DNA of 63,280 bases, counting the filler, from Folioceros fuciformis (taxonomy: Eukaryota): assembly GCA_049999805.1 (NCBI GenBank). It is 8 parts of 8 records of this genome, joined end to end, with 100 filler letters (N's around TTAATTAATTAA, not from the genome) between each part and the next. Parts side by side here need not be neighbours in the genome. Positions count along the whole stretch, not along the records: positions 26,734 to 44,054 come from JBNGIO010003599.1; 7 more parts are not named here. The stretch is one strand, 5' to 3'. This document shows, piece after piece, positions 1 through 63,280 of this stretch. Positions within the stretch are counted from its first letter, which is position 1, and each line of letters begins with the position of its first letter. The position numbers and the translations under genes are program-made. The notes beneath the pieces were generated by a model that saw nothing but the letters and a program-made list of their open reading frames with translations, had not been told where the DNA came from and did no database searches.

Positions 1-1482
1 CCCCTGCCCGTCTCTACCTATCTATTTATCTCTGTTCCATACATCATAATGTACATGCATGCGTTCCTGCATATGCTTCCATGGGCTGCCTTTGCATGTA
101 CATACATGTACTGTACGTAGCTTGTGGAACTGTAGACTCTCTCACTGCCCCGGGGGCCGGGGCTTCTTGGAAAGTAAAGTAAAGTAGAAGGCGCCATTGT
201 GTGACGTGCGGGCTCGTGTCTGTCCACTGTCGTCTGTCGTCTCTCGTTTGCTGCGTGTGTGTGTCTTGTCCCGTTCCGTTCTGTCCCGTCCCTCCCCGTC
301 CCGTCTGCTGTCGTGCGGCCGTCTGCTGCCACCGGCCACACCCTGTTCCGTTCCAGCTCCAGTCCTGCCCCATCCCCCAGCACCAGCACCAGCACCAGCA
401 CCAGCCCCAGCCCNNNNNNNNNNNNNNNNNNNNNNNNNNNNNNNNNNNNNNNNNNNNNNNNNNNNNNNNNNNNNNNNNNNNNNNNNNNNNNNNNNNNNNN
501 NNNNNNNNNNNNNCCAGCCCCAGCCAAGATCTGGCAGGATCGGTTCCAGGCCCCAATAAAAGAAGGTAGGTGACGTTCTGCCAACCAACCGCCCTGCGAT
601 TGGATCTCCCGCAGATTATATACCCCAAATACTTTCTTTTCTATCTTTTTCCTATCTCAATCATATCCCTCCACGGACACGCTTTGTACACCTGCTCTAC
701 TCTCCTGTACCACGGTACTACTACCCTTTTTTTCCTCCCCCACCTTCCTCTTTTACTCGCACATCCACCTATCATTATCCCCCTATCTTCCATTTCACAT
801 GTAAGCATAAATTGTGTGCCCTCAACAAAAGTTTAATATTTTTTATAATATTAATAATTTAATATCATCATCTTATGATTCGAGTTCAATGCCTTTCACA
901 ACATCTTTCATATGCCTTTCCTTATTTTTTTAAATAATAAAAAATATTAGAAATGATGTTTCACCACATGCGTGTTCATGATCTATTCAAAATTTATCAT
1001 CAGAATATTCATAATCCTCACTACCTACTACTATTCCAAGTCGACAAACAAACTGCCAACAAAATCACCCCTTCATCATAATGTCCACTTTTGAGACCTC
1101 TACCATAAAAATACATACTATTATTTATTACCTTGAGAAAAACTTTTATCGATGTACTTGAATACTTTCTCAAAGGGACCATAATCACATGATATGTAAT
1201 TGTACTTCATAATTTACTCTTACTTATCCTTCACTTAATAGAGTAAGCAATTATAGTACTTCTTTGATCTACCTTGAGTCTTACTTATCTTTCATTTAAT
1301 GCATCACAAGAATCATTTGATTAAGTCTCTTTTACCTTGTATGTTTGTATGTGATACTCCGTCTAAAATTCAATGTAACCACACTATTTAGTGCATTTGC
1401 AACTTACCCTAATGGAGCTTACATGTACTTGCAACTTATCCAGCTCACCTTGTTGCTCAAAACTCCATAAATTCCATTCTAC

Positions 1483-1700
1483 ATTAGACATCTTTAACCT
1501 TATATTCCAAAGTACAATCAATCAAATTCATACATAACTCAATCCATCATTCTCATTAGACATCTTCAACCTTAAATTCCAAAGTATTATCAATCAAATT
1601 CGTACATAACTCAATCCATCATTTTTATTAGATATCTTTAACCTTATATTCCAAAGTACTATCAATCAAATTCGTACATAACTCAATCTATCAATCCATT
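1483..1700. repeat. Three tandem copies of a 72-bp AT-rich unit
   Basis: Unit attagacatctttaaccttatattccaaagtac...tcaatccatc starts at 1483, 1555 and 1627; no ORF of 60 aa or more covers it. Confidence 0.9.
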
Positions 1701-2499
1701 AAGGTAATAAATGGGAAAAAGAATATATTTTTTTCACCTTGTTATTTGAGGACCAAATATGACAAATTCTATAACTTACATCTCCAAATAAATCTCAGAT
1801 TTAGGGATAAATACTACCACACCTAATTATGTCACATAGTGCTCTTTTTTTTTCTGAAACTAACAATAAGTATATATAAATATGAAATGGTATAGACTCT
1901 TTGTTGAGAATTGACCAAGTGGCTTTATAGATTGGTCTTTCTCCGTGCCATCATGTTTCTTAAAGAGCTATCCTTTCATACCTTGGTCTAGTTGTAAATA
2001 ACTTTGAGTTTTATGCATGTTACTTTCGTATTAAATTAATTTAAGTTTGCATAATTTTATATTAATATTTAAGATTCATACACTTTGGTTGCTTATCTAA
2101 GTACCTTTGGTTGCTTATCTAAGTACCTTTTAATACAATGTAAGTTTCATAACTAAATAATTCTTAACTTGAGTTTTATAAACTTCAGTAACATCCAAAT
2201 ACTTTTGAACTCGTGTTCTTTCTATAAGTAAACTTTATTATTTAGAATTCCATATATACCGCTCTCATCAAAACAAGTTTGATATTGCAAATTCATTATA
2301 CAATTCATTTACACTATAAGCTCTAAACTTAATATTCTATAACATAATAATTTTGTATGATGTAAGTTCCATACAAGTTAATTCTTGAGCTCAATTTCTT
2401 ACGCGATGATTTTATACTCAAGTGATTTTCAACTTAAATTTTATACAACTAAGTTTCATATTCAAATATTTTTTAACTTGAGTTTCCTATACACTAGTT

Positions 2500-3725
2500 C
2501 TAAATCTAAGTTATTCTTAAATGAAGTTCAATACCCAGAATTCCTTATGCTAACATTTCAAGTTTTATACACGTTAGTTCCATATCTAAATAAATTTCAA
2601 CTTGAGTTACATCTACGCTAGTTCCATGTCTAAGTAAATATGAATTAGAGCTCCATGTGTGCTAGTTCCATATCTAAGTATATCTTAATTAAAGTTCCAT
2701 ATATGCTAGTTCCATACCTAAGTATATCTTAATCAAAGTTCCATATACACTAATTCTTAATTAAAGTTCTATATATGTTAGTTCCATACCTACATATATC
2801 TTAATCAAAGTTCCATACACGCTAGTTCCATATGTAAATATATGTTATTTAATTAAGATTTTATTCACGCTAGATCCATATCTAAGTATATATTAATTAA
2901 AGCTTCATACACGCTAGTTCCATACCTACGTATATCTTAATTAAAGTTCCATACACGCTAGTTCCATAGTTCTATATTTAAAGTATATTTTAATTAAAGT
3001 TCCATACACGTTAGTTCCATATCTATATATATTTTAATTAAAGTTTCATACATGCTAGTTCCATATCTAAGTATATCTTAATTAAAGTTCCATACATGTT
3101 AGTTCCATGTGATTCCACATAAATCTCAATAACAATTTTATGCATGCTTCTTCCATGTAACTTAAAATGAATCTCAATAACAGTTCCATACACGTGATTT
3201 TTGTGTGACCCCACATGAATCTCAACCCCAGTTCCATGCACATTATTTTTATGTGACTCCACATGAATGTCAACTTTAATTCCATGTAAATCATTTTTAT
3301 GTAACTACACGTAATTCAACTACAGTTCCATGCATGCTAGTTCTATGTAACTTAAGCAAATTTCAACTGCAATTCCATTTACACTAGTTCCATATGACTC
3401 TGAGTGAATTTCAACTATAGTTCCGTTTACACTTAGCTCCATGTAACTCCAAGTAAATCTTAGCTAGAGTTCCATGCACGCTAACTTCACATGACTCAAA
3501 GCAAATCTTCGTTATAGTTCCATGCACGTTAATTCCATGTGACTCCAAGCAAATTTGACCAACAATTCTATACACGCTATCTCCATGTGACTCCAAGCAA
3601 ATCTCACTAATAATTCCATGCAGACTAGCTCCACGTGACTCCAAGCAAATCTTACCAACAATTCCATGCACGCTAGCTTCATGTGACTCCAAGCAAATCT
3701 CACTAACAATTCCATGCACGCTAGC
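2500..3725. repeat. Graded minisatellite array (44-bp units on the left grading to 48-bp units on the right)
   Basis: aaagttccat recurs at 2691 and 2735 (44 bp); attccatgca recurs at 3661 and 3709 (48 bp). The shared core is gttccat...cacgctagttccat. The 16-aa periodic minus-strand ORFs 3411-3719 and 3512-3781 are by-products of the 48-bp period. Confidence 0.9.
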
Positions 3726-4067
3726 TCCTCAAGCGCCACTTTTATTACAAGTTCTTGATGTTTCATATAATGGAATCCCATAAGAAAGTATTTTTATGGG
3801 ATCGCTAGGGCCAACGTTAGCTCCAGATATAATTTAGCATGCCAAACTAGTATGCATTTGAGCTTATTTACGCATTGACTCTATATTGCACTATTTCACA
3901 GTTCTAAATCCTAAATTAATCATTTTTTGTTTTCACATATTTCACTAGTATTTGATCCTTCTAGTGCACTATACCAACAATGTTGCCTAAGTGACTTCAA
4001 ATTGATTAATGATCTCTCAAAATTCACTTTTGAATTTAGAGTCCCAGTATATTTATAATTTTGGGTT

Positions 4068-4287
4068 TAGGGTACTTTATACAAACATTTATCATCATTA
4101 CGTTTGTAATGCAATAGTGAAACCATAAAAAAAATGCACTTAGTGGTGATAGAGCAGAGTCATAATGTATTTATCACGTAGGGTACTTTATACAAACATT
4201 TATCATCATTACGTTTGTAATGCAATAGTTAAACCATAAAAAGATGCACTTAGTGGTGATAGAGCAGAGTCATAATGTATTTATCAC
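4068..4287. repeat. Near-perfect ~110-bp tandem duplication
   Basis: tagggtactttatacaaacatt...cataatgtatttatcac occurs at 4068 and again at 4179. Confidence 0.95.
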
Positions 4288-4941
4288 AATAACCATCTTT
4301 TGCTTTTTTTTAAATAAGCTTTTCCGTTACATCAACTTATGTATGTATGCAGGAGAGAGAGTTAGATATGCATTGTCTACATGATTTTGTATCAAATGGG
4401 ATAATATGATTGTACTTATTGTGTAATTAACTACATAGCAAGCTAGTTGAAAAGACATAACAGGTCACATTGTATATGACATAAAACCTACTTATAAAGT
4501 AGCTGTCATCTATTGCGAAAAAGCAAATAGCAAATACAATGTGTTTGTTATTGCATATGTATTTATAATGTTTTTTGCAATTCCTTATTGCCAGATGAGA
4601 CAATGTAAACTATAATGAATCTCTTTTTTTACATGTGCTGAACAATGAGATATTGAAACAACCTATAGTATAACGACCTATTGTATAATAAAGGGGAATC
4701 TGCTTTCTAAAAAGACTTCTGACTTTAATGTATATAGAAAACAGAAATTATTTATAAATTGTGTTAACGTTGATTGAGCTTCAAATTTTTTGTTGTACAA
4801 AGAATTTATTGTCTTGCTGTTTCTTCTATACATATTAGATAATTAACTAGGCTTGTAATGAGTAAACTCTGCTAGTAATATGTTTGGAGTTTTAGGCTTA
4901 GGATATGGCCCTAACACCTGCATGTAAATAAGAGGTGTCAT

Positions 4942-5092
4942 GATCTTGATTAGTTTTTAAAGTCATTGACTTTATCTTAGATTGCTGGAATATAAGTTTG
5001 ATCTTAATTTGTTCTTAAAGTCATTGACTTTACCTTATATTTAATTTGTTCTTAAAGTCATTGACTTTACCTTAGATTGCTACAATATAAGT
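4942..5092. repeat. Three partial tandem copies of a ~58-bp unit
   Basis: ttaaagtcattgacttta repeats three times, with ttagattgct..aatataagtt twice. Confidence 0.8.
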
Positions 5093-7304
5093 TCACTTTA
5101 AACAGATATGTGCTATAACTAAACTATAACTAAACTATCCAATTTTAGGTAGTATAGATCAATAAAATACATAAATATATTTGATTTACATAAGGGATCC
5201 TTTGTTATCATATTAAGTTTTAAGTTTGTTATTTAATGGTTGTTTGATGTAAAAGTAGATTTTATCAAGCATTTATATAATAAATATTGAATTGAAAATT
5301 AAATTAAATTAATTTTCTATATAATTAAAGTTAGTTTAAAAATATTCAGCTCAATCATTTCATAAAGCTTTTGCTTATGAAACAAATGACATCATTTTAT
5401 GTTATTGATTTGTAGAAAACAAGTAAAATAATGACTAATGAACAAGCACATGTTAATTATTTTAGAAAAGTAAGATGGAAACCTATCTACAAATAGAGAG
5501 AAGAAGATAAACCATGATAGGGACACTAAGGGCTCATCCCTAAAAGAATAATGATTTGTAAAGAATTGAAACATTGTGTTCTAGAAACTTAAATATTAGT
5601 TGTAGTAAATAATGACTATAATATTCATCAAAATAATATATTATTTATAAACAAATTATTTATTTTATTCGTAAAATATAATTTAATATAAATTATTATG
5701 TATATACAAAAGAATTATGGGTTGTTAAAATATAGAAAGACATCTTTATACAAAGCTTTGTGCGAGCCAAAAGAAAGGAGATTGCAAAGAATATAAGTTT
5801 TGGATGAGAAAATAAACCAATATGTTCACCTTCTCAAAAGCTTGGTATGTTCCTTTATTTGCTTTATGCTTGATGTTTGTAAATCATATCTAAGAGCAAT
5901 CATCCTAATGAGTAGTAACTACTAATACTATTATATTAATACATAGCAAAACATGCATACATGGTCATTAGCCATAGCATAGTGGGTCAAATGTACTTAG
6001 TTGCATTTAATACATTGCCGGGGTTGTGGTATTTGGGGCGTAAAGTGTGATGAGTCACGATCATGTCGTTGGTAAGGCATAAGGCGTACCATGAACTGCA
6101 AGTCGTGTAACATACGGGTAGAACTCGAGGTTGATGTGAGAATAGGTACTATCAGATGTTGTGGATTAAAGCTGGGTTTATGGTGACATGATGTGTCTGA
6201 TGAATAGAACATCATGTGAGTGTTATGTGAACGAGGTCGACATAAATGCCATATCAAAACTAGAGAGAGAGAAAGAGAGTTGTAACTAGTCAGGTTGGGT
6301 AGGGATACCTAGGCTTGGAAGAACTCACAGGGTCGGGTCGGGTCACTTGCCCATAGCACGATCACACCCGTGAGACTATATCCAGATTGAAAAGTACAGT
6401 ACGAAGAGAAGACATATAATGAAGCTTGCGGGCGTGGGCGAGGTTGGATGCGCCAAGTTACCCATGCGGACGTACAAATATGGTTTACTCACACGGAACA
6501 TGTGACTAAGAGACAGACGATCAATCGAGATATGTATGATAAGATTCGAGAATGACTTGCCATGTAGGATATGGTGTGATTCATGGTGTAAGGTAGATAT
6601 GAAGTAGAATGGATATGATGCATTGTGGGATGGCTGGTAGAAATAAAAGGTTTTTTTTTTACTATATGGTGGGATATGATGGAAGATGTGAGTTGTTTGG
6701 ACGGATATGGGGATGGACGTCTTTGATTGTTTAGACTCGGGTGAGGCTGGAAAGGTAAAGGTTGTATGAGGTTAAGGGAAGGGAAGGGCAGATCACTGAC
6801 CAAAATTGTTTGACTACGGCTGGGGAGGACGGAGGGGTCGGGTCATGGCGTGCGTGTGGAGCATGGCGTATGGCTTGCCGCGAGTGCCAGCGAGCTGTCG
6901 TGTGGCGTCCGCTCTGCTCTGCTCTTGCTGTGCTGTTCTGTGCCTTCTGCGTCTGCGCCTGCGTCTGCCCTCTGCGCCTGCCCTCTTGCCTCCTGCGTCT
7001 GCCTTCTGCGCCTACGTCTGCGTCTGCGTCTGCGTCTCGTCTGCCTTCTGTGTCCACGTCCGAGTCCGCGTCCTCGTCTGCGCCTGCGTCTTGGCAGTCC
7101 TCTCGTCTGTGGTGAGCCTCCGACCCCGACTACGACCGACTGACCGGATGCGTAAAAGAGTGGAAGGCAGTGGCAGGAATATTAATAAGTATGCAGCAGA
7201 TGGCAGGGCAGCATAGAGGAGAGGCGAGGGGGAGAGGTGGAGAGGGAGGAGAGGAGGTGCGGGTGCACAAAACACGACTTTATTGAACCCTGAGCCTGGC
7301 CTAT

Positions 7305-7332
7305 GCCTGCTCCTGTGCCTGCTCCTGTGCCT

Positions 7333-7363
<31 letters not shown>

Positions 7364-7655
7364 CGCCTGCGCTCCTGCGTCTACCTGTGCCCCTGCCCCT
7401 GCCCCTGTCTGTGCGTGATGCAAATTCACGAGGCCGGCAACGGAAGACGAAAGCAAATGGAAATGGAAGCCCCCGTTCCTCCCTCCCCGTTGGGAAGGAA
7501 AGAGCCGGGCCGTCAAGTGGCAGTGAGACGAGGGGTACAGTGCATCCATGGCGATGCATTATGCAGGCACTGTTTGGTCATGCACCCCCGCCAAGCCGGG
7601 CCAAGGCAAAGGCAAAGGCAAAGGCAAAGGCAAAGGCAAAGGCAAAGGCAAAGGC
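7305..7655. repeat. Hexamer microsatellites (GCCTGT)n and (GGCAAA)n upstream of the BES1 gene
   Basis: Directly visible at ~7305-7410 and 7603-7655; they generate spurious dipeptide-repeat ORFs. Confidence 0.9.
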
Positions 7656-8642
7656 TCAGACTCTTGAGAGCCAAGGCCGGCCCGCCTTGGCGCTAGGTCA
7701 TGCAATGCAACACGGGCGCGCCAAAATCTCCATCATTCAACTAGGCCATTACCCGTGACACTCCACCCCTACGGCGTCCTCGTATACTACTACGCTTTGT
7801 GAGATGATGCCTGTGGGTGTACCAGAGGGAGGATGGAGTGCAAGCCAAGACGGACAAGCCAAGTAGCTGCTGCAGCGCGGCGTGGGCCGACACTGACAAT
7901 TTTACTGCGGCGACTGCTGTTTTCACGGCCCCCTTCCCCCCACCTTCCCTCCCGTATGCAACCATGCCCGCTTCGGTCCCGAGCCTCTCTCTTCTCTCTA
8001 CCTCCCTCCAAGCCGCTTCTGCTCGCCCTCGCCTTCTCTCTCGCCTCTCCTCCTCCTTTCTCGCTGTGCGCTCTGTGCTGTGTGCTGTGCCTTGTACCTA
8101 CTGCTACCGCTGCGCTTGTTCGCGCCCTCCACTCTCCGCTCTCCGCCCGGCCCCGCGCACTGCCTTGCCTCCGCCTTGCCGCTTTGCTCTTGCCTGCCTG
8201 GCCTGCTTTGCTCTTGCTTCTCCTGCTCCCGGTCCTGCTCCTCTCGCCAGATCTGTCTCTCGCGCGCTCTCCTCCACCTTCTCCTTCTCCCTCTCCGCCT
8301 CGCCCTCGGCCTCTTCTCACTTGTGCAACTTCGCTTCGCTTGCCGTCTCCGTCTCCGTGTGTCCTCGTGTGAACGTGTGTGCGACTGCTGCATTCCGTGC
8401 TGCACCATCCCAGCAGCGTAATTCTGTTTGGGCTCTGGAGTACATTCTTGCGGAAGATGCTCCTTCTCCTCAACGGGAGAGGGGGGTGACAGGAGGGGGG
8501 CCTGGGGGCGAAAGAGAGAAAAGCAGAGCAGAGCAGAGGGAGGCGGCGAGGAGCGAGAGCGCTGGTTTTGTCTCAAATTTTGCGCCTTCTTGGTGTCGGG
8601 ATTTGAGGAGGGAGACCTTCTTGTAAATTGGAGGCAAGGGAG

Positions 8643-9577
8643 ATGACCTCCGGTACTCGGGCTCCCACCTTGAAGGAGAGGGAGAACAACAAGCGCCGGG
8701 AGCGACGCAGGCGTGCAATTGCTGCAAAAATCTTTACCGGCCTGCGCCAACACGGCAACTACAAGCTCCCCAAGCACTGCGACAACAATGAGGTCCTCAA
8801 GGCGCTGTGCGCGGAAGCTGGCTGGACCGTGGAGTCTGACGGCACCACTTACCGGCCGGTATGTATGCACTGTCTTCGCCATCTCCCCCTTTCCCACTTG
8901 CTTGGACTGCCTGCCTTGCTTTCCTTTGCCTTTGCTGCAACGGTTGCTGGATCTGTGTGCAGATTTGACCAATGCTTTTGGTTGCTGCGTGTGCAGGGAA
9001 GCAAGCCAGCTTCCACCAGCATCACAGTGTGCACGTCCCCCTCCGACAGCCCCACTTCTTCTTACCCGGGGGCCAGCGAGGGCGCCTCGCTCATTCCCTG
9101 GCTCAAGGGGCTCTCCTCATCGGCAGCTGCAGCAGCAGCAGCGGCGGCGGCGGCGGCGGCGGCGGCGGCTGGCCACGGTGGGGCAGCGGGCACCGGCAGC
9201 GCCAGTAGTAGCAGCGGCCTTCCCCCGCTGCACGTGCTGCATGGCAACGGGGGGAGCAGCGCGCCTGTGACGCCGCCTCTGAGCTCTCCCACCAGTAAGC
9301 CACAGGTGAAGCCGGAGTGGGACAGGCCGGTGGAGGCGGGAGGCGTTGTCTCCGGGGCGGCTGCTGCCGTTCCTGCTGCTGGAGCCGGAGGTGGAGGAGC
9401 AGGAGCAGGAGTTCCTCCCAACTGCCCGGCCACCGTTTTCTCGCACATGAACGCGTGGCGCGTGCATCCCTGGTTGGCGGCAGCTGTCGCCGCCGACAGC
9501 AACCCGCCAATGCCCCCTCCCTACTTCCGCCCTCTGCCGACTGAAGCGACCGAGGTCTGCCTTCCGTCGCCGTCGGA
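8643..9577 (+). CDS. BES1/BZR1: BES1/BZR1-family transcription factor, 3'-truncated by scaffold end. Exon 1 8643-8858, intron 8859-8996, exon 2 from 8997
   Basis: [71 protein letters not shown] is the BES1_N DNA-binding domain. A GT..AG intron lies at the conserved position (TYRP|GSKP). SLIPWLKGL and [11 protein letters not shown] motifs follow, with a poly-Ala tract. Confidence 0.95.
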
Positions 9578-9677
9578 NNNNNNNNNNNNNNNNNNNNNNN
9601 NNNNNNNNNNNNNNNNNNNNNTTAATTAATTAANNNNNNNNNNNNNNNNNNNNNNNNNNNNNNNNNNNNNNNNNNNN
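9578..9677. other. Artificial scaffold linker (44N-TTAATTAATTAA-44N)
   Basis: Six-frame stop spacer; an identical structure occurs seven times in the window. Confidence 0.97.
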
Positions 9678-11360
9678 GGCAAGGCCGTGGACATACATGC
9701 TAGGGTGGTGACGGAGACGCATCTGGTGAGAAAGCCCCAGTGTCTGCTAGCAGCTTATCACGATCCCAAATACGTTTGCCACCTCTACGATGCAACAGAG
9801 GAGGAGTGCAAAATTGTCCAAGGTACGCCTTTTGCAGGCATAAGATCCCGACTTGCTCCGTTTGCTGTCCTCAGGCTTCATAATTTTCTGCATCCTCGTT
9901 GAATTGACGGGGCGATGTGCAGAAAACACACTCTCGCAGATGGAAAAATCGAAGCTACAGCGCCAAGAGACGGATCGAGACCTGCGTCTGAAAATGTTAG
10001 CAGACACCAGATTAAAGGACAGTAACTTTCCTTATCGATGGAAGGAGAAAATGGAGGATCCCCGAACTTGCATGGTGTTTTCCTTGCTCTTGATGCCTTA
10101 CCAGCCTCAAAAGCTAACCAGCGTGTATATGGATGTCGAAGAAACTTCGGCAAGGGCTATGGCATGGCTGACAGCTGCTCAACGTTCCGGTGTTCCGATT
10201 GCCTTTGTCAACATTCAGACGGAGCCTTTCATCTTGCAGGTCTACTCCAGCTTTCCACGTTCGAGCCACCATTGAGTTCATCTTTTCCTGTGCATCATGG
10301 ACTGGTTCTCACAGGAGCAATGGGATTTTGCAGGGACCTGGCTTCAGGGCCACAGGTCTCAGAAAACAAGATCCCGAAACCATCGCAAACTTAGGGCTGT
10401 ACAATGTCCAACCACACGATGGGTTGGACATCGACATCCTTCGGGCCGTACGGCTATGGTATGTGCCAGCCTTAGCGGAGCTGGCCGTCAATCTCCAGCC
10501 CAATCCAGGGGAAGCGCGACTAGGATTGAGCATAGACCGCACACCAGAGGTAACGCAGTTCGGATGTCTTGAATGAAAAGCCATTGACGCGGTTGAGGAT
10601 GTGACTTCTTCGTACATGCCATCACCATCTGTGTTTTGTGTTTTAGGGGTTTTGCCATGTTTCGGCCGTAGACGAGAGCATGGGCACACCGGCTGGTAGG
10701 GCTGGCCTGAGTGGGCTGTACCAGAAAGCCTTACGGGCAAACAAGCAGCTAGTCATATCCAGAGTGGGAGGCGTGAAGGTGACGCCATGGTTTGTGGATT
10801 CCAGTGGGGACATTCGAAGTTGCGACACAACAACTATCCGCAACAAGCTGCGGTTACATCTACAGGCGGGCGAGCCTGTGCAGCTTCACTTCATTCTCTG
10901 GGAGGGAAGATTCGACGACCTCACTTCCGCGTCCACGTCCGCGTTCGTGCCCGAGATCGTGCCCCCTACAGCGGTGCAGGAGATTGTCCCACTGGGCTCG
11001 CAGACCGCGGACGTTGACCGCTGTCCTCTACAAGCTCCGTTGGCGGATGAGGAGCCTCCCACGGTAACGTCCTGTCGGGTCGCGGACTCTGTTGTGGCAT
11101 CTGGGAAGGGGCAGTTGCAACAGATGGTAAGCCTCGGACCGTCTGAATCGGAGCTTGTCGAGAGACCTCCCGGCTCCAACCGGTTCCGGGTTGCGCCCGA
11201 GCCTTGGGCCACTTCTTCTGGACTCTGCGATCGGTTCGATGAAAACGCTGAGTCGTTCAGGTTTGAAGCGCTCGATGCCGGATTTCACAGCGAACATCCT
11301 AATAGTATTCCATGGATGGGCAGTGGCCACTATTCTTCACCTGCCTTCAATTCGCTCTGA
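9678..11360 (+). CDS. Uncharacterised plant-family protein with PDZ-like C-terminal region, 5'-truncated. Exons 9678-9822, 9875-10239, 10334-10549, 10647-11360
   Basis: Phase-consistent GT-AG introns of 52, 94 and 97 nt. Motifs SARAMAW...SGVPIAFVNIQTE, DIDILRAVRLWY, LGLSIDRTPEGFCHVSAV and LVISRV...KVTPWFV..SGDIRSCDT match a conserved land-plant family of unknown function as I recall it. Confidence 0.8.
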
Positions 11361-14300
11361 CTTGTTATTTACTGTTGTATGTATACTCAGTGTAATATAT
11401 CCGTGGACTATGCACATGTCGGTCAGCGCATAGAAGGTATCTGCTTGAAACTCTAGTGTGTACTCCAGTGACTTCTGAGGTTCTACGTCTGGATAGCCGA
11501 TAAAGTCACCGGCCTTGCGACACTTGACTGCTTTGTAATGAAGCCCACACCTGGGGTGCACAGCACGACCAAACTCTCACCCCCCTGCCGACTGGAGCTG
11601 GGAACGGCGTAAGGTAAGTGACACCCGGAGTCTGAAACAGCACGTTGGTTAACTCAACAACGACACTGAGAATGATTTGGCACTTCACAGCTTACCTTTT
11701 GAGTTCCACACTCTTGAGAGCGATCGCTCCTGAAGTCAAGCCATGACCTTGTAAGGAAACCATTACAGTCATTCACGCATCATGGCTTAGACCTCATTGC
11801 TCTCATTGTTAACCTTGCAATAAGTCATTGCCTTCTTTACATGTGGTCACTAGCCCATGATCAGAGCAGCCCATTCCGGTTTTCATATCTGACAAGGTTT
11901 GTGCAGGGAGTAGACAAAATTACTGCAGATGGATGGCCGAAGGCCAGCCATGTGGTTGAGCACGAGAAAGTGCCTACGATTTTGGAATATGCAACGACTG
12001 TTGAAGGGTGAATGTCTCAACGATCCAGAGCAGTAACCAACAAAAAATAAAAATAAAAATTGTGCACTGGGATATCTCACCTCATGCGTTCGAAGTATCC
12101 TGCACCGACGGGATGACTCAGTGACCCCTAATGTGCCGAGTTGAGAGGTACCAACTTATTCAAACTGCAACCGTCAACATGTCATCCATACTATACAAAG
12201 CTGCAATCTACCTGCCTGAGCAATATGAGCGTGTGCACACGACCCACCGCATCTGCAATCTCTACATTTTTCCAAGCCTGATATCCACAATCATCTTTCC
12301 ACACCCGTTGCAAATTTCACATTTGAGTTCCGACAGGCTTCGATACAGGCTGAGGACCAGAACCAACTCCTTGGCAGCGAAATTCTCCGACGGAGTTGGC
12401 CTTCAGGTGGTAGGTATCTTCGAGCATGAGATGGTACGTGCACCTCAACAACACTCCTGGAAGGCGACCCTGTAGCTTCAGAATAGACGTATGACCAGCA
12501 ACCCGTCCTCATCTCGCTGTAATACATGCGTACCTGTCAAGGATGACGTACAGCTGGGCAAGAATGCAGAGAAGCTTCTTAGCACCACTGGTTACGATGA
12601 AAGGAGAGGCAAGGATCAAGCCTAGTCAGTGTCAGCAGACAGACTCCCAGCCCATATGTACCCAACAATAAGGTAAGACTTGAAAAAGGTACTTTACAAG
12701 GCACTCGCTTTTGCTGCCTTCCCACCTGTGATACAGGCCACCGTTCCTGACACCTCGCCTGCAGGTGATGGTATTCACAGCTTTTTGAAGGTGTGCAGAA
12801 GCACGTATGTGGCCATCCTCACGTCTCCGTCTCCTCCTTCCTGGCTCCCCACATCTGGTGAGCGTATCCTGAGACAATGTTTACCTTCCTGACAACTTAC
12901 TGCACATGGGATACGTTCACTATGCCAAGTGATCCCATCTTTCTGTCAGTTTACCGATTTCTCAACTTCGTCTCCTGCACGGTTGCTTGCCAACACAGAA
13001 CGCCCTTACCTGCAATCCCTTGCAAATATCACAGATGACAAGATAAAGCAGACTCTAGACCTGACTAGGCCGAGCCCTCGATCTCCACATGGATCTTGGC
13101 AAGGAAGCTGGCTGAGGGATGACAAAGAGAAAGGTCTGCCTCGTCTTCCTCAGCTCCTGAACAAAGATACTTCAGATCTGTCTCCTCNNNNNNNNNNGAG
13201 GGACATTGGACAAGTCACAGGTGCGTAAGGTCCTCTATTTCCCAACTACTGAATGCACCTTCTCTGGTCTGCCCACGCATGATTCATCGCAGAATGCTTG
13301 TCCCTGTGTGTCTGGAGCTCCAAACAGGGAAGAAACGGACTCTAACTCAAGCCTCGGCCAGAGATGATCACATACCTGCACGATCGGCAGCGGTAGCCCA
13401 GGGGTGTCCAGCTCCTGGGAGTGAGTAGGTACCACAAGAGTTGGGATCATCGCTAGGCTACTGCTGCAGATCAGACAGAGTAGGTGATATGAGGGCGGAA
13501 ATAGCAGCGGCCCGCTTGCGGAAGGTAGGAGCTTCTGGCCAGGCCCAGTGCTGCAGGCGTGACAGCCGCAGGCGCTGCTCAGCGTGTTACCTGGCTTCTC
13601 CGGTATTCGAGGTGGACTTGAAATAGGAACAGAGAGCTCGGCTGGCACTCGTTCGAAGCTCCAAGTGGCGTGAGCTCGGTTGAAGCCAAATGTTGTGGAG
13701 CAGAGGTGGCAGTTACCAGTTGGTGGATGTGGGATTGATCAGATTAAAGGCTATCCAGGCACCGTCCAAGCTTGTTTGCAGCTTTTACATGCTGGCCATG
13801 GCATCCGATGGCCACATCCACAAACAGAGGTAAACATCATGCATTGCCATCCGGAGTCCTGCCATACTTTGTCAGGTGCCATAATTTCCGTTTAGGCTTC
13901 GCCTCCCATTGTACCAACGAGATCGAAAGCAATTGCAATTCCGGTAGCGGTGCTGGTATGGACTTGTTGTGAGGCTGTTAACAGCGTGCAGGTCCACTAG
14001 AGCCCCTGGGCCAGCTTCATCCCTTCCCGTATTATATCCGTGAATCTGTATGACCACAGCCACAGACTTCAGGGTTGGCAGTCTGACATTTTTCATAGGT
14101 GAGAGAGCTGGACGAGGAGGTTGTGGAGTGCTGCACCATTCACATTATTCCCCACAAGTTATGGGGCCCTCCAGCGTGCAGAGATGTTCAGGGAGGCCTA
14201 CAAGTACAGTTGGGCTGGACGGGCATGCGCAACTATTCTGCTCTGAACTGCCTGCCGGATCTGGAAAACTTGAGGAATGGCAGGTTCATGGCTCCAGAAG

Positions 14301-14707
14301 TCCGGAAGGGCAACAACATTATCAAAGGCGGGTGCTATTTCTATGCGGATTCCTTTTCGTGTCCAGAAGCATACACGTTGGTGCGTGGGCCCGTCTCTTA
14401 GCGCGTGCCGCATGTGAGGTGAAGGACGAGAGGACTGTAGGCAGAACACTAGTTGTAGATGGCGAATTCCAGCAGAAGATGAGGAAACGACATAGATCAC
14501 CTGTGGGCAGTGAAGCAACGCGTTGAATCCAAATCAAGGGGAGGAATAGGTGGCGCGCAGAACTGCAACAGTTTCTGCCACCCAGTCCACCTGCTGCGCC
14601 TATTCTGAGACCCACGCTGGGGCTGCAGTTGCTGATGCCTCAGCTGCTTTAAATCTGCAGCGCTCGCACGCCTCACTCCGGCCCCCGGTTTGTTGTGCAG
14701 AGATGTG

Positions 14708-15973
14708 ATGGAGGCAAGGCGGCCGGTGTGTCTGGTCACAGGAGGTCGGGGCTTCTTAGCGCGCCACCTCGTATCCCAGCTCATCGGAGCCGGGACATGG
14801 AGCGTGAGGATTGCGGATTTGGGTGAGGCCATCGTGCTCTCCCGGGAAGAGCTCGGCGGGCCGCTCGACCAGGCGCTCCGGAACGGGCTGGCTCACTACA
14901 CTTCCGTGGATGTCCGAAACCGAGCCCAGGTGTTCCAGGCTTGCAAGGGTGTGCTCGCGGTATTCCACACGGCGGCCCCGAGCTCCTGCATCGATGACCG
15001 GGTCCTGCACTTCGACGTGACGGTGGTGGGCACCCAGAACGTGATCGACGCCTGCCAGGCGTGCGGGGTGAAGACGCTCGTGTACACCAGCTCCCCCAGC
15101 GTGGTGATGGACGCGCACGGGCGCACCCCCCTGGTGAACGCGGACGAGAGCGTCCCCTTGGCCAAGGAATTCCAGGACGTGTACGCGGAGGCCAAGGCGC
15201 AGGCAGAATCCTCGGTGCTGAGGGCAAACGGACGCGCCGGACTCCTCACGTGCGCCCTGCGGCCATTTGGGATTTTCGGGCCAGGCGACCAGCTCGCCCT
15301 ACCATCCCTGGTGGCGGGAGCCCGGTCGTGGAAGATGAAGTTCGTTCTGGGAGACGGCGAAAACCTCTTCGACTGGACGTACGTGGAGAACGTAGCCCAC
15401 GCTCATGTCTGCGCCGAGAGGGCGTTGTCCGCCGGCCAGGCGGGCGGGAAGGTGTATTTTATCACGGATGCTCGGCCGCAGAGATTCTGGGACTTCGTGG
15501 GAGACTTCCTGTCCGCAATGGGCTACGCGAGGCCCAGGTACAGGCTCCCCATGAAGCTGCTAATTCCCCTGGCGCATGTTGCAGCCTGGCTGGGCCGGCG
15601 GATGGGGATGAGCGTGGGGCACTTCAAACCCTCCAGGTTGAGATTGGTGTCGGGGACATGGACCTTCAACATCTCCCGGGCCAGGCGCGAGCTGGGGTAC
15701 AAGCCCGTGGTGGATCTGGATGAAGCCATGCGCAGGACCGTGGAGAGCTTCTCCCATATCAGGGCCACGAGTTCTGCAGCAACGCTGCCACCTGCTTCTC
15801 CTTCTCTTCACGCACAGGCTCTGCTTGCGCACTGGGATGCCTTGGCAACCCGAGTGACTACAGCATTACGATTCGTCATCACCCTCATCACCCACTTGTG
15901 GAGTCTACTTGTTTTGCTCTGCATTGGCCATGCCCACGGTTATTCAGTTGGACCTGACGTGCATCGTTTGTAG
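14708..15973 (+). CDS. 3-beta-hydroxysteroid dehydrogenase/C4-decarboxylase-like (ERG26/NSDHL family), intronless
   Basis: Rossmann motif VTGGRGFLARHL, VYTSSPSVV, catalytic YAEAK (YxxxK), TCALRP.GIFGPGD, FDWTYVENVAHAH, and a hydrophobic C-terminal tail; single open frame. Confidence 0.92.
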   Translation: MEARRPVCLVTGGRGFLARHLVSQLIGAGTWSVRIADLGEAIVLSREELGGPLDQALRNGLAHYTSVDVRNRAQVFQACKGVLAVFHTAAPSSCIDDRVLHFDVTVVGTQNVIDACQACGVKTLVYTSSPSVVMDAHGRTPLVNADESVPLAKEFQDVYAEAKAQAESSVLRANGRAGLLTCALRPFGIFGPGDQLALPSLVAGARSWKMKFVLGDGENLFDWTYVENVAHAHVCAERALSAGQAGGKVYFITDARPQRFWDFVGDFLSAMGYARPRYRLPMKLLIPLAHVAAWLGRRMGMSVGHFKPSRLRLVSGTWTFNISRARRELGYKPVVDLDEAMRRTVESFSHIRATSSAATLPPASPSLHAQALLAHWDALATRVTTALRFVITLITHLWSLLVLLCIGHAHGYSVGPDVHRL

Positions 15974-15986
15974 CCTTCTTTCTCGC

Positions 15987-16060
15987 TCTCGCCCTCGCCC
16001 TCGCCCTCGCCCTCGCCCTCACCCTCGCCCTCGCCCTCGCCCTCGCCCTCGCCCTCGCCC
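15987..16060. repeat. (CGCCCT)n microsatellite
   Basis: Directly visible just after the 3-beta-HSD stop codon. Confidence 0.9.
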
Positions 16061-16758
16061 GCACATCCATCCACTTCCCACCAAGAACGCTCGCTCGGAA
16101 GGGCCAACACGACCTCTTCTGGGCTAAGCTCCTGCCGGAGAAGGGACCGCCACTCCACACAGTTTTGTGTCCACACTCTCGTAGGCATCCGTTATAAATT
16201 AATATTATTCATGCATTGCATGTACCATTTTTATCCCTCTGCAGGGAGGGGAACCTTTATGGGGCCCTGAGCATATGCCCAAAAGGTATAAAGACGTCTC
16301 CATGCGCTGATGATTGCCTTTTTCATGGGGAACCTGTCATGGCTTTGCAATCCCTTTGCAAAAGGTGGTAGCCTTCCTTCCACATTGGCATGTGAGGAAA
16401 GTCAGGATTATTTACAACGATAAATTTTGAAAAACAGCAAGTGATTCAGATAACCATTAATAATCTGCATATGAACATGAGTAATGGTAACCAGATCTAC
16501 GCCCTAATTTTGCTAGGTTTTGTTAGAATTGCATGAGCATCCAGCTCATAGTATAGTGTTCAAAGATGGCTCTTGCACCTTCAAGTGATTCATTTTATCC
16601 CTCAATTGAAGTAGGGTGTCACATCCTTTCGGACTCTGCATCCCCTTCTCCTCAATTGTCTCCCAGACTGTCTTTTTCCACTAATCAAGCTTCACCAAGC
16701 CAAAAGAATCCCTCAACTTCACATGAGACTCTTTTATGTGTGAAATTCAATCAAGACT

Positions 16759-16858
16759 NNNNNNNNNNNNNNNNNNNNNNNNNNNNNNNNNNNNNNNNNN
16801 NNTTAATTAATTAANNNNNNNNNNNNNNNNNNNNNNNNNNNNNNNNNNNNNNNNNNNN
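16759..16858. other. Artificial scaffold linker
   Basis: 44N-TTAATTAATTAA-44N. Confidence 0.97.
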
Positions 16859-17934
16859 CGCCTTTACAAAGACCGCACTAAAAGCGGGCACAATGTTTTT
16901 TTTGCTTTAGGATAGTCTATGAAAGTCACACTTTAAAGTTTGAAGTTTGACTTTCATAGACTAATTGTCGAATTTGGGGAGTCCCTTATGAGTAAGGGAA
17001 TCGAGGGGTTTTTGGGCAATGGGTGGCCTTATGTTTCTCTTTTTAAGACTGTAGCCCTATGTTTTTCTTTTTAAGACTATGGCTAAAACGGCGGGTGTGC
17101 ACCACGGGGAGTGAGTGGGCTTGTGATGAAGTACTTACAAAGTCTTGTTGTAATTAGGTTTGAAATGTTATTTGTTGTGTTAACATACTCTAGCAAAATA
17201 TGCTTTTGGGCTAGCACTTGTCCCATAAAGTGGAGTTGTATCTTCATGTGCTTTATTCTAAGCTTGGAGGGTGTTCTTGTGATTCATGTGACTTCATACT
17301 CTCGGATAATGAGAGACATACAGTTTGCATCTTCTTGCATCTCTATGAAACCAATGAGCCATTGATTAGCCTACTCTATGCTATCAGCCTACTCTATGGT
17401 ACTATCAACCTGCACTTGTTTAGATCTCTTGCCCACTCTACATATGAGTATCAACTTGTAGGTGTTTGAATCTCGTGCCCAGTCTGCATCCGAGTACAAA
17501 ATCACTTCTAGCTTGTTGTTGAGGGGGTTAGCTATGTAGGCAAGGCCTAATGTCTTGTAGGCCTTCAAATAACTCAAGATGTCCTTTACTCTAGTATAGT
17601 GGGCTCTACCTAGGTTGGACAAAGATATGGACACCACATTCACACTTGAGAGATGTTTGGCCTTGGCTAGATAGTGAGGTAGAGGAGGCTAATAATGACC
17701 TTGTTGTAGAGCACTTATGACATCTCATAGGTCTCTTCAAGAGTTGTTGGGCAATCTTCGATTGATACCTTCTCTTCTACAGACATTAGAGTGAAGATTG
17801 GCTTAGTGTCTTTCAACTTGAACCTATCCATCTTAGGGCTTGTGCTTGAATTGTACAAGGGGAAATTGGCTTAGTGTCTTTCAACTTGAACCTATCCATC
17901 TTAGGACTTGTGCTTGAATTGTACAAGGGGAAGT

Positions 17935-19560
17935 CCGGTCCTACAGAGTTATCTTAGTACGTGGGCTCTTAGAAAACCAAGGCAAAGAAGTGTTAGAGAT
18001 TCAATCCTCTACTACTTACTCTAGCATGTTAGGATATACTAGGATGTTGCACTACCGAGACTAGGTCTTACCTTCTCGATAGTTGCCCCTGTCCAAGGGC
18101 TACAGATGTAGCACCTTGTACACCATATTGTGTGGTACTATAGAGCTTACATTACATGTATGACTAGCCCTTCTATTCACGTAAGCTAGTGGTGCTATTG
18201 TGTGTGCGATCCATTGCCTTTACTTGCGTCTGCTAACTGTGTTGATCTTGTACGGTTACCTAGGCCGTGTTGTGTCTAAGCTGTTTCTTGCAAGAAGATA
18301 TGGTGATAGATCAAGGAGCATTGCAACCGATTGTGATCATGGTCTTGACACGAACCACCTAGGTAGGATGTTAGAGCATAGTGGATGAGCTACCCACACG
18401 AACCCCCTCGGTAGGATGTTGGAGCATAGTGGATGAACTAGCCAGGAAGCAACAACTTGCAAGCTTATCATTGAGGCAATGTTGGTTTTGCTTAGTAGAG
18501 AATTGAGAGCTAACCTTGTGGCCAGACCTCTTTAGGTAACCTAAGTGCTTGGGAAGCAAATGAGATTGCTCCAAGTTGCTTTTTAACTTACAAATTGTAG
18601 ATGTTTATCACTTGCTGGATTAGCCGTAGAGGAACATACAGCATAAGCCGATGGTTCCCATATTGAGATTATCTAAGCAGCATCAAAGCTATGCTATCAA
18701 CCTCCTATGGCTAAGTATCATATCAATGGTCAAGCTTTTGATTTGGTGTTAGCGTAGTGGAGCGGCCTGCTAATGTCAACCAAGGAAGAATTTTGTAGAA
18801 CATCCAAAGGTGGAGCACCTAACAAAAGTCAACACTTGTTCAATAAGTGTGAATATGCTCAAGTAAAGATCTAGAGGGAGGCAGCCAAGTGGCTATAGCA
18901 TCTCTTCCTTATCATGAGTGTGGAAATTTTAGAGCAAACGATACTCTTTGATTTTAGAGCAAATGATACTCTTTGGATTAGATGAGGCAAGAGGCAAACC
19001 ATTACTTCAACAGCAATGGTAGGGCCTACAATGAAGTTCTTGTATCTCTAGTCTATGGCTCAATTGGATGGCAATGGTTTGTTGGGGGGAAAGCAACCGT
19101 CATGTACTAAGACTATGCACTCGTGTGTTTGGGAACACCTTCTGATTGCTACATAGGGGAAAAGGGCTCACAAGTTCAAGAGCAAGGATTGGAGACCTGT
19201 GGGGTTCTTTGTATCGAGGAGAAAGGGGAAGTGGAATCACATGTGCCCATGGAGAGGATAAATCTTCTCAATTCTTTTGTTAGTTGTTAGTTGTGGGGCC
19301 CTTAGGTCGATAACGGGCCCAGCACTTGCTCTAGTTCATAAAAGCTCCCTCTACTTAATTAGGACAGAGACAATAAGTAAGAGGGTTGACTTGACCCAAC
19401 AGTTGTCTCTACTTAGGGTTAGGACAAAGACAATAAGTAAGAGGCTTGACTTGATCCAGGGGTTGCCTCTACTTAGGGTTAAGACAAAGACAATAAGTAA
19501 GAGCGTTAACCTAACCCAAGTCCACCACTTACACCTTTTGTAATCTTGTAAACAACGTAA
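17935..19560. mobile_element. ~1.6-kb degenerate insertion nested within the copia RT (LINE-like or unclassified)
   Basis: Copia RT homology stops near 19560 and resumes near 17830-17930. The intervening DNA has its own internal repeats, and a 68-bp duplication (17797/17865) lies at its left edge. Confidence 0.5.
19349..19522. repeat. Three ~60-bp tandem units
   Basis: ctctactta...gacaataagtaagag at 19349, 19407 and 19467. Confidence 0.88.
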
Positions 19561-22001
19561 TAATTTGATTTTTTTTTTTCACAAAAGTTTTTTGATTAGG
19601 AATTGCATATTTGAGGCATCCTATGTTAATTACATTGTATTCTCTTTTGATAATGAATCTTTCACCTCTAAGACTTGCATTACTAAGATATCCATACCAA
19701 ATATGAAATTGTTCTCGAAGTATAGGATGATGATGATAAACTTCCCTTGCTTGCTTAGGATATAAACAATGTTGTTCGAAGTGAGAGGTGTGAAACCCAT
19801 TTGAAAAAAAATAGAGATCAACTATTTCATTTCAAACTTGTGCTAACTATTTTAGGCTGTACGAGGGACTTCAAAATTTTACATGCCTTGTGAAGGTCCT
19901 CAATGAAAGCCATGGGTTGTAGAATATAAATGTGTTAGTGCTCTGTACCATAACAGAATGTGTTATTTATATCAACTTGATGAAGATGCAAGTGATATTA
20001 AGTGGCAAGAGCTAGGAGTATGCAAATGGAAGTAAACTTCATGACTAGGCTGAAATTTTTCATAATCAAACTCTGGTATTTGTATGAAATTATAAGCAAG
20101 CAACCACACTTTGAATCTTGCTACTATACCATAAGAGTTAAGCTTCCACTGTAAAAATCACTTATAGAAAATTATCTTCTCTCCTTCAAGTAGGTCTATG
20201 AGCTTCCAAGTTCCATTTGATACGAGCTTTTTTTTTTTTTTTTTCTTAATTTAACAACTCCTACCTACTCTAGAGTGTGCAGGACTTTTTCCATTGTGAG
20301 GGGTACACGTAGTGTTTTGAGTGTTGAAAAGGCTTGGTGAAGAATAAGCTAAACGGAGTTAATGTTTAGATCATAGGTGTTAAGCGCACTACTTCCTCCT
20401 TTTCTATTGTGGTAGCTACTAATCAAGCAAATGAGTCTCATAATACATTTAATCTCATTGTACTTTCTCGGGTTTTAGGGTGTGGATGAAAAAGCTTGTA
20501 AACTTTAGCCTAGTTGGAGTACCTTGTGAACACGAGTTTGCGTACCTTACCATCCCACTTCCTCCAAATTTCATTCACAATGTGTGTGAATGCAAGGCTA
20601 GTGAAGGTGTGAGAAATTTGGAGCTTGTGTCCACTCCATCTCTCAAAAGCAATGGTATTAGGTAGTTTCTCATTTGGAAGCCTAGAAGTAGACAGGAGTA
20701 AAAACTACCTCAACCCAATAGCTCTTCAAGAGCCAAGCTAAGTTAAAGCAAGGAATGGGAAATCTTTGAGTAGGGATTGGGTTCAGGGTAGTTCCTAAAT
20801 TAAGAATAAATTCATTAAACTATATTTCCAACTTCGGGCAAACCGGGCCCAGTCGTCCCTCCCAGTGCCCTTGGAAGCGAACAAAGCCGTGAGTCAAGGT
20901 TTTGTACAGCTTTCCTGACTCTAGGAACGTCCAAAACGAACTGCGCAGTGTGGGTCTGGGTCTGGGTATGGCCCGCCTTGTGAAAGGCCCTTGAGCTGAG
21001 ACCCATTCTCGTGTGAGAACCCATTTGGACGCCTTCCGGGTGGAAACCCCTTGTGGGCCACATCGCTGTTAGAAGCCTCTCGCGGTCACTTTGCCGTTAG
21101 AAAGGATAACGCCTCTTCCCAAACGTCGCACCCTGCAGCGCCTCCCCAGGCTTTTTCCCAAACGTCGTACATATAATTCACAAGTTCCTTCCGTCGTAAT
21201 CTTCCTCCTGCTTCAAACGACCTGACGGATATTCATCACTCCATACCATAAATGGCCCTTCACCAACATGTCAGGATTTTACAGCCTGGCACTTAAATGG
21301 GCTGCTGACCAATACCAAAGCGTACGGAAGAATCCAGATGCACACTATAGCTGTGTCTGTTGGCTCCGTCGATTCGTCAGCAGACCCAAAAAATCTGACC
21401 ACCGGAAAAATCTTGCTGCGAGCTATCCGAAAAAATTCAGGAGAAAACAAGCTGCTGATGTAGATGCTTAAACACTTGAACGTATGCTGCTTTGCTTCCT
21501 TGTGAGCTACACCTTGCAGCGTTCTAGCTCTCTCAGATACCTGCCGGGAAATTTTTCGTCCAGGCCTTTCACATAGCGACTTAATATACACTGATGGCTG
21601 CGCATCGCAGCGTTCTTTTGCACAGACGGAATTGTATCGCGGGACCCTACCAAATACGACTGAATCTGCAAACTTGCGAGGAACGATAGGAAAGCTTCGG
21701 TGCGGAAGGAGCGAATCCTCCGACCCAGGTGATGCTGGAATCTCGTGGCCATTTCCTTCAAGGACACCAACATCTCACCAGGAAACAAAACAAACAGTCG
21801 CAGGAGCACAAACTAGCAATAATCTGTTCATTATCCCAAGTAAGTGCCGCAGAGGAAGAGTGGACATTCAAGTACAGAGGCTTAGGAGCAGAAACACAGG
21901 CCAGAATTCATAAGCTGAGAAGTGGAGGAGTATGTAAGGAGGCACACAACCTTAGCTATAGTACACTAATATGTATGTAAGTAAATGGCCGCATCTCCAG
22001 C

Positions 22002-22526
22002 TCAATCCGGTCCCCCAGTCAAGGACGGATGTAGCGGACTCTTGGCAGGTAGCTTACTGATGCGATTGCCAGCAGCGTCATAAAGGATCAATCCGGAAAA
22101 CGCCAGCGGCTCACACTTCTCCCCAAGCAAGATGTGCTTTTGCCAGAGGGAAGGGTGAGACAGATCCTCCTCGGAGTAGTCGAGGTATTCATCCTCTTGC
22201 CCGGCCATATAGCTCATCTCCGGGGTGACTCCATCTGCGTACGGGTGGTACACTTCCTTCTTCCCCGACCCGCGCGAAGAGGTGAGTCCTTTCCTTCCCG
22301 CCCTCGGGAATCCGAAAAGGCGTTTGGCAAAAGACCGTCCCCCGGAACCAGCAGACGCGCCGCTCGAACTGCTGCTACTGCTGACGGAGCTGGTGGAGCG
22401 GTGATCGCAGGAAGAAGGACTCCAAGGCGCATCCGATAGCTCCCCGGACGACGAGTGGAAGACATTGTTCCTATCCACACTGGGAGCCACACACTGCATC
22501 CACTTCGACACGCTGAACCACCTCAT
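22002..22526 (-). CDS. Small intronless plant-specific protein of unknown function (174 aa; C-terminal WQ..ILxGEKC.P..FSG.I.YD..GN motif)
   Basis: ATG at 22526 to stop at 22002. LWQKHILLGEKCEPLAFSGLILYDAAGNRISKLPAKSP matches a conserved land-plant C-terminal motif; the N-terminal half is Ser-rich and disordered. Confidence 0.8.
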   Translation of the reverse strand: MRWFSVSKWMQCVAPSVDRNNVFHSSSGELSDAPWSPSSCDHRSTSSVSSSSSSSGASAGSGGRSFAKRLFGFPRAGRKGLTSSRGSGKKEVYHPYADGVTPEMSYMAGQEDEYLDYSEEDLSHPSLWQKHILLGEKCEPLAFSGLILYDAAGNRISKLPAKSPLHPSLTGGPD

Positions 22527-24870
22527 CTTGCGCTACAACAATCAAACACCAAGATTTGTACAATCAAGATTCAAGACCTCTCTCCTGCATCCTCCAACCT
22601 CCTCTCCACCATACAATTCGCTTCTCTTTCCGGTCCAGTCTCATAAAATTTCGCACTTCATCACACCGCTTCACTCCTTCCTTCCCTCCTCTCGGCACCC
22701 GGCCGAGCCTTGGAAGCGTGCGCTCGAGCTAGAAATAACGTCTCAGCGCGCCGCCTCAAAACCCGGGACACAGCGCACTTATATCCGGACGACGCAGCTA
22801 TGACGCCCTAGCGAGGGAGAGTGCGGCAAGTGCGGTCGGCCCGAGCTCGCATCACCTCTGCGCGTGCAGGCCGCAATTCCGCGTAAGCCTCCCACTCCTT
22901 TCCACCAACTCGGCTTGACCGCTTCCCGCCTGCCCCTTACTCTGTCACAAACAACGCCCCTCGTTAACACCTCTCAAATGCTTCTACTTATTATGCCAGG
23001 GCCTTTCCCGATATTTTATTCTTTGGGCTCGCCAGGGTGCGTCCTTGGAGTGCGAAATACTTCTCTATCGTATGCAATTCTTGCGTAAATGTCGCTGGCC
23101 GTCTCAGCAGCGCCAAAGCTGTCGGCCTTCCGCGCGCTCCGGGTATGAATGCCTATTCATAAATTTCTGGTTAACCAATAAACAAGGTTGGCGAAGAGGG
23201 CAAGTGGAAGGATGGAGAGAAACTCCTTTGCATCCTCTCACCACATGCTTCCATCGCCAAAACCGAGGCAGATGAACACACAAAAACAAGAATACCGACT
23301 TTGACTGTCATCAGTGGTGCATATTTGGTATATTGCAGTCAACTGGAAGCTACAAGGAGGGATGGCAAGGTCGCTTGCGGAGGCCTATGAAATGCTTCTT
23401 CGTCTCCTCAGCTACTGCACCGGGTTCTGAGAAGGAGCAGAAAGCAAGATTTCTTGTGCTGCGGTCGTATTTAAAGGGGATAGGGACGGCTTGCACCTTA
23501 CGCATGCATGTATGTAAGTGGTGGGTGGGTCCTGGACTCGGAGCCCACCATCCAGTTGCATGGCATCCTCATCGTTTCGTCTCTCCGAGGTGGCCCACAA
23601 ATGATGCGAGCAGGATACACACCTCCTCAAGGTTGGCTTTTTCAGGCAGATTCTTTGCAGTCTACCTTGGCAGCCGGGAACTACTACTACTCGGTCTGGA
23701 CAGTCGCTTTGCTGCAATTTTTATTTATGGGTTGTTGGGAGATTGTGTACAACCCGGAAGGCCAGTCCCAGATTCCTGCTCAGACGCCATAGTTGATCGC
23801 CCATGCTGAAACAACGCATCACCCATACTCCGAGGGTTGTTGGTCCGAGGACGTGTCCTTCTCTGACCCCATGTAAGCTTTTGGGTATCCCATTATGTGC
23901 GTGGATATGCCCTCTGTCACTACCGTCCAATCCGGGTGCCTGGAATAGATTGGAGGCAAGGTTAGGTCTGACACTGGGTTCATATTACATGGTGATCCTG
24001 GCATGTTGAGTTTTGCTTCCTCCCTTAACAGGGCAGCATGATTGGAATTCGAATCTCGTAGAGACAAGCGTAAGGTGGGAATTGCCAGGGTGTGAAACGC
24101 GAACGAGGTAAGGTAACGAGCTATAGTGTCTGGCCAATCACACCGTGACACACTACCGACAAATTTATGGGTTGTGGCGTGCTGACCCCTGCCTCTTCTC
24201 CGTCCAAGGTTGCTTCCAGTGAATATGTCAGTAGCTCCAGGACAAAACAACATTCGAAACAGTCCTGCAAGACACCTGGCGTGCCATTGTTTCCAGCTAA
24301 AAGGAATGAATAAAGTAGCCAAATGGTTGACCTGTGAAACATCGGTGCTCTAGGACTCAACAGGACTCGAGTTGTCCGTTTGCACTCGACGTGGCATTGG
24401 GAAGTTTGCTGTATCTGGAGGAGGAAGGCAGTCGAGGTGACGTTGGGAGCGGTCATTGGTAACACAGCTTTCCTACGTCTGCAGTTAAGATTGCCAGCAC
24501 ATGACCCCGAGTTCGGTGTGGAGCTACATAGTTTAGCGACGTGGCCTGGGGTTCTGCATACACGGTTTCAGCACTGGTGGAGCCTTCCCTCCGAATGGCC
24601 AAAATCGAGCAACTCTTGATAGATTTTTCACATGATCCTTATCAATGCAAGCTCTATCGTAGCACCCCATTTGTCAAGCNNNNNNNNNNNNNNNNNNNNN
24701 NNNNNNNNNNNNNNNNNNNNNNNNNNNNNNNNNNNNNNNNNNNNNNNNNNNNNNNNNNNNNNNNNNNNNNNNNNNNNNNGGCGTAGAAACACGTCGAATC
24801 TCCAGAACTTGCTCGATGAAGTCCGGTTAGCTTTCCGAGGGAATACTTGGTTAGGATTGTTCCGTTACCG

Positions 24871-25105
24871 AAACTCTCCTTCCTTCCATCCTTCCAGCTG
24901 ATTGACCGTCGTCTAGACCATCAAACTCTCCTTTCTTCCATCCTTCCAGTTGGTTGACCGTCTTCAGGAGCATCAAACTCTCCTTTCTTCCATCCTTTCA
25001 GGTGATTGACCGTCTTCCACTAGAGCATCAAACTCTCCTTTCTTCCATCCTTCTAGCTGGTTGACCGTCTTCTACAACATCAAACTCTTCTTTCTTCCAT
25101 CCTTT
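24871..25105. repeat. Five ~52-bp tandem units
   Basis: aaactctcctttcttccatccttccag...gaccgtc at 24871, 24923, 24975, 25030 and 25082 (last copy partial). Confidence 0.9.
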
Positions 25106-25179
25106 TACATACATTTTAATCAGTAAGGTAACAAAATAAAACCAACTAGGTTCAACCTTGCTGCCCAACACATAAGCAT

Positions 25180-26402
25180 TCACAATTTGAAAATTGTAAC
25201 CTTGGTAGATGACAATTGGAGACACGATGAATATGTTCAAGTCTAAGGAATAATTCTAAACCTCTCCAATATCATACAAAGAAAAAGTCAAGGTCTAAGG
25301 AATTCATCCTGAACTTGCTTCTAGGGCTGGAGAAGAAGCCATGTGTCAAAGTCCAAGGAATTCGTCCTAAACCTTATTTGCTAGAGGGAATTCATATGCC
25401 AAAGTCCAAGGAATTCGTCCTAAACCTTACCGCTAGAGGGAATTCATATGTCAAAGTCCAAGGAATTCATTCTAAACCTTACAGCTAGAGGGAATTCATA
25501 TGTCAAAGTCCAAGGAATCATACACCTTTATAAGGAGGTATGCTATCATATGCATATTCAAGTCTTACTAACACATTCCCTTCAACCCCATCATTCTCGA
25601 CCCTTGTCCTAAAAACCTTGTCAACAACTTAGTCTTGATAAGAAGTTAAGATTCCTACAATGGGGTCAATTTGGAGCAAAGCAAGCACCTTCCGAAGTGC
25701 GGGTGTAGAAATAAGAGTCATTTACGTGTTTGCCATGTGGATGATCATTGTGCGCATAATTAGCGCTTGTGTATGGGGTTGTCATGGTAGGCAAGAAGCA
25801 TTAGAGCAATCCAAGGAGGCAACATGAACAAACTTGCAATTGAAGTGAGCAAGATTGCAATCTTGGAGATTTTGGAAATAGAGCCTACACAAATGCCATA
25901 CCTTGCAATCTTGTGGGAAAAGCTTGTTTGATTAGGTCTTGGGCCAAATGAGTTGTCCAAGGTCTAATGGGCTGTGTGTACTATGTTCTTTTGTAGACCC
26001 TCAGATTGCTTAGAGTAGTCCATGGGCAACGCTTGCTCAAAAATGTCTTATTTGTGTTTCAATATAATTTTATGTATCTTGGTATGAGTGCATGTTACCA
26101 AAGTGTCATCCCCAACCTTGCATACATCCAAAAACTGCGCTTCATCCACCATAGTCTCCTTGACATCCTCACACAACTCTTTCAACAATTGGGAACATTG
26201 GCAATGGGCAACTACGTAGTCAAGGAGTTGGCGATGAAGGAACGGTGCTAGTCCTTTCTTTGGCATAGAGGTGCGGCCCCAAGATATCTAATCGGACAAG
26301 TTTAAATTAAACCTAAGCTAGCTAGAGACTTTCTAAGAACTAGTTACTCTAGCTCTAGTGAAGCCTAAGCACAAGATCGTTAAGAGCGAGATCTTGTTGC
26401 GC
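25180..26402 (-). mobile_element. Copy A of an unclassified dispersed repeat with a decayed minus-strand ORF and internal 50-60-bp repeats
   Basis: Colinear similarity to 35230-35960 and 36220-37120 (e.g. gtcaaagtccaaggaat repeats, agaaataagagtcatttac, aaatgagttgtccaaggt). ORF remnants at 26048-26266 and 25760-25960. Confidence 0.7.
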
Positions 26403-26633
26403 TCCAATAAGCAACACCTATGGTCTGGCCTTTATCAAATACATGAGCTTCAAGCTGCACTCCAGTAAGCAACACCTATGGTCCGGCCTTTATCAAATAC
26501 ATGAGCTTCAAGCTGCACTCCAGTAAGCAACACCTATGGTCCGGCCTTTATCAAATACATGAGCTTCAAGCTGCACTCCAGTAAGCAACACCTATGGTCC
26601 GGCCTTTATCAAATACATGAGCTTCAAGCTGCA
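26402..26633. repeat. Four near-identical 58-bp tandem units running into the scaffold end
   Basis: ctccagtaagcaacacctatggtccggcctttatcaaatacatgagcttcaagctgca at 26402, 26460, 26518 and 26576. Confidence 0.97.
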
Positions 26634-26733
26634 NNNNNNNNNNNNNNNNNNNNNNNNNNNNNNNNNNNNNNNNNNNNTTAATTAATTAANNNNNNNNNNN
26701 NNNNNNNNNNNNNNNNNNNNNNNNNNNNNNNNN
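26634..26733. other. Artificial scaffold linker
   Basis: 44N-TTAATTAATTAA-44N. Confidence 0.97.
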
Positions 26734-26734
26734 G

Positions 26735-29044
26735 GGTTGCGAGGTACAGGAATACGCGTTGAGCATCGAGCAGGTCGAGGAGACCGAATTTGGATCTGTC
26801 GAGGATTTGGAAGGACACAATTCTGCGTTTGCGGAGGAGGAGAACACGTTCAGCCAAGACAATCACGTGGTCATCGGGTCCAACGGCAGGAAAGATGGGT
26901 ACAGCGTCAAGAGATACGACTCGGATTTACAGTTCGCACACCGGATGCAACCACACCACAAGGAGCGACAGGTCTACAGTGGGTGGCAGATTGCCGTGCT
27001 GGCATTCCAGACGCTGGGAGTGGTGTATGGAGACATCGGGACGTCGCCCTTGTACGTGTACGCGTCCACGAAGCTGGAGAACCCGGGAAAGGATGATTTT
27101 CTGGGAGCGATGTGTATCATGTTCTGGACTCTGACGATGATCCCGTTGATCAAGTACGTGTTCATTGTGCTCCGGGCTGATGATCATGGGGAAGGAGGGT
27201 CGTTTGCCATCTACTCCAAGTTGTGCCAGGCAGTGAAGATCGGGCAGACTGCAGGAAGGCAGTACACGCCACTGGACTCTGATGTCCATCTGACGTACCA
27301 TAGTGATGCTGTGGGCACTTCAGGATCTGTCCATGCCAAGGCCCGGAATTTCATCGAGAAGAGCAAGGTGGCGCAGAAGGGGTTATTGGGTCTGGTTTGT
27401 CTGGGCACCAGCATGATTCTGGGCGATGGTGTTTTGACGCCGGCTATTTCTGTGATCTCGTCTGTGGAGGGGCTGAAGGAGCTGAATGTGCCTCATCTCT
27501 GGATTGTGGTGACTGCTGCTGTCATCTTGCTGCTGCTGTTCATGCTGCAGAGATTCGGGACTTCCAGGGTTGCTGTCCTGTTTTCCCCGATTATGATGGT
27601 ATGGTTTTTGTGCAATCCGGTCATTGGAATTTACAACATCTGCAAGTTCTATCCTTCGGTGTTCCGGGCAGTCTGGCCTGGGTATGGTGTTATGTTCTTT
27701 AAGAGAAATGGGCTGAACGGATGGAAGGTCCTGTCTGGGCTGGTTCTTGTGATCACAGGCTCCGAGGCCATGTTCTGGGATCTGGGGCACTTCAACCAGA
27801 AGGCCATCAAGCTTGGGTTCACCTGCCTGGTGTACCCTTCCTTGGTCCTCACCTACTGTGGACAGACGGCTTTCTTGATCAAGCATCCTGGTAGCATTGG
27901 CAATGCCTTCTACGATTCCATCCCTAAGCCTGTCTACTGGCCGGTGTTCGGCCTGGCAACACTTGCAGCAGTGGTGGCCAGCCAGGCTCTTATCTCGGCC
28001 ACATACTGTGTGTTCAAGCAAGCCATAGCTTTGGGCTGCCTTCCCAGAATGGAGATCAGGCATACATCGGAGAAGGAGGAGGGGCAGATCTACTGTCCAG
28101 CAGCAAACTACATGCTCATGCTCCTCTGCCTGGCAATGGTTTGCGGTTTCCAGAGCAGTGAGAAGATCGCAAACGCGTATGGAGTTGCTGTGCTGTTTGA
28201 TCTTCTCATCACCACTTCCCTTGTGTCTATTGTCATGCTCTTGGTGTGGAACACGCCCTGGCCTTTGATTGTGGCCTTCTTCTTCACATTCAGCAGCATC
28301 GAACTTACCTACCTGTCATCAGTGATGGTGAAGTTCGCACATGGAGGATGGGTGCCTTTCGGGATTGCAGCAGCATTCCTGGGAGTCATGACTGTCTGGA
28401 TTTACGGGCGTGGGGAGAAGCATGCCTATGAAGTGCAGCACAGGATCAGTGCTGAGAGCCTGCGGGGTCTCCTGACCGGACCTTCTGGCATCACCAGAGT
28501 TCCAGGCATCTGCTTCTTCTACAGCGAGCTGCAGGGGGGGCCGCCTCCTGTCTTCACTCACTATGTGCAGAATGTGCGCAGCTTGCACCGGATCTTAGTC
28601 TTCACCACCATCAGATTCATCCCTGTCAAGAGCGTCATCCCCAGCGAAAGGTACCTTGTCGGCAAGGTGGGATATGGGCCTGGAGTGTACCGGTGCGTGG
28701 CCCGATACGGATACAAAGACCTGGTGGATGTTGCAGAGAAGGGATTCATGTTGCAGGTCATCGAATGCCTGCAGAATTACCTGGAAACCCACGAAATCGA
28801 CACTGATGGTTCCTCGGCAGGAGACGAGCTCCATGAGTTACAAACGGCAGCTAACAGTGGAGCCATCTACGTGAAGGGAATTTCCAGGTTGGAGGTTCCC
28901 GAATCCAGTTGCTGCGGATGGTTCAAGAGAATTTTGATAAACAAGCTCTATTACCTTCTGCAACACAACTGTAGGTCTGGTATTGAGGACTTGCGAGTCC
29001 CACATGCCAATCTTGTCGAAGTCCGTATGGTCTACGACTGGTAA
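26735..29044 (+). CDS. HAK: HAK/KUP/KT K+ (possibly Na+) transporter, cluster-IV-like, intronless over the visible part, 5'-truncated
   Basis: GVVYGDIGTSPLY, ADDHGEGGSFAIYS, GDGVLTPAISVISSVEG, QRFGT, EAMF.DLGHF, EGQIYCP, GGWVP and RVPGICFFYS motifs; the frame is open from the scaffold edge to TAA at 29044. Confidence 0.96.
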   Translation, partial: GCEVQEYALSIEQVEETEFGSVEDLEGHNSAFAEEENTFSQDNHVVIGSNGRKDGYSVKRYDSDLQFAHRMQPHHKERQVYSGWQIAVLAFQTLGVVYGDIGTSPLYVYASTKLENPGKDDFLGAMCIMFWTLTMIPLIKYVFIVLRADDHGEGGSFAIYSKLCQAVKIGQTAGRQYTPLDSDVHLTYHSDAVGTSGSVHAKARNFIEKSKVAQKGLLGLVCLGTSMILGDGVLTPAISVISSVEGLKELNVPHLWIVVTAAVILLLLFMLQRFGTSRVAVLFSPIMMVWFLCNPVIGIYNICKFYPSVFRAVWPGYGVMFFKRNGLNGWKVLSGLVLVITGSEAMFWDLGHFNQKAIKLGFTCLVYPSLVLTYCGQTAFLIKHPGSIGNAFYDSIPKPVYWPVFGLATLAAVVASQALISATYCVFKQAIALGCLPRMEIRHTSEKEEGQIYCPAANYMLMLLCLAMVCGFQSSEKIANAYGVAVLFDLLITTSLVSIVMLLVWNTPWPLIVAFFFTFSSIELTYLSSVMVKFAHGGWVPFGIAAAFLGVMTVWIYGRGEKHAYEVQHRISAESLRGLLTGPSGITRVPGICFFYSELQGGPPPVFTHYVQNVRSLHRILVFTTIRFIPVKSVIPSERYLVGKVGYGPGVYRCVARYGYKDLVDVAEKGFMLQVIECLQNYLETHEIDTDGSSAGDELHELQTAANSGAIYVKGISRLEVPESSCCGWFKRILINKLYYLLQHNCRSGIEDLRVPHANLVEVRMVYDW

Positions 29045-29472
29045 AATCTATCGCAGGTCAGCCCGAAATCTGAAGTATGGCGGGTTGGAAGACAGGATCT
29101 CCCCTTCACCTTGAGGATTGTCCATGTTCAAGGATATCCTCCTGTAACGTAGAATCAGGTCCGAGAGCTGGTTAGTTTTCTAGCAGTTTGCTACCATTAG
29201 CGTAGCAGCAAGTGACACTTGGCGTGTCCAGCTTTGTCTGGCCTGCCACTGCATGTATGCCACTTTGCTTCTCATGTTTTGCGGTTTCGGGGTGAGCCAA
29301 TCGAAGTGAACTTTGATCTCTCGCTTGAATTCTGAAGAGCTGCTTGTGCAGCTGCAGAATTCCATGTGCTACATTGTTAGACTTCGTAACCGGCAGGAGG
29401 TTGTGGACGGGTTTCAAGGGAGTGCTTGTGATCTAGAACTGGTTGTGAATCGAGATCCAACTTGGGGTGTCC

Positions 29473-30429
29473 ATGGCTTCTGTCATCCGACTGGTGGCTC
29501 CAGCTTCGGCTCTCTGTGTTGCTTCCTCTACGCACGGTTCCCCTCATTGGAAAGCAGAGCAGCAAAGAGCGAAGATCAGGTCAGAATGCCAGCGAACGGG
29601 GTTGTCCAAGAAGCATGCGCACGTCTCCACTTCTCAGGTATGGACCAAAGTGATGATGCTGAAGAGCACAGAATCCGTTTGTGGGTCATGTCACGGGTGC
29701 CATTCTTTCAGGGAATGGTTCATTATTGTCAGCACAATGCACGGCGTCTCTGATTTCCTTGTAGTGAACTTGACTTCTATGCTACGAAGTCGCAAGGTTG
29801 TCGACAACATTCTTCTTGACAGTGAGTTTCATCTACAGGATAAACGCCAGGGATGTTCAGATGCCGAAGGTTTTGCCTTGTCAAGACGAGGTGCTGTAGG
29901 GGCTCTCCTCCTCGGCCTTGTTACCCTCTCAGGCAGAGAAGCACACGCTGATGTAAGACGCGATTCTCTATGTTGCCCTCTATGTTGTGAACCAATTCGG
30001 CATCTTGCCTCAATTCGGCATTCTTGGTCACCATGGCAGGAAGGACGATCCAAGGAAGCCGAACAGGCTGCCCAGGTGCAGGAGGACTCGGGCAGAGTAG
30101 CAGAACGCCGGGCTGCTCAGAATGACATCCAGAAGGATGTTGTATGGAGTGCGAAAATCCCTCAAATCTCAACGAAATCCAAAGAGGCAAAACAAGCAGC
30201 CCAGGTGCAGGAAGACTCTGCTAAGGTTGCTGAGCGGAGAAAGCAGTCCTCGTCCAAGCCGGCAGAAACGCTCACCCAAGAGCCCGTTTTCTTCCAACAG
30301 TATCCAGTAGGACAGAAATCGAAAGAGGCTTTGCAGTCCGACCGGGTGAAGCAGGATTCAGGCAAACTTGCAGACAGACGAGAGAAGAGGAAGGAAGCAA
30401 TTTCCAAGCCTGTTGCAATTGGAATGTAG
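29473..30429 (+). CDS. Predicted chloroplast thylakoid-lumen protein (Tat signal) with three internal repeats. Exons 29473-29637, 29839-29952, 30040-30429 (222 aa spliced)
   Basis: Ser/Ala/Arg-rich transit-like N-terminus (MASVIRLVAPASA...), then SRRGAVGALLLGLVTLSGREAHA|D (twin-Arg, hydrophobic core, AxA). The mature part has three SKEAxQxxxVxxDSxxxAxRR repeats. Phase-0 GT-AG introns. Confidence 0.75.
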   Translation: MASVIRLVAPASALCVASSTHGSPHWKAEQQRAKIRSECQRTGLSKKHAHVSTSQVWTKVMMLKSTESVCGSCHGCHSFREWFIIVSTMHGVSDFLVVNLTSMLRSRKVVDNILLDSEFHLQDKRQGCSDAEGFALSRRGAVGALLLGLVTLSGREAHADVRRDSLCCPLCCEPIRHLASIRHSWSPWQEGRSKEAEQAAQVQEDSGRVAERRAAQNDIQKDVVWSAKIPQISTKSKEAKQAAQVQEDSAKVAERRKQSSSKPAETLTQEPVFFQQYPVGQKSKEALQSDRVKQDSGKLADRREKRKEAISKPVAIGM

Positions 30430-31052
30430 AATCTAATGAGCGGGAAGTCTCAGGCTGATCAACTGAAGCCTGGACTTCACTGATTGAGTCAGAGAAAAGG
30501 AGAATAGCTCGAGCCTCGACTGTTTAGCATGTCTACGTTAAAACGCTCACGCGCGATTCCACGTTAAAGCATCAGCTGGATACACTGTAGCTGGACAGCA
30601 AGTTACCGTGCTTCTCACACTTCCGAATTGGATTAGTGCAATTTGGTGATTACAGTCTTTCTTCGACGTCATACATGTCATCCCTGAGCTCGCTCCCAGG
30701 TTTTGCCGGATTGAAAAAGACAAGGAACTGCCTGCACTGTGGAAGGCAGGCAGCCCGCCACCCCATACAACATGACCACAAAACGCCAGGAAGGCATGGA
30801 GATCTGTGAAAAAGACAATACAGACTACAGTGGAGGAAGTAGGTGGGGGGAAGGGCAGAACCCGTGACCCCCGGCGCGGACCTTGTCTACTCCAGATGGG
30901 AACACGGGTGTGGAATCGGTCAAAGAATGAGGTCTGAACCGTGGAGGATCAGAGAATAGATAGTGGCGGAAAGAATGAATTTTACAGAAAGAAAACAGGG
31001 AAGATGGGAACTTTCCGAATGACGACAAATTTCTGTTCAGTTGGTCTCAAGG

Positions 31053-33204
31053 TCAGTCCATAGAGAAGGTGATAGTTCCCACTTGATCGTGAGTGGGCAA
31101 GAAGGGCGTGAGACCAACCTCCTGCAGGATCTTGTCCACGGAGACAAACCTAGGAGTTTCTTCGGCCTCCCTCACCTGCTGCAGCAGCTTGGTTACAGTC
31201 CTCATCTCGGGCCTGGCACTGGGTTGCTGCTTTGTGCAGATGACGCCCAGTTTGAGCATCAGGATTATCCCTGCCAAGTGATCCTTGCAGTAGTCGCTGC
31301 TCTGCAGCAGCTGAGGGTCGATGATGCACTGCATCAAGGTGGCAGGAGATGCAAGGCCTCGTTCGACCCACTCTGATATTGTCACGCCCTCCCCGAAACA
31401 GGAACTGGTGGGTCTCTGCCTGGTGAGGAGCTCCAGCATGAGGATTCCGAAGCTGTAGACATCCTCCTTGGGAGAAGTCTTGAGAGAGTACGCCTTTTCT
31501 GAGGACATCAAACAAAACAAGCAGGGCCTTATCACACTGCACAATATCATCCCAATGCTCAGGAAGTAACACGATTGATGCCTTTCCCTCCTTCTTCTTC
31601 TTCAAAAGATGAATAATGGTGGAACATTGTATGTCAAGATAGCCAGCTACCTGGAGCAGTATAGCCGATGGTGCCGAGATGGGCATCTGATCCGAACTGT
31701 GTGTCCAGGTAGGAGGGGTTCACCAACTTGGCCATCCCGAAATCCGAAATGTGAGGCTCGAAATCAGCGTCGAGCAGGATGTTGCTGGGTTTCAGATCGC
31801 CGTGCACCAAGGAATGAGGGCATTCATGGTGCAGGTACTGCAAACCCAGAGCCACGCCCAGGGCAATCCTGTACCGTCTTTCCCAGCTTAGCCTGCACTC
31901 GAAAGTGGTGCCAAGCGAGCCCTCCAGGTCTGGCCCATAAAGCTGCTGCTCCAGGCTTCCATGCGGCATGTACTCCAGGATCAGCAGCTTCATCTTCACA
32001 TGAGCAACACATCCCAGAATCCTCACCAGGTTCCGGTGCCTGCTCCTCAAGAACGTCTCAAGCTCCCTCCTGAACGTCTGCTCCAAAGTCTTCTGCGACA
32101 GAGTCTGCTGCCCCACGCTGAGCAGCTTGATGGCCACAACTGTCCCATCCCCCAGAATCCCCTTGTANNNNNNNNNNNNNNNNNNNNNNNNNNNNNNNNN
32201 NNNNNNNNNNNNNNNNNNNNNNNNNNNNNNNNNNNNNNNNNNNNNNNNNNNNNNNNNNNNNNNNNNNACACTGTACTGCATCCCCCGCTACCGAGGATGT
32301 GGGCTTCGCTGAAATTGGCCGTGGCTGTCAGGAGATGGTGCACTTTCAGAGGCTTGAGCTTCTTCAGCTTCCTGGACAGAATCCTGACGGGCTCCGCCTT
32401 TAGAGACCCCGCACTCCTGACCCTGCTCAGCTTCCACAGAGCTAGCTTCACCCCCAGAGACACTAGAACCAGGCAGGTGAAGGCCCCGATCACGATCAGC
32501 GATTCTACCAGCTTCGAACCCGAGCTGTCGACAAGGCTCATTCCAATGCAGAAGTTCGGGATCGTGAGATTCTCGTTGCCCGAAAACGCACTGCAGGCGA
32601 ATCTTGGATTCCCGGAGCTGAGCAGGAGAGTCTCAGGAATGGAACCCGAAAGCTGGTTGGAGGAGAGATTAAGTTCCGTGAGCAGAGGAAGCAGCCCGAG
32701 CTCCTCCGGGACAGGCCCTACCAACACGTTCGCCTCCAAGTCCAGAACTCTCAGCTGCAGGCAGCTGCGGAAGCTGGGTATGGACTGGGAGAAGCTGTTG
32801 TGGGCGAGATTCAGAAAAGTCAAATTGGGCAGGTTCTCGCAAATCCGGTCCGGAATACCTCCAGTGAACCCGTTCCCGACCAGATTCAAACCCGACAGAG
32901 CGGAACAGCCCTGTAAAACGAGCCTCCCGCTCAACCCCGCCCAGCTCAAATTCAACCCCGTCACACGATCCTGATCGCAGAGAACCCCTCTCCACGCACA
33001 AACATCCATCGTGGTATTCCCGTCCTCCTCCCAATTCGCCAGCTGAAACTTACCATCCAACGAATCCTTGAACCGTCCCAGGCAAGCCCGATCCTCCTCA
33101 GAGCTCTGGCAGAGGACAGCAACCGGACCCAAGAAACACGCAGCAGCAAACAAGCCCACCGCAATCGCCCAATTAACGTCTGCCCAACACCGTGGGTGAG
33201 GCAT
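31053..33204 (-). CDS. LRR receptor-like kinase 1 (5-LRR BIR-like ectodomain, non-RD FLS2/LRR-XII-like kinase). Exon 1 33204-31651 (spans N gap 32168-32267), exon 2 31498-31053
   Basis: Signal peptide, LRRNT Cys pair, 5 LRRs, TM, GSGGCSTVYKG, VAIK, HGDLKPSNILL, DFG, GTIGYTAP|E with a phase-1 intron, DVYSFG. Confidence 0.93.
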
Positions 33205-34877
33205 GCTGTTCCTCCACCCCCGGCCGCCCAAGCTCCAATCAATCAAATCTCATATCCAGCAATCAATCCTCTCCCAATCTCCGCTCCCGAATTCGCTGGC
33301 CGTAGTCCCAAATCTACCGCCCAACGAATTCTGCTGACTCCCGAGAAGCGAATCGCTCCATCATTGTCCTCCCAACCAATTGCCATCCATGCCAGGCCCA
33401 GGAGGAGGAATCTGTCTTGTCTTGTCTCGTCTGTCCGCCTCTCCCTGTCACAAGCAGCCTGGAGCGGACAGACAGACAAACAAGCAGAAGCAGCTGCAAC
33501 CACAAAGAGACGGAAAGCAGGAGAGAGAAAGGACTAGGTGGGTAGCCGCAGTGCCTGTGAAGCGTCTTGTTCCCAAGGCAGCTGCCTCCTAAAGACAAGA
33601 CACAAAACCGTGCAGAATGAATTCCTGCATCCAACAGGCGCACGGATCCTGTATCACCTGCCAGGCCAGTGCATGGCTTGTTTCCGTCCATGACGCCGAC
33701 GTCTGTTTCCTCGTTCTGTTCCGTCTAAAACAGACGGCGGCAACAGGGATCATCAGTTGCAGTGGAGGTCGAGAGGTACAGGCCGTTAACCAGCTGCCTC
33801 CATCCTCATCACTGACATGCAACATGCAACGCTCCCCCGCTAATTAATCCTGCAGCGTTAAGTACAATTATGGTTCGGTCTGGCCCAATGTCCATCGTAC
33901 CCGAGGCTGTTCCCGGGTGGTGAAGCCCGCTCATCATGGGGAGTGCGAGGATCGCTGCAGCCCGCTACGAATCGCGAGTCGGACGATCTGGGAGGCCCAA
34001 TTAATGACATGTTTATCATAAACCTAGAGGGGGAAATTCGAACCGGGTTCTTGCTTCTTGCGGAAACGCCGGCTATGGTGGGGTTGCAGCAGATCTCGTA
34101 GATATGCCTTCAATTAAGGATCCGAGGCAGGGCCCCCCCCTTGATTGTGCCTGCCGCTGCGCTGCTGCATATAAAAAAAGCAGGAGTGGAGCACTGGATC
34201 AAACGTGTGTCAGGAAGTCAGGTTCAAAACACTTTTCATCTCCCTCGGTTCGCTGCCTCCGGATGCTGTTGGTGAACATTCATTCATAAACAGTATTCAG
34301 GCGGTCACCAGACAGTTCCTGAAACTTCCTCTGTAGACGTGGATAGGTCTTAAGTCAGCCAGAGGAGTAGCTCGACAAAAACTGGCGTTGGAGACGTGTG
34401 GCGACCGTCTTGGGCCCTTGCCTGCTTCTCACCACCATCCTCCTCAGCGCATTAGAATATTGGAATATAGGAACGGCATTCGGACGTGGGTATGGCGACT
34501 TCATATGCGTCATGCCTGCATACATGATTCTTAACAAGATCAGAAGTTGTGTCCTTCGACCCCAAATCGAGAGGGTGTTGGAAACCGGGGATGGGATTAA
34601 AACTTACTTGTGTTCTACGAGTCTTTGCTATGTTACTCTACCAGCATTTGTCCTTGTCCACACTTCACATTTGACTATCAACAACCAGCTACACTTTGCT
34701 AAATATGTGGTAAGTCCTGGGACAAGTTTGATTGTCTGTTCATCACACCTACTTGCAACAAACTAAGTCCTAGTCTTTTCCTTGCAGGAAGCACCTCATT
34801 ACCTTCTCATAGCCCCTTCTAACAACGAGTGACATAGAAGTGCACCCCGAAGATGTCTAATCGCACGAGTATAGGAT

Positions 34878-37120
34878 AAACCTAAACTAATCAAAGTCAT
34901 TTTATGAACTAATTAGTCTTGATCTAGTGAAGCTTGCACCCAAGATCATGAACAAGATCTTGTTGCGACACAACATCTACAATCCAACAGCTCTCTCCAG
35001 CTTGCACCCAAGATCTTGTTGTGATGCAATACACAACATCTACAACCCAAGAGCTCTCTCCATTACACAAGCTTCAAACAGCCCACCATTCTCCAAAGCA
35101 AAAACTATGCATGCTTAGTAATATGAAGGAATGATTCTCCAACCCACAAACTATGCATGCTTAGAAATATGATTTCTTCACAATCGCTTGCAAATGCTTT
35201 CTTCCCAATCACTTGCAAATGCTTTCTTCCATGAATCTCAAATCTTAGGAGATGACATCGCAATTACAATGAACATGCTTAAGACCAAGGAATACATTCT
35301 AAACCTCACCACAACCATATTGAGAAGAAGGCATATGTCAAAGTCTAAGGAATCCATCCTTAACCTCTCCATGTATGGTTATGTGGAGAAGAAAATTACT
35401 TGTCAAAGTCCAAGGAATTCATCCTAAACCTTATCAGTGGATTGGAGAAGAAGTCATATGTCAAAGTCCAAGGAATCATTTGCCTTTATAAGGAGGCATG
35501 CTATCATATTCAAATCTTGCCAATACATTTCATTCAAAACAACAAAGGACACGTCCTTGTCTCAAAACCCAAGCTTATCACTAACTTGGTCTTCAAGAGA
35601 AGATTCTGCAATGAGGTCCATTTACAACAAAGCTAGTATCTATCAAAGTGTGGGTATAGAAATAAGAGTCATTTACATGGTGGCCATGTGGATGATTGTC
35701 TTCTGCATTATAGGTACTTCTACATGGCCTACGCATTTTAATGGTACACAAGACGCATTGGAGCATACCAAGGATGTTACATGAACAAGAACTTGTCATT
35801 GAAGCAAGCAAGCTTGCAACCTTAGAGATTTTGGAACTAGCGCCCATGCAAATGTCATGGTTTTCAGTTTATGGGAAAAGCTTGTTTCAATAGGTCTTGT
35901 CCAAACAAGGTGTCCAAGGTTGAACAATGTAGGTTCATTTCCCCAATACCCTCTAGTAAGCACAATAATGTAGTACCTCACATGTGTCTCGTTTTAGGAT
36001 TCTTAGATGTGGTAACCCTAGCATAATTTGTATCTATCCATAACCTATAATCAACAATTTTGTTTCTTTTTAAGTATTTTTACAGTGAAATAAATTGAGA
36101 ACTCCTAAACAAAACGTGTAGGTGAATAATAATTTTTTTCTTTGATTTTACACAAAAAAAGCATAGTTCGCTCGTCAAACATTATCATTAGTATCATTAG
36201 TAGCATTCTTTCACTTTCTTGTATGAATCTTAAATCTTAGTAAAATATGAGAAAATTGCAGTCATGATAAATATGCTTCAGTCTAAAGAACCCTAGACCT
36301 CACCATAGTCATATGAAGAAGAGTTTGAAGTACATACCAAAGTCAAAGATTTCATCCTAAACTGAAGAAGAAATCATATGTCATAGTCCGAGAAATTCAT
36401 TCAAATGCTGACCAATACACTAGAAGAAGTCATATGTGAAAGGCCAAGGAATTCATTCTAAACCTTACCAGTGGATTGGAGACTAAGTAATATGTCAAAG
36501 GCCAAGGAATTCATCCCACACCTTACCATTGGAGAAAACTTATGTGTCAAAGTCCAAGGAATCACACACCTTCTAAGAAGGCATGCCATCCTATTCAAAT
36601 CTTGCAAATACATTTTTGTCAACAAAACAAAGGACTCTACCCTTGTTCTAAAAACTAAGCTTACCACCAACTTGGTCTTAAAGAGAAGATTCTACAATTG
36701 GGTCACTTTGGAGCAAAGCTAGCATCTATCAAAGTGCAAGCATAGACATAAGAGTGCTTTACATTTTTGCTATGTTGATGATCATAGTGCGCATCATAGG
36801 TGCTTGCTTATGGGATTTTCATGGTACCCAAGAAGCATTGGAGCACTCCAAGAATGATACATGAGAGCTTGCAAGTGGAGCGAGCAAGCTTACAATCCTA
36901 TAGATGTAAGAAATAGAGGCTATGACATATGCAAGAAAGCTTACAATCCTAGAGATGTTAGAAATAGAACCCATGTAAATGTCATAACTTATAATTTATG
37001 GAAAAAGTTTGCTTGAGGTCTTGGCCAAATGAGTTGTCCAAGGTCCGACCCTACAATGGGGTTCATGGCAAAGCTTGCTCAAAAACATGGTGTTTGTGTT
37101 TGAACATATCTTGTCCAAGT
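34878..37120 (-). mobile_element. Copies B and C (tandem) of the same unclassified dispersed repeat, lying between the two RLK genes
   Basis: 35230-35960 and 36220-37120 are colinear with 25180-26270; 34878-34968 matches 26308-26402 (aaacctaa..ctagtgaagc..caagatc..gatcttgttgcg). Confidence 0.7.
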
Positions 37121-37783
37121 TCCCTCCGTAATGGAAGAAAAGAAAAACCCTAACATGTTTTCATCCTGGACAATAATACAATACCTCACAAGACTCTCAC
37201 AAGACTCTAATAGTATTCTTCTAATTGGACTGTTTTTTTAACTTTCCTACTTACGAGTCCCCAACTTTCCCATAGAACTTCAGTCTCTACGACTCAACTG
37301 GAGTCGGGGGTCGCGTCCAAGTTCCTCACCTCTCAGGTCCTTGTGGAGTTCACAATTTCTGGATGTGCCCGTGCCTTAGCTCGGCCCTGAATGTGGACAG
37401 CAAGCAAATGACTGGCACCTCGGGTTTCTTCTAAAGCCCTTCACCTCGAAGTTGTCCTGCAAAACAGTGGAGGAAAATCATCGGGCAATACGCTCAACCG
37501 TAACTGCGGTCACGGTCGACAATGTGATGCTGTGAAATATGATCACTTCTTCCATCCTTGGGCCGGCATGGATGACAGGATTCGAGGAGGTACAAATCTG
37601 ACTTTCCAGGAGAGCGATAGTCTGTAGATTTGTAGATCTGCGAACTTCAGGTAGGGGTCTACATACATTTACAGTTTGAAAGCATATCCACAAAGGGAAG
37701 TCTTTCCTACGGCGAATAGTATCCTAGTTTCCAGGAGATAAAGATTGAGGGCTCCTGGTGGAACAGCGTACGGAGACGAGTTC

Positions 37784-39849
37784 TCAACCTTCCAGCACTT
37801 CAACGATCTCCTCCACAGCAGCCACTTTGGAGGAGATCTTATCCCTGTTCTTCCCGCGTTGTTGCAGCATGCGAACCACGGCTTTCATGTCCGGTCTTGC
37901 GGATGGGGCTTCTTGGGAACATGACAAGCCTAGTCTGCACACCATGCTGATTTCCCGCAGTTGAGCATCGGTAAAGTTCCCGCTGCGAGCTAGGGTTGGA
38001 TCCAGGATCCTGAGCAAATTCTGCTTGACTAGAGCATCGTTCACCCACTGGGACATGGTGACTCCATCCCCGAACAAGGAGCTCGTAGGCCTCTGTCTGG
38101 TAATGAGCTCAAGGAGAAGGATGCCGAAGCTGTACACATCTGCCTTCGGAGAGCTAGTCATGGAGAAGACGTTCTCTGCAGACCCCACATGCGAACACAA
38201 AGTCAAGTCTTAACGTCCAACAAAAAACGCAGAAATGTGCAACAAATGGCGTCGAGGAGTGCATTACCTGGCGCAGTGTAGCCTATGGTCCAGTAAGAGG
38301 CGTTGGACCCAGCACACTCTGACACCAGCTTTGCTACGCCCAAGGGGGAAACATGCGCAACCAAGTCGGCGTCAAGCAGAATGTTGCTGGGGTTAAGGTC
38401 AGAGTGCACCAAAGGTCTCGGACTCTCTTGATGCAGATACTTCAATCCCATAGCCACTCCCAGAGCAATGCCGTATCTTTCATCCCAACTGAGCTGGCAA
38501 TCATTCACCTGCAAAGCTGGACTGCCATACAGGAGCATTTCAAGGCTTCCCTGTGGCATGTAGTCCAGGATGAGCAACATCATGTCCACCTTTGCAACAT
38601 ATCCAAGCGTTCTAACCAGATTCGGGTGGCGGAAATGGCCGACAGCTTCTACAGCCTTCGAGAAGCGTGGCAAGATCATTTCCGGGTCACCCTTGTTCTC
38701 CAAGTTGAGCCACTTGATAGCTACCACCTTCCCATCTGGCAGCTCTGCCTTGTACACCTTACTGAAAGGCCCATATCCGATCTCAAGCTCTTTGCTTAAG
38801 TAGGCTGTTGCAGTCCAGAGGTCCTCGACTATCAATCCTCGACGACTGCCCAGCCTCTTAGACAGAATCCTGACCGGCTCTGTTCCCCTGTTTTCCATAG
38901 GGGGCACTGCTGTAAACGGTATAAGCTTCGCTGACTCTGATCCGCTCAACTTCGCAGGCTTCCCTGGGCCTCGCTTCCACAGTACCATGCACACAAGAAC
39001 CGCTACCGAGAACAACACCAGAGCGCTGGCAACAAGGGCAGCCACCAGCCATATCCTAAACGACTTCCTTCTATTCTCACAGGCTATGCGAGAAAACGAC
39101 TTGCAAAAAGCAGATGGAACAGTAAGACCTGCATTCCCGATGAAGGAGTCCTCGGGAAAGGACCTCGGTGTGCCATCAAGGAACTGCGAACGATTGAGCA
39201 GAGTGGCCGGAATGATCCCCTCAAGTCTGTTGTAGGAAACATTCAAACTACCCAGCCTTGGAAGCTGCCCGAGTTCTGGAGGGATGGTGCCCACCAACTG
39301 ATTACTGTCCAAAGCCAGCGAGTTCAGATACTGGCACATCACAATGTCAGCCGGTATCTCCCCCCGGATGTTGTTGCGGGACAAGTCGAGAGACACAAGG
39401 TTAGGGAATGCCGTAGCCAAGTCATCAGGAATAGAGCCCGAAAACGAGTTGCCGGAGAGCTTGATGGTGGAGAGACCGTCACAAGCTTTCAGAAGATCAA
39501 GCCGGAGCTCCCCTTCAAGCCCGAGCTCTGACAGATCTAGCTGGGAGACATCGCTGGCGCTGGGGTGTCGACATTGGACCCCAGTCCAATTGCAGACAAC
39601 CGGTGATTCAGACAGAGGCGCCAAATTTTTTTGCGGGTCCGTAATGGATGCCTTGAATTCCTTGAGACATGCTTGGGAGCTCACACCCAGCACGCAGCCC
39701 AATAGAATAAGCGCCTGCAGTCCGGCCACCAGGCAGGCAGCTCGCCACCCTTTGCCCATCCCGTTCAACCAGCACATCGCCCTCAAACCTACAAAGTTCA
39801 GGAAAAAAGGAGAAGCCATGGTCAAGGCGCAACGCGAGAAGCACACCAT
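37784..39849 (-). CDS. LRR receptor-like pseudokinase 2, paralog of RLK1. Exon 1 (ATG 39849 or 39759)-38268, exon 2 38175-37784
   Basis: Same 5-LRR ectodomain, the same EPVRILS juxtamembrane motif and the same APE intron. Catalytic motifs are degenerate: HSDLNPSN, and DFG replaced by PLG. Confidence 0.92.
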
Positions 39850-40529
39850 CGCACAGTCCACGACTCCATATCCTTGCACTGTGGATGCAATCAAAATGGT
39901 TAAGGCCCGAGACACGAGTCAGTGTAAGTCAGAGCAACCAGAGTGAAGCGCATTGACTCAGTGTTTTCTAAAAGGTACATGTTTTCTCACAGGTTGAGCC
40001 AAGAGATCCAAATTTTAGACTTGGCCTATTCTAATTTTTATGTCGTTGTCGGGATCGAATCCAGGTCCCCCCAATCCATACTCTACGTAAAACTCAACAC
40101 AGTAACACAACCACACTGCTGTATTTTAATTTTATTTTAATCCTTTTTTAAGTCCCAAGTCTATGTCATTATGCTTGTTGCAAGCTCCTATCCGACATGT
40201 TTCTGCCACGCTTCTATCCCACATGCTTCCACATGGTCCACATCATTTCACTGCAGCTCTTCATACTTCTGCCTGGAGAGGGCATAAAGCATTGTTGCAA
40301 AAAGCTGAGGGATGTTTTAAAAATGGAGACAAACCCATATGCAATACAATCTCAACATGACTATGTACATGGGCTGCATGTACTAGTTTGATGTCATGGT
40401 TTGTGTTACGGGTCTAGAAAATGTTATAACAAGAGCTCAACTTCTATGTTTGCTTATGCATCCCACCCTTATTAGAGTATGGTACTATACTTTGCTCTTG
40501 GGGTTGCTAATTTTTCATAATCTTGATTT

Positions 40530-40900
40530 CATGCAGAGCCAACATTTTTTGCACTAGGGGGAATAGGTTTGTGTTCTTGATATGGTTGTTATGGATTTCA
40601 CTAAGGATTTGATTTGCGAGCACGTCCTCATCGACCTCCCTTAACGGGTGACGGAGGGTTGTGCAAGCACCAAAGTCCATAAGTATTCACCCTTGCAAGA
40701 CAGACATATTTTCATTCCCCTTGCTCTTGAGACTTATGGGGCTATGGGCAAAGACTTTTCAAGGTTCATCAAAGAGTGTGCCACAATTTATCAGAGTCAT
40801 AAGAATGGTGTTCTCCCTCTTTCCTTTGTGGTGGCCTTCTTTCAACAACTCGTATCCATTGCTTTGTAAAGAGCACTGGCCCATGCGGTTTTTAGAACAG
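40530..40900 (+). mobile_element. Remnant of the restriction-like endonuclease C-terminus of a CRE/NeSL-type non-LTR retrotransposon
   Basis: VLDMVVMD...KVHKY...FIPLALETYGAMG...VSIAL*RA matches the K..KY...F.P.A.ET.G...SIALQR pattern; there is an in-frame stop. Confidence 0.65.
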
Positions 40901-41279
40901 CAACAAGCGCAGGTCAAGCGTCTTCTTCAACACCAGTGGTAGGTAGGGCTTTTGTTATTTGAAGGAGCTAGTACCCCTTTTTGGCCTTTGGCCCTACTCA
41001 GGTTTTCCTCCAATCTTTGGAGTAGATGGGACTTTCCATCTTTTTTTCGTTAATAGAAAATATATTATTTCATGCAACCTATCTAATAACCTTGGTACAT
41101 ACATGAGATTTTTTTGTATTTCTTTGCCATGTCTTCTATATTTTTAATGCTTCCACGTAAACTTCACCCGTGTTGCGTTTAACACCCTATATGTGAGACA
41201 TGATTCTATACAGGCATACTAAATATTCTACGCCATACATCCATCTCCCATATTCCTTCGATATAGATATTAGCAAGTA

Positions 41280-43075
41280 TTTATTTATTTATCATTAGGC
41301 GTATGTAGCCGTGAGGCTATGACGCCGGAACGTGAATCAAAAACATGATTGAATGGACACTTTGGGAAAGCGCAAAAGAAAGAGGATTAGAGCAAACAAA
41401 ATAGCAAATCTAGATAGCTATGTCAATAAGCCTAAGTTAAGTAATTGCCAATCGCCTTGAAGTAAGAGAGAAGTTTTTCCCTGAGTTTGGGAACACTAAG
41501 AAGTTGGCGGATATCGTAGTAAAAGCCTTGAAACACCTGGATCCAAGTGTTGCGAGTGGCCATACACTAGCCAAGAATGTGGTGACGAGTTTCTTCTAAA
41601 GACCTGCATTTCCGACAAAATGGATCCTCTGCAATGTTGAATCTCCTAAAGTAAGCCCCAATAGCCATATGCCCAGTCTGAAGCTAGGTGAGAAATGACG
41701 AGAGCTTACGGTCATGGAGACCAAGGCGTTGTAGCACCAAGGCTGAAGGGCCACCAAGCACCACCCTCTTAAGCGCAGAAGCCTTAGTTGAGGAAACCCA
41801 TCGTAAACGCCACTCCTGTAGAATTGCAGCATGAATTTGCTAGTGAGCTTTGGACACTGATAGGATCCGGTCTTCGCGGGAAATGGGAAGAAGAGTGGTA
41901 GCCTTAGCGATAACATCTGCATGCTCAATACCAACTATATTATGATGGCTCGGAATCCAGTGGAGATTAAGGGAAACCTCCAGATGAGCTACCGAAAAGG
42001 CATGGAGAGATGTCCTACCTTGGAGAGATATGGCTTGTGCTGGGCGAGCCAAAGTGTCCGTTAAAGATATGATAGCTGCTTGATTATCAAGGAAAATTGT
42101 AACTGACGAAATCCTGGGGATGGAAGTAAAGAGGGTGGGCAGGCATGAAATTGCTTTGACCACAGAGAGGAGTTCTGCCTCATAAACCCCGTAGTATGTT
42201 TCTAAACCAAAAGATAATTGATGGACAATATCCCCTTTGAAGTAGAAAACAGCCGCGCCCTCGGCATGACCATCCAAAAGAGAACCATCAGTGTAAATGG
42301 CAAGGGCATCAGGAGTCAAAAGATGTAGGGAATGTGAGGCAATAGCAGAAGTGGGAGATAGTAAAATTATGATGGTTGTGGGTAAAGAAAGAGGAGAGGC
42401 CCAAGGAGGCACGAATCGAGGAAAAATAGTCTCAATGGCAGTGGAGATGGGCAGGCCTAAAGCGGAGTACAGAGTACTAGGGGAAAGGAGTTTGAGGCGA
42501 CTGCGGATAGCATTGTAGTACCGTTTTTTGTAGTTAGTCGTAGGAAGAAAGACTTGATGGATGGGGTGAGAGGGAGGGTAGGAGATGTTGCGGAGGAGAG
42601 AACGGAGAGAATGGCGTTGGAGGCCTAACTCTGTGGGCAGAAGAAAAGCTTCAAATTCCAGGGCATTAATGGAGGTAGTTCGAAACGCACTAGTAATGGC
42701 CCTACAGGCAAGACGTTGAACCCGTTGGAGGTGTTGAATGTGTGTACGACCTCCGTTGAACCAGACATTGTAGCCGTAATCGAGCTTGGGCAGGACAACA
42801 CTAATGTATAATTGTCGAAGAAGCTTGGCATTGAGGCCCCAAACTGAATTCCCAAGAGAGATTATAGCTGACAAAGTACGCATTGCGGAAGCCGTAACCT
42901 GATGAACATGCGTGTTCCAAGTTAACTTGGAATCCAAATAGAAGCCCAAAAACCTATCACACTCGGAGGGAGTGATAAGGGAACCATCGGGTAACGAAAG
43001 AGTACAATCCTTTGTTGATTTCTTACGCTTCAGGGAAAAATGAATAAGTTCAAACTTGTTAGAATCGAACTCCAC
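41280..43075 (-). mobile_element. 5'-truncated LINE (Tad1/I-group-like): RT C-terminus, RNase H and Zn-knuckle remnant
   Basis: KFELIHFS...RFLGFYLDSKLTWNTH...RQLY.SVVLPKLDYG...LQRVQR...AFRTT; RNase H IYTDGS/EAEL/DNQAAI/WIPSH/EHADVIAK; a CxC..ETRHH..G remnant near 41570-41620; an A-rich TAA-like tail near 41280-41297. Confidence 0.88.
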
Positions 43076-44054
43076 GAGGTGCGTAGAAGGGCAAGGGTTA
43101 GCAAGTAGAAGGGCATAGTAAGTGCACATACCTTGCCATCCCTTGCTCATTCATCCACCTTACAAGTCTAGAGGCTATTTTACATTGTACACACAACTCC
43201 ATTTTCATTTAGAACGCAAACTACCCTCCTTGACTATCTCTCTAAAGATTTGCAAACAATCAATTCATATTGTGCTGAGAGTTAATTGTCGTTAATCGTA
43301 GCGGTCCTGTTCCATTACTCAAATCCAGGCAAGGTCTTTTTCACAATTTCATTTCACACTATACATTAGAAGATTGTGAATCTAGCATGGCTACCCATAG
43401 TTTCTCACGTTATCTCCTTTATCTACTTGTCAACAACTTTGCCTTTGCATTTGTCTCTCTTATTGCCTAACTGTCGCAATTTACAATCATTTAATCTTGA
43501 TTGCCATCAATAACTTCAAAAGAACACAATATTTGATGCAAAGCACTAGAGATTCCTATAAGAAAAAACTATCCCATCGCCTTAGGCCAGAAGTCCCTAG
43601 GTCTTTATCAGCGTCTTCTTCATTTACATCTCTACCAAAAAGCCTTCGGCCACCATGTAGGCGGTGAGGCCTATCCTCTACTACTACCTCTCACGAAACA
43701 GCTCCATCACTACCTCAATGTTCTTTTTCGCGAGGAAGGACCATTAACAATGTTTGTTATAAAAGGGGTTTACCCTAAAACCCTTTGTTGAACGTAGAGT
43801 GTTTTTTCTATGCCAAAGAATCCACACAAAAAATAGCCATTTTAAAGAGCTTAGATTTTTCTTATACAAACATAAATATATTTTATTTTTAAAGTTACTT
43901 AATTTCGAGGTTCTAAGCAACAAGGTCGTTCTTAAGTTTGATTGGAATACAAATGTATTGAATGTTTGTAGAACATGCTTGAAATCCTCATCCATAAAGA
44001 AGTCTATCACTTGTTTATAGTAAGTCCACTCTTGCTCCTCGATAACCATTTGAT

Positions 44055-44154
44055 NNNNNNNNNNNNNNNNNNNNNNNNNNNNNNNNNNNNNNNNNNNNTT
44101 AATTAATTAANNNNNNNNNNNNNNNNNNNNNNNNNNNNNNNNNNNNNNNNNNNN
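44055..44154. other. Artificial scaffold linker
   Basis: 44N-TTAATTAATTAA-44N. Confidence 0.97.
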
Positions 44155-44289
44155 GACCGGGCCACTCTGGGAGGATAACGTGAGGGAGCTTTCCTACTCA
44201 CCTAGCTCCGGCGGAGCGTGGTGGGTTTAGATCGGAGCCGGAATCAACTGAATTGATCCAATGTGCTAGTTGTTGCCTGCAATCTGGCG

Positions 44290-44873
44290 ATGGGGGTCGA
44301 AGAGATCTATGTGGTGCCAGCCGGCCCGGTGGGCAGGGAGGCTGTGGCGAAGAGTGGTCCAGTGAAGACTCTCCTGCCTGCCTGCTCGGCTGTGCAGGTT
44401 GCCTACTGTAATTGCTTTAACCGGTGAGGTTTGGCAATCTAGTTCTGAGGTTGTCTACACTTGAAAAACACCTGGAATGCTGCCTGCAAGCGCAGACCCT
44501 AGTTTGTGGTGAAGGCTGGTATGAGCTTTGGCTCTTGTCGCTTGTTGAGACATCGGTGCTCAATCTGGTCCATTTTCGAACTGCAGATGGTACAATGACA
44601 AGTTCGTGACCAATCAGTGGGACAAGGAAGAGTGCTTCTCGGAATTGGAGGCGTACAGGGCATGTGTTACGGTATGTTTGCCCAGTTTCGCTTGTCAGCA
44701 GCTGAGGGTTGGTAGCAGCTGAGGGTTGGTATGTTGTGTGGGAGTTGTATCTTCATCTCGTTTTCCTCTCTGTGTACCCATGAGTCTCTGTTGTTCTCGT
44801 GTCCAAACAGGGAAGAAAGGTGATGGACTTCATGAATGATACTGGAGGGTTTCGTTCAACGCATGAGAGATGA
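44290..44873 (+). CDS. MDM35: Mdm35/TRIAP1 (UPF0203) twin-CX9C mitochondrial intermembrane-space protein. Exons 44290-44423, 44587-44671, 44811-44873 (last exon less certain)
   Basis: The spliced product contains ACSAVQVAYCNCFNR|WYNDKFVTNQWDKEECFSELEAYRACVT: two CX9C motifs and the CFN.WY..KF...WDKEEC signature, with canonical GT-AG sites. Confidence 0.85.
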
Positions 44874-46120
44874 TGATGGCAAGTTAGTACGTTTCTTGCT
44901 TGGAATGCGTGTCAGTCGTAGGTGTGACACGCATTTGTTTGCTGTTGCCCTTCTCAGGCCGCCTCGATTCATGGCTGATGGTTTCAGGCCTCGGATCTTC
45001 CAGGTCTCGTTCATCACTTCCAGGGGCGGACGGAAGGTGGGGATTGTTAACAGGTGGCTATGAAAAGAGAAATATCCAGCAGTGCTTGGCCAGCAGTTGT
45101 ATATAGAGCTATTGTACAGGTGGTAGGGTGGCTTCTTGCACTCCGTTGCTGATTGCCCGAGTTCAGGGTTGTTAGGCCGTGTCTTGTGGATGCCGTTCTA
45201 AAATTTGATCTTCCTTTTTCCGGAGGGACTTGTTAGGGGCCTCGCTCCCTCCCAGATCCTCTTAGCGATCAGGCTGTTAAGACTGGTTCCTTGCAACGTA
45301 TTGATTGTGACCATCAGAAATGGCTTGAAAACAAATTGATGAAGCGGAAAGGGGATGCGGCATGTTCGAAGGCAGATGGGCATGCCGAAACTGTGTGGTT
45401 CTTCCAGTCCTCCGTCCATGTTGTTATGTCCTGTGCACTACTTTTGGAAGCCAGAGAAATTTGACTCAGCTGAGAAAAACCAGAGTGTACATTTCTTAAG
45501 TGCAGTACGCGAGAGAGACAAACAGGACGTGGACACAAGGCGGGTTGGAATGGGTGGAACACAAGGGTTGCGAGGAAAAGTCCATCCAGTCAGAGTGTCT
45601 CTAGGTGAGGTAGATACAAACTAAAATTGAGAGGAGGATATTCCTCCTCTCAAATTGGAAAAAATTTGCATGACTACACTTCGACTGTCGAACTACCATA
45701 TGCCTATCATGATGTCAGGGCTAGGTTTGCCGTACTTCTCTGTATTGTTTTCCTCCTCAGATGTAGCCCCCATAACCAGCAGCGTGCCCCAGTTACTCCG
45801 CGTCACGGGATAGGGAAACCGTGCAAACTCCATTTGCCAACTATTTGTTGCCCCAACAGCCAGTTAGCTACCTCCCCTTCGGCCTCGTTGGTGGCAGGAA
45901 CAGGGGGTGAAGAGTGAACCGGACTGGTCTCCATCTGGTTAGACTAGTCTAAACTCCGTCAGGCTCGACATAAAATACAGGACACCCAAGGCTGTTGGAC
46001 CAGTCGGACTCCACAGCTGGTGCGAACTCACGCGGGTCTGGAAGGGATGATCCCCCTACTAGCTGTGACCATCTTCCGTCCGCCGGGTTAGATCTCTACC
46101 GCTGGCACCTGTTTGTACAC

Positions 46121-49100
46121 CTACTCGTTCCAGACTGCAAAAATGGGTGGGATCCCGTGGCCGACTCCTCCCAGCTGATTGGGCCGAACTTGCATGTTCT
46201 GGACGGAGTTGCTGGTGGTCCAAGAGGTCATGGTGTTGGCATCGTAGCTGGATTTCACCACATTCGGCGATTGAGACATGTACATGCTGATGCTCCTGGA
46301 CAGGTCCCCTTGCATCACGTTCTCGTAGGCGGAGCTCTTGGATGTGCCCTCTTCGCCTTCCGAGACCCCCGAGTTCCTGGGGCTGTCCCCTGTCGCGGAG
46401 GAGTAGGGCCCCTGCCCGGAGTTGCTGCCCATGAGCGGGTTGGATCCGGAGCTGAGCCCGCTGAGCAACCCGTTAGAGCAGCTGCCGTCGGTGCCGTCAG
46501 TGGGCAGCGCGTCCAGACCCATGAGGTTGCGCAGCACCGCGCTTTGCATGTTGGGGTGCTGCAGGNNNNNNNNNNNNNNNNNNNNNNNNNNNNNNNNNNN
46601 NNNNNNNNNNNNNNNNNNNNNNNNNNNNNNNNNNNNNNNNNNNNNNNNNNNNNNNNNNNNNNNNNTTGGGGTGCTGCAGGTCCGAGTTCTGCATGCCAGG
46701 GTGTTGCAGGCTCGCGGATTGCAGATATTTCTGGTGGTGCTGCTGCATGGACAGGGAATCTGAGAATACTGACGCCTGTTCCTGCTCAACCTGCTGGTCG
46801 CACCAGGAGTTCCGCTGCACTTGGGCCTGCGCCTGCGCTTGAGCCTGAGCCTGAGCTTGCGCCTGGGCCTGTGCATGTTGTGACTGCTGGTACAGCATCT
46901 GCCACTGCTGCAAGTTCTTCATCACCGAGGTATGCTGATTGCTGGAGTTGTCCACCGACTGCATCTCTTCCACGTGGTGCTCCTGCTCCAAACTGGCGTG
47001 CGCGTGCACGGCTTGAGCCTGTTCGTTCGTCTCCTTGGTGAGCAGTGCAGCCTTGGACGCCAGCTGCCCGGTCGGTGTCGTCTGGGAGCAGATCCTCTTG
47101 GTGTCGTACCTGCTGATGTCGAAGTTCGTCACCGCATTGATCCCCCGGAACTTGATAGCCGCGATATCATAGGCCTCAGCAGCTTCCTCTTGAGTGCCTG
47201 CAGCCGTATCCAGATTAGAGACCGAAGTTCCTTCGCACAATCCACCAGCGCTGGCGACAATTCGAGAAACACAACTGCACACTCACTGTATGTCCCGAGG
47301 TATAGATCCTTGTTGCCGGCTACTCTTCCAATTCGCGCTTGCCACCGGCCATGCTGATGGTGCCTGTAAAGGCGCCAGAGGGATCCAAGTCAGTGAATTG
47401 GTCTAGCATGGATCCAGAATCAAAGGACGTCGAGGGCAAACCGCTCACCGTGTAACCCCGCGATACACCGATGCACCCCGAGAGAATCCGCTGCTCTTCC
47501 TGCAATTCACAACCAGGACCAAGTGCTTGATCAGCGTCATATTCCGGGTGGAGAGACCCACAAGGTCTGAAGCGTGAGACAGAGTACGCAACGTTCATTA
47601 CCTTCTCAAGGACGCCACATACTCCTGGCGTGTCATGTTTTTCATTTCTTCCAACTCCTTCTCATAAGTGGCGATCTGAGGCGGGACAAACACAAATGAA
47701 GAGAGGGTGTCAGAGCCAGAGGCCGAGCCAGAGCCAGCGCCAGCGCCAGAGGACGGCAAGTTGAAATGGTCACGACACAGAAGTAGAATCGCTGCAACAC
47801 GGAAGCTACAGGCGGAAGCCGTGACCAGTAAGGTCCGGACACATGGTCCTGGCGATTGAATAATCTAACAATAAATCAGAGGCGGCAGCAGCAAGAAGGT
47901 ACAGTCATGCTGACATTCAGTAGAATGAATATGAATCCCAAAAATTCCGCGAGCCCGCCCACAAACACATGATCGCGGAGGCCTCGGTCCACATGATGAG
48001 GCTCAGATGGGAAGGAACACAATCATGACACTCCCAAACCAACAGAAAGCCACACTGCAACGGCAAGCAGGGAGCATTAAACAACGCTGTACCGGAAAAT
48101 TGATCGTAGTTGTGGGACCCCAGTACTTCAATGCAGCCAAGTCGTAAGCTCTGGCTGCCTTTTCCTCTTTATCATACCCTCCTGCACATCATCAATGTCA
48201 AACAGCAGCCACAGCATTAGTGACACCGCTCAGGAATGACTCTGCTCCTCCGAGCCCCTGCATGCATGCAAACGCAAATAGCTCGCTCGCTCGCAGTTTG
48301 GGGCCTGTACAAACAATTCTGGACTGCCGCTGTAATGAAATCCAGGGAAGACAGAAGCGTGCGGAGGAACATACCAAGATACACTGCAGATCAGGAAGGT
48401 GAGATCCATCGGAGCAGCCCGCAGGGTCGATGCAAACACACCGGCAGCAGAGATGCGGTCAGTGCTCTGTCCAAAGCTTCCACGACAAAGGCATCGCCAG
48501 GCAAAAGGAAAAATAATCCAAGGCAATCCTGATCAGTTGAAGACGTGAAGTGAATCTGCTGTCACACACACACCTTGTCTCCCCTTCCTAGTTTGGCCCT
48601 CCTTCCTGCACGAGTTGTCCCACAGGTGGGCTTCGTAGCGTCCAGTCCATCTGTGCCTGAGGTGAGAGTAAGCAACAACAGTCTAGACGTGAGCGGAAAA
48701 GCACTGTACCTGCTGGAATGTAGGCTCGATCCAGATTCACGAGACTAGAGCCCACCAACAACGACACGATTTGCATGGAAAGGCAACGGGAACAGGGAAT
48801 GAACAGCGCCATGCTCATCCATCATCGTGGAACAGTGGGCATGAAAGACAACGAACCTTGTGACTCCCCGATACACCGAAGTCCTCTGGCCGAAGGTGTC
48901 GATGGATTTCCTGGGTGAGGGTTCCTTGCCGGGCGCACGCGCAGCACCTCGCTTCCGGGGCTCCCCGGATCGGGGACTGCTGGGGGTGCTGCCTGGGCCG
49001 GAGGCGGAAGAGGCCTGGGGCACGCCTGCCGCAACGGAGCCTGCTCCTCCGAGGGACGCAGTCAGCACAGAGCTGGTCTGAGAGCCGGGGCTCATGGACA

Positions 49101-50547
49101 GAGTAAGCGACTGCAAGTTGGCGATGGCGCCGCGACCCCCAGTCTTGGGAGACATGCTGGCCTGGAGATGGTGTGCGACACCCAGAGACCCCGCCTTGTC
49201 GGAGGACGCACTCTGGTGATGCCGAAGCCACGTCTTGATGGCGGAGATCCCAGCAGGCCCCATGCTCCCCCCGGGGCCGTTACTGGCGCCGGCGTTGGCC
49301 AAGGGAAGCTGCAAGCTGCAGTCGGTGAGCAAGGACGAGTGATCCGCACCGGCTCCACTTCCGCTCACCGCCCCGCCAGACCCCGAGTCCATGGCTGCGA
49401 CGTGCAGCAGGTTTTGGCCGTGCTGGCTCTGCAGCACATTTTGGAGGCTGCACAGCGCGCCGCCCTGACTCCCGTCCAGAGAGGATTGGTCCCCGGGCTG
49501 GGGCTGGAGCGACGGCTGGCTCTGGGGCTGGCTCTGGCTGACCACCTGTCGGGAGGGGTCGAAAGCGTTGGAGGAATTCATGGCCACCACCGGGTCGTAG
49601 GCGCTGTAGGGGAGGTGATGCGAGTCCCCTGGTCGCAACCCGGAGTAGGGCACATTGACGTTGATGCGCGAGGAGCGCTGCTGCTGCTGCGCGTCTGCTG
49701 CCGCCGCCACTGCTGCCGCGGTGCCCGCGTAGTACATGTCCAGTTCATGATGCGCGGAGTCGGAGCGGCTGGAGTGGTACTGCCCCCCAAGCGACGCCCC
49801 GCCCAGAAAATCCTCCAGCTTCGGGCCGTCCCGCTCCTGCTTCATCTCGAATTGCACCATGTGCTGCTCGCCGTGGCCCGAGGACGCCAGCCGCGACAGA
49901 TCCGAGGCCAGGAAGTGCTGCGATTGCACACAGTGGTTGTCCGTCTGCATGGGTCTGGAAAGCTGGTTGCTGGTCTTCATCTGCCAGCTGTTGTCTGCAG
50001 CAGCAGCAAAGCAATTAGATCTGTGTGTTGCCCGTTGGTGTCCTGGAGCTGTGTCTGTAGCACACACATACACACATGGACACACGCACACAAAGCACAT
50101 CCAGATTCTTGACCTATATGTCATCCGTCCTGCATAATGCAGGTGGCATTGTGCAGGGGAGAATGACAAAGTTGACGAGAGACGAAGAAAAGAGGACGGA
50201 GGATGCAGGTGAGGGGAGGGGAGGGTACCTTTAGGTTGGGAGCGGCTGAAGGCTTCCATGATGCAGAGCGAACCGTCGGATGGAATTGAGAGCGAGTCCA
50301 TGGTGGAGCGCTGGTCCAGCAGAGAAGAAGAGCCTGTGTCAGTCCTGCTGCCAGGCTGCTGCAGCGCGCCTAGAGAGGAGAAGCAGGCGTCATTGGAGGA
50401 GGCTGAGGCGGCGGCGTTGGCAGCGTTGATGGCAGAGCTCTGGCCGGTAGCTCGCTGGCCGGCGGAGGGGTCTGGAGCATCGATGGTGAGGTGCGGCGAC
50501 AGCGAGAAGGCGAGCCAGCTGTTGACCGAATTGTTGACCGACCTCAT
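46121..50547 (-). CDS. ANT: euANT-clade double-AP2 transcription factor (ANT/PLT/BBM/APB-like). Exons 50547-50229, 49994-48857, 48656-48574, 48383-48375, 48181-48093, 47675-47602, 47499-47449, 47363-47287, 47197-46121 (N gap inside the last exon)
   Basis: euANT motifs [25 protein letters not shown] and [19 protein letters not shown]; two AP2 domains with exon sizes 83/9/89/74/51/77 nt; C-terminal IFAVWNE. An upstream in-frame ATG also exists at 50616. Confidence 0.95.
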
Positions 50548-51008
50548 TCGTTGGCTCAGATCACCAGCTTGAGGCAGCAGCAGGCTGGGATGAGGAGAGC
50601 TGGCCACCTCTAACATGAAGCAAAGCAGGCGTGGCTTCTTCCCTCCTTGGCTGAAGTTGGTTGTTGTGATACCAGCAGTCCGAGAGAGCGCGCAGCCAAA
50701 AGCGGGCAGCTTGCGAAGAAAGTGTGATGGCCAACACGAGAAGAGAAACAGTGTGGAGTGCGTCTGGACTCCCCTCTCTTGTTCACCACACTAGCACTGC
50801 TATTGCTATACCTCCTGCAAGAGCTGAAAATGCTGTTGGCGGTGCTGCTGCCACCTGCTACTTGAAAGTTTCCATACACCAGCAACAGCCTGACGAAGGA
50901 GAAGCCCCGTGCGGCCGAGGTCCAATTCCTGGGGACACCTGCTGTGCGGAGGCTGCTGGCTGTTGGTGAGGCGGAGGCGGAGGCGGCGGCGGCGTTGGTG
51001 TTGGTGTT

Positions 51009-51108
51009 NNNNNNNNNNNNNNNNNNNNNNNNNNNNNNNNNNNNNNNNNNNNTTAATTAATTAANNNNNNNNNNNNNNNNNNNNNNNNNNNNNNNNNNNN
51101 NNNNNNNN
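51009..51108. other. Artificial scaffold linker
   Basis: 44N-TTAATTAATTAA-44N. Confidence 0.97.
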
Positions 51109-52934
51109 GGACCCGGGGAGGGCGCGGGGAGAGGGGGTGGCAGGCCAACGGTACCCATTGACTTGTTAAATCAAAGGAGGCCGACGCCGCTGAGGTACAC
51201 CAGGTGGCGGCTGATGCCAGTGAAGGGCATTTGTGGGCGTAGGCAAAACCCTGGCAAATGTTGGTCTTTCCTGTAGAATCGACAATCGTAGTCGACCAGC
51301 GAATCATCCATCGTCCATTGCCGATAACTAGCGAACTGTCCTGGAGGGATGGACGTGCGTACGTACGTACACATGTACGCGCATACCACACTTGTACCTG
51401 GACTGTCTAGCAGGCTGAAGTTGCAGACAAAAGTGCGACTGCATGCGCACAGAGAATCTGTAATGTGCGCAAAACGCAAACGTGTGTTGACGCCAGGCCG
51501 TTAGTTGCAAACTGCAGTGCAGAGAGTGAACGAGGCTGACATCGCAATCCCAAGCTTTCAACACAGCTTCTGGGAGTCTGCAGCCACAGGGGGTGAATAT
51601 AAGCGTCGAATAATCTGCCATTGTACTGTACTTGGAACGGAAGCCTTCCCACTATTCCCACGACCGCGTTCGTGTAGCCCCGTACTCAACGGACATACAC
51701 ACAACGCACATGCTCGTAACCCCTCTGGGCAATGCGATGCTTTAAAAATGTTGCAACATGAAAATCCTTACATGTACACACACAGTACAAACTTCCCTCA
51801 CCAGTACGGTAGTGCTAATAGACTGGTGAGTAGGTGATGGCTGTGAGGCTGAGGCTGAGGCTGAGGCTGAGGCTGAGGCCCCACACTTGTGAAATGTCCC
51901 GTGTTGACCAGCAACACAGGTTGTATTATGATATGCTTTGTTGTGTTGGAAGGAAACGCAAGAGGAAGTGGAGAGGTACCAAGTTGCAGGAATTCCTACG
52001 CATATGATTGTGCAAGTTGGTCTCGTACCAAATCCCAAATCCCAATTCAAGTCCTTGACACGTTCTTGTGGACTGTGAGGAGGAACAAATTCTGCTTCCA
52101 CTTCTCTTGTTTGTTGAATAGTCATTATTCTATAAGCATGGTGGATGTTGTGCGGAAGATGGCACGGAGGAAGTGGATTTGATTGCAGGTACTCCGTGCA
52201 AGGAGTAGGGTACAGATGTGTACATAGTTTGTGGAAGGGACTGAAACTATCCCGCAGCACGCAATTGGGTGGAAGATGGATGGTGGTGGGACGAAGGCTC
52301 TGCTCTGATGCGGGGTCCATGACGTGATATTTTCGGAAACAAAACCGGAAAATATTGTATGTTTTTCGAAGGGGAATTGGGCACCATGGAGTGCAGGTGA
52401 TGGTGCAGGTAGAGTATAAGCGCACCGAGTTGGGAGCACCGCGGTGGCTCGAGTGTCTGCAATGTGCCGTACTGCAAATGTAGGTGGGACGTGAGGCCGG
52501 CGCAAGTGGGCAATCCCATCTATAAATGTGCAGGATGCGAGTATCTGAGAGAGCGCCTAAAAATAAAGAGACGCCAGGAATAGCATCCAGATTTGTATCA
52601 AGGAACGCTTTGCTACGGCCCGGTACATGCCGCTTGTACTTGCCCCAGTGGCCGTCGCCCGTGCGTATATGCATTTTATAAGCTGTGCTTGGCGTGTCCT
52701 CCTCCACCCCCTATAGGACAGCCTGCTTTTTGTTGCCCCACAAGCGACACACTGCATCACACTGTGTGTGGGAGCCCGGAGCCCAGACTGCTCTTCTGCT
52801 TTTCCTTCAAATTCTCCAGTTGAAGAGAACAAAATGGAAATGAAGTGAATTCCAGGTCGGAGATGACGCACAGCTGCGATCCCAAAATCGCGACAGGGGC
52901 CTTCAAGGAACTTAGGAAGGGAAAGGGCCTTCCA

Positions 52935-52958
52935 AGGGGAAGGGGAAGGGGAAGTGGA

Positions 52959-53005
<47 letters not shown>

Positions 53006-53265
53006 NNNNNNNNNNNNNNNNNNNNNNNNNNNNNNNNNNNNNNNNNNNNNNNNNNNNNNNNNNNNNNNNNNNNNNNNNNNNNNNNNNNNNNNNNNNNNNN
53101 NNNNNACAGGGACAGGGACAGGGAAAGGGAAAGGGAAAGGGAAAGAGTGTGTGTTGCTGCCTGTCCCGAGTCACAGCCTGGGGGCTGGGGCTGGGGCTGG
53201 GGCTGGGAGTCGGCAGGGGTCGACGGGGAGGGGCTGGGCTGGGCTGGGCCGGGCTGGGGCTGGCT
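52935..53265. repeat. Compound hexamer/pentamer microsatellites ((GGGACA)n, (GGGAAA)n, (GGGGCT)n) spanning an N gap
   Basis: Directly visible; source of several spurious ORFs. Confidence 0.88.
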
Positions 53266-54350
53266 GGTTCCGTTGTACCTTCCCGGAATGCGGGAGGAAA
53301 CCCCACTCTGGCACGCCAGCTTCTGCGTTGGCTGGAAACCGGAGGGAGACGGGCTACTGGCTCCCCCACGACCCCTTCTCGCATCACGCCCGGTCGACTG
53401 GAACACAACTGAGGCATGATGGAGAGCAAGGGGGCGGAGGTGGAGCCAGGGGAGGCGGCTTTGGGCCAGGCCCCTTGGCCGCGCGCAATTTAGGTTTAAT
53501 GATTAGATAACCGGGTGGAACCGGGCCGGTTACGCCTTGCAGTGCCTGCCTCCCTGCCTACCTGCCTGCCTCCTGCTTGCTCCGCTCTCCTCGTGCGTTT
53601 TGCTGCTTTCCTTCCACAGATCTGGCAGGCCAGGCGGAAAGGGGAGGAGAGAGAGAAAGCTGCCCTGCCCTGGCGTGGCGTGGCCTGCCCCCCTGCCCTG
53701 CCCGACACCCCGCGCTGTGGGTGCCCGGACGCACAACATATTGCGGCCCTTTTTCCTGACCCCCGTGGGAGGACAAGACCGGAGGAGGAGCATTCGTGCT
53801 TTCCAGACTCCTGGTGGCGACCTTCCCTTCCCGCCTTGCTTTACAAGTAGAGCAGAACAGGGCAGGGCATTGCAGAGGAGAGCAGGCTATCTTGCTTGCT
53901 ACGCCGGCTGCGTCTCTTGCTACGCGCCTGTGCTTGCCTGCCTGCATGCCCGTTGTGTTCTTGCTTTGGCATTTGTGTGGCGGATGCGGAGGTCCGTTTC
54001 GGAGTACCTACTGCGTGCGGAGGGTGTGACACCTTGCTGGTGGGAGTGGGAGCGGGAGCGGGAGGAAAGTTGATGGTTGAGGTGGTGCGTGGGAGAAGCT
54101 CGTCTGCTTGCTCGTCTGCTTGCTGCCGCTGTTGCTCTGCTACCGCTGCCTTTGTTCCTGTCCTTCGGGGCCTTGGGTTCCGAGGTTCTTGAGGCCTCCA
54201 GCGAGGCCCTCGGGAACGTATGAAGCTAGGTAGCATAGCGTCTCCCGCCTCTCTTCCTTTCCCCCCCGGACTCGCTGCTGTCGGTGACGTGCCCTGCCTG
54301 CGGCTCTGGCGGGACGTGAGTGTTGCCAACGGAGGCTAGAGCCTGTCACC

Positions 54351-55234
54351 ATGGGATGGTCTCCCGACAGCGCAACCAGTGCTTACTTGGACACCATTAA
54401 GCTGGTGAGTCAGCTCAGCGGCAGTGCTTTCTCTCTTCTCTTCTCTTCTCTTTAATGTTTGCTGCATGTTTGCTGCAATGTAATGTGAGTGTCGGCTGCA
54501 TGCGGGAATTGTGCTGTGCTGTGCTGTGCAGTGCACAGCTCATGGTTATCTTGCGTGTTTTGTAGTGCAATCTTGATCATGAGAGGCGTCACACATCCGC
54601 CAGGCACGTGGAGCCGCAGAGCACCGAGTTCATTTCGGCTCTGGCAGCCGGAATGAATGCCAAGCTCATTCTGGAAGTGTGCGGGACCGCGTCGCAGACC
54701 ACTATCGCCTTGGCCGCCGCGGCCAAGCAAATCGGAGGCAGGCTCATCTGCGTGCTCTCTCAGCCCGAGTCCCTGCTGGATGCCATGGTGGCTATGAAGG
54801 AGCTCGGCTTGGCAGCCTACGTTGAGTTCACCGTCGGGGAGGCCGGGGATATCATCCTGCAGTACCCTGACGTGGACTTCGCGCTCATCGATTGCAAGCA
54901 AGCGGACTACGTCCATTACTTTAACCTTCTCAGGCTCAATCCCGTGCGAGCCGTCGTTGTGGCTGACAACTTGTTCGACCGGAAGGCCACTGCTGCTTAC
55001 GGGAAGATTGTCAAGAGGCAGCCCGGTGCCAGATCCATCACTCTTCCTATTGGGAAGGGGATTGAAGTCACCCGCCTCACCAGAGTGGAGCGAGCGGTGG
55101 ACAAGAGCACCCACGACCACGTCAGGGTGGATGATGACAAGCCCCTTGCCAGGAGGGGCAGGGTTAGTTGGAAGTGCGACGATGGTGATAAGCCCAGGCG
55201 GCCAGGCAGGAAGAGCCGTTTCAGAATAGAGTAG
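54351..55234 (+). CDS. DUF1442 family protein (SAM-dependent methyltransferase-like fold). Exons 54351-54404, 54566-55234
   Basis: MGWSPDSATSAYLDTIKL|C...EFISALAAGMNAKLILE...TIALAAAAKQIGGRLIC...DFALIDC...LPIGKGIEVTR; phase-0 GT-AG intron. Confidence 0.9.
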
Positions 55235-56357
55235 TGCTGTATACCGTATTATTGCGCTCACGGATGCCACCAACAACAAGCTTCACCTGTCATGGCTCAA
55301 TCCCCCACCCTCCCGCTCTGCCCCCCTTACCTGAGTTTGTGAGGCTACCCACGCCCTTCTACTTCCTCCTACTATATCTTGCGAGGTATATGCTACTCAG
55401 CACTCGAACTGCTAGGTTTGAAGGTTTTGTGTTGCAGCAGAGGAGTAGCAATTCAGCGCCTTGGGATTTACTTCGGACAGGTTTGTCCTCTCTCAACCTC
55501 TCTGCTGCATGTCTGTCCACTATCTCTCACTCGTGTTCTTACTCCACGTTTCGTTCGTTCCTCCTTCCTGCCAGACAGCTCTTTCGACAATCTACCTAGC
55601 AAGATTTGCAGCAGCGTTTCTTTTGGGGACGCTGGAGCTCTCATAAATCTGGCGTCAAAGTTTGTTGGCCAACAGGAAGACGACAGGCGATACCTTTTGG
55701 TCAAATGCTTTTGTATTTGACATGGGTGCTGGTAGCAGCAATAATAATGGTAGGGTTCAGTGTATGAAGGATGGAGGATATTGCTAGTCTAGGTTTTGTG
55801 AAGTAGAATCCTGAGTGCATCTGCACATGGACACACGTACTGACCCAAGCGGTCTGCGAAAGTTTTGACACTGTATGTAAGTCCTCTCTAGATGAGTTGT
55901 TCTTGTCTTTTCTTTTGGTTATCAGAAAAGGCTCTTCTTGAAATATTAGCTGAAATCTGGAATGTTCGTCCTGGCAAGTTCGTGAAGCATGCATGTACGT
56001 TACTATAAGTCCAAGAAAAGGAATCTGTCAATGTCGGGGGGCGGCGCCTCGTGCCTAATAGGGCATCTGTGAGAACGATATCTCAACGTGGAAGGAGCCC
56101 GTCCGTCCGTCGGACTGTGCCACGGCACCAAATGAATCGGTGCCAGCATGGCAGACGTTCACAATTCACAGCTGACGGCACGAGGCAAAATGCAGGGCGG
56201 CATGTGTGGTCGGGAGTGCGGCCGCATACACTCACACTCATAACGCACCTCAAGCCTATCTTAAAATGGGTTATGGCTCCGTTCTACACATGAGTGTTCA
56301 CGCCTTGTGCGTGCCTCGCAAGCTAGCGAAGCGAGCAAACTTTTCTTGCGCCTTTGA

Positions 56358-56378
56358 TTTGAATTCTAAAATTCGCCG
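56358..56378 (+). promoter_or_regulatory. Candidate CHR-like (TTTGAA) plus E2F (ATTCGCCG) elements upstream of RNR2
   Basis: TTTGAA at 56358-56363 and a WTTSSCSS match at 56371-56378, ~200 bp before the ATG of a gene family known to be E2F-regulated. Confidence 0.5.
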
Positions 56379-56572
56379 CGCTTTTTCCTTTCCCTCTCTC
56401 CCCGGCCTACATAGCTGCCTTACACCCGGCGTGTTCTAGAGTTGAACTTCGGCCGCGCTCATCCTTCGCCATCCCCTTCGTCGTATCGGCTGCGCGTGGA
56501 GGACTGATAGTCGTGGACGAAGCCCCGTGCGTGCTTTCTTCTGTTCGCTCTCGTGCCTCGTCACAAAGCAGG

Positions 56573-58128
56573 ATGGGTGGATCCTCCATTATGGCAGAGC
56601 CTTTGTTGGAGGAGAACCCGAACCGCTTCTGCATGTTCCCCATAACCTACCCTACGGTGTGGGAGATGTACAAGAAGGCAGAGGCCAGCTTCTGGACTGG
56701 TGAATGTCCTACTCTGTTTTTCAGTTGTCTGGCGTGGGGGCTGCGGTTGCCCTAATTCTAGTTCGTCATGCTTGGAAGTCTGGGACGTGAACTCAGTATG
56801 TGGGCCGGTTTCTGCTGCACTCGTGGCCTGGTCAGTGTGTTATGGAATTTCGATGTTGTAACGATGACCGAACTTTGTTGTACGGCGCCGGGTCACAGGC
56901 AGCTTTTCTGGTTGGTTCTTAACACACGTGTCATACGATATCTGCAGCCGAAGAAGTGGACCTCTCGCAGGATTACCAGCATTGGGAGAGTCTGAACAGC
57001 AAAGAGAAGCATTTTGTCAGCCATGTCTTGGCTTTCTTCGCTGGTTCTGATGGTATAGTACTGGAGAATTTGGGCGTTCGGTTTATGAAAGAAGTTCAAG
57101 TGCCTGAGGTGAGCTGTCCTTCCTTGAACGTTCACATTTTTTGTGTTAATCAACCAGCTAGACCAACGTATTAAACGGACATGTGTGGCAACTGCGCGCA
57201 CTATCTCAGCTGATCTGACAGATGCTTTTCATGTTTGATAATCGTTGTACTCAGGCAAGGGCGTTCTATGGGTTTCAGATCGCCATCGAGAACATTCACT
57301 CAGGTATGAGGAATGAACTCAAGCTTGTACCTGGTCACCTGTTGTGGCTACCATTCCCGCTGTGCACTAACCATTCGATTATTAAATACTGTGTAGAGAT
57401 GTACAGCTTACTCCTTGAGACATACATCAAAGACCAGAAAGAGAAAGCACGACTGTTTAATGCCATGCACACCATCCCCTGCGTAGCCAAGAAGGGCGAT
57501 TGGGCTAAAAAGTGGATTGAGAGGTTGGTTGATGTACCTGTTTTTGAATTGGGTGACTTTACTGCATCTCACTATTTTTCTTCTGAGAACTCTGCTCACA
57601 GATAGCAATTGTGCAGCACCGAGTCATTCGCTGAGCGGATTGTTGCCTTCGCATGTGTGGAGGGTATCTTTTTCTCTGGAAGGTTTGTGTGCTTCTATGC
57701 AAGTAAGACTTGACGCTGGTGGTGAACATTTTTAGAGTGGACTGACCCCAGGGTTGGACTGCAGTTTCTGTTCAATCTTCTGGCTGAAGAAACGAGGGCT
57801 GATGCCAGGATTGACTTTCTCCAATGAGCTCATCTCCCGAGATGAGGGATTGCATTGTGACTTTGCCTGTCTCCTGTACTCGTGAGTATGACATCCAGTG
57901 TCAGAGCATTGTACTTGAAGTGCTGAGGAAACTATATTTTATCCTCATGTAGTTTGTACCTGCAGGTTGTTGAATAATAAACTTGCCGAAGAAAGGGTGC
58001 ACGAGATCGTCAAGGATGCTGTTGAAATAGAGCAGGAGTTTGTCTGTGAAGCACTGTCCTGTGCCTTGGTCGGAATGAACAAGAAATTAATGGGCGAGTA
58101 CATCGAGTTTGTTGCCGACAGATTACTT
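56573..58128 (+). CDS. RNR2: Ribonucleotide reductase small subunit, 3'-truncated. Exons 56573-56699, 56948-57108, 57255-57303, 57397-57523, 57617-57682, 57765-57881, 57966-58128
   Basis: [92 protein letters not shown] and [10 protein letters not shown]; all introns are GT-AG and phase-consistent. Confidence 0.97.
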
Positions 58129-58182
58129 GTAAGTAGTGTAATGTGCTCTTGGAGCAATAAACATGCCGGGTGCATTCGGTAC

Positions 58183-58282
58183 NNNNNNNNNNNNNNNNNN
58201 NNNNNNNNNNNNNNNNNNNNNNNNNNTTAATTAATTAANNNNNNNNNNNNNNNNNNNNNNNNNNNNNNNNNNNNNNNNNNNN
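58183..58282. other. Artificial scaffold linker
   Basis: 44N-TTAATTAATTAA-44N. Confidence 0.97.
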
Positions 58283-60056
58283 CGACGATGCAGGAGACAG
58301 CGAACAGTCCCACCACGCCGCCCACCACGGCACCAACAGGCACTCCTCCGCCACTGCCAGATTTCGGACCTGCACAGGAGCGAACCTGTGAGCGCCTTTG
58401 CGTCATCCCCTTTTCGCCATCGAATGTGCATTCAGATCCTACTACTCACCTCCTCCATAGCCGCAGACGCAAGGGTTGCTGGGCCCGTTTCCCCGCACCA
58501 AGAACTGGAAAGGAGGGCACGGTGGGCATTGCCCTTTCGCCACAAGGGCATACAGCTCTGAGCAGTCCAGGTCGCTACTGCTGTGGCTCACACCACACTG
58601 GGTGACCACCTTCCTCAAGTCCGAAGCAGTGGATCCAGCGAAGCAATTGTAACGGGTCCGGAATTGGGGTGGCCTGCGTACGCAGAGCTGGCATGGTAAG
58701 GAGCATTGGAAAGTGAGACAGGGATAGCGGAGGGATGGAGGTTGGAGGGAGCTACTCACGGGTCAGAAGGATAGGGGTTGGTGCCGTTCATGTAGTTGCA
58801 GTCAATGCGGCTGCAGCGAAGGAAGGAGAGGGTGAGCTTTAAATCTTGCCAATCAGCAGAGAAGTGAGGAAGACGCTCATTGCAATTGGGAAGGGAAGCT
58901 TACAGCTGAGTAAACTTCTGGTAGAGGTCTCGGGAAGGCATGCCGTCATAAAATATGTTGTCGGTCAGTATCCTGTGTCATGTTTTGCACAGGTAAGGAA
59001 GGAGACCTGGAAGCTTTGTCTGCAACTGAAAGCTAACGGTCCATCACCACGAGGCTCACTTACAGGCTTTGCAAGTAGGGCAGATCGGTAAGTAGCCAGG
59101 TCGGAAAGGGTCCGGAAAGAAAGAGCTGGTCCATACGGCTGCGATAATCAGGATAAATCAGACCGAGGCGAGGCTGTTGGATAAGCAATCGATCCAGAAA
59201 GTGAAGATGCTGTACAACAAGCTCAGTCACGAAAGTTACTCACAAGTTTGACAGATTTTTGAGATTCTTCCAAGAATCTGGAATTCGCCCAGTGAGCGAA
59301 TTCGCGTACAGCTGCCTGCACAGGATTAAGAGAGGCAGGTTCTGAGCGGGTACGGGCCGAACNNNNNNNNNNNNNNNNNNNNNNNNNNNNNNNNNNNNNN
59401 NNNNNNNNNNNNNNNNNNNNNNNNNNNNNNNNNNNNNNNNNNNNNNNNNNNNNNNNNNNNNNGTACGGGCCGAACACGGTCCATGTCATTGCAGCTGAGA
59501 GCACTCACACGTTGTCCAGGCTGGTCATGCTTCCCATGACTTCGGGAAGGCCGCCCCACAGATTGGCGTCGTGCAAGCTCCTGCACATCCAATGTTGGGT
59601 CAGGTGATATGTGGGCTTCCCCGAAACCCAAGCCTTCAAGCATCGTCCACGAGGAGGCCGCTCTCCAGCCTGATGATCTTACAGGTAGGTAAGCCGAGTG
59701 AGGTTGGCGATTTCCGGAGGGATCGTCTGGTTTAAAGTGCTCCCCCAAAATGTCCTGCAGAACGAAAACGCAGAATGAAAATTCGAGGGTCCTCCTCCAA
59801 CTACTCAAAGCATGCATCGGTCTGAGGTGAAGGCCGATGCCGCACAATTCTGTGAGCGTCGTCAGGGCTGCGAAATCCTTCAAATTTGCCGTCAAACGGT
59901 TCCCTCCGATATACCTGCACACCAGGCAAGAATCATCCCGTAAGCCCCGAAGCTCCAGAAGACCAGTCCAGCACTCAAGGCCCGGGGACTCCCGCAGCTC
60001 AACTTACAGAGTTCGCAGTTTCTTCAAACCGAACAACTCGGGGGGCAAAGACCCTG
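58283..60056 (-). CDS. Internal fragment of a multi-exon LRR receptor (one LRR per ~70-75-nt exon, Cys-rich juxtamembrane module, start of TM); both ends truncated
   Basis: Phase-2 exons encode GSLPPELFGLKKLRTL, YIGGNRLTANLKDFAALTTLTEL, TFWGSTLNQTIPPEIANLTRLTYL, SLHDANLWGGLPEVMGSMTSLDNV, QLYANSLTGRIPDSWKNLKNLSN and RMDQLFLSGPFPTWLLTDLPYLQSL. A Cys-rich exon (58673-58450) follows, then TM VPVGAVVGGVVGLFAVSCIV. Confidence 0.82.
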
Positions 60057-60156
60057 NNNNNNNNNNNNNNNNNNNNNNNNNNNNNNNNNNNNNNNNNNNN
60101 TTAATTAATTAANNNNNNNNNNNNNNNNNNNNNNNNNNNNNNNNNNNNNNNNNNNN
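60057..60156. other. Artificial scaffold linker
   Basis: 44N-TTAATTAATTAA-44N. Confidence 0.97.
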
Positions 60157-60611
60157 GACAGTGGGATAAGTGTGGCCACTAAAGGTGGAACCCGTCGGCA
60201 ATCGGTGCCCGGGGTTTTGCCTCCACACACCCACTAGCATTAGATACATCGATCTCACCGATTCCTCAACCACAGCAATCTTCTGCACACCCAACCAGTG
60301 CAACCTTGCACCGAAAATCAGATCCTTCACTCACTAGATCCACCTTTCCATTGCCCACACCATGTCTTTCTCGTGATCACAACCAGACTCTAAACAATAG
60401 TCACCCAACCTCGCTCTCTCATTCCACACGGTTACCGACTCTTCTTCTCACGGACTTTCGACAGTTTCCTCTTCACACTCGACACACTCAACTCACTGGG
60501 CTCTCTCCTCCNNNNNNNNNNNNNNNNNNNNNNNNNNNNNNNNNNNNNNNNNNNNNNNNNNNNNNNNNNNNNNNNNNNNNNNNNNNNNNNNNNNNNNNNN
60601 NNNNNNNNNNN

Positions 60612-61960
60612 GTGAAGGGTTTCCTGCTTCCACTTGGGACTGGCGGATTCGGCCCTCTTCTGCTCCTACCTCACTACATGGCCGTCACGGGGATAATTGG
60701 GAAGCCTGACTTCCACTCGGTGAGGCTCCTCCTCCCGATTCATCCTCGAAACTCCCGTCAGGGAGCATCCACCACCTGCACACCACACCTTCAGAAAACT
60801 ACGTGCGCTCGCCTGCTTGGACCTCTCTGTTCAGCAGCGGCCATCGCTAGGCTTCCGCAAGATTGGAATGTCGGGCTGGTTTTTGCTGAATTTTCTGAGG
60901 CCCAACTCGGCCTCTTGTACACGCTAGTGGCGGGTCCTTTCCGCCATAAAGTCTGTCAGGGGTCAGTCAACGCTCTTAATTTCAGAGTGGCTTAGGTCCA
61001 AGCAAAAGCAACCTAAAAAAACACCTAGCCTATGATGCATTTACTATCGCCTCTCTCCTCACCACGGGCACCTTCCTCTTGGCCGTCGCGCTCCTCCCCT
61101 CACTGACCCGCTTTTGGCTCTCCTACCCTGCCGTTGGTTGGGTAGATCCTCCCAGAGGACCTCCACTTCACTGCTATTGCTGCTGGACCTCGCTAGCGCC
61201 GGCGCAGGTGGGTCTCATCGCAGGGAACTTCTCTCCTCCCTCTGTCGCCGATTGCTGAGGATGAGGATAGGCTCCCGCTCAACCCACTGCTGGGCCTCCT
61301 CGTCAGTCAGCTCGACCAGGACTGCCTCGAAATAGCAGTGAGGTAGTCCCCACACCCTCCAGCGGTAGTAGTAGGACCCCCTGCGGGTCCTTAGTTGCAG
61401 GTTGTAGCCCCACGTCCCTCCTAAGCCCATACGCACATATGAAAACACTTTCAGTACTCGGGCTCCTTCCACATAGAGGCTTGGCACATAAGAGGCCTCC
61501 TCAAACTGCAGCACAATCCGACCCTCTGTTGCAAAGGAAGTGCTTACCCCTTCCTCCCTTGGGCTACCTCGAGCTGCCTACCCTATGTTCTCTTGGGGTG
61601 CTGGAGGTTCCTCCATTCCCCCAGCTGCTACTCCACCCTGCTCAGTCCTTTTGGCGCGCGTCGCCCTTCCAAAACGTCGGGTCGCAGGCGCCTCCACTAC
61701 CACCTCTTTGGCTACCTCCGTTGTCGCTCGGCAACCTCACTAGGTTTTGCCCTTTCCCTTCACCCGCTCTTTGGCCTCGTCCCGTTCTCGCTTGTACCTA
61801 TCAGTCAGCTTTTGGGCTTGCTCCACCAAGGCCACTTCCTGCTCCTGTGCCCTGGCTACCTCATGTTGCATCTCCAAGTTAGTTCCATGGGCTTCCCTCA
61901 CCTGAGCTAGGAGCGACTCCTACTGCTCCTTTAGTGCCTGAACTTCTACCCTCGCCTGGG
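60612..61960 (-). pseudogene. Decayed coiled-coil-type ORF, probably TE-borne
   Basis: Frameshifted or stop-interrupted charged segments such as EMQHEVARAQEQEVALVEQAQKLTDRYKRERDEAKE and ELTDEEAQQWVERE; abuts an LTR. Confidence 0.4.
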
Positions 61961-61964
61961 GGGC

Positions 61965-62199
61965 TGTTAAACCCCATTAGGGATGACCCGCTAGGGTTGT
62001 ATATATATAACCATGGTCACGGGTTAAGTAATTAGGGTTGTATAGAGAAGGTCACTTAGAATTAAACAACTTATGTATATAAGACACTCTTTTGATCACT
62101 TAATATTATTGTCTTGTTTTCTCTATGACAAGTTTGCTCTTGTCTGCATCTTCTACCATCTCTAGAATATTGTCTAGAATATTGACATGGTATCAGAGC
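61965..62199 (+). mobile_element. Putative ~220-bp LTR (TG...CA, 61965-62187) followed by a tRNA-iMet primer-binding site (62188-62199)
   Basis: TGGTATCAGAGC lies immediately after ...TTGACA. The candidate LTR start TGTTAA at 61965 is preceded by a G-run, and TATA-like motifs lie inside. Confidence 0.75.
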
Positions 62200-63280
62200 A
62201 GTCAATACTTTGTCCTTAGAGCAATAGGAGAGGGGTATAGCATCTAAGAAATGCTCTTGCATTTTTTGCTTAGATATTATACTCCTTCTTATATATTTTT
62301 AGTCTGAAAGATTATTTTATGGTAATGATGCTGACGCTGAAATGTTTTACAAACACAGCGCCCAGCACCACTACTAAATATGGATGTTGGCCAATGTGTT
62401 CTAAAAACATCCACTGGAGAAACTATAGATAAACTATGCAGACAATGGCATTTGAAAATGCCTCGAAGCAATAGAAATCGAGAGCCTGGAATGAGAAGCT
62501 ACTTTAGCTTCATCCCAAACAGGCCTGGCTAGGGAAGGACAAGACTGTGTTTTCCTTTAGTGGCTGGGGTCCCACGACATCAGCAATTCTCTCGACCTCC
62601 CCTACATCCAAATGCGACCAAGTTTGGGTTAGCACAGGCTCAAGGACCTTGCTTACATAATCACAGACACGCTAGACACAAAAGCAATTCAATTAGTCAC
62701 CTGCCTGCCGAGACACCAACACCACCATCATCCTCCAATCTAGTGGATTTGAAGTTGATGCTCACAGTTCAAGCAGCCAAGAATCAGGCCCTCACAGGAC
62801 AAATTCTCTCCGAAATCTCTCTGCTCAAAGCCCAAATATCCATTTTGACATAGCAATTTGGAAGCTTTGATATGCAAGAGGGATCACAAGCCAACAGCGA
62901 GCACAGTTGCTGCCATCACACCTTATTTTGAGGCCACAGCCTTGATCTCCCAGCCTCACGATCCTGCACAGGAAACGCGAGATCTCAAACGGCACCAGTG
63001 TTTTCTGAAGTGGCGCATGCTTGTAGGAAGGAGCTAACCGGATCATGCTGTGAACCTCCAAAGTTTGGGGTAGTAGTTTGTTTTGGTTGAAAAAGGGTTA
63101 ATAGTGGTATGGTTTGGTTTTCTTTTTCAACTTATTTTCCCTAATTTTCCTTGATTTTCTGGTCATTTTTCCTATTTTTCTTTGTGCTAATTGGGTTAAT
63201 TGACCAGGAAATAGTTGGTTTGGTTATAAGAGTGGGTATAGGTTTGGTCCCAGACCTGGGAAGGTTTAGGTTCGGTACCA

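Follow-up and report, generated by a model that had tools for sequence, protein, structure and literature searches.

A Folioceros fuciformis receptor kinase that probably joined a BIR-derived ectodomain to an LRR-XII-sister kinase by domain exchange

Introduction

BIR1-BIR4 (BAK1-INTERACTING RECEPTOR-LIKE KINASES, LRR-RLK subfamily Xa) are single-pass receptors of about 600-650 aa with a five-LRR ectodomain. According to the accessible part of Yan et al., BIR/Xa homologs span land plants. The accessible text of Hohmann et al. (bioRxiv 10.1101/2020.02.18.954479) states that the BIR3 F146A/R170A double mutant loses SERK binding, and that the BIR3 ectodomain, once fused to the kinase of BRI1, HAESA or ERECTA, binds SERK3 and gives signalling that needs no ligand. 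In these engineered receptors (oBIR3-iBRI1, oBIR3-iHAESA, oBIR3-iERECTA and oBIR3-iSGN3), the BIR ectodomain and transmembrane (TM) helix are fused to a signalling kinase taken from a receptor that depends on SERK. The LRR-XII receptors (FLS2, EFR, XA21, At3g47570-like) carry more than 20 LRRs, and their catalytic loop is non-RD and follows the pattern H-x-DLKPSN(I/V)LLD.

Here we analysed a gene in a 63,280-nucleotide stretch of Folioceros fuciformis DNA (the window, which is the whole stretch, composed of scaffolds joined end to end). The encoded protein matches BIR1-BIR4 in overall length, in its single-pass layout and in its five-LRR ectodomain, which is as long as theirs, while its kinase shares the LRR-XII form of catalytic loop. 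In principle, its architecture is that of the oBIR3 chimeras, from which it differs in being natural, old and conserved across lineages, in carrying a kinase of another clade and in having replaced the two residues on which those chimeras depend. Full-text literature searches, including the accessible parts of PMC12512272, PMC8462819 and PMC5380761, returned no description of this architecture, although the supplements of Yan et al. and Ngou et al. may contain such proteins. The gene thus belongs to a family undescribed in the literature searched.

Results

Gene structure and transcript

The gene lies on the minus strand at 33204..31053 and consists of two exons. Its start codon ATG begins at 33204 and its stop codon occupies 31055-31053; the spliced coding sequence (CDS) of 1899 nt encodes 632 aa and contains one stop, the terminal one. 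Pfam matches were obtained for LRRNT_2 (7.3e-07), LRR_8 (1.6e-09) and Pkinase (1.1e-24). The motifs from which a sequence-only reading had proposed a chimeric receptor, namely EEDRACLGRFKDSL, HGDLKPSNILLD, the intron-split GTIGYTAP/E and ELLTRQRPTS, were all located on the minus strand at the positions given there. A run of 100 N (32168-32267), which that reading did not mention, interrupts STV/YKG and displaces the reading frame by one base.

A contig of 2654 nt from run X2, which carries the organism code of the window and comes from a different study, fuses 32166 straight to 32268 and bridges the N run; it is also without 31499-31650 (GT..AG on the minus strand), a 152-nt intron. Both joints recur in a 2230-nt contig from run X4, which represents a related organism about 93% identical, with the gap joint running from 32164 to 32268. 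As the DNA contigs of runs X1 and X3 retain the intron, the intron-free X2 and X4 contigs were taken as cDNA. Because both contigs bridge the gap and the X2 contig removes the intron, the 100-N run is an assembly artefact and no coding sequence was lost; the gene is real and expressed. The homologue P0126 reads through GSGGCSTVYRARL unbroken. An AlphaFold2 model of the protein had a mean pLDDT of 80 and contained five LRR strands, which begin near residues 80, 105, 130, 153 and 177. The features are as follows.

32268..33204, minus strand: exon 1, first part (aa 1-312 and base 1 of codon 313), with the start codon, predicted signal peptide, ectodomain, TM helix, juxtamembrane segment and start of the Gly-loop; from translation and the unbroken X2 RNA contig
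33109..33204, minus strand: predicted signal peptide, aa 1-32; from a hydrophobic stretch and a model helix at residues 12-22
32974..33099, minus strand: N-terminal cap (LRRNT_2), aa 36-77, with C41, C69 and C76; from the Pfam match above
32608..32973, minus strand: five leucine-rich repeats, aa 78-199, with C100; from Pfam LRR_8, LRR_1 and LRR_4 and the five model strands
Within 32749-32763, minus strand: Q151, equivalent of BIR3 F146; from interface-column alignment
Within 32677-32694, minus strand: L175, equivalent of BIR3 R170; from interface-column alignment
32434..32499, minus strand: TM helix, aa 236-257; from a hydrophobic window and model helix 226-264
32167..32267, no strand: assembly artefact of 100 N and one duplicated base; from the joints of the X2 and X4 RNA contigs
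31651..32166, minus strand: exon 1, second part, kinase subdomains I-VIII; from translation and the Pkinase match
32126-32140, minus strand: VAIK, in the second part of exon 1
31781-31804, minus strand: catalytic loop HGDLKPSN, in the second part of exon 1
31736-31744, minus strand: DFG, in the second part of exon 1
31499..31650, minus strand: intron, 152 nt, GT..AG, phase 1 inside the Glu codon of APE; absent from the X2 and X4 contigs and present in X1 and X3
31053..31498, minus strand: exon 2, which covers kinase subdomains VIII-XI, the C-terminal tail and the stop codon; from translation, the CDS ending in one stop

Kinase

The kinase is non-RD (HGD), with its catalytic loop within HGDLKPSNILLD, and retains the VAIK Lys, the alphaC Glu, the catalytic Asp and Asn, DFG and APE. 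Maximum-likelihood (ML) trees were built from 59 rows hand-picked out of about 190 collected kinase-matching proteins, a selection from which many RLK subfamilies are absent. The 15 BIR rows formed one clade (100/100) placed with LRR-Xb (98/94), while the present kinase grouped with P0126 and WIN2, its tandem paralog (100/99), inside a 12-row family (97/91). This family joined the LRR-XII kinases at 99/96 and 100/99 in two trees, as sister to the core LRR-XII clade and outside it (90/90). A single clade of family and BIR kinases was rejected by the AU test (delta lnL 70.1, p 1.2e-7). In a PDB search, the 172-aa kinase piece scored higher against BRI1, an LRR-Xb kinase, than against FLS2 (107.6 versus 84.6 bits) and the fern relative P0156 was level between them (189 versus 185.5), FLS2 being the sole LRR-XII kinase among those matches and sitting on a long tree branch (1.09). 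The trees show the kinase as a separate clade, apparently sister to the LRR-XII pattern-recognition receptors (FLS2, XA21). Two proteins labelled 'short', P0175 and P0207, grouped with SD lectin kinases and were rejected as family members.

The Gly-loop G.GG.STVYK is common to this gene and the long-LRR proteins P0023, P0159, P0164 and P0167 from fern, lycophyte and conifer. The kinase differs from LRR-XII in having Gly, not Cys, before the catalytic Asp, and its relatives carry HCDLKPSN. Its HGDLKPSN also stands against the HRNIS.. found in 7 of 20 BIR representatives by pattern check and in P0244 and P0245. The intron at the APE position, which the sequence-only reading had taken as a resemblance to LRR-XII, is present and shared by WIN2; judged by read-through, it is also common to P0126 and the LRR-XI-like gene model P0211. 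Because P0211 reads through there, the intron is, on these gene models, not diagnostic of LRR-XII.

Ectodomain

When the ectodomain was searched against 416 collected proteins with phmmer, all 16 proteins at ranks 2-17 were BIR-type (124-86 bits), and the best non-BIR LRR protein reached 78.1 bits. The N-cap C41 is Cys in 15/15 BIRs and in 1/57 decoys (other LRR N-termini); C100, at the LRR1/2 boundary, is Cys in 15/15 BIRs and in none of the 57 decoys. Within the family, C100 is present in 6/6 members and C41 in 5/6, plus P0126 by alignment. Foldseek against the PDB returned BIR3, BIR2, BIR3 and BIR2 chains as the top four (E 2e-14 to 2e-12), with SERK TM-scores of 0.82-0.86, equal to those of BIR. 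The ectodomain tree split the decoys from BIRs and family with support of 100/98; the decoy set is without SERK, SOBIR1 and other five-LRR subfamilies, which were compared through the PDB only. These top matches in sequence and fold among short ectodomains show the ectodomain to be BIR-type, evidently derived from that of subfamily Xa, as the sequence-only reading had held.

Three further searches were of narrower use. Against longer proteins, the ectodomain matched long multi-repeat LRR proteins, with no family signal. The N-cap alone gave 6 matches among 47 candidates, two of them fern-like BIRs. From a search with the BIR P0244, 20 BIR-like proteins were chosen out of 150 listed matches by length and single-stretch coverage, the remainder of those listed being long LRR kinases.

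Relatives and tandem paralog

Among the proteins collected, the family was found in ferns, in the lineage of the window and in gymnosperms. Fern relatives share the combination of BIR-type ectodomain and family kinase: the ectodomains of P0156, P0246, P0247 (Pteridium) and P0248 matched the BIR HMM with 247-266 bits, scores that fall in the range of BIRs, and share 52-64% identity with those of fern BIRs, against 35-38% for the kinases. In the control P0244, kinase and ectodomain were both of BIR type (366.8 bits with the BIR2 kinase and 180.8 bits with the BIR3 ectodomain). The BIR-like similarity in ferns seems to extend to a juxtamembrane FEK.L.K motif.

The gymnosperm members, about 400 aa long, comprise a TM helix and a kinase (P0151 from Cryptomeria, P0153 from Ginkgo, P0157 from Taxus and the P0161 cluster with Pinus taeda); they are nameless or auto-annotated in databases. 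They are 47-49% identical to the kinase piece of the present gene, lie inside the 12-row clade and resemble it in the juxtamembrane segment and Gly-loop. They differ in that the LRR ectodomain is lacking, with just some 20 residues ahead of the TM helix, and in carrying HCD in place of HGD.

WIN2 lies on the same contig at 39819..37784. Its joined CDS of 1944 nt, predicted from genomic sequence, encodes 647 aa with one stop.

38268..39819, minus strand: WIN2 exon 1, BIR-type ectodomain, TM helix and N-terminal kinase part; from Pfam LRRNT_2/LRR/Pkinase and translation
38176..38267, minus strand: WIN2 intron, 92 nt, at the APE position and in the phase seen in the first gene; from GT and AG sites
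37784..38175, minus strand: WIN2 exon 2; from translation

The WIN2 ectodomain scored 179 bits on the canonical-BIR HMM (best decoy 136), and ranks 2-23 of its search were BIR-type in 22/22 cases. Its catalytic loop reads HSDLNPSN, SPLG replaces DFG and the Gly-loop is GYGPFSKV. By these comparisons, the WIN2 ectodomain is more clearly BIR-type than that of its neighbour, and its kinase is degenerate and looks dead.

SERK-binding interface

The position of BIR3 F146 is F/Y in 13/16 BIRs and that of R170 is R in 14/16. The present gene has Q and L there, and the ortholog P0126 has G and S, while Y and R are kept at the two positions in 4/4 fern members and WIN2. Compared with the X4 contig, the gene showed 96 differences in 1131 nt over the ectodomain, TM helix, juxtamembrane segment and 5ʹUTR, and 19 in 514 nt over the kinase; the ectodomain-encoding half is about twice as divergent from the related species as the kinase-encoding part.

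Discussion

The results support discordant histories for the two halves of the gene. Since a BIR-type ectodomain is combined with an LRR-XII-sister kinase, and the AU test (p 1.2e-7) separates that kinase from those of BIRs, the halves appear to have been joined by domain exchange, and the natural chimera suggested by the sequence-only reading is borne out. That reading had expected separate phylogenies to put the ectodomain with BIRs and the kinase inside LRR-XII; the former was found, and the kinase indeed falls with LRR-XII and not BIR/LRR-X, but beside the core clade. We consider it probable that the product of this expressed gene is a type-I receptor kinase, with a BIR-derived ectodomain acquired by domain exchange and since re-purposed.

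The sequence-only reading further proposed ligand-free docking on SERK. A BIR-derived ectodomain and the ligand-free signalling of BIR3-ectodomain fusions in the available text of Hohmann et al. would fit a receptor that still binds SERK without ligand, as a natural oBIR3-type chimera or a guard of SERK-BIR; because Y and R are kept in the fern members and WIN2, such a model is viable for them. Docking is, however, weakened for the present gene, as Q and L stand in place of F146 and R170, the very pair whose replacement abolished SERK binding of BIR3 in that text, and P0126 has likewise lost both. The C-terminal cap motif LCGxPL, usual in fern and BIR proteins, is also missing from the gene. 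We therefore regard ligand-free SERK docking of this ectodomain as unsupported and unlikely.

The direction of the exchange may be asked next. BIRs could instead have taken their ectodomain from the LRR-XII-sister lineage, or gene conversion could have acted repeatedly between BIR and family paralogs. Fern family ectodomains are intermixed with fern BIR ectodomains in one clade (99/99), where Pteridium P0247 pairs with the BIR fragment P0339 (99/96, 64% identity). Repeated conversion or a fern-specific acquisition would fit this pattern; a single ancient fusion followed by independent descent does not, as all family ectodomains in one clade gave delta lnL 34.3 and p 0.023 in an AU test whose group was chosen after the tree was viewed. 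The trees, however, are unrooted for direction. As BIR/Xa homologs occur across land plants, in the part of Yan et al. available, and the family was found in few lineages among the proteins collected, BIR is the likelier donor of the ectodomain, and reversal or repeated conversion seems to us quite improbable.

It could also be argued that only the fern clade is truly chimeric, and that the ectodomain of the present gene and P0126 is a truncated LRR-XII-type one that became BIR-like by convergence. On the canonical-BIR HMM, the gene exceeds the best decoy by a small margin (143.1 versus 136.2 bits) and P0126 reaches 90.8; in the ectodomain tree, the two branch off basally from the BIR-type group, not from within it; the highest-scoring single match to FLS2 (51.5 bits) lands on the final four repeats of that receptor; and the AU result against one family clade points the same way. 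Against this, C41 and C100 are present in all 15 BIRs and nearly missing from the 57 decoys, the reverse search placed BIR-type proteins in 16/16 top ranks, and BIR3 and BIR2 are the closest folds. Moreover, WIN2, with its sister kinase (100/99), same contig and same intron, has a plainly BIR-type ectodomain, which is also the one most identical to that of the gene (41%). Convergence is thus very unlikely. Hardly credible at all is a mis-join of two different receptor genes by the scaffolder, for although the N run sits within the kinase Gly-loop of a window made of joined scaffolds and the X1 and X3 DNA contigs end between 32167 and 32425, it is refuted by single intron-free contigs from two organisms that cross the gap exactly, by a juxtamembrane segment and Gly-loop upstream of the gap that already match this kinase family, and by the same architecture, gap-free, in P0126, P0156 and WIN2.

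On the favoured reading of a BIR-derived, re-purposed ectodomain, the kinase is predicted to be catalytically competent and to signal in LRR-XII fashion, and, being non-RD, it would require an RD partner kinase. Because of the Q/L replacements and an ectodomain divergence about twice that of the kinase, the diverged ectodomain of this gene and P0126 would no longer hold SERK through the BIR interface and may serve a different partner or ligand. The tandem pair may conceivably divide roles, with WIN2 docking and the first gene signalling.

A bolder proposal, which we think rather doubtful, is that non-angiosperm vascular plants possess natural counterparts of the BIR3 chimeras, constitutively seated on SERK by their BIR-type ectodomain, in which any disturbance of SERK-BIR would trigger immune signalling through the non-RD, LRR-XII-like kinase, and that the pair described here would have split this task, with WIN2 as a pseudokinase that docks on SERK and the first gene as the signalling kinase, its ectodomain re-purposed. 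If true, such receptors would be a cell-surface integrity sensor.

As LRR-RLK subfamilies are defined on the kinase domain (Ngou et al., in the text available), a receptor whose BIR ectodomain is attached to a kinase foreign to BIRs escapes the usual BIR surveys. The family offers natural test material for the effect of a BIR ectodomain coupled to a live kinase, for retention versus loss of the SERK-BIR interface (ferns and WIN2 versus the present gene) and for the origin of the ectodomain-less gymnosperm kinases. A conserved natural family of this kind indicates that, in the course of plant evolution, ectodomains have been exchanged between co-receptor regulators and kinases of the immune type, and provides the natural counterpart of a chimera previously built only in the laboratory.

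A receptor kinase gene with both halves on one transcript

The frames of the window gene encode a signal-peptide-like start, an LRR N-cap with five LRRs, one hydrophobic helix and a complete protein kinase (Pfam: LRRNT_2, 7.3e-07; LRR_8, 1.6e-09; Pkinase, 1.1e-24). A run of 100 N interrupts the Gly-loop of the kinase and causes a frameshift. Public contigs were aligned to window 30900-33400. The X2 contig (2654 nt, treated as cDNA), whose organism code is identical to that of the best DNA run and which comes from a different study, joined 32166 to 32268 and 31498 to 31651, and both joints were reproduced in the X4 contig (2230 nt) from a second organism, organism B, at about 93% identity. The DNA contigs of runs X1 and X3 retained the 152-nt intron and broke near the N gap. 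Because both joints are carried by X2 and X4, the N run is a scaffolding artefact plus one duplicated base, and the intron is spliced. The CDS of 1899 nt encodes 632 aa with one stop, and the ectodomain and kinase halves lie on one transcript in two species.

Receptor genes and their features
33204-31053, minus strand: window gene
32168-32267: 100-N run in the window gene
31499-31650 (by contig joints), minus strand: window-gene intron, 152 nt, GT..AG, phase 1 in the Glu of APE, spliced
39819-37784, minus strand: WIN2, tandem paralog of 647 aa, about 4.6 kb upstream of the window gene in a contiguous stretch

Within window 32167-32425, the X1 and X3 contigs, both from the best DNA run's sample, stopped or became loose with unlike ends (21 letters at 32425; 255 letters behind 32394), and the RNA contigs ran uninterrupted. 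Difficult assembly at this spot, or an allelic difference, may be the cause.

The window is divided by seven spacers of 100 bases, each N44-TTAATTAATTAA-N44 with a stop in all six frames; it is therefore made of joined separate scaffolds, and adjacency across spacers is not genomic. Both receptor genes lie inside one piece, 26734-44054. The neighbour genes appear strikingly intron-poor for a land-plant-like gene set.

Surroundings in the window
9578-9677, 16759-16858, 26634-26733, 44055-44154, 51009-51108, 58183-58282, 60057-60156: spacers
8607-9629, plus strand: BES1/BZR1-type factor, long single open frame
14636-15973, plus strand: 3-beta-hydroxysteroid dehydrogenase-like, 445 aa, long single open frame
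26735-29044, plus strand: KUP/HAK potassium transporter, 784 aa, K_trans 2.4e-158, long single open frame
41840-43150, minus strand: RNase H-containing open frame between the receptor pair and the following spacer, probably a retroelement remnant
48745-50790, minus strand: 681-aa open frame without a Pfam match

Relatives in ferns and gymnosperms

Of 3179 candidates in a search with the window kinase piece, 1289 matched at E<=0.001, and the best 120 were listed. Among these were P0126 (646 aa, 60% identical), which has the window-gene architecture and an unbroken GSGGCSTVYRARL, P0156 (624 aa, 47% identical) and, at 43-46% identity, LRR-XII, SD and CRK kinases. In gymnosperms (Cryptomeria, Ginkgo, Taxus, Pinus), proteins about 400 aa long had a TM helix and the same type of kinase without LRRs. 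Four such forms (P0151, P0153, P0157, P0161) have only about 20 extracellular residues beside the TM helix; they are receptor kinases whose ectodomain was lost or never present. One member of the gymnosperm cluster carries the automatic name 'FLS2'.

An N-cap search with P0156 returned 6 matches from 47 candidates. P0246 and P0247 (Pteridium aquilinum), as well as P0248, have a kinase of the P0156 type. P0244 and P0245 have an N-cap 67-72% identical to that of P0156 and a canonical BIR kinase (HRNISASSILLD, FVNGDFGDVGYVAPEY); against PDB, P0244 matched the BIR2 kinase 4l68 at 366.8 bits and the BIR3 ectodomain at 180.8 bits, so both halves are BIR. The whole P0156 ectodomain matched BIR2 (148 bits) and BIR3 (147 bits) in one stretch, and its kinase matched BRI1 (189 bits) and FLS2 (185.5 bits), with the BIR2 kinase absent from its 60 best PDB matches. 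Fern ectodomains were 52-64% identical regardless of the attached kinase, and the two fern kinase types were only 35-38% identical to each other.

The two halves have different ancestries

Twenty BIR-like proteins were chosen from the 150 listed by an exhaustive P0244 search; NCBI names anchored three rows as BIRs, namely At1g27190/BIR3 (Solanum), BIR2 (Cryptomeria) and At5g48380/BIR1 (Hevea). A careful ML tree was built from 59 kinase domains selected by hand, with three partial rows dropped; in it, the BIR kinases formed a single clade (100/100), grouped with LRR-Xb (98/94). The kinases of P0126 and the window gene paired at 100/100, the gymnosperm short forms grouped with the fern members at 99/93, and all of these joined FLS2, XA21, At3g47570-type and fern/lycophyte long-LRR kinases at 99/96. 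In a second tree, with WIN2 added and one long row removed, the family was a 12-row clade (97/91) and grouped with LRR-XII at 100/99. Forcing all kinases that follow BIR-type ectodomains into one clade cost 70.1 lnL units (p-AU 1.2e-7). The separate domain phylogenies proposed in the sequence-only reading gave differing ancestries. The kinase that it likened to FLS2 was grouped with LRR-XII by the trees, but PDB ranked BRI1 (107.6 bits) above FLS2 (84.6 bits) for the window kinase piece, which counts against the LRR-XII placement; we give the tree more weight, although many RLK subfamilies are absent from it. The window-gene kinase keeps all catalytic motifs and is, from its sequence, non-RD like LRR-XII immune receptors. 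Non-RD kinases are reportedly linked to pattern recognition.

The family was seen in ferns, the window's streptophyte lineage and, without ectodomain, gymnosperms; no angiosperm row fell inside its clade among the hand-picked tree rows, the kinase searches being non-exhaustive. Angiosperm five-LRR subgroups are listed as II, Xa, XI-22, XIIIa and XIV, with none in XII (Dufayard et al.). BIR/Xa is assigned to land plants only in a study that works with kinase-domain trees (Yan et al.), and LRR-RLK subgroups are likewise kinase-defined (Ngou et al.). A full-text literature search, with supplements outside its reach, found no description of a BIR-type ectodomain with this kinase.

The ectodomain is of BIR type

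An HMM from 14 canonical BIR ectodomains matched 308 of 416 proteins, scoring BIRs at 146-315 bits and family members from ferns at 247-266. P0126 scored 90.8, and the window gene 143.1, only a small margin above the best other LRR protein (136.2). The reverse search with the window ectodomain separated BIRs from decoys more clearly: ranks 2-17 were all BIR-type (124-86 bits, near-full ectodomain coverage), and the first decoy scored 78.1 bits. C100 and the N-cap C41 were Cys in 15/15 BIRs and in the family (C41 of P0126 being read from A1, the protein alignment); among 57 N-terminal LRR decoys, the C41 column held Cys in one and Ala in 42, and the C100 column held no Cys and Leu in 48. The AlphaFold2 model (mean pLDDT 80, >90 over the LRRs) retrieved BIR3 and BIR2 chains as its four best Foldseek matches, before PRK6 and SERKs, with TM-scores that do not separate BIR from SERK. 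Ectodomain trees split the decoys from family plus BIR at 99/96 and 100/98. The chimera proposed in the sequence-only reading is real, expressed and conserved.

In the same trees, P0126 and the window gene branched first, WIN2 next and the core BIRs after. The window-gene ectodomain is further diverged than those of the fern family members. The latter were intermixed in the trees with fern BIR ectodomains (99/99), P0247 pairing with the BIR fragment P0339 at 99/96. A forced single clade of all family ectodomains cost 34.3 lnL units (AU p 0.023), a result that speaks for conversion involving BIR paralogs or for more than one acquisition of the ectodomain. The juxtamembrane motif V.MFE.HLK of fern family members is shared with BIRs (V.LF.KPLVK), and the window gene is without it (A1, columns about 413-435); given this shared motif, the stretch exchanged or converted in ferns may reach beyond the TM helix.

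The intron of WIN2 matches that of the window gene in position and phase, and the WIN2 kinase is sister to P0126 plus the window gene (100/99). Its ectodomain is clearly BIR-type by similarity, with 179 bits on the BIR HMM and reverse-search ranks 2-23 all BIR-type (top canonical BIR P0278, 132.7 bits; best decoy, 86.6). The kinase is degenerate (HSDLNPSN, SPLG replacing DFG, Gly-loop GYGPFSKV) and looks dead.

The SERK interface

According to Hohmann et al. (bioRxiv 10.1101/2020.02.18.954479), BIR3 F146A/R170A abolished SERK binding and silenced BIR3-ectodomain chimeras. The PDB alignment of a tomato BIR3 ortholog with chain 6fg8_B is in native numbering, where F146 lies within ..ECKFLN.. and R170 within ..RLDRLR...

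Residues in the F146 and R170 columns
BIRs (16): F/Y in 13/16; R in 14/16
Fern family members (4): Y in 4/4; R in 4/4
WIN2: Y; R
Window gene: Q; L
P0126: G; S

Between the window gene and organism B, there were 96/1131 differences in the ectodomain-encoding part (including TM, JM and 5ʹUTR) and 19/514 in the kinase part. The suggested SERK docking is not supported for the window gene: constitutive docking is unlikely, because the BIR-SERK contact residues are gone. In WIN2 and the fern proteins, which keep Y and R, such docking is plausible.

Follow-up and report, generated by a model that had tools for sequence, protein, structure and literature searches.

Receptor kinases of the LRR-XII type (FLS2, EFR and Xa21) expand by tandem duplication and are linked to pathogen perception, according to two reports (PMC10739070, PMC10834447). 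The BIR3 pseudokinases are constitutively complexed with SERKs and are negative regulators (bioRxiv 10.1101/2020.02.18.954479). Catalysis is altogether dispensable in EFR, which even in kinase-dead form remains an allosteric activator of BAK1 (PMC11259431). Here we compare with such systems two LRR receptor kinase genes, RLK1 and RLK2, found in a window of 63,280 nucleotides (filler included) of Folioceros fuciformis DNA (assembly GCA_049999805.1), within the part that comes from JBNGIO010003599.1 (positions 26,734 to 44,054). Among plant receptor kinases it is frequent for one of two tandem duplicates to have lost catalysis. An active unit is linked to a degenerate decoy in the cereal tandem kinase-pseudokinase resistance proteins and in sensor/helper NLR pairs, but the former are one polypeptide without an ectodomain and the latter are intracellular, whereas RLK1 and RLK2 are membrane receptors encoded by separate genes, and their partnership is putative. 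NFR5, a receptor with an inactive kinase domain, reportedly signals through an active partner kinase; its ectodomain is of the LysM type, in contrast to the LRR ectodomain of RLK2. Broken catalytic motifs are shared with RLK2 by the PXC3-like and the "probably inactive" At5g06940-like LRR-RKs, whose versions (HLDISSGN for HRD...N, GEIEIS for DFG) are kept across many species, so conserved receptor pseudokinases are common. Unlike RLK2, these proteins fall in separate tree clades, have long ectodomains (proteins of 800-900 aa) and carry other substitutions.

Open reading frames and sequence define RLK1 and RLK2 as two-exon genes on the minus strand. The RLK1 coding region (31053..33204; ORFs, translations and Pfam) runs from the ATG at 33204, with exon 1 ending at 31651 and exon 2 at 31498-31053, and its spliced model of 632 aa has a single terminal stop. 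That of RLK2 (37784..39819) runs from the ATG at 39819, with exon 1 ending at 38268 and exon 2 at 38175-37784, and encodes 647 aa once spliced. A second in-frame ATG lies at 39849, the end given for the gene in the earlier note. Both proteins present the same domain order (signal peptide, LRRNT, about five LRRs, transmembrane segment, a juxtamembrane stretch with EPVRILS, and a non-RD kinase), but the kinase domain of RLK2 is degenerate; Pfam finds LRRNT_2, LRRs and Pkinase in each. The EPVRILS motif is at 32374..32394 in RLK1 (residues 271-277) and at 38860..38880 in RLK2 (residues 314-320), both on the minus strand. The GT..AG introns, of 152 nt in RLK1 (31499..31650, minus strand) and 92 nt in RLK2 (38176..38267, minus strand), are both in phase 1 and interrupt the APE Glu codon between its first and second bases. 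From the RLK2 stop to the RLK1 start there are 4.58 kb of AT-rich spacer (33205..37783), containing a direct repeat whose copies, at about 35276-35850 and 36379-36975, are spaced by about 1.08 kb. The same-strand paralogs some 4.6 kb apart, with EPVRILS and a common intron position, are thus as the earlier note described them. A 100-N assembly gap in the G-loop region of RLK1 (32168..32267) is of zero length, since an X3 contig runs from 32166 directly into 32268, the two sides overlapping by one base; no sequence is hidden there, the join reads ..STV-YKG.. in frame, and it is also crossed by sister-species RNA and DNA contigs.

Both genes are transcribed and spliced. Among the runs, X3 is probably RNA, X1 and X5 are DNA, and X4 is RNA of the sister species. 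A 2654-nt X3 contig spans RLK1 (30900-33574), and a 2315-nt X3 contig covers RLK2 (37528-39934) minus exactly the 92-nt intron. The splice sites are confirmed, because X3 and X4 contigs skip exactly these two intervals; the RLK1 intron is unskipped in the DNA runs X1 and X5, and an X1 DNA contig reads through that of RLK2. The sister species has an RLK2-type X4 contig of 1907 nt, spliced at the same site; its alignment shows 8 gap letters, which taken together preserve the frame (+6 nt at 38509-38517, -1/+1 at 39597/39600). Spliced RLK1 and RLK2 contigs occur together in X3 and again in X4, one run from each of two species, but no sister-species contig bridges the two genes. An untranscribed RLK2, or a pair absent from relatives and without interaction, had been named beforehand as grounds for abandoning the idea of a receptor module; RLK2 is transcribed and correctly spliced, and an RLK2-type gene, spliced and net in frame, is present in the relative.

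The spliced models are 46% identical (275/594 aligned residues). By BLASTP, identity is 37% from ectodomain to juxtamembrane (E 4e-31), 53% in the kinase up to APE (E 6e-51) and 50% in the C-lobe (E 1e-38), a similarity far above chance expectation. The two kinase domains are sisters (SH-aLRT 100) in a quick tree of 55 rows picked from search hits, BIR and SERK kinase rows being absent, and share a bipartition of 19 rows (support 98) with Xa21-like, At3g47570-like, At2g24130-like and Selaginella "FLS2-like" kinases. On this tree they group with non-RD kinases of the LRR-XII (FLS2/EFR/Xa21) kind. The pair has HGD or HSD at the HxD position and the clade HCD, HGD or HSD, and the pattern ...DLKPSNILLD.D..AH.SDFG is common to both. 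The pair is, however, at most 39% identical to any LRR-XII member, and the closest database protein is at most 44% identical. RLK1 and RLK2 thus appear to be old duplicates, in a pairing of a familiar sort.

The ectodomains tell a different story from the kinases. That of RLK1 (32515..33108, minus strand; residues 33-230), bounded by Pfam, hydropathy, N-glycosylation sites and an LRR scan, comprises an LRRNT, about 5 LRRs and a Cys-containing cap, and finds single-stretch PDB matches in BIR3 (E 1e-20), BIR2 (E 9e-19) and SERK2 (E 3e-16). That of RLK2 (39064..39675, minus strand; residues 49-252) has an LRRNT, about 5 LRRs and a C-terminal Cys pair, and its best end-to-end solved matches are BIR2 (6fg7, E 7e-32) and BIR3 (6g3w and 6fg8, about E 1e-29). 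With about five LRRs, both are of BIR and SERK size, unlike the long arrays of FLS2-type receptors, which usually count more than 20 LRRs; the length of FLS2 shows in its multi-stretch matches to the two ectodomains.

RLK1 keeps all catalytic motifs (GSGGCS, VAIK, HGDLKPSN, DFG, GTIGYTAPE), as noted earlier, with an intact catalytic loop (31781-31804) and DFG (31736-31744) within 31736..31804 on the minus strand; the kinase itself is non-RD (HGD). Its 33 listed coding differences from the sister species comprise 24 synonymous and 9 nonsynonymous changes (dN/dS about 0.11), so the kinase is strongly constrained by purifying selection. The "executor" role once proposed for RLK1 is doubtful, since non-RD kinases of the XII-type clade usually rely on a separate RD co-receptor kinase and EFR does without catalysis.

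RLK2 reads GYGPFS, VAIK, HSDLNPSN, PLG and WTIGYTAPE, with the changes (K>N, DFG>PLG, GT>WT) that had been reported. In the catalytic loop (38383..38406, minus strand) the Asp and Asn are retained and Lys has become Asn; this Lys is found in 16 of 17 clade relatives, the exception, P0114, having Asn as RLK2 does. The PLG at 38338..38346 (minus strand) removes the Mg-binding Asp. An additional loss is that of the alphaC Glu, where alignments with BRI1 and SOBIR1 place Ala (FSKAVE, 38647..38664, minus strand; FSKA vs RLK1 FRRE). Both the alphaC Glu and DFG are present in 17/17 relatives, and within the clade RLK2 alone lacks the Glu and the DFG Asp. Conservation reaches 85% or more of the 17 relatives at 65 columns, of which 53 are retained by RLK1 and 48 by RLK2; the positions at which RLK2 departs in addition include the alphaC Glu and the catalytic-loop Lys, as well as both D and F of DFG. 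Retained in RLK2 are the VAIK Lys, the catalytic Asp and Asn, APE, DVYSFG and RP.M; the remaining VAIK Lys and catalytic Asp count against a non-catalytic reading. RLK2 carries the pseudokinase signature claimed for it, in an otherwise well-kept fold, and its lack of catalysis is inferred from these residues. As three catalytic residues are lost while fold, ectodomain, anchor, expression and frame are kept, RLK2 is most likely a non-catalytic receptor or scaffold.

The earlier note took RLK2 for a BIR-like brake or decoy specific to RLK1, the linked genes forming a two-component module. RLK2 would keep RLK1, or a co-receptor common to both, in an inactive complex, or would soak up ligand or pathogen effectors aimed at RLK1; we consider either version unlikely. 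The tandem, same-strand arrangement and the co-occurrence of spliced contigs are in keeping with it, and the fast divergence of RLK2 described below would suit an arms-race decoy. Like BIR2 and BIR3, RLK2 would be a single-pass receptor with a roughly 5-LRR ectodomain and a kinase domain predicted inactive, and BIR3 offers a precedent as a SERK-bound negative regulator (bioRxiv 10.1101/2020.02.18.954479). The BIR analogy holds for the ectodomain and fails for the kinase, which groups with XII-type rows and is not BIR-type; the BIR2 kinase (4l68, E 7.5e-17) is a weaker PDB match than SOBIR1, BRI1 and BAK1. SERK binding is a property of the negative regulators BIR2 and BIR3, and BIR genes are not known to be in tandem partnership with the kinase that they regulate. 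The ectodomains of RLK1 and RLK2, only 37% identical, do not imply a common ligand. Adjacency requires no functional explanation, because XII-type and other stress-related LRR-RK genes normally arise as tandem duplicates (PMC10739070).

A role of RLK2 as a positive non-catalytic partner, allosterically activating a SERK-like RD co-receptor or RLK1 in the manner of EFR or NFR5, seems to us no more probable than the brake. Kinase-dead EFR, FEXL1 and XIIa5 of the same clade still signal, and RLK2 has the subdomain VIa YLH (KYLH), the site of the conformational-switch Tyr of EFR; EFR, whose kinase domain is dispensable, signals through an active partner kinase (PMC11259431). The fold-defining columns are also largely retained. 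The EFR work, however, reports catalytic independence only for XIIa kinases of the genus Arabidopsis, and EFR is an active kinase by sequence; for RLK2 any partner kinase is putative. Without its alphaC Glu and DFG Asp, RLK2 may be unable to adopt the active-like conformation that allosteric activation requires, and a 5-LRR ectodomain is much shorter than the ligand-binding ectodomains of XII receptors.

Early decay of a still transcribed gene, which would make RLK2 a functionless relic of duplication with its frame not yet hit, is quite improbable. Between RLK2 and the sister-species contig there are 200 differences in about 1890 coding bases (10.6%), a figure that pools synonymous and nonsynonymous differences and leaves stops uncounted. 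It matches the synonymous divergence of RLK1 (pS 0.106) and approaches that of alignable noncoding DNA (78 differences/666 nt, 11.7%); with a local pS of 0.106-0.15, pN/pS would be about 0.6-1.0. Amino-acid constraint on RLK2 looks weak or diversifying because overall divergence is near the RLK1 synonymous rate, and three catalytic residues are gone, as decay would have it. When neutral substitution is simulated, however, the 647-codon ORF survives 100 changes in 3.4% of trials and 200 changes in 0.15%, which makes neutral decay unlikely. The indels all balance so as to keep the frame, whereas gaps abound in flanking DNA (43 gap letters in the 666-nt noncoding piece); both splice sites are in use in both species; and 48/65 conserved columns survive a 47-50% divergence from RLK1. 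On neutrality, another of the grounds named beforehand for abandoning the module, the results divide: the frame rarely survives neutral simulation, but overall divergence equals the RLK1 synonymous rate, as neutrality would have it. The RLK2 end branch is twice as long as that of RLK1 by maximum likelihood (0.74 vs 0.37); Tajima relative-rate tests of the two reached p<0.05 with 0/13 outgroups, giving no significant long-term acceleration. Some kinases first labelled pseudokinases later proved to be enzymes with an unconventional mechanism, and RLK2 has the VAIK Lys, catalytic Asp, loop Asn, APE and GxGxxS pattern of RLK1, but the joint loss of the DFG Asp, alphaC Glu and catalytic-loop Lys, the first two kept by 17/17 relatives, makes such an enzyme very improbable.

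We therefore favor, with a probability of about 0.6, an old lineage-specific tandem duplication that left RLK1 a competent kinase and RLK2 a non-catalytic cell-surface receptor or scaffold. The ancestor would have been a short-ectodomain LRR receptor kinase with a non-RD, LRR-XII-type kinase. After its tandem duplication, one copy, RLK1, would have stayed under strong purifying selection as a non-RD kinase with catalytic competence. RLK2 would have lost three phosphotransfer residues (alphaC Glu, catalytic-loop Lys and DFG Asp) and retained kinase fold, ectodomain, membrane anchor, expression and reading frame. As a putative plasma-membrane receptor, with RLK1 as a possible partner, RLK2 may bind ligands, co-receptors or cytoplasmic kinases through its ectodomain and dead kinase, tuning signalling up or down. 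Kinase-dead EFR (PMC11259431) provides the precedent for such non-catalytic signalling in the clade of RLK1 and RLK2.

RLK1, a minus-strand LRR receptor kinase gene, opens at an ATG at 33204, with exon 1 running to 31651 and exon 2 to a TGA at 31053, and encodes 632 residues (intron of 152 nt, GT..AG). Its minus-strand paralog RLK2 opens at an ATG at 39819, with exon 1 to 38268 and exon 2 to a TGA at 37784, and encodes 647 residues (intron of 92 nt, GT..AG). In both genes the intron splits the Glu codon of the APE motif after its first base. Pfam matched LRRNT_2, LRR_8/LRR_1/LRR_4 and Pkinase in each protein, and the hydropathy profile of each contains one hydrophobic 19-residue window at the N-terminus and one past the LRRs. 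On these features both are predicted LRR receptor-like kinases (RLK/Pelle), with a signal peptide, LRRNT and LRRs, one transmembrane helix and a Ser/Thr kinase domain. The two align by BLASTP at 37% identity from the ectodomain to the juxtamembrane segment (E 4e-31), 53% in the kinase domain as far as the APE motif (E 6e-51) and 50% in the C-lobe (E 1e-38); the spliced proteins are 46% identical (275/594 aligned residues), and EPVRILS is present in both juxtamembrane segments. Pfam, BLASTP and the spliced models bear out the description in the earlier note of same-strand paralogs with EPVRILS and a common intron position. The motifs it had read are likewise in place: GSGGCS, VAIK, HGDLKPSN, DFG and GTIGYTAPE in RLK1; GYGPFS, VAIK, HSDLNPSN, PLG for DFG and WTIGYTAPE in an RLK2 frame that is, as claimed, open for all 647 codons. 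No third copy was found within the window. An alternative in-frame ATG of RLK2 lies at 39849, and its best signal-peptide-like segment begins only at a Met 20 codons past the ATG at 39819, so that its true start is uncertain. The RLK2 transcript contig also holds a 15-codon uORF (39822-39869, minus strand, ATG at 39869) in a frame other than that of RLK2, overlapping the in-frame ATG at 39849.

A stop-to-stop ORF listing splits RLK1 between frames only because of a block of 100 N at 32168-32267. This block is a zero-length gap whose flanks overlap by one base. A contig of X3, a sequencing run that carries the organism label of the likely source, joins 32166 to 32268 with an open frame, and RNA and DNA contigs of a sister species also cross. 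A frameshift or missing exon hidden in the block is ruled out, as the contigs close the gap without extra bases.

The organism label of X3 is that of the likely source runs. The database marks X3 and X4, the latter from the sister species, only as guessed RNA; we take both to be RNA, since the two introns are missing from their contigs. In X3, a contig of 2315 nt spans 37528-39934 and skips exactly 38176-38267, the RLK2 intron, and a contig of 2654 nt over RLK1 skips exactly 31499-31650. Contigs of X1, a DNA run, read through both introns. X3 contains processed transcripts of RLK1 and RLK2. The sister species (spliced contigs in X4, DNA in X5) has both gene types, spliced at the same sites; none of its contigs bridges the two. 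Transcription of RLK2, on which the earlier note had staked its proposal, is seen as spliced contigs in X3 and X4. Both runs have stretches without cover between RLK1 and RLK2.

The surrounding DNA is eukaryotic, with GC-rich genes and AT-rich spacers. A KUP/HAK potassium transporter is encoded on the plus strand (26690-29044) by a single ORF of 784 codons that begins directly past an N block; land-plant KUP genes have several introns, which makes an intronless copy notable. Its best database identity is 50%, alike in Sphagnum (a moss), Diphasiastrum (a lycophyte), Ginkgo and Selaginella. A protein atlas assigns the transporter to the Streptophyta, and the 50% ceiling indicates a streptophyte lineage, placed no more finely than that, which is poorly represented in, and not close to, the proteomes of the databases used. 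Between the transporter gene and RLK1, a plus-strand ORF of 326 codons (29449-30426) carries a Lys/Glu/Gln-rich motif three times (KEA.QAAQVQEDS..VAERR) and is without a Pfam match. A plus-strand ORF of 445 codons (14636-15970) matches the 3-beta-hydroxysteroid dehydrogenase / NAD-dependent epimerase family (Pfam E 1e-70). Just upstream of RLK2, a minus-strand RNase H ORF of 436 codons (41843-43150; Pfam E 1.7e-06) is probably a retroelement fragment. The spacer between RLK1 and RLK2 contains a direct repeat (35276-36975) with copies about 1.08 kb apart and 78-90% identical, each holding three sub-repeats of 41 nt at a spacing of 56-65 nt. Other contigs of the DNA run match parts of it, which makes a dispersed repeat family probable. 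Besides the 100-N blocks, the whole window has many 44-N blocks in pairs separated by 12 bases (for example 9578-9621/9634-9677 and 26634-26677/26690-26733).

Placement of the kinase domains was based on a quick maximum-likelihood tree of 55 domains: RLK1, RLK2, the 40 best BLAST matches from the proteins fetched, and other named matches, with row names as given by the sources and BIR rows absent. RLK1 and RLK2 are sisters (SH-aLRT 100) and fall in a 19-row bipartition (SH-aLRT 98) with Xa21-, At3g47570- and At2g24130-like rows and a Selaginella 'FLS2-like' row; PXC3, MIK2, GSO1-like, IMK2, TMK4 and PBL25 rows lie outside it. These Xa21-, At3g47570-, At2g24130- and FLS2-like reference rows we take to be LRR subfamily XII, and on this tree the RLK1 and RLK2 kinase domains group with that subfamily. 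EFR and FLS2 are described as XII members, and PAMP recognition has been linked to XII (PMC11259431, PMC10834447). The catalytic-loop HxD is non-RD in both proteins (HGD in RLK1, HSD in RLK2). That RLK1 is itself a non-RD kinase had not been listed in the earlier note. The other 17 rows of the clade have mostly HCD, with HGD or HSD in some and HRD in one, so that HGD and HSD are ordinary here. The closest solved kinases are BRI1, BAK1, SOBIR1 and FLS2; the BIR2 kinase (4l68) matches RLK2 with E 7.5e-17, weaker than SOBIR1, BRI1, BAK1 and FLS2, and the kinase domains do not appear to be of BIR type. Among the proteins fetched by BLAST, no match to either kinase exceeds 39% identity. Searches for RLK2 orthologs gave only relatives of at most 44% identity, both in word-indexed searches (one with all of RLK2 exon 1, one with residues 296-517) and in an exhaustive representative search with a 218-residue kinase piece, the output of which was mostly multi-kinase proteins.

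Within this clade RLK2 stands apart at its catalytic residues. DFG has become PLG and the catalytic-loop Lys has become Asn, while the VAIK Lys and the catalytic Asp are retained. HMMER alignments to BRI1 and SOBIR1 and the clade motif table add a change of the alphaC Glu to Ala, which was absent from the earlier list. The alphaC Glu and DFG are kept in 17/17 other clade rows, and RLK2 is the sole row without both; the catalytic-loop Lys is kept in 16/17. The exception, an Oryza glumipatula Xa21-like protein (P0114), has HCDLNPSN, yet keeps DFG and the alphaC Glu, so the change from Lys to Asn recurs in the clade. Over 65 columns, each conserved in at least 85% of the 17 rows, RLK1 has the conserved residue at 53 and RLK2 at 48. 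The extra departures in RLK2 include the alphaC Glu, the catalytic-loop Lys and the D and F of DFG, which argues that the damage is concentrated in the catalytic motifs of an otherwise conserved fold. The claim of specifically broken catalytic motifs in a conserved frame holds. By sequence, a kinase is classed as a pseudokinase if any of the VAIK Lys, HRD Asp and DFG Asp is missing; having lost the Mg-binding DFG Asp, RLK2 falls under this usual definition. RLK2 is therefore a predicted pseudokinase, supported at the level of sequence.

The ectodomains point in another direction. Within about 200 residues, each places about five LRRs between an N-cap and a C-cap with Cys. The ectodomains of XII receptors are long and ligand-binding, with more than 20 LRR repeats; RLK1 and RLK2 differ in having about 5 LRRs between the LRRNT and the transmembrane helix. 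The RLK2 ectodomain matches BIR2 (6fg7) in a single stretch with E 7e-32 (query 3-184), and BIR3 (6g3w and 6fg8) likewise in a single stretch at about E 1e-29; BIR2 and BIR3 are its best end-to-end solved matches. The RLK1 ectodomain is weaker than that of RLK2 in matching BIR3 and BIR2, and also matches SERK2. Both thus carry ectodomains of roughly five LRRs that resemble BIR2/BIR3. A kinase of XII type joined to an ectodomain of co-receptor size is a mildly unusual trait.

What such a protein might do can be framed by precedent. RLK2 is most likely a non-catalytic receptor or scaffold, anchored in the membrane, that descends from a non-RD receptor kinase; a brake and an activator would both be compatible with its sequence. 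BIR3-type pseudokinases are reported to bind SERK co-receptors constitutively and to hold signalling down (bioRxiv 10.1101/2020.02.18.954479), and kinase-dead EFR, of the XII clade, is reported still to activate BAK1 allosterically (PMC11259431). The earlier note had proposed RLK2 as a decoy or brake, paired in one module with RLK1 as executor. RLK1 does keep its catalytic motifs; being non-RD, by analogy with the EFR literature and with PMC8463890 it probably needs a separate RD co-receptor kinase, and 'executor' may be the wrong word. In two species, RLK1 and RLK2 transcripts turn up together in the same runs, weak evidence of co-expression. The ectodomains share only 37% identity, and adjacency is the expected product of tandem duplication; at least half of the Arabidopsis XII genes are reported to lie in tandem clusters (PMC10739070). 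The brake-and-executor module is conjecture.

Comparison with the sister species bears on whether RLK2 is maintained. The RLK1-type contig has 143 differences over 2177 bases (6.6%) and the RLK2-type contig 200 over 1894 (10.6%), the latter with 8 gap letters that together preserve the frame: a +6-nt change at 38509-38517 and a -1/+1 pair separated by three bases. A noncoding piece of 666 nt upstream of RLK1 has 78 differences and 43 gap letters. By segment, the differences amount to 9.3% in the RLK2 C-lobe exon compared with about 4% in the RLK1 kinase, to 10.9% in RLK2 exon 1 (N-lobe included) and to 8.5% in the RLK1 ectodomain plus 5' UTR piece. The 40 individual differences listed, of 490, lie in the 3' half of RLK1, 33 of them in coding sequence. 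These 33, in the RLK1 kinase, comprise 24 synonymous and 9 nonsynonymous changes (pS 0.106, dN/dS about 0.11, the pieces holding up to 7 further differences beyond those listed). The overall divergence of RLK2, over all codon effects together, is also 0.106, equal to the synonymous divergence of RLK1; its pN/pS would be roughly 0.6-1.0 if the local pS is 0.106-0.15. In the longer term, the maximum-likelihood end branch of RLK2 is 0.74 compared with 0.37 for RLK1, an acceleration that is not significant (Tajima p<0.05 with 0/13 outgroups).

Plain neutrality of RLK2 is opposed by the frame and splicing preserved in both species, the intact ORF and the fold columns retained over the long term; in simulations of 100 neutral substitutions, the 647-codon ORF stays open in only 3.4% of trials. 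We read RLK2 as maintained for a non-catalytic role, under sequence constraint that is weak or diversifying. The near-neutral rate leaves a residual chance that RLK2 has recently begun to decay, against which the same preserved frame and splicing stand. Fast divergence with strict conservation of the frame is a second mildly unusual trait of the pair.

A bolder and unlikely reading of this maintained pseudokinase is that the two genes form a linked sensor and decoy (or guard) unit. The fast-evolving RLK2 would bait effectors or ligands aimed at RLK1, its non-RD twin of XII type, each of the two having an ectodomain of BIR/SERK size. If this were true, the near-neutral rate and strict frame of RLK2 would reflect diversifying selection, and the pair would parallel, at the cell surface, paired NLRs and kinase-pseudokinase resistance proteins.

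As a predicted receptor pseudokinase born by tandem duplication, RLK2 is an ordinary outcome of an already familiar kind. Plants have many receptor pseudokinases, and how these act without catalysis is only beginning to emerge; very little is known about them, in the words of one account (PMC11259431). RLK1 and RLK2 offer a natural matched comparison, being alike in architecture and descended from one non-RD clade: RLK1 has its catalytic residues and tight constraint on the kinase, whereas RLK2 has lost three residues and diverges faster, yet is still expressed. An XII-type kinase on a co-receptor-sized ectodomain could inform how immune-type receptor kinases diversified.
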